Shown one piece after another: positions 1-64,000 of a DNA stretch of 64,000 nt. The position numbers were made by a program, and so were the translations under genes. Under the pieces are notes generated by a model, which was not told the DNA's origin, made no database searches, and worked only from the letters and a program-made list of their open reading frames with translations. The stretch's first letter is position 1. The number at the start of each line of letters is the position of its first letter. The DNA is from Paraspadella gotoi (Eukaryota; Animalia; Chaetognatha): contig CM119264.1 of assembly GCA_051294375.1 (NCBI GenBank), positions 13,598,813 through 13,662,812 on the forward strand, written 5' to 3'.

Positions 1-469
1 CTGCAGATATCCACCCCTGCCGCTGCGGCTGCTGCCGGGGCGCCCGCTGTTCTGGCTCCCGGAGTCACGTCNNNNNNNNNNNNNNNNNNNNNNNNNTTTT
101 TGTTTCTTTCACATCCTCTCTGCCCTACCGTGCGTAATACAACTGTATTTTTTTATATTGGAGTCAGAAGATGGCTTAATTTTGAATTCGCCGATAGTGT
201 GAGGGGGGTTTAAGAAAAGGGGTAGTTTAAGATTATGGTAATTATTTAATTTTTAAATTTAATTTTTATTATTTTTGTATAATAAAATTTTTATATATTG
301 GTATTCATACAAAGGTTTCGGCTAATTTTATATTCGCCGATTAATGTTAAAAGGGTTTAAGATTAGGGGTGGTTAGGATTAAGGAGGTTTAGGTTTATGG
401 GGTTTTGGGTTATGGTCAAGTTTAATATAGATAAGTAATAGTTTNNNNNNNNNNNNNNNNNNNNNNNNN
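1..469. other. probable scaffold-end assembly artefacts between 25-N gaps (72-96, 445-469)
   Basis: 1-71 is identical to 12907-12977; 97-444 is the reverse complement of ~601-948. Confidence 0.8.
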
Positions 470-912
470 AGAACACCGAATACATAAAAATAGTTGTAAA
501 TGATGTAAAATAAGATAAATACGGTAAAATTACGCATTCCCCGACTGGGATTTTCGTTCTTATAAATAATATATAAAATATTAAATTAAAAAAAAAAATA
601 AAACTATTACTTATCTATATTAAACTTGACCATAACCCAAAACCCCATAAACCTAAACCTCCTTAATCCTAACCACCCCTAATCTTAAACCCTTTTAACA
701 TTAATCGGCGAATATAAAATTAGCCGAAACCTTTGTATGAATACCAATATATAAAAATTTTATTATACAAAAATAATAAAAATTAAATTTAAAAATTAAA
801 TAATTACCATAATCTTAAACTACCCCTTTTCTTAAACCCCCCTCACACTATCGGCGAATTCAAAATTAAGCCATCTTCTGACTCCAATATAAAAAAATAC
901 AGTTGTATTACG

Positions 913-2146
913 CACGGTAGGGCAGAGAGGATGTGAAAGAAACAAAAAAGTGCCATCTTTGAAACCTATAAAATCTTAAAGTAAACCCATGAGACACTTA
1001 ATGTGGTAGGTCAGTAAAATTCGATAAAGGCAGGTTTTTTTTTAAATGCTCATTAAAGTTTTTGAAAATTTTTTATAAAATTTTTAAATAGTTTAGTGAA
1101 AATGCTTACAATTTTAATGTCTATACATCTATCATTATCTACAGAGCATAAGCTTTAATTTGAAACCTCTCCCAACTTTTTACAATTTTTTGTTATTGAA
1201 TTATAAGTAAAAATCATAATTAAAAAATTAATAATCAATCAGTTCTTTCAAACGGATTATTTCTTAAAAATAAAAGTACAAATAGGTTCTCAAAATGCAG
1301 TTCTACTTATTAAGCCCTAAAAACAAATTTTTAAAAAAATTTATAGAAATTTATTATAAAAAATAAATAATACAGATAATTAATTTTATTTTTTTAAGAA
1401 AAATGTGATATTTAATTAAAACTTAATCTCAAATAAAATAACAGATAAATATTAGTTGAGCACTTTAATTAAAATCATATCCAGCTTTAAAAAGTAATTA
1501 TATAATTATTACTTATCAAAAAAAAATTTTATTCATAAAATTATATTATAATAATAACTCACTCAATATTTGATATATATTATTAATAGACAAATGTGTA
1601 AAAATATTAACAAACAGAATGCTTTAACTTTTAATACTTAATTAGAGTATATATTAATATTTTCAAAATATTTTTTTCATTTTTAAAATTTTTTATATTA
1701 AAATTATTATTAATTAAAAAAAAAACTTATTTTGAAGCCTAATAAGTAGAACTGTATTTTAAGAACATATTTGTATTTTTATTTTTAAGAAATAATCTGT
1801 TCAATGGTACTAATTGATTAATCTTTTAAAAAAAATATATTTAATTTTTACTTATATTTCAATAGCGAAAAGTAATAGAAAGTTGGGAGTAATTTCAAAT
1901 TAAAGCTTATGCTTTGTAGATAATGATAGACATATAAACATTTAAATTGTAAGCATATTCACTAAACTACTTAAAAATTTTTATAAAAAAATTTAAAAAA
2001 CTTTAATGAGCATTTAAAAAAAAACCTGCCTTTATCGAATTTTACTGACCTACCACATTAAGTGTCTCATGGGTATACTTTAAGAATTTATAGGTTTCAG
2101 AGATGGCACTTTTTTTGTTCTTTCATATCCTCTCTGCCCTACCGTG
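913..2146. mobile_element. fold-back non-autonomous DNA transposon with CACGGTAG ends (Transib-like by inference)
   Basis: Inverted arms of roughly 400 bp starting CACGGTAGGGCAGAGAGGAT; flanks TTACG (908-912) and TTACA (2147-2151) suggest a 5-bp TSD. Confidence 0.75.
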
Positions 2147-2150
2147 TTAC

Positions 2151-3956
2151 AACAAGTTTGAGCAAACAATGTCGGATCTGGCCACGATTATTATCGGTAA
2201 TTAAATAATTAATTAATAATTAATTAATTAATTGACTTATTAATTAATTAACTTGAATTAACTTGATCCAAAATGTTTGTTTTGATTGATTAATTGACTA
2301 ATTGATTAATTAACTGATTAATTATTTGATTAATTTATACATCTTGCATTTACATTTAATATAAAAAAAGAAAAATAATCAATTAGTAAAACAGTTTTTT
2401 GTTTTTTTCCATTTAAACTCATTTCCACTCAAACGATTCCATCAAAACTTGATTTCCAGTTTAATCACACTTTTTCCTACCCACATACAAAATTTCAGGT
2501 CAATTGCCCCATCCACTCATGAGTAATTGGTGTTCAAATAATGAAATATATTTTTTTGTTTTTTTCTATTTTAACTCATTTCCACTTGGACGATTCCATC
2601 TAAACGTCATATCCAGCTCAATCACACACTACCCTCACCACATACAAAATTTCATCACAATCCATCCATCCAATCACGAGTAATTGGTGTTTTATGTTAA
2701 GATGGGATGGACGGACATCGTTTTTTTGCATAATTTGTTATTATTATTATTAAAAAATAATTAAACTGTCTTATAATCTATAAACACAGCAAAACAGAAA
2801 GGATTTACACATGTCATAATTTATCATAATTGGATGTTCTGACATGATATAAGTGAATGCCTGACAAGATTGGGGGGCGGACCGACAAAGTGAATTATAG
2901 AGTCGGGATCTTCACCATCTGCTAAAAACGTATTAAAAACATGGTGAAGATCCCGACTCTATAATTCACTTTGTCGGTCCGCCCCCTCAATCTTGCCGGG
3001 CATTCACTTATATCATGTCAGAACATCCAATTATGATAAATTATGCGAAAAAAAAAACGATGTTTCATCTGTCCGTCAGTCCCACCTTAAAACTCCAATT
3101 ACTCGTGATTGGATGGATGGATTGTAATGAAATTTTGTGAGTGGGTAGGTAAATGTGTGATTGAGCTGGATATGAAGTTTACATGGAATCGTGCGAGTGG
3201 AAATGAGTTTAAATAGAAAAACAAAAAGATCTATTTCACTATTTGAACGTCAATAACTCATGGGTGGACGGGGCGATTGACTTGAAATTTTGTATGTGGG
3301 TAGGAAAGTGTGTGATTAAGCTGGAAATCAAGTTTCGATGGAATCGTCAGAATGGTAATGAGTTTAAATAGAAAAAACAAAAAACCTATTTCACTAAGTG
3401 ATTATGCTTCTTTTTCTTTTTATATTAAATGTAAATGCAAGATGTATTAATTAATCAAATAATCAATTAGTTAATCAATTAGTCAATTAATTAATAAATA
3501 ATTAATTAATTGGTTAATTAATCAATTATTCAATCAATCAATTTATTTAGTTATCTATTATTTATTTGTTCAATCAATTTATTTATAAATTAATTAATTA
3601 TTTAAACAATCAAAGATCAAACAAGTCAATCGTTATCGGCATTATTGTCGTCGTCGCCATCATCGTCGTCATTGCTTTTGTCGTGGTCAGTGAAAAAACA
3701 AAAACCTAAAAACAAACAATTCAGATCAAATTAATACAAATAATAAATATATAAACTAAATAATAATTTAATTAATAAATTAATTAATTTGATCTGAACT
3801 GTTTGTTTTTAGGTCTTTTCATCACTGACCACGACAAAAGCAACGACAATAATAACAATTATTATTTTAGTTTAGATAGTTTATATTAATTAAATAATTA
3901 ATTAATTAATTACCGCTAATGATTGTGGGCAGATCCGACATTGTTTGCTCAAACTT
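2151..3956. mobile_element. head-to-head inverted pair of non-autonomous Helentron-type (HINE/DINE-1-like) elements, family A
   Basis: Palindrome centred near 2930; each half has CTATAATTCACTTTGTCGGTCC, GTCC microsatellite, internal tandem repeats and a 3' end GCAGATCCGACATTGTTTGCTCAAACTT(GTT). Confidence 0.7.
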
Positions 3957-4076
3957 TCCATCTAACGGGGGGCATCTTATATTATTATTTATTGTTGACC
4001 TTATGTTTAGTCATCCGTTTAAAATTTCAATGAGTTAAAAAGTTTTTATTAAGTTCAACTAAAGAAATTAGCGGAT

Positions 4077-4484
4077 TTAATCAGGGACGGCATGCATTTG
4101 AGGATCCCATGCGCTTCTTTTTCCAATCTCTCTCGATGATCCGGATGAGCGGATGCGGATGAGGTGATAGGCTCGTTGCCGTCCGTTCTTCCCCGAAGAG
4201 AAAAGCGACGCCATACTCGGTGACAACATAGTGCATATGAGAGCGGGTGGTGACCACTCCGGCGCCAGGTTTGAGCGCCGAAACTATCTTGGATTCTCCT
4301 TTGTTCGTGGCGGATCGTAGAGCGATGATAGCTTACCACGTCCGTCTACGCCGAGCCCCGCGCCGCGCATGGAAGTCGACCTGGCCACCGACTCCGGAAT
4401 AGATGCGGTGACCGATAGAGTCTGCGCAGACTTGGCCCGAGAGATCAATCTCAATGCAAGAGTTGATTGCAGTTACCTGGGATT
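4077..4484 (-). pseudogene. frameshifted last exon of acetyl-CoA hydrolase / acetate:succinate CoA-transferase
   Basis: Joining frames gives NP.VTAINSCIEIDLSGQVCADSIGHRIYSGVGGQVDF/MRGAGLGVDGRGK/IIALRSATNKGESKIVSALKPGAGVVTTRSHMHYVVTEYGVAFLFG/..RQRAYHLIRI/AHPDHRERLEKEAHGILKCMPS, the family C-terminal domain. About six 1-nt indels; pyrimidine tract and AG acceptor at 4485-4486. Confidence 0.85.
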
Positions 4485-7354
4485 CTTGAAAGGGGGGAAA
4501 AACATTTTAAAGCACGGTGATAATGATTTATGTACAAATATGTAAGCCAATATTAAATTTAGTTTATAATTATTATTTATAAATACCAAATATGATAATC
4601 TAGTTAGTAGTTATGATTCCGAGACGAGGAAAAATTAAAAAAAATATGCAATTAAAAACTGGAAAGAGTAACATTAAAACTAGGTAACTCTCATTTTATG
4701 AAATGCATATGAGACATTGAAAAATGGCGTAACGTTACTGTCCGAGCATAAAAAAATTCACTGTTCAATATTATTATATTTCTTTTTATTTTTGAAACGT
4801 TATGGTTTCATATGTTGATATACAAAATCTTTTTTTGTTTTTAGATATGACTGAATATAGGTGAAGATGATAAATTTATTTAAAAAGTTACTTATTCATA
4901 TTTATTTATAGAATTGTAATATTATAAAAAAAATAATAATTAATAGTACCAATAGTTAGTGTTATGTCTCAACTAGACGGAAAAAAACCTCGTTTAAATT
5001 AGATTGGGAAGTGTAGTAACAAAGGCTTACCAATGGAATCCTCCACGCCAAATCGTTCTTTCTAATAATTTTTTTATTTAATACATTTGAAAGGGAAAAA
5101 AAAATTCGGATGCAGGTTGCAGAAAGGGTACAGATAATCTGGAAATATTGACATGATAACATGACCTTTTATGTCTTGTGAAATGGGGCAGTAAAGAAAT
5201 ATAAAAAATTAGATCATTAGGTCAGTCAATGAACCCTTTCCAATGGGCTATTCCACGAATTTTTTTTATTAATTTAAAATGTTTTTATGATGTTGTTTTT
5301 GTTTGAAAGAATTGAAAAAAAAGTAAAAAATATAGTAATTATATAAGATTTTTGAAAATACCTCTAAATTATTAGATAATTAGACAATTAGACACAAGGG
5401 GAGTAAGCAGAGAAAACTTCCCATTCATAAAAAAAATTGAAAATGAATTTGACATTGTTATTTAGATAAATTCACTAATTACAAGCTAATGATTCTATGT
5501 GTCAAATCACTAAAAAAATAATTTTGAGTTTTTTTTGAAATATTTTAGCGGACCGACAAAGAATTATAGAGCCGGAATCTGCTGTAAGCAGATCCGGCTA
5601 AAAAAATGTTAAGTGCTTAATGTGAGCATTAAGTTGCTGGCATTCAAACAAGAATTGCTAAAGCTTTGTACAATCTATTATTATGTCAAAGAAAGTGTAT
5701 TCCCTTCACGTTTCAAAAAAAAAAAAACTCTAAATTTGATTAAGGTTCAGCTTCAAGAGGCAACTAAAAATCGGGCAATTTTTTTTATCAGTAAACCTTA
5801 AAAATTTCATCCAACACGGTAAAGTCATTTTTAAACGCAAATTTTTAATTTTTTTTTTCAATTAACAGCACCTACCTCAGTGTAATACTAACAACTAAAA
5901 CCAAGTCATTCCAATTATGTTATAGAATCAATTAATGATGAAAACATAAACGTTTATGTAGAGAGAGAGCAGAACGCTTATATGAGGATGTCTAATATCA
6001 TTTTATTACAAAAAAGAATGATTAAAAATTGTAAAATTTTTAAAATTCAAAGACATTCGTCCCCTGGCATCTGAAGTTGGGTCCACTTTGATAACAACCC
6101 TCAATGGTGCCCATGACTGCCACAGATTCCACAGACGAACCAGCCTCATGCTCTGCTTTTGACATTTAGTTTCTGTTCCCCAGGTTCAAAACTGGTTCAA
6201 AACAAGACTGAGAAAAAAAATAAATAAACACTTTGCAGCATTCCTCCTTGTTTACTGACTGCTTTCCCCAGCCACAGCCATTTGTTAATTTAAAAAAAAT
6301 TGTACAAAATTTGGATAAAACTTTAAAGATCGGTAAAAGCCATCATTTAAACTACAAATGAAAATAGATTTCGGAAAAGCGTATTGATTTTAAAGTTCTT
6401 TGCTCGACTTTCAGTTCTGTAAAATCTACAGAAAAAAAATAAAAAAATAAAAAATAAAAAATAAATAAACAAAAAGAGTGGAGCTAAACCGTTTGAAATA
6501 AAAATAAACTAAAATTATTTTTTATAAGTATGGAAAGGTGGGAGAAATTCTATGAGAGGGATTTTGGAAAATGTTACTAGTTTTCAAGATATTTAGAATT
6601 TAATGCCACAATTTTCTTATTCTTTTTTTTTTCTTATGAAGATAAGTGAATTTGAAAAATCCCTCTCATAGAATTGGGACCCTTGTCCTCAAGTAAATTT
6701 ATGTAAAATTTCATGAAATCCCTTTAGCCGTTTGGGCCGCAACTCTTCCGAAAGGTTTCTTTTATTTTATATAGTATTATAAATTCGAAAAAACAGCAAT
6801 GGATTCGAAGAGAAGATAAAGTGAATACATTTTCAGAATCAACTTTTTTTTTTTTAATTATTTTTATGAAAAGAGCGACATCGATCCCTTTACGTCGCCC
6901 AATCTTTAAAAATTACCGGGAATTGAAATTTGAAACAGAAAAGGCTTCATACTATCGACGCCGAGAACGATTGTCCTTTCATTCCAGATGTGGTACCTTG
7001 TCCTTACTTATGACTCTTTTCGCCTATTAATCTAAATGAAATCCTTTACAATGGATGTAACTAATAGAGAGATAGTTACTATCTCTCTAATGCCCTTCTT
7101 TGTACAATATTCATAAACATTAAACTTGAAATATTGTACCATAGTTAAAAGAAAATTCATTTTCCTAAAGTTGTCAAAATTAAGAAATTAGCTCAAAATT
7201 ATAACAATCTTTTAGCAAATAAATACATGGAGGTTCAGCTCTTTTGGAACTAACTTTAAAAAATCGTTTGGATGGGTAAATACAAAAATAATCGAATAGA
7301 AATTGGTACACTTCTAAAAAATCGTATTGACAATACAATCAATAAAAGATTTAC

Positions 7355-7473
7355 CTTTGGCAAGCATAACCTTCCCTAAAGGTTCAGAGAAGGCGGCATA
7401 TGCTTTTCCGACCGCGCCCGTTGGAAATGCTGTCATTTCTGTTATTATTGTTGCTGTCAGAAAATCGACAGTT
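7355..7473 (-). CDS. candidate exon of an unidentified minus-strand gene (TVDFLTATIITEMTAFPTGAVGKAYAAFSEPLGKVMLAK)
   Basis: tctag| acceptor and |gtaaat donor; one open frame; GC above background; no family recognised. Confidence 0.4.
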
Positions 7474-8004
7474 CTAGAGGGGATGTGTGGGACATTCTGC
7501 TTCTCTATCTTACATTTTTACTAATCAGGGGGAGTGCAGTCCCAAAAACTGCGCGTCCAAAAGTTAGGAGTTATCATTTTTTATCTTGATTTTTAAAAAA
7601 ATTTCCTAAAAATTTGTAAGGAAGCAGCGCGAAGAATTTTTACATGTTATGCAAAAAGCTTTATTTACAGTATTTGTTATTGGATTTTTCATACGTTTTT
7701 GATATCGATTGAAAGAAAATTTAGCTTAGTTTCCAAATATAAACCTTTTTTCCTCTATCATAAACCGTTTTTATGCTGTAAGCACCTGAAGTTAGTCCAA
7801 TTAGAGCTGGACCTCCCTGTAAAACATGAAAAATGAAACTTGTTTCGAATTATCAGTGGATAAGAAGAATTTATCTATTATCTAAATTTTGATATTAAAT
7901 AAATACTGATTTGGCATAATTGTACTTTCGCCGACCTGAACTGAGCCGGTCGGTTATTTTTTATTCAAATAAATTATTACTGTAGTTTGATATTATAAGG
8001 ATAT

Positions 8005-8651
8005 TATGGTAGACTAAAATCCACCAACCGTTCATCAGCGGCCATTGGTGCCGGAGGCAAGTCATTCGCCTCCCAATCCAAAGGTCCGGGGTTCTAGCCC
8101 GGTGGTCGCCTAGCAGTTAAGAGGGACGGGCGCTTAACCCGCCTGTAACACGATGTTACAGCGTGATGCGAAGCTCAGGGACTACTTATATTGAACGGTT
8201 CTGTCATTAACACAACAATTATCACTGTCTCTTCATTGGTGAGCCCGACTTCCGAATACAACAGCAACAGCAACACTTTCAGGCAACATGCCTCATCCTG
8301 GCGATGTACTTTCCGCCAACAACACATCAGGCGGCATGCCTCAACTTGGTGACGAACTTTCCACCAACAACAATTCACTGAAGAGACTCAACAGACTTCT
8401 CCCTATGGGAGGGGGGATGTATGGTGGACTAAAATCCACCAACCGTTCATCAGCAGCCATTGGTGAAGGAGGCAAGTCATTCGCCTCCCAACCCAAAGGT
8501 CCGGGGTTCTAGCCCAGTGTTCGCCTAGCAGTTAAGAGGGATGGGGCACTTAACACGCCTGTAACATGGTGTTACAGCCTGATCTGAAGCTCAGGGACTG
8601 CTTATATTGAACGGTTCTGTCATTAACACAACAATTATCACTGTCTCTTCA
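8005..8651 (+). mobile_element. miniature non-autonomous LTR retrotransposon (TRIM) with tRNA-derived LTRs (Helenus-like)
   Basis: LTRs 8005-8235 and 8418-8651 (TGT..TCA); PBS TGGTGAGCCCGAC at 8237-8249 resembling the tRNA-Trp 3' complement; PPT GGGAGGGGGGA at 8407-8417; ATAT on both flanks. Confidence 0.85.
8038..8110 (+). ncRNA. tRNA-derived (Gly-CCC-like) pseudo-tRNA / Pol III cassette inside the 5' LTR; second copy 8453-8525
   Basis: Acceptor stem GCGGCCA/TGGTCGC, T-arm CCGGG-GTTCTAG-CCCGG, A-box-like TGGTGCCGGAGG, CT-CCC-AA loop; anticodon stem broken. Confidence 0.7.
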
Positions 8652-8999
8652 ATATAAATAAAAATTTATTTAGGTTTAGGGGTCGTTAGTGTTAAGGGTG
8701 ATTAAAGGTAGTTAAGGTTAGGGTTAAAGGTGGTTACTGGTAACTGTCGGCGAAAGTAAAATTAACCCAACAAGATATTAATTTTTGAAAAAAAATTATA
8801 TCAAAGGTTTGTTTTATTTTTATTTGATCAATGCATATAGTAGATATGAGATGAGTATAATGATATAAGATGAGCATCATTCGCTAGATTTTAGAAGCTA
8901 AGTATGTAATTTTTATATGCTCGAATTGCTCTGTGATATAATTTTTTTTCGGACTCATATCATGCTCCGGAGGCACAAAATCGGCAAAGGGCGTCCAGA

Positions 9000-9590
9000 T
9001 CCGAGTAAAGGTTTCTCATATTTTAAATTTAAATGAGACGACATAAGAAATAAAAGGGAAGAGGAAAAACAAATTTGAAAAAGAGAAAAAGGATCGAAAC
9101 TCTGGTCCCGATTTGCCGCCGTCATCCTCCTCTTCTTCCTCGCTTCGTCGCAGCGCGGACTCACAAGTAGAAAAGTAAAGAGCGCCGCTGCCGCCTCCGC
9201 TGCCGCCGCCTCGCCACATTGAGAGAAAAAGAGAGCTCCGCGTTTTCCGCTTTCGTCTCCTACCTTTTTATTCCGCGCTTCACTGGAGTTCACGACGACC
9301 GAAAAATAATACACATTTTGATTTTTGCAATTATCCGTATTTAAAGTTTACATTTTGTTCGAAATTTCCACGATTATTACACCGTATAATCATTCCCTAA
9401 TGCCTCTTACGTTTGTCTAAATTTTTTGCTTGCCCGGCCTTCTATTTACAGTTTGATTGGTTTTTTAATTAATATATTATATCCGTCTCCCATTCCCTAT
9501 AAAAAACCGTCGGCATTTTCCGCGACCCGGTCTATCGATCTCGTCCAGAATCGGCACTTTCTGAAAATTCTCCTGAACCAACTATCGCGG
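9000..9590. promoter_or_regulatory. CpG/GC-rich promoter and probable 5' UTR exon region of the A1CF-like gene
   Basis: GC- and CpG-rich patch (GCC repeats at ~9180-9215) in AT-rich DNA; candidate donor GCG|gtgagt at 9590 upstream of the first coding exon. Confidence 0.45.
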
Positions 9591-9865
9591 TGAGTTGGAG
9601 ATCCACGCGGTGTTCTTTTCTTTTATTTCTTTACTCATTGTAATCGATGCGCGGACACGCGTCCCGTTCAGCGGTTATCAGACTCTTCGTTTTAGATCGA
9701 CATAACCAGTAGACACGGTTGTTTTTGGACTTTTAAGTGAAAACAATTTTATATTTCTTCCGATATTAGATTTTTTTTTTATCTGGGTGATTAAATTCTT
9801 TTGCTCGCCTTTTTTTCCGCTAAACTTTCTAATAATACATTTTCTTATTTTGTTTTATTTACCAG

Positions 9866-10010
9866 ATGATGGACGCCCCCCGAATTGCCAATGGTGTTGC
9901 TGGCGCCCCCAACGAATCCCGGCTGTTGGAATTGATGGAGAGGACGGGTTATCACATGATACAGGAAAATGGACAGCGCAAGTTCGGCGGCCCCCCACCT
10001 AATTGGCAGG
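9866..10010 (+). CDS. A1CF: A1CF-like coding exon 1 ([48 protein letters not shown])
   Basis: accag|ATG acceptor and G|gtaatt donor; conserved N-terminal family motif. Confidence 0.9.
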
Positions 10011-13000
10011 GTAATTTGGATTAAATTGGATCATTCACTGTTTAGCGGTGCTACTAAAGTTTTTTATAATTAATTTCCTTGTCAGGTGCCCCACCCTCCA
10101 AGGGTTGCGAGGTGTTTGTGGGAAAAATTCCACGCGATCTCTATGAGGATGAATTAGTTCCAGTGTTCGAGAGGATTGGTCAGATATACGAGCTGCGACT
10201 CATGATGGACTTCTCGGGTTCGAATCGCGGTTACGCTTTCGTCATGTACACTTCCTCGGCCGATGCTCGCCGAGCCGTCAAGGTACTTAAGTATTAAGAA
10301 GTTGGATCTCGTGTCGTGATAATCCCATTTTTTGACGAAAACAGGTTAACGCAAGATTCCATTTAATTTAGTAGATAAACGCGACGACCAATTGGAATTT
10401 CATCCCCATTTTCCCCTCCCATTCATTTTAGGAATTGAACAATTACGAAATTCGTAAGGGGCGGCTGATCGGTGTTTGCCCCTCGGTGGACAATTGCCGC
10501 CTGTTCGTTGGGGGAATCCCAAAGACCAAGTACAAGGAGGAAATCATCGAAGAAATGAGAAAAGTCACTGACGGCGTTGTGGACGTTATTGTTTATCCCA
10601 GCGCTACAGGTGAAAATGAATGAATGAATGTAGGTCGACGAGCGATAGGGGGTTTTTGGGTAAGGAGTGGTTATGGTTTAGAGTTAAGATTTAGGCAATT
10701 ATTTATAATGTTACTCATTATAAGCAAACATCCAAGGCGGTGAATGTATAATTTTAGCTTAATTTATTTTTTTCCTTTTCAGATAAGTCCAAAAATCGCG
10801 GGTTTGCCTTCGTCGAGTATGAGAATCACCGGGCGGCTGCGATGGCGCGCCGGAAGCTCAACTTAGGACGTATCCAGTTGTGGGGTCATCAGATTGCCGT
10901 CGACTGGGCCGAACCGGAGCAAGATGTGGATGAAGAAATAATGGTTACTGTAAGTTAAAAATTAGGTTCGGATAATTTAGACCCGCTGGTGACTTTAGCA
11001 GTTTTGCCAATGTTGCCCGTTTCATTGAAAACCAAAGCGACATTTCATTTACTCAGGCAGGTGGATAAACCACTTTCACCTTAGCTGTTTTATTAACTAA
11101 ACCAACAAAGTGTGCGATTGTCGGTGAGACGAGCTTCCTTAGACAACCATTGAACTGTATTGGAAACGTTAAACCAAGCTGTTCCTTCGTCCCTCCCTTT
11201 CCTCTTCTATCCCTTTTCCCTCTCCCGCCTTTTATAATTTTGTAGCGGCCGAGATTCGGCCATCAGTTGTGCAAACAGGTTTCGGCGTGGACGCTCGCAA
11301 ACAAAAAAGATGCAGCAGCAGCAGCATTTTTTTAACAAAATTTCAAATTAAAAACTTCAACTTGTTCTCTTTTGCAAAACTGTGTCAACACTTCCCCACC
11401 CTAAGGAAAATTTTCGATGAGCGTCTCCACTCTATTGTTAACCGAATATTTACGCGTTTTTCTTTGAGGTTATTTACACAGCCAGCTAAAGGAGTGAGAG
11501 TGAGTGAACAAAATAAAAAAGGCGACGAACTTTTCAATGTTTTATTTTAATTCAGGGAATTTTTCTTTCTCACTCTCGAAATAAAAAACATAAAAAGGTC
11601 CTGAAAATGAAATTGTTTTGAGATTTGGCTGATTTCTGATTCTGTGATTCTCTGGGCCAAAGTACAACAATCGTTTTCCTTGACAGGTTAAAGTACTTTA
11701 CGTTCGTAACTTGATGCTGTCTACCACTGAGGAGGCCATAGAAAAATACTTCAACGACTTCATCCCCAACTCGGTGGAGCGAGTCAAGAAGATTCGCGAT
11801 TACGCCTTTGTACATTTCAACACTCGTGAAAACGCCGTGTCGGCCATGGAGATGTCCAACGGTTTGTCCAATGTCCATTTTCCTTTTAAGAGAATAGGGA
11901 TGTAATTTTAACGATTTTACCAATGATTTCGACCAGCGACCAGCGACCAGCGGTATAACAGATAGCAGACTATAGTTTAATTACTAGCTGGGTTTAATTT
12001 TTTATCCATTTTTTAATTTTTTAAAAATATTTCTTCTTATTTATAAAACGTTATTTCCACTTTTCAGGCCAACTCTTAGACGGGAGCAGAGTCGAAGTCG
12101 TTTTTGCCAAACCGCCCGACAAAATCACCCGTCAGCAGAGCAAAAGCGTTAGCTCTCTATTATCGGTAAAACTAAAAGGATTTTTTTGCTTTTGTGTGAA
12201 AATTTCGAGGATCGCTACAATCAATACTAACCATTCATATTTTATCTTACGTAATGTTTTTTTTTACTAATTTAGAATTTTCGCATTTGTTCAGCCGGAA
12301 TCTGTAACCTCTGCGAGTTTGCCTTCTTACTATTTTGACTTGACCAGTCCCTATGCTGGCATGCCCCTTGCTCCGGGCCTGACCACATCCGCAGGTTAAA
12401 ACTAAATTCGGGAAATATAACTCTGTTTTCATGAAACGATAATTGTGTCGTTGATCTCGGAAAACCTTTATCATTATATACAGAAGGCTTCATATTATAA
12501 AATGTGGTACCCCTTTTTTGTGACCAGAATCTGTTCCCACCAAACTACCCAATCGAATTTAATGAAATTTTACATTTAGAGTGCTAATGACTATATAAAT
12601 GGAACTATCGAGGCGAATTTTGATATTCAACCCCTGACAAGAGATACAGGGCCCTGGGGGTGAAAAATGCTAAAATTTTATTTTTTTCACATCTTTATTC
12701 GGTTGTCTTATACACTTACAAATAATTTTTGGTATATATTTTGAATCTCATAATAATAATAATTCTAATCATTAGCGATAACAATATTGACTATAATTCA
12801 AAGTTATATCTTTAAACAATGACCGAAGTAGAAAATAAACCGATTTAACCCATTTGAGTCTCCTGCAGGTGCCTTTGGAACGAATCAGGCGGCTGCCTTG
12901 TCTGCGCTGCAGATATCCACCCCTGCCGCTGCGGCTGCTGCCGGGGCGCCCGCTGTTCTGGCTCCCGGAGTCACGTCCTTGGCCGGTCTAAGCAGGTGAG

Positions 13001-16000
13001 TGTGCCAAGGCTCAGTAAGATACGCACAGTGGGGTGATTACTAACGGTGTAATTTTGTCCTTGTAAGTTTTGTATAGTACGGGGGTTGACTACGTCGCGT
13101 TTTCCATTTTAAGAGAATTTCTAACCCCATCGTCTTTTTGCATTCAGTATTTTCGCATGAGACACGCCCCTTCTAGCATGGGTTGGTTTCATAATTACGA
13201 GCCTCAGGTTAAGAAATTAACGCCAAGATGGCTAATGTCGCTACGTAAAACATTTTGATTGAAAAAAAGTTAAATCTTTTGAACGTTATATTTAGTGATT
13301 TTGTCTTTTCCAAATATCTAATTGCTTAACAACAAAATATGATATTGTAGAGGAAGAATCAATGAATCTCTTAGTATTGTAATCATTTTTAAATTTTTCG
13401 TTTTTTAATTTTTAACGGACATAATGCGTTTTTGCCGCGTAGACGAGACGAGATTTTTTACTTAATTACTTATCTAATCTGGGATTAGACAATCTGCCCT
13501 TGATTTTTAGAGAATAAATACGTAATCTTAGACGAGAAAACTTTTTCTATTATTAAGAAATAATTGAAACCGCGTGATAAAATATTAAATTTACTCGATT
13601 TGTCTAGCCGTGTTTAAATTATTATTAAATTGCAAATGTACCGGATAAGTTTTGATTTTTTGGCAATTAAATTGTAATAAAAGGCCTTTTTTTTTCTTTT
13701 TCATGTATGTCCACCAAGCATAACTTTTTTGTCGCCGCTCCCCCTTCCCCCGTCTCTCCCGCTTTTTTTCCTTTCGCCCCACAACACTCAAAACGTCCTG
13801 ATCGAAACGCTCCCTTAGTACGGACCTGCTGAATCGCGTTGTGGGACGGAGTCAAATTGGTGCCATCCGTGGGCGTGGACGCGGTGCCGCGGGGATGCGG
13901 GGCGCCGGTGCCACTCGCGCTGCATACATGCAACAGCCACTAATCCCAGGGAGAAGACGGACTCCATCCGAAGTAAGACTTCTTTTTATCATTACGTCTG
14001 ATTACGCAGAGTTCCTCTTGGTTTTTTTTTTTTTAATTCGATCGTTTAAAGACTTCTAATGAGTTCGTGATACAATTTAACTATGATCAGTGACATATTA
14101 AAAAAAATGCTCTTTTACCTTTTATCTTTTCGTCCACATTTTCATCACTCTCTCTCTCTCTCTCTCTCTTAGACCCGTTTGTTTGAATTGCTGCCGGGTG
14201 TGGAGATTCTCTCACCCGCTGGTTATATTCCCAGACCTTTAAAAACACCCGCTCAGGTATAATAGCAACGGTCTTACTGGTTCTCATGTGAGCCCAGATA
14301 TTGTTAAACCTCAATTGTCGCGGACCTCAGGGTTTCCTTATATTTCCCGTCCCGATGTGGCGGTTCTATATTTTCCCAACCGCTTACTTGTCACTGTTGA
14401 CCCCACCTCATCCAATGCGGGCGTGTATATATATCCTTTTGCACCAAAAATGGTAATGAGTTATAGCATAGTTTTTGAACGAGTTATAGGTTTGATTTCA
14501 ACTGATTTCGATAATTTTTTGAACCGTCAATTATTCGTGATCATATGGTATTTTAATTCTGGGTTTGCCAAGTAAAAATCTTATTTTGGTAAAAATAGTG
14601 TTGGACTCAAATTCTTGAATCACTGAAACGGTCGACATCTTTTACAGGGACTTCCATCTTGAGTGATAGTGAAGATTGTAATATAATCGAAACGAAGAGC
14701 AATCAGGTTATATAATTTTTTATACTAATAAAAAGACTTTTTTTCTACCAATTCATAACATTTTAGCTAGGATAGTTGCTAAGTTATAAAAAAAATTTTC
14801 AGAAGATAATCTTACTATCAATCCTTCAGTTCCCATTAAAGCAATTGAATTTTTTTTCATGCTTCATTTTTATGATTAATAAGATACTTTAGTAAATGTA
14901 TCACAAACCAGAATATAAAAAAAACTTTTATAAAATGAATAATACTTGATAATAATCATTAAATTTTACTTTTAAAATCTATTAAAAATAAAAATTTCAG
15001 CTAGGGGGGGAAAAAATTATGAAAGACTGTTGATAAATAATAGTTACCATAGTAAATAAGTTTGGTTTTAAATGAGAATTTTTTTTTTTATAATAAATCT
15101 TATTTTTGACTTTTTATTACCAAAAAATTTTATTCTTATGTCAGATAACATTACAATCAGCGTTAAAAATTTTTAAATTGTTAAAAATTTAAAATTTGGA
15201 CGAAAAAAATGAAAAGTGACCCCGTGCTTGAGAGCCACTGTGATTATACTATTAGGAATTTGAACATATTTTTAGGTCAACAAACATCAAGTAGTTTCAA
15301 AACTAATAAGTGTTATAAAGTTAATATACAATTAAATAATTACGAGATTAATCAAGTCTTTTTGTATCGGTCCAGATTGAAGTCTCTGTATTGTTTGATA
15401 AAACGTTTTCTAATATGCGAATGAAATTCTATTCGTTACTAAAATTGTGTTACCGGAATTGTTTTATCTTGGTCATTTAATTTTGAAGATCTGTTTTTAT
15501 CGTCGCTAGCGATTTTGTGACGATGGTCCCCATAAAAGTTGTCTTCGTCGACGTCGTCGGCGTTCTAAATTATAGATCGCATTTGTAAATGTATGAAGCT
15601 GAAAATTTAGATATATATTCTGATCATCAAGGTCCATTAAAACTGATGAGGTAATACAGGAAATGTAATTTGTTTACATTTTATATAAACGTAACAAATT
15701 TCTTCTATTTATATTTCTCTTTCTCTCTTATCTATAATCCACTTTGTCGGTCCCCCCATAAATCTTGTCGGGCACTCATTTAAATGTCAACATTAGTTAT
15801 GATAAATTGTGCAAAAGATGTCCGTCCGTCCGTCGGTCCGTCCCACCTTTTCATTAAACTCCAATTACTCGTGATTGGATGGATGATGGATTGGAATCAA
15901 ATTTTGGGTGTCGGACCGTCGGTAGGAAAGTGTGTGATTGAGCTGGAATAGTTTCGATTGAATCGTGCGAGTGGAAATGAGTTTAAATGGAAAAAACAAA

Positions 16001-16172
16001 AGTCATATTTACTTAAAGTATTTTTACTCATAATTATTATATTAATTAATTTAGGAGAAAAACAATTTGTTTTTATCAACGAATTGTTTTATTATTAATA
16101 CATGTTTCGACTCTTGAGTTTTAGAGTCTTCATCAGTTATGACAATCAATATTTTACTCTTTAACATTAGGT

Positions 16173-16210
<38 letters not shown>

Positions 16211-19106
16211 AGAGAGAAAAAGAGGAGTTTCCAACAAAGAATAGAGCAAAGGACAGTGGTCAGATATGAGAGCAGTTGAAGGTAAGATCAGGTGAAGAAG
16301 TAAGTTGGGTGAAATTTGAAATGAGAGAGAGAGAGAGACAGGGTAGAGAAATCTTGAGCTCTTTCTCTTAACTTAATTTCACTAACTCTTTACTTACCTA
16401 TCCCTCATAACTTATTCTTCTATTTCAATTTCAACTTCTTAAACTCATTAATTTATTTTTTCAATGTTACTATTAATTTAACTCTTAAGTTTGTTATTTT
16501 ATCTCTCTATCATTGTTATACATTACAAAAAATGTAAAGATTTTCTCTTACCCTTTCTCTCTCTCTCTCTCTCTCATTTCAAATTTCACCCAACTTACTT
16601 CTTCACCTGATCTTACCTTCACCTGTCCTCATATCTGACCACTGTCCTTTGCTCAATTCTTTGTTGGAAACTCCCTCTTTTTCTGTCTCTTCTCTCTCTC
16701 TCTCTCTAACCTAATGTTAAAGAGTAAAATTATTGATTGTCATAAACTGATGAAGACTCTAAAACTCAAGAGTTGAAACATGTATTAATAATAAAACAAT
16801 TCGTTGATAAAAACAAATAAATTGTTTTTCTCCTAAATTTCAAAACGCAACGAAATCGATAGTTTATAACTTTATACACAATATATTAATTAAAAACTGG
16901 ATTGATAAATGAAAATAAATATTGTGGGTAGGAAAGTATGTGGTTAAGCTGGATATAATTTTTTTATGGAATCGTACGGGTGGAAAATAGTTTAAATTAG
17001 AAAACCAAAAGACACATTTATTTGAATTTTAAAGTTTACTTTTCTCTATCTCTCTTTGTTTGATTGGTTGACCAAATTATGCAAGTTGATCAAATTATGC
17101 AAGTTGGTATTGGCGCAGCTACTGATAGATAGATAAATTTATTCATAGATTCTTTCATAAAGTCTGTTACGATTTGTTATGATCTGTTAAGATCACCAAT
17201 TGAAAGTCAGAAAATATTACTGTGATTTATCATCGGATTAGCTTATTACCGCTTAATTATCGTAGGCAGATCCGACATTGTTTACTCAAACTTGTTTAAT
17301 TATATGTAGCTCTCTCTCTCTCTTAGTTCTCAGTCGCTGCCTCTTCTGATTTGTCCAAAAACGAGTTGAGCTCTGCAGCGTCTGAAAGTTGCGCGTCTTT
17401 CTCTTTGTTTTATCTCTCACACATTTATTCATTCAATTTCTTCAATTAAATTTGTTCAATTAAATTAATTCAGTTCTTACTTTTTAATTTATTCACTCAA
17501 TGCACTTTATTTATTTCAGTTTAAATTAAATCAGATTAAATCATTCATTCAATTTATTTTATTTCAATTTATATATTTATTTCTTTATTTATTTTTTATA
17601 TATTAAGCCAAGTATGTTATGCATAAAACTTAGTTTTCCTGTTTCAAATATTATTTTTTGTTTGAGTATTAAAGTTTGTCATGGGTCCACATTTTTTTAG
17701 ACGATTGCGACCATATTTAATTATTTTTAATATTTAATTATTTTATTATTTATACTCTAGGATTTTTTGGGAGAACTTTAAGAGTACGTTGGAAGTGCGG
17801 ATTAACCTAAACGAAATTGGATAATTTAACTGTCTGATGACATTAAAGATATGTTATATATATATATATATCTATTAGGCCGGAACAGGATGAAAACTAG
17901 AAGTTCTCTCAAAAGATAATGGTAAAGTGACTGATAGAGAATATGAAAATATTTTTATTATATTATCTTATAGATAAACACATAGAAGCATTTAAAAATT
18001 ATTTTATTAATATATAAAATATAAAAAAAATTTTTAATAGATTTTCATAGCTTTAAAAGTTATATAAATGTTCCTATTACAATTTTTTAAATTTTTTTGT
18101 TTTATTGATGACAAATTTTTAAAAAATATAAAATTCAACCTATGATGATGGTATTTTCTGTTTTAACCAATTTATTGTCCAAATTTTAAAAAATTATAGT
18201 ACTTAATTTATTCAACTTTTTAACGTTTAAAATCTGTTCTTAAAAAATAAAATTTAAAAAAAATATTTTTTATATATTAATAAATATTTAAAAGCTTCAG
18301 TGTAACAACGCAATGAACTAATTCAAAAACTTGCATTGAAAATCGATTTAGTAGTAAAAGGAAATAAAAGATTTTTTTTAGAGAATTAGATGTTATAAAA
18401 AGTGTTCAATTTTGGCCCGCTTTAATACTTATATATAATATACATATATTGAAACAATTTATAATTTTGTAATTAGTTAATGAAACAAAAAAGTTATACT
18501 TCGAGTATTAGTTCAATTTTGTTTAGAAATCAAACTATAGTGATTTGTATTGGTTCAAAACAATATGCAATTGAGCATCAAACTCCGTCATATGATCTCT
18601 AAAGCCACTTGCGTGTACTTGGCGACGCAGTGATTCAAAATGTATAGCTGGTGTCATCAATGTGGTGGTGGCGCATGCGTCTGCAACGATAAAAAGTTTT
18701 GTTTCACAATTTTGGTCGAAATGTTTTTTACGCTACCAATCTTCAACCTTTTTCTTTCCCCATTCTTTCTAATTCACCCGTCTGTCCCTCTTTCACAACA
18801 CCACCAACTTCGAACACTATATTCGACGTTTACCATGCGTTCGATTCCCCTTTCCCCTTCTGTCTTCGTCTCCTTTCTTTCGCCCCTCACCTCCCGGTAG
18901 CAACTAGAGGAGCTATGCCAAATGAATAAATGGGGACAGCCGGGATTTCAGCTCCATTCGAGCAAAGATCGGCATGACGAAGATTTGTTTCTGTACAAGG
19001 TAGGAGGATAGCATCTTCCTTATCCTTAGCGACCGATACTGACTTTTTGCGGTGTTAAAATATTATACTAGTACACTCAAACAGAAAAACCTCTTACCCG
19101 ACATTT

Positions 19107-19158
<52 letters not shown>

Positions 19159-22100
19159 GAAAAAAGCCCTTATCGCTGGATTTGTTTGAACACTTCCTAT
19201 CTCGTCAAGTTTTAGCGATTCTGGCGTCGAAGCTTTGGGTCGCATAATTTAGCGACAATTTTCTTGAAAAGCTTTCTATTTCTGTTACGCGAATTTGCTC
19301 GGTGGTCAGAAATATTCCGCTTTAACCTTGCGTTTATTTTATGCTCGGCTTCCCTTATCGATAAATTTCGTGGTTGGGGTATGTCATAGAAACCACAGAG
19401 CGCAAAGTTCACATTTTTAGAAGGATATGCAAACTAAATGTTCGATATGACGTGATAAATGAGACTGACTTTAAAACTCGGAGAAGGGTGTATTCATGTG
19501 TCTGATTTTAAATTATTGCCTTTAGAAACAATCTCTGACAGGAAAACGTTCGTTTGTTGATATTTTTTTATATTGTTCTTTAATATTTTATGTAAGTTTT
19601 TGGTTACGACGTTCTTGTATTTTTTGTTCCGTTTCTAAAAAGAAAAAGGAAGACTTTCTCAGTAAGGAAGTCTTAAACTACCTTTTCCGCCCAAATAGTA
19701 AAACTGAAATCAATTATAGCTTACGGATATTTTTATTAGGAGTGTCTGTTTTTATGCTCGCTCATTTTGCTATTGACAAGTCGCGCGACACGATTTCAGT
19801 TTTTAATCTTTATTTTGGCGTTCGGTAGGATAAATTTTTAACAAATTTTTGTTTTTAATTAATGACAAATTATCCCCTTTTTTCAATTCCCATTTTACGT
19901 CCCTTTTCCTTGGCACTTTATTTCCACTTGGTTAATTTCTTTTCTTCCTATATTTTTTTCTGCTTTCCCAAACGTTCAATTTAAATTTGTACTTTCCCTT
20001 CCATTCTCCCCGTAATATCTGAATTTTCTTTGTTTTCCCTTCTCATCGAGCTTTCTTCCCATTTCTTTTCCAACTTTTTTTGCCTCCTATCGTCTTTGTT
20101 TTTTCGATCTTTCCTTTAACTCCTAACCAAAGGTAACCATTCCGGCCCTTACCGGTCACTATCCCCAGCCCTTCGCCCCCGATCAACTGCTCAAGTCCCC
20201 CGAAGAAGCCAAGCAGTACGCTGCCGAGTACGTTCTCGGCCGATTGCAGTATCCCGTCCAAGGAGCCGACGCTGGTAAGTGATTAAATGTTTGAATTTTG
20301 CAGAGTACAAAGATTAGCTATTAGTTAATATAAGTTAGTGTTCATGGGAATCAGAAATATCGAGAAATCGGCATTCCTGGAGATCAATACGCTCTGGAGG
20401 CATAAGTAAAAGAAAGCACAAGGTTAAAGAATAAAGAATTAAAGGAAAAAGAAGAGGAACGAAACGGAATTGAAGAGGAAAATTTTTGAGAAAAAAATAA
20501 AGGAATTCAGATATTATAATTTTTTAATATTAATTATTTTTGTTATATATTTGGGTAAAAATTAAGGTTAAGTTAAATTATGGTTAAGATTAAGTTAATT
20601 AAAAAAATAAGTTAAGGTTTAAAATAAGTTAGGGGTAAGTTATGGTTAGTGGTAAGTTAGGGTTAGATTTAAAATTAAGTTTCAGCTTAAGTATACAATA
20701 ATTTAAAATTTTAAAAAATAATATTTTAATATTAATAATTTTTAAAAAAAATATAATAATAATATTTAAAAGGTAACAGAGTTTTTATTTATGATTACAA
20801 CGATCATTTAATAATTCGGAGAGAGAGAGAGAAATATATCAAGGTTAAAATTGCCTCTCTCTCTCAAAGTTAGTATTCAAATATTTTTTAAAACTATCAT
20901 AACTGGCTAAAGAAGGTTTAAAAAACAATAACCAAAACATGTCCGAATTATTAAATGATCATAGTAATCACAAATAAAAACTATTGCTTTGTAAATATCT
21001 ATCAAAAGCAATGAAAAAAAGAAATATTATGAATATTAATATTGAAAAAAAAATTTAAAGAATTAAAAAGAAATCCTTTTCTCGCGAAACTTATCAACGT
21101 TTTTAGTATCATTGTGGTTATGGTCTTTCTTCTCCGTAAAGAAACGAATTTTATTTTTTCATCTTTTCTCTTCGTTTTCCCATAAGCCTCCAGAGCGTAT
21201 TCAACTCCGGAATCGCCGCAAAAATTTTAAACGTTCTTATACGTAGTTATCATGGTAACCTATTCTATTTTTTATTCACGCTTTCTTGGGATGGCCTGTC
21301 TGTCATCCCTCACTTTCTCGCTGTCTCATTCGTTCTCATCCTTGTATTGTCTTGCGTGTCGCATTATCCTCACCCGCGACACATCTTCATTCCTTTCCCT
21401 TTTCGCTAACCCTTTTTTAGCCGGTGGTGACTCTTTTGCCATCAGCACCGTTGCGCCTCACTTCGGGGCGCAGTCGGCCGTTGATCAGAGACCTATCTCA
21501 AATCGGAGCGTCAACATTTCCCCCATCGGAACCGGTATATTTCGTATTGTACTTTAGTTTTTCCTGTTCTCTTTTCGTTCGTTTATCGTTGGCATTGAAA
21601 AAATATTAGTCTCGGTTTTCTTAAAAGGGGTTTTTAAAAAAGATTGTGATCAGTCTTCACCCCCAGCGGATAAGAATTTTCAGACGAAAATTAACATTGA
21701 ATATTACAGTGTATTCAAATGCTACTGTCTGATAACTTTTACATATTGTGCGAAACTGTGTAGTTAAATCTTATTTCTTAGATAATGATGTCAAAGATAA
21801 GTTTTTACCATTTATGATACTATGTTTCGAATTCAATTTTTATAAAAATATCTTTTTCACAAATTTTATTAAAAAAAATACTTGGGAAAATATTTTAAAT
21901 TATTAGAAATTATTCAAATTTTAATTTTGTATAAAATAAGTACATTAATAAAATTTTATTTTTAAAGTTGTGAACGATTAAATCATTAGGACAGAACAAA
22001 ATGGTAGTTATATATATATAAATATAATTTAATATTTTTTTTTTAAAAATCACTAATAACTAAGAGTTTGCTTGGTTTCATTTTTAAAATTTAATATCTT

Positions 22101-25100
22101 ATAAAATGGTCCATACTTGGGCTAGAGCCAAACTTCGTCAATGGGGTGGGTCAGAAGTTTGATTTGGGAACCTTTCCAAATAATATGTGTTTTATTCGTT
22201 TACAACAATTAGTTGAAACAGTACATTCAAAAGGGCATACAGCATTACAGATAAACGCATAAATTGTACAGTTTACAATTCAAAATATAAATATTTAAAT
22301 TAACAGAACGAAAAAAGAAAAAAAAAATCAACAATAAGCTGACAAGATTTTTAGAATATTGTTTCTAGAGGAAAAAAGCTTGGATTCAAAGTTTTTTGAT
22401 CTACAAGCACAAATTTTATAGATATCATTATATCCAAATGAGGACCTTAATGATCGTACACTCTCCCATCTATTCCAACCAAAAATTTTTCTAATGCCAT
22501 TATTTATTGCTACATTTACTTTGGTCATATCTTTTGCAAGATACTCTTTCACTTCACTTCCGTACGTAAGTATTGTGACACAATTGGTGTAGTACAAACG
22601 CATTAAAACTTCTTCTGAGGGTTTATATAAGGAATTAAGGAGACAATTGCTAGAGCGGTAGAAAGAGGATAACTCAGATAATGGGTCAAAGACAAATGCT
22701 TTTTCATTACTAAGATTAAAACCGAGATATTTCCATCGGTCTACGAATTCAATGATATTTCCTTTAATTAGTAAAGAATCTTTGTTGATACAATACTTTT
22801 GTTTGCCAAAATACATTGTTTTTGTTTTCTTAAAATTAAAACTAAAAGCATTGCTACTACTATAGTTAGCACATATATCAATCATTTTTTTCATACCAGA
22901 AATTGTTGGAGATAACAAAGCTATATTGTCAGCGTAAAAAATGCTAGCAGCAAATAAATGATCTATATGGCAACCAAAACCATATTTTCGTAATTGAATT
23001 ATCAAGTCATCAACATAAACTGCCCACAGATAGGGACTTAAAATACCACCCTGACAAACCCCAGAAACAATAGAGAAATAATCTGAAAAGATGTCAGACC
23101 ATCTACACCTACTGCGGAGATTAAGGTACCAGTAAGTAATAAGTCGTAAAAAACATAAGGGAAATTTTCTCTTTATGAGTTTTAGAAATAAACCATAATG
23201 GTTAACCTTGTCAAATCCTTTTGAGCAATCCATGAATGTAGCAAACACCCCAGAACCATTTTGCAAAAAATGATTAACACACGTCTTCATGACAAAAACA
23301 TGACAAATGAAACTTCATACATTTCTGAGAAAACTTTCAATGGACCAAAATTTTCTAAAATGGCAAGAAGCATTAGTAATTAATTTTTTTATATTTATTT
23401 ATAGATAAGAAATGTCAAAAAAAATTTTTTGAATTTTTTATTTTTAAAAGCAGATTCAAATAGCTTATGAAAAGTTAACTACACAAAGTACAATTCTTTT
23501 TTCAATATTTTGATGATAAGTGGGTTTAAATTGAGAAAAACCTTAAAAAATCATCATCATCATCATCATCCGATGATTTTAGCAGTTTTTACTAATTTTT
23601 AGTAATAAAACATCAAGATTTTAAAAAGTTGTAATTATATTTTTTGCTTAACTTTTTAAGCTCTATCAGAATCAATTAAAAAAACGTAAAATATCCCCAA
23701 AAAATTTTTGAAATTAAATAGCAATATAATAATATAAATTAGCGAATTACTCATGGTTCGGAACATTTTTGCAAAAATATATTTTAACACAATAATTAAT
23801 ACCAATAATGGATTAGTTTAATGCTGTTCCCATTAAAATTTGAATTTGGTCGGCTACCGCTACTTGGGCGCTTATTCATGATAATGAATTCAAATTTTTC
23901 AATCTGGTATAGGAGCAATAAGCTTTTATTAACGGACCGCATCATTGGGACACACTGTAGTACTCAATTTTATTGTTCTCTGTTACTATGATTTAGTAAG
24001 TCTGTACGTTAGAGCGTTCAAAGATAACAAAATATAAGCTATTAAATTCCATTCATGATTATTTTACTGTTTAAGGTCAGAAGAATTCGATGGTGATGAC
24101 CATTTTTTTGTGTATAATTTCATCTTTCTTGTCGGAAATATATATATAATTATATATTGATACATCGGTATTATTAAAATTTTATAAAACTTACATGAGC
24201 TTTTGAAATATAAAAATATAGACCTATAAAAATATTTAGGTAAATTTATTTCTAAATTTTATGTTTCATTAAAAGTTATCTATATTTATTATTAATTATG
24301 AGTAAAAATTAAGCTAAAGTTAAAAAATAATAATTTTAAAAAATTGATCCCGGATTCGCATTCCTTGCAAAAAGTAGATGTAAGAAAATATTTTTTATTA
24401 AAATATTGTCGTTAAGGTGGTCAAAATTTAAAAAAAAAAAAATTTTAAGCAAACATAAAATTAAACAACTTTTTGTAAGGAATTCAAATCCGGTTTAAAA
24501 ATTTTAAAATTGTTATTTTTTTTACTTTAGCCTATTTTTTACTACTAATTATTAATAAATATAGCTAACAGGCTGTTAATAAAATATAAAATTTGTAAAT
24601 AAACTTACTAAAATATTTTTATGGGTTTTTATTTTTATATTATATAAGCTAAATATGATTTTTATAAAATTTTAATAATTTGACTTTCTCATACTCTATA
24701 ATGTTTGCGCTATTTTAATAGCACCATATATGCTTCAAAAACCTCTACATAAGATGAAACTATACAAAAGAATGGTTATCATCATCGAATTCTTCAGAGC
24801 TTATTACATTAAAATATTAGGAATTGTTTATTGTTTGCCAATACAACGATTTTTATTGTCATAGTACATGTTTCGACTCTGTTGATTCGAGTCTTCATAA
24901 GCTTCATAAGCTGATGAAGACTCGAATCAACAGAGTCGAATCAACAGAGTCGAAACATGTACTATGACAATAAAAATCGTTGTTTTGGCAAACAATAAAC
25001 AATTCCTAATATTCACTTAGCAACGAAAAGAGAGAAAATAATACAATGTCTACATTAAAATAATAATGAATGGAATTAAATATCTTATATTTTGTTATCT

Positions 25101-26188
25101 TTGAACTCTCTACATTAAAGCGTAGCAAAAATATTAAAATCAAATAGAATCAAAATTCGAATAGTAGATTATGAATAGGCTTGTATCTGTGAACATTGAT
25201 ATATAATTTTTTTTTTAAATTTCTCAATTTTCACATTTTTATGCATAGAAAATGTAAAAAATTTAAAATATATTTTTTTCTTTTTCACATACGCCCATAT
25301 TTATGCATAGTATTTACCATAGAAAATGTTAAAAATTTAAAAAAGATTTTATTTTTCAAAGCAGATTCGAATTCTCTCACGAAAAGTTGATAAAAGGAAA
25401 TATAACTCTTTTTAGAACATTATTTCATTAAGTGGGTCAAAATCCTAAAAAATTATAGTTTACCTATAATTTAATTTTAGTATGAAAAATATAGTTTTTT
25501 ATATATTTTTAGCTTACTTAATAAAATAATTTTTAATTAAGACTTATGTTTTTTTCTATCAACTTTTTATGAGGAAAACGAATCTGCTTCTCAAACTAAA
25601 GAAAAACCTATTTTAAAATTGTGACATTTTCTATGGTAAGTAATATGTAAAAATATGGGCGTATACGAAAATTGAGAAATTAACCCAAAAAAATTATATA
25701 GTATAGTGTTCGTTAGTAAAACACTGTTCATGAACAACTATTCGAATTTTGATCTGCAACTTTCACTATGCCTTACTGTACGTGTTCCGTGGAAACTTTT
25801 CAGTAAGAAGGTGACAGAATTCTGTGCGACGTCTCGCATCGGCTTGTTGCGTTTATCCCCATTGATACTGTGCTACCGCCTCTTTCAAGCGAGTTGTTCC
25901 GCGTTTTCCTTGTTCTAATTAGGGCTTTCCCGAAATACTTCGACCGGTGCTGGCTTTTCTACTGGCGGAGTCCCTCGCAACGGGCCGCCCGTGGCGCATG
26001 GTATGGGCGATCACCCTGGGTTCTACGGAAGCGGAGCTGTCGCTGCGATTGCAACTGCCGGAGCTTCTTCTGGAGCCGCCGGGTCTAGCGGATCTGCCGG
26101 ATATGTTCTGTCCCAAGGTTCCGATATGAATCCCAAGCTTCAGCCGAGCAAAGCGTTCGGCTTTCCTCTCAATGGAGTTGGCATCTAA
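9866..26188 (+). CDS. A1CF: A1CF/RBM46/RBM47-family RNA-binding protein, isoform with proximal last exon. Coding exons 9866-10010, 10086-10282, 10432-10609, 10783-10949, 11687-11861, 12068-12165, 12295-12394, 12869-12995, 13819-13972, 14173-14256, 18901-18999, 20133-20274, 21421-21534, 25923-26188 (2046 nt, 681 aa)
   Basis: All introns are GT-AG with consistent phases. Translation gives [26 protein letters not shown]1 [27 protein letters not shown]2 [37 protein letters not shown]3 [35 protein letters not shown], and a dsRBM-like [35 protein letters not shown], all typical of A1CF/RBM46/47. Exact orthology is uncertain (could be a co-ortholog). Confidence 0.9.
10086..10282 (+). CDS. A1CF: A1CF-like exon 2 (RRM1)
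   Basis: gtcag| and |gtactt; RNP2 VFVGKI, RNP1 RGYAFVMY. Confidence 0.95.
10432..10609 (+). CDS. A1CF: A1CF-like exon 3 (end of RRM1, start of RRM2)
   Basis: tttag| and |gtgaaa; [31 protein letters not shown]. Confidence 0.95.
10783..10949 (+). CDS. A1CF: A1CF-like exon 4 (RRM2)
   Basis: ttcag| and |gtaagt; [36 protein letters not shown]. Confidence 0.95.
11687..11861 (+). CDS. A1CF: A1CF-like exon 5 (RRM3)
   Basis: gacag| and |gtttgt; [31 protein letters not shown]. Confidence 0.95.
12068..12165 (+). CDS. A1CF: A1CF-like exon 6 (end of RRM3)
   Basis: ttcag| and |gtaaaa; [16 protein letters not shown]. Confidence 0.9.
12295..12394 (+). CDS. A1CF: A1CF-like exon 7 (low-complexity linker)
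   Basis: ttcag| and |gttaaa; open and phase-compatible ([24 protein letters not shown]..). Confidence 0.75.
12869..12995 (+). CDS. A1CF: A1CF-like exon 8 (Ala-rich linker)
   Basis: tgcag| and |gtgagt; phase-compatible. Confidence 0.8.
13819..13972 (+). CDS. A1CF: A1CF-like exon 9 (RG box)
   Basis: cttag| and |gtaaga; [15 protein letters not shown]. Confidence 0.88.
14173..14256 (+). CDS. A1CF: A1CF-like exon 10 (84 nt, symmetric phase 0)
   Basis: cttag| and |gtataa; [28 protein letters not shown] resembles the A1CF segment just before the dsRBM. Confidence 0.75.
16099..16136 (-). ncRNA. minimal type I hammerhead ribozyme motif
   Basis: CUGAUGA-A-GACUC-loop-GAGUC-GAAA-CAUG-UA. Confidence 0.8.
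16747..16784 (+). ncRNA. minimal type I hammerhead ribozyme motif
   Basis: CUGAUGA-A-GACUC-loop-GAGUU-GAAA-CAUG-UA. Confidence 0.75.
18901..18999 (+). CDS. A1CF: A1CF-like exon 11 (dsRBM-like, N-terminal half)
   Basis: long pyrimidine tract ggtag| and |gtagga; [25 protein letters not shown]. Confidence 0.9.
20133..20274 (+). CDS. A1CF: A1CF-like exon 12 (dsRBM-like, C-terminal half)
   Basis: caaag| and |gtaagt; [25 protein letters not shown]. Confidence 0.9.
20369..21217. mobile_element. MITE-like element with ~35-bp inverted ends, containing TTAGG-like repeats and a decayed hammerhead insertion
   Basis: ATTCCTGGAGATCAATACGCTCTGGAGGC versus GCCTCCAGAGCGTATTCAACTCCGGAAT. Confidence 0.55.
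21421..21534 (+). CDS. A1CF: A1CF-like exon 13 (symmetric phase 1)
   Basis: tttag| and |gtatat; open, GC-rich relative to flanks. Confidence 0.7.
21707..23957. mobile_element. decayed Tc1/mariner-like MITE interrupted by a LINE fragment
   Basis: TA|CAGTGTATTCAAATG.. and ..CATTGGGACACACTG|TA degenerate TIRs. Confidence 0.5.
22190..23295 (-). mobile_element. 5'-truncated non-LTR retrotransposon; reverse transcriptase C-terminal ORF 22328-23290 (RTE-X-like by inference)
   Basis: [32 protein letters not shown] (catalytic YADD mutated), WKYLG; 3' UTR ending CGAATAAA. Confidence 0.9.
24817..25050 (+). mobile_element. Penelope-like hairpin insertion with hammerhead motifs
   Basis: Near-perfect ~90-bp inverted arms; tail CAACGAAAAGAGAG; TSD TACATTAAAATA at 24805-24816 and 25051-25062. 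Confidence 0.82.
24911..24961 (+). ncRNA. minimal type I hammerhead ribozyme motif
   Basis: CUGAUGA-A-GACUC..GAGUC-GAAA-CAUG-UA-CUAUG; 14-nt duplication in stem II. The minus-strand partner at 24865-24901 reads CUUAUGA. Confidence 0.8.
25116..25775. mobile_element. fold-back hAT-like MITE (TAAAGC..GCCTTA), same family as 29426-30031
   Basis: Inverted arms (ATACGCCCATAT / ATATGGGCGTAT etc.); shared ends and internal CATTAAGTGGGTCAAAA motif. Confidence 0.65.
25923..26188 (+). CDS. A1CF: A1CF-like proximal terminal exon (Gly/Ser/Ala-rich, ends GVGI*)
   Basis: attag| acceptor in phase 1, open to TAA at 26186-26188; AATAAA at 26403-26408. Confidence 0.7.
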
Positions 26189-26402
26189 AATTTCGGTTTC
26201 TCTTAATCCTTTTAAACTTAAAAGTAGCGAAGCTGGTATCGATTTTACTGCGACGTTGATAGCAAGTTTACGCGGTTAGATTTCATTTCCGATGAGGATT
26301 GAATTCACTGAAGGAGAACGTCGGTTTTTGATAGTCTTTAACTCCCCCTTTGATTCTTCATTTTCTCGGGTGTGTGTTTTCGTTTTTACCATAAAAAAGT
26401 GA

Positions 26403-26408
26403 AATAAA
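26403..26408 (+). terminator. candidate polyadenylation signal of the proximal terminal exon
   Basis: AATAAA ~215 nt after the stop codon, followed by a T-rich tract. Confidence 0.45.
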
Positions 26409-28316
26409 TTGAAATATGCGTGAATCGGTTATTTTTTTTTCGCCTACCGCTTGTATGATGATATGATTTTATTCTTCATCGCACTTATAAACTTTTATCA
26501 ATTCTTTTTCAGTTTATTTTCTACTTTTCATTCCAAATGATGGATTCCAAATATAAGATTTAATGCATTTTAAAATCAGATGTATTCGAAGCTTACACCA
26601 TACACACACACACACCATTTTCCTTATTTTTTTTCCTAAATATTATCGTTTTTATTTGACGCAAAAAGAGCGTGATTCGAATCAGATTAGTTTTCTTCTC
26701 TTTCCTATTTTAACAAATCAATAGTTTCAAATATGTTGTATCTTAATTCGTGATTACAAATATTAGACTTGCACAAAAGTCCTACTGATTTTCAAACGAA
26801 AAAGCTTAAACTAATCATTTTGTGAACAATAATCATGACCATTTCTTCAAAAACACATTTATACGTTTTATCTAAATAGATAAGTTGGAAATGCAACTTG
26901 AGTGCTTTCACGATCATGCCTTTTTGTTATTCCCTCTGATACAAAGGAAACAAATCAATTCACTTTCCTGCATTTTTTGATCAATATCTCAGTTTAATGA
27001 TTGTTACTTTATTAATCACGGTTTAGTATTTCTGTAACGAAACCAAGCCTTCATTAAGTTTGTAGACGGCTGACCGCTCTCTGTAACTGTAGCATTGGTT
27101 AATTATCTGGTAATTACTGTTTTTATCATAATATATTATTAGTTTCAAGTGATGTCGAAGTTTGAAAAAAAAATGTTAAAAATACGAGACTTGCCTCGTT
27201 AATGAAAAAATATTTTTTCTCGATATAATAATATTCGAATTCACTGAAACATATTGATAGCAACTAAGTTACAGAGAGACGTCATTATTATTACCAAGTG
27301 ACGAACGGGGGTTAATCTGTTAAATTGAAGAATACTAATAACTATAGTTTCATTACAGTAACTTTTAACCTTATTTCGCACTTGCGACTTAGCCGAGATC
27401 TATGGTATGGGTCAAATCATTGATAAAAAACTAAAAAAAATTTAGTGGTATAATTAGTTATATAATTTTTTAGTTATAAATTAAGTTTTTTTGATTATTA
27501 TTAATTAAATGTTACTCTTTCTAATTGTATTGGCACTGGTCATTATCGTTATGCAAGTCAATTTCAAATTTGAAATTGTATGGCTCAGTTTATTTAGTAA
27601 ATTGTAGATGTAGTGCATGTTAGCAAAATACAATAATTCTGTTCGTCTGTTAGTATAGTCGTTTTTTATTTTTTAGTTAGCTATCTTTACGACTTGTGCA
27701 TAAAGAATTGCATGCAGTGCGTTTTTCTCCTAAATCAAAAAAGACGGACTTGTCTCGTTTCGTTCACCTTTGATCGACTATTATTATGTTAATTCATATC
27801 ACGCCCTTAAAAAATTAGATTTTTTCTATTAAAATTTTTTTTCTCGTATGGCGTGTATACTTTAGCCTTGATTTTGTTGAAAATCGGAATATAATATTTT
27901 TCTTGTAATGTTGTATTTTTCTTTGAGTTTGAGAATCGACTTTGAGTGAAATCGCGAGCAGTAGGTGCCCCATATAGTGGACCAAGGGTAAGCAAATAAA
28001 AATTCTTATTTGCTAGTCGGTTATTCTATTTGAGAACAGATCATTTCCTATGATATAGCCTTCTGCCACTGGGCGGATAAATGCGGAAGAATGATTTTTA
28101 ATATTTTCTTCACGGTTTTAAGTCGTGTAGTCTCAGGTCAGGATATCATTTGGGTGAGTTAAAGAGCTACGTTTGTCGATCCTTATTCTTAACTTCGTCA
28201 TGGCGTCAACTATCGGACATATTATGGAGTTTTTGTAGAAACAACGGTTTTATAACTTCCTCTCTTGATTGAGCTTAGTTATCCTAAAATTTTAAATCCC
28301 ACGTTTTATTTCTTAG

Positions 28317-28450
28317 TCGTTCAGCAATTTGCGCTTCAAACGCAAGCTTATCCCGCACAACTTCAACAGGTAATAATGCGACAATCTTTGTTACTATTAT
28401 TCATTTAGTTTACTGATTCATTTATCTTTGTTGTACATTTCAAAATGTAA

Positions 28451-28545
<95 letters not shown>

Positions 28546-31410
28546 CACCATTTCAAAAATCAACTTATTTCCCCTTTTTCCTGTCTTTACCTTCACCTGT
28601 CCTGAAATCTGACCACTGTCCTTTCTCAATTCTTTGTTGGAATCTCTCTCTCTCTCTCTCATCTCTCTCTCACACTCACACTCACTCACTCTCTATCCCC
28701 AACTTTATGATTATGATTGTGAAAATTACAACTGTCAAATGCTGATGAAGACTCGAAAAACAAGAGTCGAAACATGTCCAATACTCTGTAATAAAAATCG
28801 TTGTAAAAAATACTAAAAACTCTCGTTTTCGAATCTGCTGACAATCTGATATAATTATATGAACAATTGCAAGATTACTTGTTTTACTAAATTAGACATT
28901 ACAATTTTAAAATGTAAACATATTAAAAATTTTACTATATAATAGATTTAATTATTTTCTTTATATAGAGTATATTCTTTTATAATGTAATGGGGAGAGA
29001 GATATTAGTGGACTTCTGATATATAATATTATATTCTTATATATAATTATTATTTGTTTATTATTATTATTATTTGTTTCATCATAGCCACGTCAAATAC
29101 ATCCTTGCCCATCCTTGCTCATGACGAGTGAGAATTTAGTTAGATCGCTCATTAGTAGATTTGCCACAGCTCTTCGTTCTATAATAATAACTATAATAAT
29201 TGCAATAATTAGCTCCCTCGGTAGAATTGGAACGGGTCCTGGGCATGGAACCGTTCTTGGTGGTTTTCTACGCCATCCTCACGCTTCCAGTAGGTTAGGC
29301 GCCCGGTTGGGATTAATTGACCCAGTACCCAGTTGTCATGTAGCTGTAATGTACCGACGGAATAACTCCCTTTGTCTTAATTGATTGACGAATAATCGTC
29401 AAGTTTCGTCTTTTCGTACCTACATTAAGGCGTAGTAAAATTCCTAAGTTTAACTTTAATTAAAATTCTAAAAGTAAGGAACGAACAATATTATACTTAT
29501 GAACATTTATGTATAAAAAAAATTATATAAAATTTTACAATTTACGCAGTAGGCCATATTTATACTCGTACTAAACCAATAAATGTTAAAATTTCAAAAC
29601 AGTTTTTTCTAAGATTTTTTTGCAGATTTGTGTTCGTCATAAAAAGTTGACAAAAAGAAATAATACTCTTTTTGAAAAATTCCTTCATTAAGTGGGTCAA
29701 AAATTAGAAAAAGCTAAATTTTAAGCTGAAAATTAACTTTTTATATATTAAATATAGTTTTTTTAATTTTTACCCACTTAATGAAAGAATTTTTAAAAAT
29801 GATTTGTTTTCTTTTATCAACTTTTGAGAGGAATTCAAATCTGCAATCAAAATTAAGATTAGCCTATTTTAAAATTTTTCGATTTTATAAGGATAGTACT
29901 ATATATAAATATAGCTACTGCGAAAATTAAAAAACATAAAATTAATTTTTTTTACAAATTAATGTTCACTGATGGTATGTTGTTCATAATTGACTTTTAG
30001 AATTTTCGTATGTAACTTTCACTAAGCCTTAACCTACATATATTCTCATTGAGGTTTATTTGTCTTGACAGATGTCATCGAACGACTATTATGCTGCAGT
30101 GGCAGCCGCTGCTTATCAACAACAGGCTCTTGTTCAAGCTCAACAGGCAGCAATGGCGCTACAGTTGCAAGCCGTCGCTTCTGCCACAGGTGGTTTGTGA
30201 TACTTTTCATTGAGAAGCGATTGTGAAATAATGGAATTCTTATTAATTGTTAATCGCTTTATGGATTTATTTACCCCCTGAAATTGTGCTTTTTTCTTCT
30301 TACAAAGAAGATTTGTTTATTTGTTTTATTATGAGCATTTTCCCTTTACTTTTTATAAAAATTTGTTTTTCTATCAGCACCCTCTAGATCTTCACTTGCA
30401 CCTGCTCTTACAAAAAAATAGCAATTTTTTATATATTTTAATCTTAATAAATCAGATGGTTGTACAAACAATAGCATTTTTAAAAACAAAATATTAAACA
30501 GTGGCTGCGCTAATATATTGATAGGGAAGCCAGGTACTCTGGGAGTGAATAAACGAGACTGTGAGAGAGTCTTGATTGAAAGCTTGCAGGGACCTGCTAT
30601 ATCATTATCTTGTAAGAGTGATGGAGGCCTTAAACCACCAAAGCCTGTCCATTGTCCAAAGTCGGGGGCATTTATTAAATGAATGGATAATTTTATATTG
30701 GTTGTACCAATTTCATATGTAAATCACTTTCTAAGGCTGAACTGTTACTGCGGCACTAATAATATTTTGGTATTTGTAAAAATATTTTATAAATCAAAAT
30801 AATATTTTTATTTTGATATATGATTAAAATTATTTGATAAAAACATTGAATAAGAAATAGAATAAGATAAAATAGATATAATTTTTTTGAATATTCTTTT
30901 ATCTTATAAATTTTTTTTTAGAGATATTTTTTTATCAGAGAATTTTAATCATATATTAAAATAAAAGTAATATATAATTATTAACAGTTCAGTTTAAGAC
31001 CTTGAAAGCAATTGACATGTATTGGCGCAGCCACTGGTTATACTTATTAATAGAAAAGCAGTCAAATTTTTTCGTAAAAACTGGAAGAGACTTCGTGAAT
31101 CCGTCCTATACATTTCGATTGGATTATAATTTATACATACGAGAAGATTTGACCCGTTAAGAAAAGTCTGAATTACAATAAATGAAGAACAATAAACGTT
31201 AATACAATCATACTTCGTAATTAGGGGTTTCGACCTTAAAATAAATCTTCCACTCTCGAAGGTCCTATTGCCTCGATGCCTTCAGTCTCGCCGCCACAGC
31301 CTCAGACCTCGCCCAATAGCGGTTACTCTGCCGCCGACGTCGCAACTGCCGCAAGCGTTGCCACCTCTGTTGCTCCACAGATTTATGCGGCCACTGCTAC
31401 TCACTACTGA
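28317..31410 (+). CDS. A1CF: A1CF-like alternative distal 3' exons 28317-28369, 30072-30189, 31262-31410 (Gln/Ala-rich tail ending THY*)
   Basis: Three AG/GT-bounded exons chain in phase 1>0>1: VQQFALQTQAYPAQLQQ / MSSNDYYAAVAAAAYQQQALVQAQQAAMALQLQAVASAT / GPIASMPSVSPPQPQTSP..THY-TGA. Confidence 0.7.
28742..28778 (+). ncRNA. minimal type I hammerhead ribozyme motif in a Penelope-like repeat (~28405-28835)
   Basis: CUGAUGA-A-GACUC-GAAAAACAA-GAGUC-GAAA-CAUG-UC; upstream TACCTTCACCTGTCCT..TCTGACCACTGTCCTTT shared with the 16.6-kb copy. Confidence 0.82.
29426..30031. mobile_element. fold-back hAT-like MITE
   Basis: TAAGGCGTAGT..ACTAAGCCTTA ends; 8-bp TSD ACCTACAT at 29418-29425 and 30032-30039 (nnnTAnnn). 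Confidence 0.75.
30499..31036. mobile_element. MITE with 20-bp TIR CAGTGGCTGCGCYAATA
   Basis: 18/20 inverted match; no clear TSD. Confidence 0.6.
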
Positions 31411-32727
31411 GACGGGGAAGACAGTACGTAGAGAGATGGAAACAAAAAATATATATCACGGGTGCCACGTAATGAGATTTCTTAACTTTTTTAAGTATTA
31501 TTGTACCAAATTTTCATTTGGTAAATATTATTCAAGAGGATATGGAAGGTTTTTTTTTCTTTTTTTTTTCTCCCGAGGGTTGAGAAGCGAGACAATGTAT
31601 TGTTGATTATAACATTGTTAATACCGACGGAAAGGGTAGTTGTCAGTATTGTTAGTACATGCTGTGTGATCAGTTAACACGACTATACTAAGTTCACCGT
31701 CGTTACTTTTGTTTTTTAGGCGGCATGATTTTGTCGGGTCTCGTCCCTTGGTCTTTTTTCATTTTTTAGTTTGAAGATGATCATGATGATTGTCTTGATT
31801 TTTTATAGCCACCAGTTAACTCTTGACCGAGTGTTATAAATCTTTCTTTGAGATTACCTTTTTTAATAGACGTACTTTCAATATATTTTTTATATATTTT
31901 CAGTGGTCTAGGCAATTATTAGACCGTTTATTTTTATTATATACTTCTTCTAGTCCTTGTCAAACGTGTGTTTTTTCTTTACTTGTCTTGGGTGTTATTT
32001 GACTTTATTGGTAAGATTTAACTAGGTTGCTGACGTATCTCAGCGCTAGATGACTGATCAACGGTTGTGATACCGATTGTTTGGTGACCGGTAAAAGTAT
32101 TATTGATAATTTAGAGATAGTATTATATTATATGACATAGATATCGGCTTTACTACTTCATGCAAAATATGTATAATGTATAGTCCCGCTTGATGGCCTT
32201 TTTTATTATTATTATTACGCTTTTCTTAAAATAATAATATTAGGATATTAGGGAGAAAATCCCAAATATTGCAAAGCGAATCTGTGATAATCACACTTAA
32301 GAATAGGTAGATCTTACCTTGACTTGTTTTAAGTCGGGAAAATGTAAGACTGCTGTCTTTTAGTCTTCTATTAATATAACTGAATGGCTGTTTTTAAGAA
32401 TCCCTTATTATAGAACAGATGTAGATAATTTTTCAGCACAAGTTGAAATATAATACGATTAATATATTTACGATTAAAATTCTCAAAACCAAAAATTGAT
32501 GAATCAAGAATTATAAGAATGAATTAAAAATGGATAAATTTATCGAATGTGTAATTAAAGTATAATGTATAATGATTTTTGAAATTTCGATCTTCATCTT
32601 CGATCTTAAATTCTTAATCAAAACGGCTCGAATAACTGGTAAGGAAGGCGTTGGGGGATACTGAATAAAAATATAACCGTTGGGGTAGCCCCCCTCAATG
32701 GGGAGAGTCAAAAATTTAGAGCGAGTA

Positions 32728-33744
32728 CAGTGGTGGGACCCTGTATCGAGACAAAATTTCAAAAATCATTACTCTAAAGCTCTTAATGATTTTTTAAAAT
32801 CTGAATAAATATTCGTATAGTACTTTTAAACTTAGCTCTTAACTTTTAGATGATATATTTATAGTTTTGAAAATATTTGATATTATTCTTTTTTTTATGC
32901 AGCAAAGGTTTTCTCCGCGCGATTTAGAAGAAAAATGTTTGAATACTTAGGGTAGTGGGGGGTAATTCGGAACATTGACATATAAATTAGAATATAAAAA
33001 TTGGTTTAAAGATATTTTATAATTTTTTTGTCCATTTAATATTTCACCAACTTGACTTTCCATTATTAAAGTAACAACATTCCACTGCTGCTGCAGCAGC
33101 TACAGCAGCAATTTCAAAGCTGCTAGTCAAATTTCGTTTTTGAGTAGTCGTTTTCAAGCCTCTGTCAGTAGTATTTGACCTAAAATGATTATGGAATAGA
33201 GTGGAGCATTTAAGAAAAAAAAAATGATTTGAGTCAATTAACAATAATAATTTTATCCGAGATGATATGATTATTAAATATAAAAAATTATTTTGTTAAT
33301 ATTGTTTCGGAAATAGAAGAGCAAAATACAATATATTTATAGTATTATCCTTATAAAATAAAAAATTTTAAAAAATTTTTTTGGGAAATTTTTATTAAAG
33401 ATTCAGATTTCTCTTAAAAGTTAGACCAAAAGTATAAAATATGTTATTATAAATTTATATACTTACAGTATCTTTCTAACCTGAAATAATACTGCCAGGT
33501 TCAGAAACGACCACTGAAAAATATTAATAAGTATAGCTTTTATCGTATGTAATACAATGCGAGCGCATAAAACTTTTGAAAACATCCACGACGCCTTGTA
33601 GTTGCTTAAAAATATATTTGTTTTCATTTTATATAAAAGTAAAAGGCCATAAAAAACATTGGCCATTCATTTTGTTATTGTATCGCAAATCGTTCAGACA
33701 GGGCAGGACGTTAAATTTTGTCTCGTTATATTGTCCCACCCCTG
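32728..33744. mobile_element. Tc1/mariner-type MITE
   Basis: TA|CAGTGGTGGGAC..CGAGACAAAATTT and AAATTTTGTCTCG..GTCCCACCCCTG|TA. Confidence 0.7.
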
Positions 33745-34719
33745 TACTTTTAATGGTCAAATTTTTTTTTATATGGCTCTAGACCCTCGTAATTAATTTT
33801 GGCTGCAAATTTTTTTTAGAAATTTCAGATTTTAAGACCACATTGTAGCAAAAACAACACGCTACCTCAGTCTCAAATAATTGTACAACATCCAGCTCAT
33901 TAAAAGTTAAGAGAAAATGTAAGAATTTTTAAAAGCAGAATCATATTTTTTTACTTTTTATGCTCCATTAGAATCCATTAAAATTTTTTGGATTTCTTTA
34001 AAAAAATATTTTTAATAGGCTTTGGCTACCGTAACCAATTGTTACCTGTTGTAAATTACTATTATTATTTTTAGAAAGTATGCCCGGTGCATGATCGCCA
34101 TCTTCCGACGCCTAACTTTCCCTGTTTCGAGGATTTTAAGTCAACCGATTAGTTTTTATGCCAATTAATTGAATCGCCCAAAATGTTTTTTGTCGGGAGT
34201 GTGATTATCCGTCGATTAAGTAAAAAAATGCTTGACCAGATTTCACGTTCTTCCAACGAGCGACTCAAAAATTCCGTTGGTGGGATATTTATCAGTTTGA
34301 TAATTAAGAATTCTTTCGATACTCAAACCCATTTTCTCTCTCCACCCCCACCCCATCAACAGAGAAAACAAGCATTACAGACCGTTTTTCTTTCTTAGGC
34401 TTTTTATAAATTATATTTTAAGTTTTTCATTTCTCGTTATTTTTTTACTCACGTTGTGTATGTACCAAAAATATAAATAGGATTCAACTTCTACTGATGT
34501 TAGTATTATTTTTTCTTTGAATTTTGATAGTTGAATAAACTCTTAGCTATCACGGTATCTCTAACATATTGGAAGTGTATTTACGTAAATTCCTACGAAT
34601 TTGCTATCCAAAAAGCGATGTGGTCTAAGGGATGACACTGCGCGGTTCAAAAAAAAAATCTAATTCGTTGCTAAAGACAATATTATGATATAAAACTATT
34701 TTTAGAGAAAAAAAAGAAT

Positions 34720-34929
34720 TGACCGTGGGGTCACCAATCCTCACTGTAAGTGGAGCTTGCGAGGCAAGGCATCGGGCATCCATTGCGTATCGGGAGGTCT
34801 CCGACTGACCCGTTGGGTGAGGACAGGGGAGTCACCGTGCGGTTGTGGTAGCGTTGGGCGTTCCACAACGCTTTGAATAAGCGAATCATAGCTTGGAAGG
34901 AGATCAAAACGTCCTCCATCCCCGTTCAA
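34720..34929 (-). mobile_element. Penelope-like element remnant: end of GIY-YIG ORF plus 3' repeat with truncated hammerhead
   Basis: LNGDGGRFDLLPSYDSLI resembles the LNRDGG..L...Y terminus of PLE endonucleases; followed by GUGAGGA-UUGG-UGACC-CCAC-GGUCA. Confidence 0.5.
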
Positions 34930-35756
34930 ATAGTGAAAAGAAAAGTGAAATTTGTCAGTTGAAAAAGAGAAAGTTAAAGAAAGAAGCTCAAAGTGTGCTG
35001 GCCACCTCCCCCTTTATGGGCCGTCAAATGAAGGACAGTAGCAGATTATGGCTGATCATCTAAATTCAACCAACGAAATGAAAGGAAAATAAATATTTAA
35101 TTATCTTAATTTAACCCTTCTTAACCACCCCTAACCTTAAAACACCTTTAAACCACCCTTAATCCTTAACCCCTGTTGGCGAAATTAAAATTAACCAATT
35201 TGTATTTATAAACAGTTTTTATTTTTAAATTAGTGTTTAATATTAAAAATATTTTTACGGATTTGCTAATGGGAACTATTTTTAGCAGCGCGTTTCAAAT
35301 TGTCCCCAATTTTCGATTTAAGATAATGACGGCGATTCGCTTCAGGGGTGAAATTTGGTAAAGATATTTTCTTTTTTCTAGTTTACCTAGTCGTTAACTG
35401 AATAAAAGTAAGCAATTTTTAATTTACGAAAGTAGCTTTAAAACAACTATAACTGACAAATTTACAATTTAAATTGCTAAATTTAAGAAGAGAAACATTA
35501 TTTTAAATAAATTCAAACAAATTGATAATAAATTAGATATAAATTATTAAATTAATAAAATAGAATATTTTAGGGTATTAATTTTTAAACTATAAATATT
35601 TCTCAAATATAAAACTTTGCTTAACATTAAAATAAATAATAAAAAAAAACTGATCTTATTAAGAAAAAAATTAGCAGTTCAAAATGTATATATATATATA
35701 TATTAGCTTTGACCAAGTTTGGTGGCAGAGTTTGGAGTCCAGCTCATAGTTTTTTT

Positions 35757-36632
35757 ATCGTCGCAATCGCTTTGCGTTTGCGACGATATTGCTGTGGTTT
35801 TGCTCATAAGTGGCGTTCCAAATTATAGATCGCCTTTTTTGTGATTAAATTTGGGTGTATGAAGCTGAAAATTTATATACAGCTTCTCGTCGATATGCTT
35901 AAAATTGAGTCTGGACAGTTATTAAATGTTTTGTTTACGTTTTATCAAAACAAACAAATTTTCTCTCTTTTATTTTTATGTTTCTTTCTCTCTCTCTTTT
36001 CTCTTTTAATTACATGTCTCTCTCCCTCTCTCTTTTCACTAGTCACTGATTCAAAGGGAAAAAAAACGAGTCTGCAGCTGGCTCTGCAGGGGCTTATTCT
36101 TTTTCTCTCATTTCTCCTGCTGCTTCTGCTGCTGCCTTTTGATTTTTTCTTTTTTCTGGGTGCCTCTGCTGCTGCGCTGCTGATTCGTCTGAAAACGATT
36201 TGGCTTATCTTTCTCTCTCTCTCTCTCTGATTAATTTTTATCCCTCTAAAAACTTATTATCGCCATTTATTCCCAAATTTACATCCGAGATTTTCATAAA
36301 TTTTTTTCCTAAATATTCTAAATATCAATCAGAATAATATATTTTTTTAATATATATTTACTTTATTTAATTTTACTTTACTTCATTTTACGTCACTTTA
36401 GTCTTTTCTTCACTTCGTCAGTCTGATTCAAGTTTCACTTTGTCTTTTGTCTGGGAATGTTGACAGTGTTTAGAGTTATTTTACCGTTTTATATTTATTA
36501 TTCTTTTTTTTTCTTTTTCTTTCTGTTTATAAATTAATTTTCTTTTCTCAAATTTGATTTTTTTAGTATCAAAATTTGTCGTCAATCCAGATTTTTCTTA
36601 TGCGATTGCGATGATCCTTATGCTTTTAAGAT
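35757..36632 (+). mobile_element. non-autonomous Helentron-type element, family B
   Basis: Sub-TIR ATCGTCGCAATCGC / GCGATTGCGATGAT, 5' hairpin, short 3' hairpin, T-rich flanks. Confidence 0.7.
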
Positions 36633-37725
36633 TTTTTTATTATGATTAAGATGTATCTTTATATTTTAATAAATGTTATTTCTAATTTTAACTGGATTGG
36701 AGTCTTTAATATATTTATATTTTCTGACTGAACGTTCAATCTTTCAAGCATATCAGGATATGTACATTGCAGATTTCTTTAAATGTAAGCAACTATTCAT
36801 CCACATTATTATTACTAGTCTTTATATCATCTCTGTTTATCATTTATCAATAATAATAATAATTTTATTGGTTTTAGACTTGGAAGTAGCTTGTATACTT
36901 AAAGCGGATACTTTTATGATGCTTTCATGCTGGGTGCAATTTTGGGGTTAAAATGCAGCTATAACAAATTAAAAGTAGAGTTAATAAGAAAAAAAAACAT
37001 TTAATTTATCTTTAAAAAATTTTAAAAAAGGCAATTTTTGAATCAGAATTTTTATCTTAATTAATTTGAGTGATACTCAGTTAATCAGGCAAAATATTAC
37101 CTACAAATGGGAGCGAAATGAAAAGAATTGTTATAACTCTTAACTGAAATTAATATTTGTTCATTTCATTAGTTGGAAAAGTCCCTGACGTTTATGTTCC
37201 TATAAAGCAAATTGATAATACTTTACATCATAGCAACTGGTGCGCTTGACTTCCAGCAGCTTTTTTTGCAACATTTTTCCCTTCTTATTTGATAGATATT
37301 TTGAAAAAAATTGATATGAATATTTTAAATTCTTTTACATTCATTAGTTATTATAAGGATTTTGGAGCATGCAAAAAAATTCTTATTAATATATTTCGCT
37401 GTTTCGTTGGGCAACAGGCACTTGCCAGATCATTGTTTTGTAATTTTTTTAACGCTGAAATTTTTTTTTCTTTAAGTTTTAATTAGAAAAACTATAAAAT
37501 GAAAAGGGCTGTCATTGTGGTTGTGAAAAAGCTTTTTTACGTTCCGATTGCTCAGACACATTCTCCTATGTCTATATCTGTAAGATGAACCAAAATTTTT
37601 TAACATTTCATTTTTTTATAGAAATATATCTTCTAACAGTAAGGTCCTTTTCAAATGTAAAAAATTGCTTTTTTGAAATTCGATCATGCCATTGATAAGC
37701 ACATAGCGAAGAAAGTAAGCAAGCT

Positions 37726-38026
37726 GGACTACGGGGAGTTGAAAAATAAAAAAACGTGAGCGATTTTTTTACAAGGGTGCAAAACCCGAAGTTTGTGGAA
37801 GACGATGCCGCGAGCAGTTCACCGTCCGTTGCACACAAGGTCCCGAACTTCGGATCGGGCTGTAGTCCGTCACTACAGGTGGGTGAGACGCCCCGTCCCG
37901 CTTTTACTTGTGTGAATCAGCAGGGCGCAAACCCAAGTCCTTTGGGTTGGGAGGAGCTCGTGCTACCTCCGGCGCCATAGGTGCTGCTGATTCTCGGACG
38001 AGTAACGGGGTATGAAATACTACCGC
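37726..38026 (+). ncRNA. unidentified GC-rich, highly base-paired RNA-like island
   Basis: At least 8 nested or adjacent stems, with G-U pairs favouring the + strand (see findings). Confidence 0.45.
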
Positions 38027-38291
38027 TACAAGTTGCTATAACAAGTAATATAGCCACAGTATTTGATCATTCTATTTCACTCCCATTTGAGATCTGTTGA
38101 GATCATCCGTTGAGATCCGTAAGTTCACCCTTTAACGGCGATGTTCTTTTGTTTATTTTCACCCTGCTTGGGCAAACCGTCAAGGTTGATTGCGCCAGCG
38201 CCACTTTTGTTTTTTTATTGCAAAGACAGATGCTAAACTTTTCATGATGACATAACTATTATATCACATGAATGTTGAGTTTCATTTTTTT

Positions 38292-38447
38292 GAACGAAAA
38301 TTGGTTTTTGATGCAACAACGATTTTTATTCGTAAGCAGACCTGTTTCGACTCTAATGCTAGTCTGCATCAGCGCGTTTTGACATCAAAAAACAATTTTT
38401 GTTCAATCTTAAACACAACGAAATGAAAGGATAATATCGAACAATGT
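38292..38447 (+). mobile_element. minimal Penelope-like insertion with minus-strand hammerhead motif (38339-38372)
   Basis: CUGAUGC-A-GACU..AGUC-GAAA-CAGG-UC on -; short inverted arm; tail CAACGAAATGAAAGGATAAT; TSD TTTCATTTTTTT at 38280-38291 and 38448-38459. Confidence 0.72.
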
Positions 38448-38566
38448 TTTCATTTTTTTTAAAGTTCTTTAGGTAAAATATGACTTTCGTCGACAGGGTT
38501 TTAGCTTCTTTTATAAAACTACTTTAAAAAATTATTACTTAATTACCTTAATCCTAAACCTAAATT

Positions 38567-38760
38567 GGGTTACTTTTACTTTCGCCGACCGGGGTTAGAG
38601 AGGGGTTAGGATTAAAGGTGGTTTAAGGGTGGATTAGGGTTAAAAGGGTTTAGGGTTAGGGTAATTAGGTAATATTTTTAAAATCTTTTTAAAAATAAAT
38701 ATATTTAAATAATTTTTTAAAACCCGCCAAAACCGCGGTCGGCGAAAGTAAAATTTAGCG
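38567..38760. mobile_element. short element with inverted TTTTACTTTCGCCGACC boxes around a TTAGGG-like tract
   Basis: Inverted boxes at 38567-38590 and 38737-38760; GGGTTTAGGGTTAGGG inside. Confidence 0.6.
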
Positions 38761-39469
38761 CCTAATTTTTTTTTAAATAGTTTGTCATATTACTTTTTAT
38801 TGTAATAATTTATCAAGTTCAATTACACTTGTCCGTAATATATAGATGGTACTTCACAACCTGGCAAGCTCACTAAAAAAATGAAAACAAAAAACCGACA
38901 ATTCCCATGACACCAAACTTTAGCTCCAGTTGCTCCACCAATTTAGTACATTAGATTTATAAACATTTTAAATTTTTTAAAAAATATCGATATTTTTATT
39001 TGGTTGTATTTAGAGCTTAATCTAAGGTTATATTATAATTATTGGATTTCATTATTTTTTTTATTTTTAAAATGTCATTGTTAAAAAATAACGTCTTTCT
39101 AAGTTAGTAATTTTACAACTAACTTAAAATAAATATGATTGTGCCTATTCCAGAACAAAAGTCTGCCCGCGCCCCGCGTTGCTTCGCGGTTCCCGATTTC
39201 TCGCCATTTCTGGTATCACGTGTCTGCCGGCGCCACGCGCGACTTCCGGTTCACGCGCGGCGTCTCGCCGATTCTTTTCAAAGGCGCGTCCCCGACGAGG
39301 CCGTCTCTGCGTCGTCGCATCTCTCTCACTCTCTCTCTCTCTCTTTTTTTTTTCTTCCTTCCTTTGCTTCAGTTTTTGCTTCGTCTCCCTCTCTCCCTCC
39401 CCTAGAACGATCTCTTCTTTTTTTTTTTAAACTTTAAACGCTACCCAGTAACTCTCACCATACGTCACA

Positions 39470-39795
39470 ATTAATTTTCTCTCTTTCTATCTCTTTTTTC
39501 TCTTTTTTATTTTTCTCTTTCTCTCTCTTTTTCTCTTTCTCTCTCTTTTTCTCTTTCTCTCTCTTTTTCTCTTTCTCTCTCTTTTTCTCTTTCTCTCTCT
39601 TTTTCTCTTTCTCTCTCTTTTTCTCTTTCTCTCTTTCTCTCTCTTTTTCTCTCTTTTTCTCTTTCTCTCTCTTTTTCTCTTTCTCTCTCTTTTTCTCTTT
39701 TTCTCTTTCTCTCTCTTTTTCTCTCTCTTTTTCTCTTTTTCTCTTTCTCTCTCTTTTTCTCTTTCTTTTTCTCTTTTCTTTCTTTTTTTTTCTCA
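39470..39795 (+). repeat. pyrimidine minisatellite (~18-bp CTCTCTTTTTCTCTTTCT unit)
   Basis: Directly visible tandem array. Confidence 0.9.
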
Positions 39796-40163
39796 ATCTC
39801 ACTGTCACAATTCCATCGCATTTTTTTTCATATTTCCCCTCCTCGTTCTCCGGATATTAAAACTTTTTTTTTTTCACTCTACTATTTTTTTTTTCCTTCG
39901 GAATCATAAAAGAATCCATCATTTTTTCGCCTTAGGAACTTTTTCTTTTTCGTACCGAAACTTGAAACCATATATTTAAATTCATTTCTTTTACACTAAC
40001 TTTACACGAACTTATATATTAGAAAAATAAAATAATTTCGGCTTATTTTTACATTCGCCGACCCGGACTTCGGTTATTTGTTTTTCGCTTCTTATGAGTA
40101 AAAATGAAAAAAAGGATACTGGTATGGATAAAATACTTTCTATTACAATTTTTATTTCGAAAA

Positions 40164-40821
40164 AAGGGACATGTTTCAACTTTACTTGCAAGTCTTCATC
40201 AGCGTTTAACAGTTTGACAATACTGTGAAAAATTTGTGCAAAAGAAGAGGGAGAGAGGATAAAAAGTTTTCCAACACAGAGGTGAGTTAGAATAGTGCTC
40301 ACAGGTTGAAGGTAAGGACAGATTGAGTGAGTTTTGAAAGGAAATGCGAATGGTCATAGAGATAGAGGGCAAATATAAATGATACGTTTGTACAATATAC
40401 AAAGATATAAAGTTTTAAACTGATTAGTATAGATTTTTAACAATTAGTTGAATAATAAGTTAAGTGAAATAGGAAACATTTTTGAAATTTGAAAAAAAAT
40501 ATTTGATGAGGGATAGGTAAGTTAAAGTGAAAGTTTAAGAAATAAGATAGAGCTTTCACTTCCTTTCAAAACTCACTCAATCTGTCCTAACCTCCAACCT
40601 GTTCTCACCTCTGTTGGAAAACTTTTTACCCTCTCTCTCTCTTAAACACTTCTTTTGTACAAATATTTTACAGTATTGTCAAACTGTTAAACGCCGATGA
40701 AGACTTACAAGTAAAGTCGAAACATGTCCCTTTTAATAAAAACAAATCGTTGTTGAAACTCAAATTTCGTTTTTTTCGCTAATCATCTTACACAACAAAA
40801 ATAAAGGATTAATACACTTAA
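40164..40821 (+). mobile_element. Penelope-like palindromic insertion with two hammerhead motifs (40168-40202 -, 40694-40728 +)
   Basis: Inverted arms ~40164-40345 and ~40558-40735; stem II GACUU/AAGUC; tail CAACAAAAATAAAGG; TSD TTTTATTTCGAAAA at 40150-40163 and 40822-40835. Confidence 0.8.
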
Positions 40822-41739
40822 TTTTATTTCGAAAACTCCCCTAACTAACCCTAACCACCCTTAACCCAATTGCTAACTGTTTAAAAAATATAATATAAAA
40901 ATAGTAGTTAAAGTAAATTTAAAACAATTATTGGAACAGATAATTCAAAATATGAGAAAATATCTTTAACTAACGAAAAATGAAAAAAAGAAAAAAATAT
41001 TACTACTCAAAAGTATATATTACTGCGCAAACAAGGAAAAGGGGAAAACAAAATTCAATGGATGAACAAAGCACCGACCGGTAGTAGCTAAGGTTGGTTG
41101 CGGTCGTCGGATAGTTAAGTTACGAGAAACATTAAGATTATGTCATTTGTGTCAAATAAACACATTAAACATTGAAGAAAAATAAGATGCTTCGCCTCTC
41201 TCCTTTTCAGTCGGTAAACTTCAAATGACCGGATTTTTTTCAGTGATTGAACCTGACCTTTTAGGGTTAATATTTACTTGTAGGCTGACTTAAAAAGTAG
41301 TTATTCTATCTCTTGATAAAATAAATAAAACGATTATTATCCAAAAGACTCTCGCCGTACTCTTTAAACGGGCGACGTCCTGAACGCGCGACACCTTGAG
41401 GCATAGAAAATAACATATAATTTCTGCAAACATTATGAATCAAGTTGTGAAAAGGATAGAGAATTTAAAATAACAAGAATATCAAAAGCTGAACTATGGA
41501 TGAGGACGTCGGTTGGCAGGGAGACGAGTTGACAAGTCGATGAGATGAAATAACTAACATTATTTTCTTCTCTCTCTCTCAAAAAAAAAAAAAATATTAG
41601 CCTTCAATTTTTTTCTCTCTTGCGGTTCCTCCTTTTCCTCCATCATCCCCTCCTCCTCCTCCTCATCTACATTTTCGATCTCCTCATATTTCCGCGCTTT
41701 AATTCCGTCCCACACCTGCGACATTTCTCCATTTTATTT

Positions 41740-41841
<102 letters not shown>

Positions 41842-44169
41842 TTGCTTCCTTTTCGCGTCCCCACGTTCAGTCCCAGTTTCTTCCCATTTGTATGGAACCA
41901 ACGACATTCTCTCTCCCTCTTTTTCTCCTCCTCTCTCTCGCCCAGACCGTTGCTTGCTTTGTTTCATGCATGTCAATGAAATCGACTGCAAATTTACGTA
42001 AAAAAAAACAAAACAAAAAAAGAACAATAAAAGAACAAAACGCCCGATTGTTTTAACAGTTGCAACAACCCAAGTCGTTGAAATTCCTATTTGAGTATTT
42101 CTTATCTTCGATTATCAAAATCTCTGTTATCGTGATGGGTTTTTAGTGGGTCAGTGACTAATGTAAGGCACTTCACGTTTAACATCAGCAGAGCAGAGAT
42201 TGATTAGAATTTCTTTCAGTATTAAAATAATTAGTTCTAAGGTTACCATCATCCATTTTTATTGTCTTACTTTGATGGCCACTTTTTTCCCAAAAATTTA
42301 TTCGCATATAATCTTCTTGTCTATACTTCTTTCCTCTTCCATACAATCTATTTTTTTTTACCATCAGTTCGACGCAAAGGAGGCAGGGCCGCGTGATATC
42401 GATAATAAATTCGCCATCTCGTCTTTTTCGCTTTTTTTACGGTTCGCCTATATTCTCGCCAGCCTTTTCTTCCTTCAATTTCTTCGACCTCGTTGTTTAT
42501 ATTACAAAAAGTTCTCGTTTCTACTTCAGTTCACTTTCATTCAATTCTACGTCAATTTATATATATATTATTATGGGTAACTTTACTATTCGAAGACCGT
42601 AACCAACCTTAGTTACCACCGGTCGGTCGTTTGTTAATCCATTGAATTTTGTTTTCCCTCTAGCGTTGAGTCTCAGTTTGCGCAATAATGCACACTTTTT
42701 TTGCACAGTAATACAATTTTTTTCATTTCGTCAATTTTTGTTAATTGAAAAAATCATTAATTCATATTAATTTTAATTACAAAAATATTTTTTCCGGTTA
42801 TTAACTTACGTTTAAATTTTTATTTTTTTTTTTGGCCGTCATTTCGCTTATATTTTTCATTCTTTTTCTTGAGTGATGCGTGATGCTTCGTTCAATCCGT
42901 TGTTTTATCTACATGTCTTAATTTCCCTCCCCCCTTCTTTCCACGTCCCCCCCCCTCCCCACGTTCCATCTCCTTCCCCACTCTTCGATTAGTTAGGTTA
43001 TTTTTCACTTAATTTTTTTATTCAAATTACTCTGTTCATTTCCTGCTTCTATTCCTTCCTCCCCATCCACTTCCTCTCTTATCTTCTCTTTTCTTGGCAG
43101 TTTTCGCGGATCCTACGACCAGGGAACACGTTTTCCTTGGCTGATTCTCCAAAGGATCTTGCGATATGCTTTGGTGGCCGCGGTCGAAAAGTTGAGGGGG
43201 TTGGGTAGTGAATATCGATTTAAAAAAAGTTGTCTTAAAGGAGTTTAGGGGTCGCCGGAAATCGTAATTGAATGATAATATATTATAATAATGCGTATCT
43301 ATAGCCGTAATATATAGTAAGTATAACAATTGTACAATAATGGTTGGATTTTTGTTGGAATATCCTGGGGTTTAGCAATTATTTTGTTGAAATTATCTAA
43401 TAAAGAAATAAGTAAATTACTCTTGCATAAATTTATATAAAATTTATAAAAAATTTATAAAAAAATAGGAAGTTTGGAAAAAGATTGAGCCTAAGAGTAA
43501 GAACGAATAAATCTCGTGAATTGTAGTTGTCGGGGCGTCATTACGATAAAAAGCAGCTGGCAAAAAGGCTCAAAGGAGATAATGAGGTAATTTTACATAT
43601 TTTATTATTCATTTCGATTTTGTCTGTTTTTTGTCAACAGGAAAAAAAACGCATAGGCATAAAAATACTTGTTTTTTGCTTCGCCCGAGTTGACGCATCT
43701 CACTCAATTTAACGACCTTTTTAAAAATATATAAAACTGCCTTTTTTAGTATCTCTATTCGCCTCAAGGCACCTCGGAATTACCAAATATATCATTGAAA
43801 ACATATCACTGTGTATCGAAAAGCAATAAAACAAATTATTTGAACCCATAATATTGTTGTATTGTATTGCGAATAAATAATCAAAATTAATGGACTGGCA
43901 AAAGAAAAAAAAAATGAAAAAAAGAAAGGAAAACTAGCAAATCAAAATGGACAAAAAAAGTAGAAGCCTTGAAAAAGAAACAAAAGCGGAAAAAAGATGT
44001 TAAAAAAAAGAAAGAAGTTTTTTAACCTGAACGCTTTGATATCTCAAACGGATAGAGGGAAGAAAGAAATAGTATGAATTGTACGAAAAGGAAAGAAGGT
44101 AGAAGAGACGCGATTAAAAATCAAGGACGCCGAATAAGAAAAGGGGAAACATTTACTTACTAAATAAAA

Positions 44170-45135
44170 ATGGCGCCGCCGCCGACGCTTCCGCCGCCGT
44201 CGCCGCCGCCGCCTACGCATTTTCTAACGCCGCCGACCCCCAGGCGAAAAGCTCGTCGCCCTCGCGGCAACGAAATCGGGGAATTTGGAAAAAACGACGC
44301 CGGAAATGGAAACGTCGAAAATAGAATCAACGCCGACGGAAAGACGATGGAGGGTAAGGACGACGCCGGGAAAATATCGAACGGCGCCCTGTTTGAAGAA
44401 TTCAAGAACGTTAATTTCTCCGGCGCTTCAGAAACGGGCTCCTTTGCGACCGACGCCACAGCCGCCTTCCTCTCCGCCGCCTCAAATTACGATCCGCTTT
44501 GCGACGGATTTCCGCCGCTCGATCCAGTCTATGTCGTCGCCCATTCCACGCCGTCTTGGCTAAACGACGCCGCCTTTCGACTTCGCGACGCCGGATCCTC
44601 TTGTCACCGCAAAATCGGCACCGAAAACGACGACGACGAATCCGTCTGCCACATCCGCGCTCGGTCCGCCATGGATTTGACTCGTCCCGACTGCGCCGCC
44701 GCCGAAACGACGCCGCAATTTCAACCGATGTCGGCGTCATCCACGCCTAGGTCGACGCGACGCCGAGCGGATTCGACAAAGACGGCGACGACGGACATCG
44801 GCGTTGCTCTTCTCCGGCGGCGCTTCGTCCATGACGCCGGCGGATCCTTGAAGGAAATAAGCGGGGCCGCAGCGTCGTGCCGCCCCGGTGGCCGCGTGGG
44901 CTTCGGGGCTGCCGACGACCCCGTCTACTGCAATCTCGGCGTCAACTGTTTGGCGTCTTCGCAGCCCGCCGTCAACCGTCTCGGCGATGGCGTCGGAATC
45001 TTCGGCGAGGAGAATGCCGGCGACGGGAGAGTCGGCGTCGTGAATGGCGTCGGACGCGGAGTTTGTCTCGACAGATCGGCGTCGAATCTGTTGTCATGGA
45101 TGTTCAAACCGATCTTTGGGTGGATTCACGGACGG
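44170..45135 (+). CDS. probable first coding exon of an unidentified gene (322 aa, low complexity / disordered)
   Basis: AAAAATGG start context, GC-rich 966-nt open frame, strong donor CGG|gtaagt in phase 0; no domain recognised. Confidence 0.6.
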
Positions 45136-46012
45136 GTAAGTCTCTCTTTTTTCTTTTAATCTCTTCTTTTCAATGTGTACATTGTACAATGCATTATTAA
45201 CATCAGTGATCAAATAATTTTTTGAAAAATGCTGTGACGGGTCTAAAGGATATGCTACGGTATTCCTGACCTCAAACGAAATGAGGTAAATAATTTTATA
45301 GATAGGCTAGTCTCGGATTTCTCTCTCTCTCTCTCTCTCGCTGTTTCTGTCTCATTGATTCATTTGAGAAGAAAAATGGGTTTCATCTGAGAAGAAAAAA
45401 AATTTAGGCAACGAAGGAAAAAAAATGGGTTCGAGGCTGAAAATTCGTAGCAACTAAATATTTTAGATGCAGCGTGTTTATACGTATCTGGGCAGACATT
45501 TTTTGGTCAGTCAGGCAACTCATAACCTTATGTTTCGTCTATTTAATTTTTTAAAAAGCAGTCTCAATCGTACTATAAATCAATTGAGATTCATTCTGAT
45601 TTCTCTCTTTTTGACTACTCTCCCTTTAACTCTTACCTCTCGCAGAATCCTCTCCTCGTAATCGAATGCTCCTCTATTTTATCATTTTCCTCTCAGACTT
45701 CTTCCCAGAGACCCTCGGCTTTCAGAGATCGGCTGACCATGAGAAGAATGGAGGAATTTAGAGAGAGAGAAAGAGAGAGAGAGAGAGCGCTTAACATTGT
45801 CCCGTCTCCAATATCCGTTTCTGCTTATTTCGTAAATGGAAGAAAAGCCTCTCTCATCTATGCCGCTTCCCACGCCCTTCGCCTCCCCCCCCAGTCTGCT
45901 CGCCATTGGTGTCCCGGTCGTTTTCCTTGCGATCTTCCCTGCTTGGTTGATATTTTTACAACCAAATCCTCCGTCTTTCTCCAACCTCCGTTCCCCTGAT
46001 CTAAAACCAAAG

Positions 46013-46190
46013 CCCAGAGAAACAACCATCTCGTCGCAGTGTCTGATTTCGCCACTCGCCGATATCTCCGCCCCCGTCACAGCAATCCCTGTTATCTCTG
46101 CCTTTCCTGCCGTTCCTGCAGCTCCCGCCGCTCCTGCCGCCTCCGTCGTCGCCTTCTCCGCTATCTCCTCCGCCGCCAACGCCTCCGGTG
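46013..46190 (+). CDS. candidate second exon (PRETTISSQCLISPLADISAPV..Ala/Pro-rich)
   Basis: Pyrimidine tract, caaag| acceptor in phase 0 matching the previous exon, |gttagg donor. Confidence 0.4.
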
Positions 46191-46630
46191 GTTAGGAGGG
46201 CAAAGGATTGAAGCTATTTCCGAGAATTCTGACCCCAGTCGCCGATATTTGGTCCCCGAGAAGATATAATCTTTTAAGAATCCCTAACTTTTTTTCCCTT
46301 TTTCTTCCTCACTGATTATTCCTTCTTTTTCTTCTCGGTTCTATTTTTTTTTTTGTTTGTCGACGGTTATTTTCCACGGCTTGGACGGATAGACTGTCGA
46401 CTTGCGCCTCATAAACACCATAAAACGACGACAACAAAAACATAAACCGAAAGAAGGGAGAGAGCGCGGACGAACGAACGATTTTTAGTTCAAAACAAAA
46501 ATTTTAGGGACGCACGTTTCCACGTTTAAGCGCACGCACGCCTCCACAGTTCACGCTCTCTGCTTTGGTAAGTCGCCATAAAACACTATCTGTGTTCAAA
46601 TCGAATTATTCTAGTTTTCGCCGTTACGGC

Positions 46631-46676
<46 letters not shown>

Positions 46677-46947
46677 TCTCAGAGTCATTCATACTGACCT
46701 TCTTTTATCTCTTTGGCCCTAAGATTTTTTATTAGGGACTATTCCAAGTACAAGTTCGACGAGGAGAGAATTTACAGAGCGCATGTTGCGCGCCATCTTG
46801 ACTAGAAATAAAGAGAAGGAGATAAAGAAAGAGAGGAGAGAGAGTGATAGTGAGATAGTGAGAACGTGACAAAGTGGAGGACATGTTTGTTCTCACCTCC
46901 GACTGGGAATCGAAACGCGGTTATTTCCAATTCAATTTTCGCGACGT

Positions 46948-46992
<45 letters not shown>

Positions 46993-48158
46993 CTCTTTCA
47001 AACGTTTTTTCCGCCCAGTTTACTTTGCCTTCGCTATTTTATTAGCTTTCGTTTTTTTACTAAACCCATTTTCGCTATAATTTTGCATAACAGGGGATTG
47101 AAAGAGCTCTCGTTCCCTACATTTATATTCTACTTCTCCTTTCCTTTCCTTTCCTTTCTCCTTCCTCCGTCTCATCCTCTTCCTCGGCCTCTTGCAACGT
47201 TCCCCCCTTTTCAATCTCAATCAACTCTGCCTCCAATATCACGTCACGTTTTAATCGACGTTAGGTTAAAAACAAAGTTGTCCCTGAAAATATTGTTTTA
47301 CTAAAATATTAAACATTAAACAAGATGTGCTTTGCTTAGTTTTATTTATCGCTAAAAACTCATCTATTTTTTTTTTCAAAATTTTTCCTAAAATTCAGTA
47401 CTACTTAAAAAAGTCCTGATTAAATCAAAACTGTTTTATAGTTTTGCGAAATAATTATACTAAAGCTGAAGTTTATTGAATGTTCATCTTTTATCCTTTA
47501 ATAATCCTTTTAAGGTTATTCATTTATTAGAATATTTTCTGTCCTAATTGATGTTAAAACTGAACTGGATTTGCCTTCATCAAGTTTGCCTTAAATTCCT
47601 TTTTAATTCTCTCTCTTCTCAATTTGCATCTGTTTCTCATTATACATACGAACTTCTTTCCCTCCTTCCTCACTGACTCATTTTGTAATCTTTTGCGATC
47701 TCTCTCTCTCTAAATTGTTTGACTCTGTTTTTTTTTTGTTGTTGTTTTTTTTGCCAATTAGATTGGTGTTTTCTGTTCGAGGGTGAATGGATGTGTCTCT
47801 CTCGGTCAATTTCACTCTCAAATTGAAAAAAAAAAAAAAATAGTCCCGTCCCCCTCAAACTCTCAAACTCGGTCTTCTCTGAAGATAATATGGAACGGGT
47901 CCCTTTGATGCATTGGCACGTCTGCGGTTCCCGACATGACGACGACAACAGATTTTCTTTTTCCACATTCCTCTTTTTTATCTCTACCTTTCCTTCTATT
48001 CATCATCTTCTTTTCTTCCTCCTCCTGCTTCTTCTTCTGCTCCTCGACCTTGGGAAGCAGCGGGGATTTCTTGGAGTCCGCCTTAAACCGATAACCGGCC
48101 GCGATTCAAACAAACAGTATCCTCCCGGATGCGAATCCAAGGTGCTCTCTCTCTCTCT

Positions 48159-48214
<56 letters not shown>

Positions 48215-50304
48215 CGTTCCTTTTTTTTTCCCTTTTACTTCTCGAAGTTGTGCCAAAACTTTTCTTTTCTTTTCATTTTTTCTTTGCATGTTAACTTTTT
48301 TAAAAACCGAATCTCGACTGTTACTAATAAAATACTAATAATTAATTAATTAATTAATGAAATAATTTACATTTTCGATAAATTAAAAAAAAAAAAGTAT
48401 GTGGATAAGGCGCTACGTGGGCTGAAGATGACTGTCCGTAACTTCTATAAGCCCCTCTAGCAGCCATGGAACTGGTCCCTGGGCTTGGAACCAGGCTTTA
48501 TTCAATGAGCCACCGCCACAGTGATCCAAAAAAAAATTAAAACCGGATAAAAGCCACGTGAACATACGGGCATAAATACCTATTCGGTCTTTCCATAGTA
48601 ATGCTACGAAGTCTTAGGTAAGATAACAGTTTCCAAAAATTATTCTTTTTCAAGTTATAAGCAAATCTCTATTTCTGGTGAGTCTTTGAGAGGTTTGTTT
48701 CACCCACATGGGTGGAAGAGAAAAATTATTTGACTTTGTTATGGTATCAGCACTTTGTCTAGTTTGTTAACAAATAAAAAAAAGATTTTCAGAATATGTC
48801 ACTATGTATGATATAAAAAACATAGTAAAAACTCATCGAATTTTAGCCGATTTCAATCAACCAGATTTAGTTCCTAATGATACATCTTCTCACTAATCAG
48901 TTACTAATTTAATCTCATCCGCATTCGTCCGCCATTTTGAGAAATTTAAAAATGCTTTTTATTCAAAAAATAATAAAAAAGAATTTGATATTTTTCAGAA
49001 ATTACCATATGATTCTTTTCTTTGATGGATTTTCCGATCTTAATTTGCTTAGAGCACTTTTAAAGAGATTAAATTAATGATTTTATATTTAGCAAAACGA
49101 CTACAATATTAAATATCAAAAAAAATATTAAGTTAGGTCAATTTCTTTGTAATATCAAAATTATAAATCAAAAGTCGTTCAACTACCATAAATAATTTCT
49201 TTAAGAACCAAATTTGTCCGGTTAATGAATTTTTTCTCCATATTTTTTCAAATCTCATCTTAAACATTTGAAACTTTTCCAACAACCTCAGAGGGCTTCT
49301 ATGATAATCAGCATACGAGAAAAAGTTGTTTTTGCCAAAAAAGAGAGGTTTATCCGGAAATTTAGTCCATTTGGATCTCTGTGCACCGGGTCACAACTGA
49401 AAGTGTTTTATGATTCTAGGCGGGGTGAACCTAGGCAATGCCCGACTACAAGTATTTCTACATTTTCGAATCGTTTTCCCACTAAACTGGAAAAGAAAAA
49501 ACTTCTGACCAATTGCAATGTGGCATAATTTGACCTGAAATTACTATAAGCTGATGGCGAACGATTGTTGTGCAATTAGATGAGAACGAAGCACTTCTTT
49601 ACTAGATTTACTAGATTTACTAGATATTACGAGGAAAAGAACTTGAAGATATTAAAAGAAGATCTCGGAGACACAAACCGTTCGAAAGTCGGGAAGATTA
49701 TTTATTTCCATTTTGAAAAGTGACGAGAATTCGATTAAATCGAATTTTAAATAAAAAAAACTTAAATTTTATTCACAGAATGAATTAAAGAAAGAAAGAG
49801 AGAGAGAGAGAAATTTTTTTCCATCGTCTCTTCTGTCTTTTCGGTGGCATCGGCTTTCAGTCGTCAGTCCGTCTCAAAGAATTAATCCTTTTACTTCCTC
49901 TCATCATTCCTTCTCCCTCTATTCCCTTCGATTTCCTTCCTTCCCCCTTTCTCCTACTACTTTCCTCCCTCTCCTGATTTTTCCCCCTTTCTCTTTTTTG
50001 TTTGCGTCTCTAAAACGTTCGGTCCAAATCCTTTTCGATTCTCTTCGACTCAACGCAAACTTTAGGCTCAGTTTGCGTTCAAATCTTTCACGATTCACAT
50101 TTTCCGTGAATTGGCACTGGATTGAAATTTCGCTCGCATTCTGGAACAAACACTAAGCGTTATTTGAAGGCAATCGATTTATATGGAGCGGGACAGTTAA
50201 TGCAATTGTATCATGATACTGCTATGTTTAACAAGACAATAATAAGTTAAGTTTTTTGGCCATTTCCGATCGTTGCTTTTATAGCTACTTGGCACGATAC
50301 TGAG

Positions 50305-50355
<51 letters not shown>

Positions 50356-50637
50356 TATTTCTTTTTCCCCTATTTTTCTGTGTAGAGTAATAATTTTTGT
50401 TAACGTTTTTGTTCTTCTTGTGTTTCTTGTCCCTTCATTACTTCAGTTTCTACTTCAGTTTTGCTTGACAATTGTTTGTTCATGTAAATTCATTTTTTTC
50501 CTGAAGAGGAAATATGTTTTTTTCTCCTCTCTCTTGTCTGATGCGGTTCAGATAATTCTATTCCGCTCGTCACAAATTTAAATTTTTTCTCCCTCTTCCT
50601 CTTCTTCTCTCATTCTCTCATTCGCTTTGTCTTCCTG

Positions 50638-50682
<45 letters not shown>

Positions 50683-51873
50683 CTCTCTCTCTCTTCCCTT
50701 CTCTCTCCCTCTCTCTCCCCTCCCTTTCCTTTCTCTCGTCAGTTGAAGTTTTTTTTATAAATTATATCGAAATACTTGTCGTTTCCACGGCAGCTTTCGG
50801 GTCCCGATACTCACAAGAAATAAGCTCACTTATTCGAATTGTCTTTCGTCGCTGTTTGTTTTCTTTCTTCTCACAGTGTACGATTCCGTTAATCTCATTT
50901 CGTGAAAATATAAGAAAAAACAGAAGAAAAGGGAGAGATATTTATTTCTACTAAAAAAATTACGAAATTTTTAATGTTTTTTTTTTTTTTTTTAAATTTA
51001 TATTTATCCGTTCGCGTCTCGAGCCTCATTTTTTGAGTCAAGTTTTGTCTTTAAGCATCGCCGTTTTTTTCCGCCATTAATTTCCAGCTGGTCACCCTCG
51101 ATTCAATTTTTTTCTTTCCTTCCTTTTTTTTTCTGTTCTCTTCGTCTTCAATATTTTTGTCGCCACAATATTTAAAATGTTGAAAATCTTGTCGTATTTT
51201 TAAGTTTGCTTCAGTATCCCCTGGATAGAATTCAGAAGTTCTTCCAAAATTTAAAAAAAAAACCTCGAAAACACGGAGTCTGTTTCAGGACTCAAATCAA
51301 AAGCAAGGTTGGGCTCTCTCTCTCTCCCTCCCTCCCTCCCTGAGTCGCCGCCATTTTTTTTTACCGTTCTTTTTTCTTACTTTTCTTGTAGTTACTCTTC
51401 CTTCTCTTTTATTTCTTTGTCTCCTTCTCTTGCTCCTCCTGAGTCTCATTATTTTCTTCGTCGTTTTCTTCTCCTCCTCCTCCAGACGTACTTCTTCTTT
51501 TTCTTCTGGCTTTTTTTTTTTCATTTAAATTTCACGCTACTCTTACTTTTCTCCATCTCTTTCTCTTTAGATTTTCCTTATTTTATCCTTTTAATTCTTT
51601 TTTTTTTCAGTTTTTCCTATTGTTCTTTTATTCCGTTGATTTTTTTTAAATTCCCTGATGTCCATCAGTATTAATCTACTCTCCTTTCTAATTTCTTCTG
51701 TTTTCTTTTTCTTCCTCTCCTTCCTTTTCCTCCTTTTTCTCCTCCTTCATCTTCTTCTTCTTCTTCTTCTTCTCGTTCCTGCACCGACTGATCCAACTGA
51801 CTCTTCATAGGCTCTCAGACGCACACGGAGTCAGCTCATGAATCCGGTTCCCCTGTCCTCTTTTCGCTTTCGC

Positions 51874-51906
<33 letters not shown>

Positions 51907-54148
51907 GCTCCGCGTAAAGGCATCATTATCCCCGGACTATTTGCTCTCAGCGCCGAGTCTCTCTCTCTCTCTCTGTCTCTCTCTGTTTCTAGGCTCCGTT
52001 TATTCGATAAATAATGTAGTCTCTCGTTTTTCATGGAAAACAACAGTTCGTAACTGTTGCTAAGATTTCCTTTTGGCGCGAAGATCTTCCATTCCGACAT
52101 TCCTTAAAAAAATTATATTTTCAAGAAGAAAACGAAAATTTTTTTTGGACGAAATGGCACAAATTTAATTTAAAAGCTTCAGAATTTCTCCGAAAAATAT
52201 AATATTTTACGGAACAGTTTTTTTTTTCTTAGATCGGATTACAACGCGATTTTCTCAGGCTCAACCTTTTGCTAAATAATCAACCGATAACCGTCCTAAC
52301 GATTCTATTTTTTTTTCTTCGAATTTAAAAATTGAATTTAATTTATTTAAAAAAAAAAGAAAAAGAAAAAGAAAAAGAAAAAGAGAGAGGTGGAGAAATA
52401 AATAGAAAGAGAAAAAAAGAGAGTGAGAGAGAAAGCGAGAAAAAGAAACGGATTCAAAATAATCAGAGCAAGGCTTGACCTTTCTTTGATTTGGTTCGTT
52501 GGCTGAATTTAATGGGATGCAGCTCATGAGAAAGAGGCTTGTGAAAATGTGTGAGGAAGACAAGTCAGCGAGAAAATCTTTGTTTTATGGGGGAGATAGG
52601 AAAGAAAAGACTGGACTGACTGACTGTTTTAGAGAAAGAGATAGTGAAGAGAGAGAGAGAAAGAGAGAGAGAGAAAAATTGATTCTCGTTTCATTTAGCG
52701 AAAGCGAAATAATCTAATCCGACGCGACCCCAGTAGGCGAAATGATGGGGAAAGTACTTATATTGTGTAAATGGTTGGTGATTATTTCCAAACGGTGGTC
52801 GAAATTGTACTAATGTAGTTGTTACTCTGGCTTGCTGGCCTGATTGAAGTTGAAAAACTCCTTTTTAAGTAACAGAACCAACATGCGTTAAAGAAATCGA
52901 TATTTTAGAGAGAGAGAGAGATACACACGGAATGCCTGGCGTCGGTCGTCCGAGCACGCCCTGGAAATCGATCGTTCAAAATGGCGTCCCAAGTATTTCT
53001 CCGCAGCAGCAGCAGCAGCAGAGTCAGTGAAAGCCGACATCTGAAAAAAAAATAAAGGTTGACTTTCTAAACGATTTCATCCACAAAACTATTCTTGAGG
53101 TGGGAAACGCTATAATAATATCTCTGTTAATATTATTAATATCGCTTTGTTGTCCAGACTTCTCCTGACAAGAATTTAAAACTAAAAATTTTAGAGAACT
53201 TAAAATTCCGCTAATCTCGGGTTCGTTAGGTTTTGCCAGGTCTCCCCACGTATCGCTTGGTCACTTTTATTTTTCGAACTCTCTCGGTCCAGCCACTAGA
53301 TACTCGCCAGATCCGGTTTTCCCGTCGCCAGCGTTAATCCCAGAATTCGACGCAGGTCTCGATGCATCGCAACTAAAGCGACCGGATTCGATGGGTGGAA
53401 AAGCAGGACGCGAATCAATGTTTTTCTCCTGCACCACTCGTCGTCGTTGTCCTCGTCGTCGTCGTTGTCGTCGTCGAAGTCGTCTCCGGTCCTTGGCAGC
53501 CAACCAAAGGCGGTGGGCGGATCTCAATGTAAAGAAACAATTTTTGCCCAGTTCATGATGAATCGGATTTTCTCACGCGAACGCTTCGATTTTCTTTCTC
53601 CGAATCCAATTCAGACAGTAGTGCCACTTGTAGTGGGTTGTTAAATTACTGAATTTCATTTGAATACCTCATTGTATAATTAGGGTGGGTCCGTGTGTTT
53701 TGCGGTTTATCAGAAATATTTTAAGAACTTTAGAAAAAGTGGGTGCGCCGGAATGGATGAGTCATCTCCTTTTGGTGGCGTTGGTCGTTCTCATCTTCGT
53801 CTCCGGATTTTCTGGGTCTTCATCTCCTTAGCGACGCCAAACAAACTCTGGCTCATTGGTAAAAAAGTTAATAAACAAAGAAACAAACCATTTTTGACTT
53901 TTATCTTTTTCCTATGAATCTCTTCCCCCTTTCCTTTTTTTTTAATCCTATTTTTGTTTTTAGTAGCACACCCGATAATCCGTTTGTGTGGTATTTTCAT
54001 ATAAAGCCCGACGCAATCATTGTCGTCGTCGTCGTTCTTCCCGTCCACCTCGTAGTTGCCATTATCGTATTGGTTGTCGTCGTCGTCGTCGTCGTCGCAA
54101 ACAGCTTTGCATCGACTGTTGGACGACCATCATGAAACTTCAATTTCC

Positions 54149-54205
<57 letters not shown>

Positions 54206-54486
54206 TCTTCCCCTCACTCTTTTTCCTTCCCGGACAAATGAACTCCCGGATTTGGGTCGTGCGATGCTTACTTTTTTTCCTCGACCCCGCGAAGGCGAAT
54301 CGATTTTGTTGGATAAAAATTCACTCCCACAATTTTTTTTTCTTCTTTTTTTTTGGTAACATTTTCGTCGAGGAAAGGACGACGTTGGGGTCAAGAATGT
54401 TTTTTCGTTCCTTTTCGATAATTTTTTCTTTTTTCTTTCTTATCTTTTATTCCTTCCGCGATTTAGTTTTCTGTCCAGCAACGTGG

Positions 54487-54627
54487 CACAATGTTATATT
54501 TTTTAAAAAGGGCCTCCAGGTTAACGCCCTGCTCCTTCCTCGGTCTGCCTATCTCGCACACAATGTTATATTTTCAAGAAGGGCCTCCAGGTTAACGCCC
54601 TGCTCCTTCCTCGGTCCGCCTATCTCG
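54487..54627. repeat. ~70-bp tandem duplication
   Basis: CACAATGTTATATTTT..GGGCCTCCAGGTTAACGCCCTGCTCCTTCCTCGGTC(T/C)GCCTATCTCG twice. Confidence 0.9.
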
Positions 54628-55521
54628 TGGGCATCGGATGTTGTTAAATCCGATTAGTTTTCTCAATCGCGTTTCATATTTCTTCGTCTTAGAATATGAC
54701 ATGGTAGTGATTAGTGAATAAAACCGAATTACAAACCTAATTCTCACTTTCTTTTCGACGTCGACATTTTTGTCGCCTTCACCGAGGGCCACCACTGGCT
54801 CCGCCGCGAAGCGTGAATGCTAACGGTTTCGCTTCACCGATTCTGATCCCAAAATTAACGAGGAGACAAGGCGTTGTCACTCGATAGAAGCGTCGCGCCC
54901 AGCCGAGCGTGTCGTCGTCGAACGCGTAGTTCTGCGTTTCGTCTGAATCACGTACGAGGGCGCTGTCAACGAATGTCACTGACGAGCGTCGTTGATCTTT
55001 TTTAACATTCAATGATTATGAAGGGCTCTTTCATACTTTGTATTGTTTTCTTTGACGCCTTCAGGAAGAACTCTCACGGCTGAGCTATTTTAAGTGAAAT
55101 TATTTCTTTTTCCTTACCATACAGGAGCAGATACTCTGAAAATGGGCATCGACGCTTAGATTACATACTTACGTACTTGCACAAAAGTGAAGAAGTTAAA
55201 TAGAAAAAGTCCAGTAAAAAAAAAAAGAAACTGTGATTCTTCCAACATTTTTAGATAATAATTTTGCTTTAAACCCGCGGCATAAAATTCACGCCAATCC
55301 TCCCTGTTTCCGACTCACGCCACGAAATCAATCCCACGCCAGTAAGTCACGCCAAAGTCCAACGCCCCCAAGCCAAACAAGGTCTCTCCACGGCCGTCCG
55401 CCCACGATTAGTTGAGGAGTTGTTGCTTCTCACTTCAACTCTCGTCTTTCTATCTTTCGTTTCTTTTTTTTTCCTTTTTTCTTTCTATTTTTACTCTTTC
55501 CTTCCTTTTATTTACATGTAT

Positions 55522-55637
<116 letters not shown>

Positions 55638-56419
55638 ACTCTCCCTTGCTCCCTTGACGGTCCAGGAGAGAGCAGCCGAAAAAAAGGAATGACCAATGAG
55701 CGAACTTCTCTGCACGAACGGCGACCAATCAACAATTGACGCCGGCCTTAAGGAGTGGACCGATTCACATGACTGGATTCTATAATTCGACAAACGAGTG
55801 ATGCTAGATCCAGTGGCCTCGTTGCTGGCCAAAAGCGAAGTCGTTTTATGCCTTTCTCTCTATTTCTTTCTTTCTTTTTTTTCTTTTTTTTTTTCTTTCT
55901 TTCTTTCTTTCTTTCGTTCTTTTTTTCGTTTTTTTTCTTTTTTTCTTCTTTCCTTATTTCTTTATTTTTTTCTTCCTCATTATATTTCCTCACCTCTTTA
56001 TTAATTTTCTCTTTTTCTAATTTCCGCGTCTCAATCTCCCCATTACATCGCTATTGTTAATATTTCTATTTTAGACACATACGTACTTACTTGACATTCG
56101 TTATTTTTTTTTTCAATTATTAAAGTTCACTCCTTTCAATTATTCCTATCTTTAATAAAGCCCCTCATTAATACTCGCGCGTCATCGTTAATACGTTATT
56201 CTGTGAATTTCACCGCGTAGTTCATCGTCGTCGTTGCTTTCCTCGTTTTTATTCACGAATTCAAATTAAAAATCTAGGGAGATCAATTATTAATTTTTAA
56301 TTACTGGTTCTAAAATGCGGAATATTGATTATGGTTCGGGGATAGTTTAGGTTTGCGATGTCGGAAGGGATAATCGAGATCAGGAAAAGGGAATCGATTT
56401 TTGATTTTTTTCATTCTTG

Positions 56420-57031
56420 TTTTTCTTCTTTCCTTCGTTCATTTCTTCCTTCCTTCCTTCCTTCCTAGCTTTTTTTTTTCCTTCCTTCCTTCCTTCCTTT
56501 TTTCCTTCTTAATTCTTACCTTCCTTCCTTTTTTCCTTCCTTCTTTATATCTACCTTCTTTCCTTCCTTTCTTCCTTCCTTCTTTATTTCTACCTTCTTT
56601 CCCTCCTTTCTTCCTTTCTTCCTTCCTTCATTCCTAGCTTTCTTTTTTCCTTCATTCTTTCCTTCCTTCCTTCTTTCCTTCATTCATTTCTTCCTTCCTT
56701 TATTCCTAGCTTTCTTTTTTTCCTTCCTTCCTTCCTTCTTTACCTCTACCTTCTTTTTTTCTTTTTTTCCTTTCTTTTCTTTATTTCTACCTTCTTTCCT
56801 TCCTTTCTTTCTTCCTTCCTTCCTTGCTAGCTTCTTTCCTTCCTTCTTTCTTTTCTTTCTTTCCTTCCTTCTTTGCTAGCTTCTTTCTTTCCTTTCCTTC
56901 CTTCCTTCCTTCTTTATTCCTACTTTCTTTCCTTCATTTATTCCTTCCTCCTTTCCTTCATTCCTCCTTTCCTTCCTTCCTTCTTTCCTACCTTTTTTCC
57001 TTCCTACCTTTCTTCCTTCCTTCCTTCCTTC
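56420..57031 (+). repeat. degenerate (CCTT)n polypyrimidine tract
   Basis: ~600 bp almost entirely C/T. Confidence 0.9.
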
Positions 57032-59794
57032 CAATTGGTAGGCAGAAAGAAATAACGTGGGCTAACAACTGGCCAGGAAAGAACGGAGCATAAAATTATT
57101 TATTTCTCCTCAGATAAAGTTATGTGATAGTTAGGCATGACGTCTTCGAGCACGGTAGGTGAGGGCGGAATCGGATAGTAGGGAACAAGGTAAGGAAAAA
57201 ATAATGAGCGGAGGAAGGCAAGTAGGGTAAGGACGCAGCGGCTGCGAAGGGCGCCATGCCATCCCTCTCCCCCTTTTTTTCGCCTCGCGTCGCCTCTTCG
57301 ACTCATATCCTTCTTTATGATGCGATACAGAATAACAGGTTTCCCCGCCTTTGTGAAAGCGCGGGAAAAATATGGGCGGCATAAACACCGATTTTTTTTC
57401 CCAAGCGCTCGCCATCTCTGTTGCCGTCGTCGTCGTCGTTGTTATTGTTGTGGGGAGAGGGGGCGTTCAAAAATTATATTCTATAAAAAAATTATAACTT
57501 TGAAGAGTTGGTTACGTGATTATTTATTAAAACAAAAAGTCTCTTCTTAATTCCGAAATTGGAAAGACGACGTCAGCGAAGAGAACGACGACGACGAGAA
57601 AGAAAAAAAAAAAGAAAGAAAAATGGACGACACGTGTGGACGAGATCAATTTCAAGCGGATCTCACCGCTCACCTCTCTCACTGGCCGTCGAAACGGTCT
57701 CGTCTCTTAGTCCATAAATCACTCGACGTGAAGTCACGTGATACACTTTCGACGACCCATCTTCGATTCACGTCCCGATGCACCCAAACATCCTTTCACG
57801 GATCAAACACGTGCACAGTCGTTACCAAAAACGCGGAGTCGATTTACCATTTTGATTACAGGCCCGTCGCAATATTGATGTTTCATAATGGATTTAATTA
57901 AACGACGTAAAAATATTTTTTAAAACCACTAATCCGTAGGGATTAGCAGTATTCGACGAAATTTTTATTTTTCTATCGGCCGAAAAATAATAGGGAATTT
58001 CATTCCAAAAAAACAAAGCTTTTTGAAATATTTACTGTATGGAAAATACTAAAAGAAAAATTTTATTTTTTAAAATAAGGTACTGTAAGGGTAAGTCTAA
58101 CTAAAAACCGAAAAAGAATCTTCAAATAAGAAAAATATTGGAATAGTACAGAAAGCAATATTTATTTTTATTGTTGCGCAAAAACTAGGCTTTCCTCGCA
58201 AAACCTCTGGTTACAGGAGATGCAAATGGTTTTCTCTCAACATATTGATCATTATTGATTCCCAAAATGATGCGCAAAAATTCGCAGCAGCAGTTCTGGC
58301 GATAGTCATTTTATATCATCTTTCCTATTGTATATTAAGGCTTATGAATCATCAATATGTATGAAACTGATATATATATTATTATGATCTTAAGATTTAT
58401 CTTTTTTTCTGCCTACAACAATTCCTCCTTTGCTAAATATACATGATACTATAATTATTATAATGGGTAATATCTTTATTCATAGTCTTTTTTTAACTAA
58501 GTTCAAATATAAACCTCAAGGACCATTGTTGATCCACAATTTCTGATACTTTTAATAAAATTGGTCCACTGACTTTACATGGTATATCTTTGTTTCTTTT
58601 TATCTATGATTTGAGTTTTATTTCGGTATTCGTTTTTTCTTTGATTTTAAAGAATCAAAACCGAAAGTAATCGACTTAGAATCGGAGATTGTATAAAAAT
58701 AAAAGAGAAAAGAAAAGGGAGGAAAGGGAAAGAGAGGGGATAAAGTGGCGCAGTTTTTACGTCAATTTACGCTTCTACGCCAAAGCATCTTAACTTAATA
58801 GCTTTATTTGGAAAATGAAAAAAAGTTTTTACGCCACAAAATTAAAATGATATTAATATGGTTTTCTGTTCATTTTACGCCATTCTACGCCAAACTTTGT
58901 ATAAAAAAGGCTGGAAAAATATTTAAATAAACTTAACTGAGTAGTTTTACTAGAAAATAAACAAAAGTCTTTACGCCACAGAATTAGATAATATTTATAT
59001 CGTTTTTTGTTCATTTCACGCCATTTTACGCCACAATTCTTTTTCCAATATTTAAATATAACATTTACACTTATTTAATTATGATATATTTTAAAAATTT
59101 TTTGGAAAAATCATTAACGCACTATTTAACTAGGAAATAATACGTTTTGGCGTACTTTTTACGCCACCAGCGCCAACAACATGTAAAAAAAAAGAAATCA
59201 AATCGGAATCCAATACTACTATGTATTTTTAATAAAAAAAAGCGTTTTCCAAAATTTTAGTTGAATATCCTTGATAGCAGTAAGGAGGCAAACGTTACTT
59301 CCAAATTGACGTAAATCAGTTGGCGTAAATCAATATTTAAAAGTCAAACTTGGAATTAACGATTAAAGTACACTTCGATTAGCTTAATATAAGGTTTAAA
59401 ACCATCCAATGAAGAAAATCAGTATTTTTAAAAATTTTGTGCAATACCTACTATTGGTTTTGAAAAAATTAAAACACAAGGTCACTTAAAAATTTAAAAG
59501 CTTTGTTGAAAAAAAAATATTTAAATGTATACTAATTTACTCCCGAATTTTTATTCATCTGACCTCAGCTTATTTTTTTAACTGGGCTCACCTCCATATC
59601 ATTAACTTCCTCTTGCCTTACCTCAATCTCATTTTGGTTTTCTCACTTTTTTTTCTCCGTCCTCCATTTAGACTGAGTCGATCCTCAGATCTTTTACCTT
59701 ATTTCGATTCATTACCATCCGCTTTCTGTCCACTTTCTCTTCATTTGTCTTTCTACAAATTTCCCTCTCTCTCTCTCTCTCTCTCTCTCTTCTC

Positions 59795-59825
<31 letters not shown>

Positions 59826-60014
59826 GCAACTTTTTTTCCATTCGTCTTCAGTTTTCGGCTTCACTTTTTAAATCATTTATTTATTTATTAATTTATTTAT
59901 TTATTTACTTATTTATTTCTTTATTTCATTATTTCTTTGTATATTTCTTTCTTTATTATTTTTCTTTATTTTTTCTTTTTTTTTTCTTTTTTCTTCTTCT
60001 TCTTTTTTCTTTTT

Positions 60015-60046
<32 letters not shown>

Positions 60047-61969
60047 TTCTTTCTTTCTTTCTTTCTTTCTTTCTTTTCTCACCGTTACAATTCTCGATAC
60101 CAACTCTCTCATTTTCCATCCACAACTCAAACATCCCCAGGGAAATATTTTATTCAACCTTCTCGTCTCTAGATTTTTTTTTTTTAAACTCGTCTTTGTT
60201 GTCGGTAACGCTGACGCCTTCTACGTTGAAAAATAGCTAAGAATACATATAGTTTAAAAACTGTTTTGTTTTGCATATATATGTGAAATATATTGACCTC
60301 GGTAGTTGGAATTTTTTTATCGATTGAGGAATGAGGAGTTTTCATGATTCTGGAATAGTATTTTTGATCCGGTCATGAAAGGCATGAGAAAAAATGGAAT
60401 AAAAGATAAAATAAAAAACTGAGGAAAATATTTCGACAGAACCGAACATAATTGATGCGTATTTAAATAGCAACTGGATAAAATAAAAAAAGGAACCTTA
60501 AATCTTCACTGAAATATTTAATTCCTTCTTCTTCTTCATAGTTTTTCTTCCATTCTCTTTCCTCCCTCTGTCCAACAAATCTTTTCGTGAATCCAATTCA
60601 CAATTGAATCTCCCGAAGTAAACGACCACGCGTTTCTCACTATCTTTCTTCGTGGATTCCTCAATGTTTTTGCGTGGTTGAGTTCTCTTCTCTCTCTCTC
60701 TCTACTCGACTCTCCTCTTAATCTCTCTCTTCTACTCTCTCTCTCTCTCTCTTCTCTCTCCCCTCTCTCTCTCTCTCTCTCTCTCTTCTCTACCCCCCCC
60801 TTCTTCCATCCCCTCCTTGATTGTTGGTAAAACATATTGAGATTCACAGGTTAAAAAAAAATGGCGAAGAGTTCTGCGTTTGGTTTTCGGTGTCAGAAAC
60901 GGAGGCCATCCGAAGGTAGAAGGAAGCCGTATGCTTCAAAGTAAAGACGAACCTTCGGCGGCTTTTTTCAAAAGAATCCATCTCCCGCCTTCGAGAGTTT
61001 CTCGCTGATTCTCTTTCCCACTTATCTCTCTTGTCTTAACCGAAGATTCGAGAGCAGGTAAACTGAGAAGGGTGCGCGTCGCTAAGAAAGCGACGTTGGT
61101 CGTTTCCACGTGAGAAAAAAGGGGTAAACTCGATCGCGTCTGAGGGGCGTGGCGCCCGCGAATGACGTTTCCGGTCTTCCACTTTTCCATCTTCGACGTA
61201 TTCGTGACCTTCGCGTGACGTCGAACGAAGGATGACGACGATGACGAAGACGACGAGTGAAAGGACGACATGATTGACAAAGGGGTCGCCGACTGAATGA
61301 TGACGATGACAGGGAAAACGCTGCTGCGAGCAAAGTTCCGTGTTTTGTCAGAGAAAAGTAAAAAAAGAAGATGAAATAAAGCGGAAGCGACACAAAACTT
61401 AACAGTTATTCTTTTAAAACAGACGCTTGTGAGAGAGAAAGTTTTTTTTCTCGAGATATTCAACTTTTTTAATGAATTTACCAAAATCATTTCAATAAGT
61501 TTTCACATAATGCGAGTTCTGCCTAAAAAAAAACTATTTGACTCCGACGTTTGAGGCAATGTCGCCCTTTTCAGTCAAAAATGTGGCTTGGGATGATACT
61601 GGAATAACGCTTTTCAGCCCACGTGTTTTAAATCATATCGGCGAAAATACTTTGAAATAAACCGGCGAAATACTGAGGTTGGTCATTTGCTGGTTAAAGA
61701 TGATTCAAATAGGAATTCGGCCACAGACTCTTGCTTCATCAAACGTGGCCGCTCCCCTCAAGGCGATTATGAGGCGGCGGTGGATCGATGCCGATGCTGT
61801 TTTTGTCTGAGCGTGGACGTCGTCGCCGTCCTGAGCGTCATCGGCGTCATCGGAGTGTTCGGGCGTCACGGGCGTGGACGACATCTGAATGCAATAATCT
61901 GTCGACGGTCGAATCACTCTTTTCTTTTTTATATTCCCAGTAGAATCTATCTCTCTCTCTTCTTCTCTC

Positions 61970-62017
<48 letters not shown>

Positions 62018-62162
62018 CTTCTCTCTCTTCCCTTCCCCCATCTTTTCCTCTTCCTCATTTCTTCCTCCTCATAGCAAACGAGTCTGTATTCTTTTCCTAT
62101 CGTCTTTTCTTCCGGATTCAATTCACCGTAATTGGAAAAGAAAATCTCTTCTCTCTCTTCTC

Positions 62163-62202
<40 letters not shown>

Positions 62203-63037
62203 CCTCTCTCTTCCCCCTCTTTTTCCATATTTACCGCATTATTACCATTAGAACGATTTGATTTGACAAAATATTTGATATATTAAACAAAATTAAACAA
62301 ATTTTGATATTCAGGTTTTTTTGTCGATTCCTTTGTGTCACGTAAATTATCAAAAACAGAGAATCAAAAGCCATCAATGATAAATATTTTCATGAATTCT
62401 TCTTCTTCCCATCATTTATTTATGGAAAATCGATGGAAAATAAATGAGTAAATAAGAAAATATCTCTCTCTCTCGCTCTTTCTCTCTCTCTCTTTTTCTC
62501 TCTCTCACTCCAGTTGTTATAAACCTTATTTTTTATATTTTTACAGATCTGTTATCAACTTATTTTTTTTCTCATTGTGCATCGAATCAAAATCATTATG
62601 CTCTGGTGCTCCGTTGAAGATAATTGTATGTTTTGTGCTTCTGTCTTACATTAAACTGTCATATATACAACCGTCAAACGTCATAAAAATGTGATAATAT
62701 TGTCTTAAAACGATTATGCAACTTAAATATGAAAACGTCATAAAAAAATATCGTTAACAAGCGATTAAAAAAAAAAACATTTACAAAAAATCTGTCTTCG
62801 GGAGCTACTGCGTCGAAATCGTTGGATCGAAAAATAATACAAGAATCAATTGTAAATGACGAAAAAATGTTAAAACCAAATATCATTCATTTTAATACAA
62901 CTGATATGGAAACTTGGGTTACGATCCCCAAATTAATTTAAAGATATAACAACAACAGCGAAATAAAAAAACCCTCACATTTCTCTGTCTCTCTCTCTCT
63001 CTCTCTCTCTGTTTATCTCTATCTCCGAACCGGCGAC

Positions 63038-63460
63038 ATGAGTAACTACATCATGAACATCTTCCTTCGGGCGTGCAAGCCCTCGACGGAGGACGCGGTC
63101 ACGGCCGCCCCCAACAGCGCCGCCACCGCCTCTTCCGGTAATAGCGGCGTCGTTCCGGGCCACGCCAACCGCGACGGCGTCACTTCCGGCGGCGTGACTT
63201 ATTCTCCGGCGGCGTCGCGTCTCGGCGTCGCCAACCGTCGACCAAACGGATTTCAAAACGCGATGAACTACACGGTCGCCGATTTTCGACGTCGCGGCGA
63301 AGCAGTGACATCCGGTTTTAACGGCGTCGGCGATTACATACGGGAAGATCTTTGGCACCGTGGACCGCGAGTTGCATCCGGGTTTAATGGTGTCAGCGAA
63401 TACATACGGGAAGATTCGAACTGGGACGAGAATTGTTTGAGGAGGAGATCTAACGTTATC
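63038..63460 (+). CDS. probable ATG-initiated coding exon of an unidentified gene (141 aa)
   Basis: GC-rich ORF ending at donor ATC|gtaagt in phase 0; internal peptide repeat SGFNGV(G/S)(D/E)YIRED. Confidence 0.55.
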
Positions 63461-64000
63461 GTAAGTTTTTTAGATTATTATCTCAAATACTTAAGTATTT
63501 AGGGTAATATTTTGTATATTTTTATTTGAGTTATTCCAAGAAACGCTTTATTAATTTAATTCCATATATATATTATTATTATTATATTATACATTGAACA
63601 AGAAATTTTCAAAATCCCGCCAAGGGTCGAACTCATCCAGTTCGAGTTCCACTTACGATGACCTTTCCTCATTCTCCACATAGTTACATAGTTACATAGT
63701 TAGTAGCTACGTGTGATCGCCAAAGGAAACTGTCAAGTCTCTTTCCTCCTCTCTCATTTCCATTTTTCTTCGGCTTCTTTTTCTTTCCTTTCTCTTCGGG
63801 AGTAATTAAGAATTTCAATATTTTTTTCATAATGAACTTTTTTTTTTGGTTTGCGTTTGAGTCATCTCATTATGTCAACCGTCGAGAGACGAAATAGGTC
63901 TGTCAATCTAAAAGCTATAATGACACCTTTATGAACCAAAAAGAGATACGCTGCCTTTGTCATTCCCAAATTAAAAAAAGAATAAAAAAATAACTAACTC

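Follow-up and report, generated by a model that had tools for sequence, protein, structure and literature searches.

Positions 8005-8651 of the window, by which we mean the whole 64,000-nt stretch of AT-rich animal DNA that was analysed, hold two direct repeats around a short interior. The locus raises the question of whether these repeats are the LTRs of a retroelement and, if so, which RNA functions they carry. The repeats are 92.7% identical, differing by 16 substitutions (9 transitions and 7 transversions) and one gap (K2P 0.073), and with the interior they form a non-coding unit of 647 bp (Table 1). The initial annotation had proposed LTRs of about 233 bp, starting with TG, around a 182-bp interior. 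Two LTRs are indeed present, but at 231 and 232 bp, and the interior measures 184 bp; it has no long open reading frame and contains the 48-bp tandem repeat noted earlier (8271-8372, 2.1 copies, 81%). Since contigs of other copies depart exactly before 8005 (n = 46) and 8420 (n = 43), the LTRs start with TA, not TG; the TG at 8418-8419 is the end of the interior. The purine tract is real, but it ends 2 bases before LTR2 and does not abut its start.

The primer-binding site lies one base past LTR1. Comparison with PMC10886601 Fig. S2 confirmed the 12/13 match to the 3′ end of tRNA-Trp, and no second site of the tRNA-Trp type occurs in the window. The ATAT flanks were also as annotated; equal 4-mers on both sides have a local chance of 0.006, and other copies in contigs likewise adjoin AT-rich, often ATAT-like flanks. 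Predicted folds contained both the stem said to bracket the tRNA-like cassette and the CTGTAAC/GTTACAG hairpin. Six pairs of this outer stem are kept in a sister family, one of them with a change on both sides, and the 5′ arm of the stem precedes the point where Pol III presumably starts. No T4 terminator occurs in the element, but the same holds for 25-46% of shuffles, so its absence carries no significance. Positions 8005-8651 are a genuine non-autonomous LTR element (TRIM); the earlier reading as such an element with a tRNA-derived segment is supported by this anatomy and by the multi-copy interior.

Table 1. Features of the element and of a related solo LTR, in window numbering
Feature	Position	Strand	Basis
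Left 4-bp target-site duplication, ATAT	8001-8004	+	Sequence
LTR1, 231 bp, TA...CA	8005-8235	+	Repeat alignment; contig ends
Outer stem, arms 8026-8034/8192-8200	8026-8200	+	Predicted folding; encloses tRNA-like part and predicted ribozyme
tRNA-like segment of LTR1	8038-8110	+	Descriptor 22.5 of 26
Predicted P5-order twister ribozyme of LTR1	8112-8186	+	Descriptor; RF03160/RF02684 consensus lines
Non-coding interior, 184 bp	8236-8419	+	Multi-copy in contigs of 4/4 public runs
Primer-binding site	8237-8249	+	12/13 complementary to tRNA-Trp-CCA 3′ end
Polypurine tract, 2 bases 5′ of LTR2	8407-8417	+	Sequence; 11-base purine run
LTR2, 232 bp, TA...CA	8420-8651	+	Repeat alignment; contig ends
tRNA-like segment of LTR2 with a partly broken acceptor stem	8453-8525	+	Descriptor 21.5 of 26
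Predicted twister ribozyme of LTR2	8527-8602	+	Descriptor
Right 4-bp target-site duplication, ATAT	8652-8655	+	Sequence
Probable sister-family solo LTR, 237 bp, TG...CA	37794-38030	-	BLAST of window; AACT on both sides

To examine other copies, contigs of four public runs (from three studies; X5 and X6 resemble one data set, and X1 may stem from the source itself) were aligned to positions 7600-9100. In run X1, 10036 contigs fell on this 1501-bp stretch, nearly all of them within the element. Their summed depth, which is not a copy number, was about 10^5-10^6 over the LTRs and about 10^5 over the interior, compared with 35 over unique flank. The element thus belongs to a large family, interior included. 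The right junction of the insertion was seen in 4/4 runs, which fits an old, shared insertion. No clean empty site was present among the contigs of the four runs on 7600-9100; joints skipping 763-769 bp were considered as such a site and rejected, as they derive from the surrounding repeat. The element lies inside an inverted-repeat element (arms 7875-7935 and 8746-8806) that is itself moderately repeated. Several related families of foldback/MITE-like palindromes also occur in the window (97-3956, 16048-16839, 24060-25775, 29462-30031 and 40149-40742).

The TRIM is located about 1.2 kb upstream of the ATG (9868) of an A1CF/RBM46/47-like gene (9868-26185, + strand), and an exact 71-bp copy of an exon segment of this gene (12907-12977) forms window positions 1-71. 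One exon is 92-97% identical to its closest proteins and at most 86% to proteins of named organisms. In a quick tree of 36 rows, which had no ctenophore, brachiopod or wasp and did not include the window protein, those closest proteins formed a separate clade, and none of the named rows (bivalve, nemertean, insect, vertebrate and others) fell within it. Judged from these sequences, the host lineage is likely new for Helenus, the family of tRNA-carrying elements discussed below. No autonomous or Gypsy partner was found within the 64-kb window. A reverse-transcriptase fragment at 22328-23314 (- strand; Pfam RVT_1, E 5e-19) is by its look non-LTR, so it is not the helper.

A BLAST search of the window found a relative, which is best read as the solo LTR of a sister family. 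Its alignment score is 94, compared with at most 31 in 1000 shuffles, 129 of 232 columns (56%) are identical to LTR2, and the layout is that of the LTRs. The duplications seen are ATAT for the element and AACT for the sister, from two insertions only. A 229-bp island at 48400-48628 (- strand; GC 45% versus 15-34%) also runs from TG to CA, without a 4-bp duplication. It holds at 48478-48497 a canonical twister P4-L4 hairpin whose immediate surroundings match those in the LTRs, and it is the best match of a P5-order twister model trained on phage sequences (E about 0.001). This island is possibly a third, decayed family.

The 5′ half of LTR1 has a 7-bp acceptor stem (8038-8044/8103-8109), a box A from 8046 and a box B at 8091-8099. 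With a descriptor composed of box A, box B, acceptor stem and T-stem (maximum 26), the LTR1 score was reached by 0 of 5000 shuffles and that of LTR2 by 6 of 5000; the sister head was not significant alone. The cloverleaf of the initial annotation survives in its boxes and acceptor stem but not as a fold: the consensus fold of the segment is not a cloverleaf, and ARAGORN and Rfam gave no tRNA match at the LTRs. This degree of decay equals that described for Helenus. The segment is presumed to be a Pol III promoter. A reading of the 3′ domain of the LTR as a second tRNA was set aside in favour of the following one.

The domain 3′ of the tRNA-like part is multi-stemmed and kept in both families, and we predict that it is a twister ribozyme of the P5 order cleaving at a U-A step. 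Its parts follow one another as P5, UAA, P2′, GA, T1′, short linker, UAA (cut site), P2, T2, P3, P4, L4, P4′ and P5′. This is the order of a circularly permuted P5 twister, matched element by element to the RF03160/RF02684 consensus lines and compared also with Schistosoma twisters (PMC8501958 Table 1) and the structural review PMC5408937. In LTR1 the predicted G45 is at 8125, the cut at 8135/8136 and U24 at 8167; in LTR2 the corresponding positions are 8540, 8551/8552 and 8583. Likenesses to the type-P5 twister (RF02684; clan CL00120) are the order P2′-GA-T1′-P1-UAA-P2-T2-P3-P4-L4, the catalytic G and A and both pseudoknots, and for P3 there is a resemblance to the consensus of RF03160 and to Schistosoma twisters listed in PMC8501958 (Table 1). 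The differences are an A-U rather than G-C pair closing L4, a CCG/CGG pseudoknot T1, a 3-pair P2 and a P1 of about one pair. The hairpins whose stems had been reported as kept between the LTRs are real, but their identity had been missed: they are P3 and P4 of the predicted twister. The sister family does not keep the GTTAAG/CTTAAC hairpin, which overlaps the predicted cleavage site.

Scores from a twister descriptor (maximum 27.5) were 23.5, 23.5 and 25.5 for LTR1, LTR2 and the sister. The descriptor had been relaxed once the sequence was known, so that a 3-base P2 and a short P1 would pass. In the first version, 6, 5 and 0 of 60000 shuffles reached these scores, respectively; when P3/P1 hairpins were required, the numbers were 0, 2 and 0 of 100000. 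The three sites are the top three of the 64-kb window, and ten Rfam-confirmed phage P5 twisters scored 23.5-27.5. As controls we used 120 loci from a metagenome scan for the P4-L4 hairpin; 23.5 or more was reached by 4/120 in the first version and 2/120 in the second, and none of the 120 had a longer likeness to the LTR.

Alignment of the three copies showed pseudoknots T1 and T2 and stem P4 to be present. The 19-pair structure has 56 cells across the copies, of which 53 are paired, compared with 29-45% in slid controls. Three pairs have changed on both sides (three sequences, two families), one of them in pseudoknot T2, where the sister has a compensatory A-U. Core positions are common to LTR2 and the sister at 14/16, versus 129/232 overall. 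The core nucleotides A7, A8, U24-C26, A28, A29, G30, G45, A46, G48 and G49 are all present across the family, and each window copy deviates at one. In the sister, whose fold lies at 37832-37914, the deviation is a C at the A7 position (37885).

We compared the departures from the twister consensus with the mutational scan of the rice twister Osa-1-4, using part of the matrix in PMC5113685. Both families have G23-C32 changed to A-U and C27-G47 changed to G-C, and the sister also has G13-C31 changed to A-U. Relative to wild type, the activities of G23A/C32U, C27G/G47C and G13A/C31U are 0.85, 0.86 and 0.89, while G13A alone gives 0.17; each double change is the best partner among the matrix columns listed, and the three were measured singly, not combined, and in the rice twister. 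Changes predicted to impair cleavage are, by the same matrix, C25G in LTR1 (0.12) and A7C in the sister (0.04); LTR2 has additional changes in T1 and P2 for which impairment is likewise predicted.

The two LTRs have a broken pair or core base at six places (8163, 8168 and 8184 in LTR1; 8542, 8555 and 8585 in LTR2). Among the matches listed, most contig depth is pairing-compatible at five of these in 4/4 runs. The sixth is 8184, where the pairing-compatible depth among the matches listed is 29% in X1 and 78-91% in the other three runs; the other five places have 80-99% in X1, again among the matches listed. The copies that spread had an intact core, as is expected of post-insertion decay, and this is not itself proof of selection. 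The copy at 8005-8651 is old, its LTRs having diverged by 7%, and impairment is predicted for both of its ribozymes.

Standard models did not recognize the fold. The Rfam twister models gave no match at E<=10 in three stretches or at E<=1 in the window, and LTR1, LTR2 and the sister do not reach the RF02684 gathering score. E-value mode was used because the gathering thresholds missed 20/20 pattern-picked P1-order loci; the same Rfam models found 11/15 pattern-picked phage loci. With the phage-trained P5 model, for which 23 P5 twisters had been used, LTR2 scored only 6.4 bits (E 3.4), and neither LTR1 nor the sister was listed. The window had no significant match to a P1-order model either (best E 2.7). 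No Rfam hammerhead match occurred in the element or window. Energy minimisation, which does not allow pseudoknots, recovered P3-P5 only for the sister, LTR1 and LTR2 preferring other folds. Of two viral-contig scans for the LTR twister variant, one gave 12 chance matches in coding DNA and the other 0 matches. The viral contigs L250-L309 hold many P5-order twisters, some with long P1 and P3 hairpins.

In both families P2 has a 3-base strand with three pairs and a bulge, where four pairs are typical, and P1 is a 5-6 nt linker with about one pair. According to the part of PMC5408937 covered, a P2 of altered length probably upsets the active site, and P1 is described as dispensable in vitro; many single changes are tolerated in P1, P2 and P4. 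Phage locus L290 has a 3-base P2 strand and scores 49.5 bits on RF02684. The missing Rfam match, the short P2, the near-absent P1 and the core deviation in 3/3 window copies are what one would expect if the element were an ordinary Helenus-type TRIM that replicates through a linear RNA made by Pol III or Pol II, its twister-like domain being a relic or a non-catalytic structure, e.g. from a SINE or RTE 5′ end, kept for packaging or stability. We regard this as unlikely, although a real contender, since two families of only 56% identity have retained the catalytic positions and, with compensatory change, both pseudoknots, most other copies keep the core, and the changes are those tolerated in the mutational scan.

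The element is a high-copy TRIM with a tRNA-like segment, a probable Pol III promoter, and a predicted twister in each LTR, and we believe that it probably transposes through a self-cut RNA circle. Pol III would start near 8038, find no T4 in the element and read through both LTRs. It would read to 8782, and the ribozyme cut would make this read-through harmless. Each twister would then cut at its U-A step, releasing a 416-nt unit (8136-8551) with a 5′-OH, a 2′,3′-cyclic phosphate and no terminal repeat. Because it would have no terminal repeat, this unit would have to be circularised for copying. A host ligase of the RtcB type could close it, and one whole LTR would re-form across the junction. 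Circularisation of the unit has been proposed for plant LTR retrozymes (PMC4918200, in the part covered); PMC7229834 describes, in its corresponding part, the closing of animal retrozyme RNAs by RtcB and the formation of circles from tandem twisters in mammalian cells. tRNA-Trp would prime at the primer-binding site, and a Gypsy reverse transcriptase and integrase would copy more than one round and insert the product with a 4-bp duplication. The Trp primer together with the 4-bp duplication suggests a Gypsy helper; animal Helenus elements with both match Gypsy in the part of PMC10886601 covered.

The twister might instead be active in the 3′ LTR only, as a substitute for a terminator, giving a linear RNA (about 8038-8551) with a terminal repeat of about 98 nt for ordinary strand transfer. 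The outer stem would then be a switch, as its 5′ arm is transcribed only in the 3′ LTR copy. The stem is kept in both families, the LTR1 fold buries the cut site in an alternative hairpin, the element has no T4, and the circular fold is only modestly stable (z -2.1 versus 60 shuffles). However, in either LTR the presumed start precedes the entire ribozyme, which means that both copies would be transcribed complete, and the sister has not retained the blocking hairpin; we consider this version improbable. A tandem duplication of a tRNA-derived SINE, the alternative raised in the initial annotation, would explain the tRNA-like head in each repeat and the single unit at 37794-38030, but it is contradicted by the primer-binding site, polypurine tract and 4-bp duplications, by a multi-copy interior and sharp TA...CA ends elsewhere, and by a single unit that runs from TG to CA between 4-bp duplicates and lacks an A tail.

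The interpretation as a circle-forming TRIM can be set against known systems. In the LTRs of Helenus-2_SyJa and Helenus-2_SyUm, there are CUGAUGA and GAAA motifs, which we take to be type III hammerhead cores. By eye, these LTRs, in the part of Data S1 of PMC10886601 covered, have a tRNA-like part in the 5′ half followed by three stems with complementary loops. From their sequences, the two families appear to carry a type III hammerhead at the same place as the twister here. Their primer-binding site is complementary to tRNA-Trp, as in the present element.

In its general design the element corresponds to Helenus/TRIMp3 (Kojima 2024, PMC10886601), as far as the parts of that source covered here go: a length below 1 kb, LTRs with tRNA-like boxes A and B that are thought to serve as Pol III promoters, a tRNA primer-binding site, a polypurine tract, a 4-bp target-site duplication and an occasional TA start, found in several wasp LTRs. 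The tRNA-carrying LTR, including Trp primers and the TA starts in wasps, is published. In most animal Helenus families, again in those parts, the tRNA-like part occupies the 3′ half of the LTR and is often followed by a T run. Here, unlike in most of them, it occupies the 5′ half, a 75-nt twister fold comes next, and there is no T4. None of five element motifs occurred in Data S1, where line breaks can hide matches, and the parts of it inspected by eye held no close family. The parts of PMC10886601 covered describe no ribozyme in Helenus; its main text names ribozymes in a single reference title only and retrozymes in a single sentence. Both Ajax LTRs in Data S1 contain 11 consecutive bases that also occur around the cut site of the LTR, which may be chance.

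Plant LTR retrozymes (Cervera et al. 2016, PMC4918200, in the part covered) are likewise non-coding LTR elements with one ribozyme per LTR, a primer-binding site, a polypurine tract, a 4-bp target-site duplication, a Gypsy-type helper and an expected unit-length circle. They differ in having a type III hammerhead, a tRNA-Met primer and a unit of 600-1000 nt, whereas the window element has a twister fold, an animal host, a tRNA-Trp primer site, a tRNA-like promoter segment and a 416-nt unit whose circle is a prediction only. Schistosoma Perere-3 (RTE) twister variants, animal non-LTR retrozymes and Sm-alpha SINEs also have retroelement RNA processed by a small ribozyme, but they are non-LTR or tandem, without primer-binding site, polypurine tract or 4-bp duplication. 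SINE-like repeats of Schistosoma combine a Pol III promoter with a hammerhead (PMC6765202, in the part covered). In the parts of PMC7761336, PMC7229834 and bioRxiv 10.64898/2026.07.22.740005 covered, LTR retrozymes come from plants and carry type III hammerheads, and animal retrozymes have no LTRs, primer-binding site or polypurine tract. Searches of full-text literature, outside Repbase, Dfam, subscription journals and preprint supplements, turned up neither a twister-bearing LTR element nor an LTR retrozyme from an animal.

Strictly, the element has no hammerhead and is not an LTR retrozyme, and its P2, P1 and score place it outside the Rfam twister. Most likely, it works like a retrozyme in which a divergent twister replaces the hammerhead. 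We lean, by a little, towards a broader proposal: that true LTR retrozymes exist in animals, as TRIMs driven by Pol III whose LTRs each hold a self-cutting ribozyme and which move by way of circular RNA. The ribozyme would be a twister here and a type III hammerhead in the wasp families Helenus-2_SyJa and Helenus-2_SyUm; LTRs combining promoter and ribozyme would have arisen more than once and would join TRIMp3 and retrozymes in one class. The twister fold of the LTR is a candidate variant missed by current Rfam models. If the reading is correct, an animal LTR element with twisters would go beyond both descriptions, of LTR retrozymes as plant elements with hammerheads and of animal retrozymes as lacking LTRs. 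The twister would gain a concrete natural role, the production of RNA circles of the kind obtained from tandem twisters in engineered vectors, and the question of how TRIMs with tRNA promoters define the ends of their RNA would have a possible answer.
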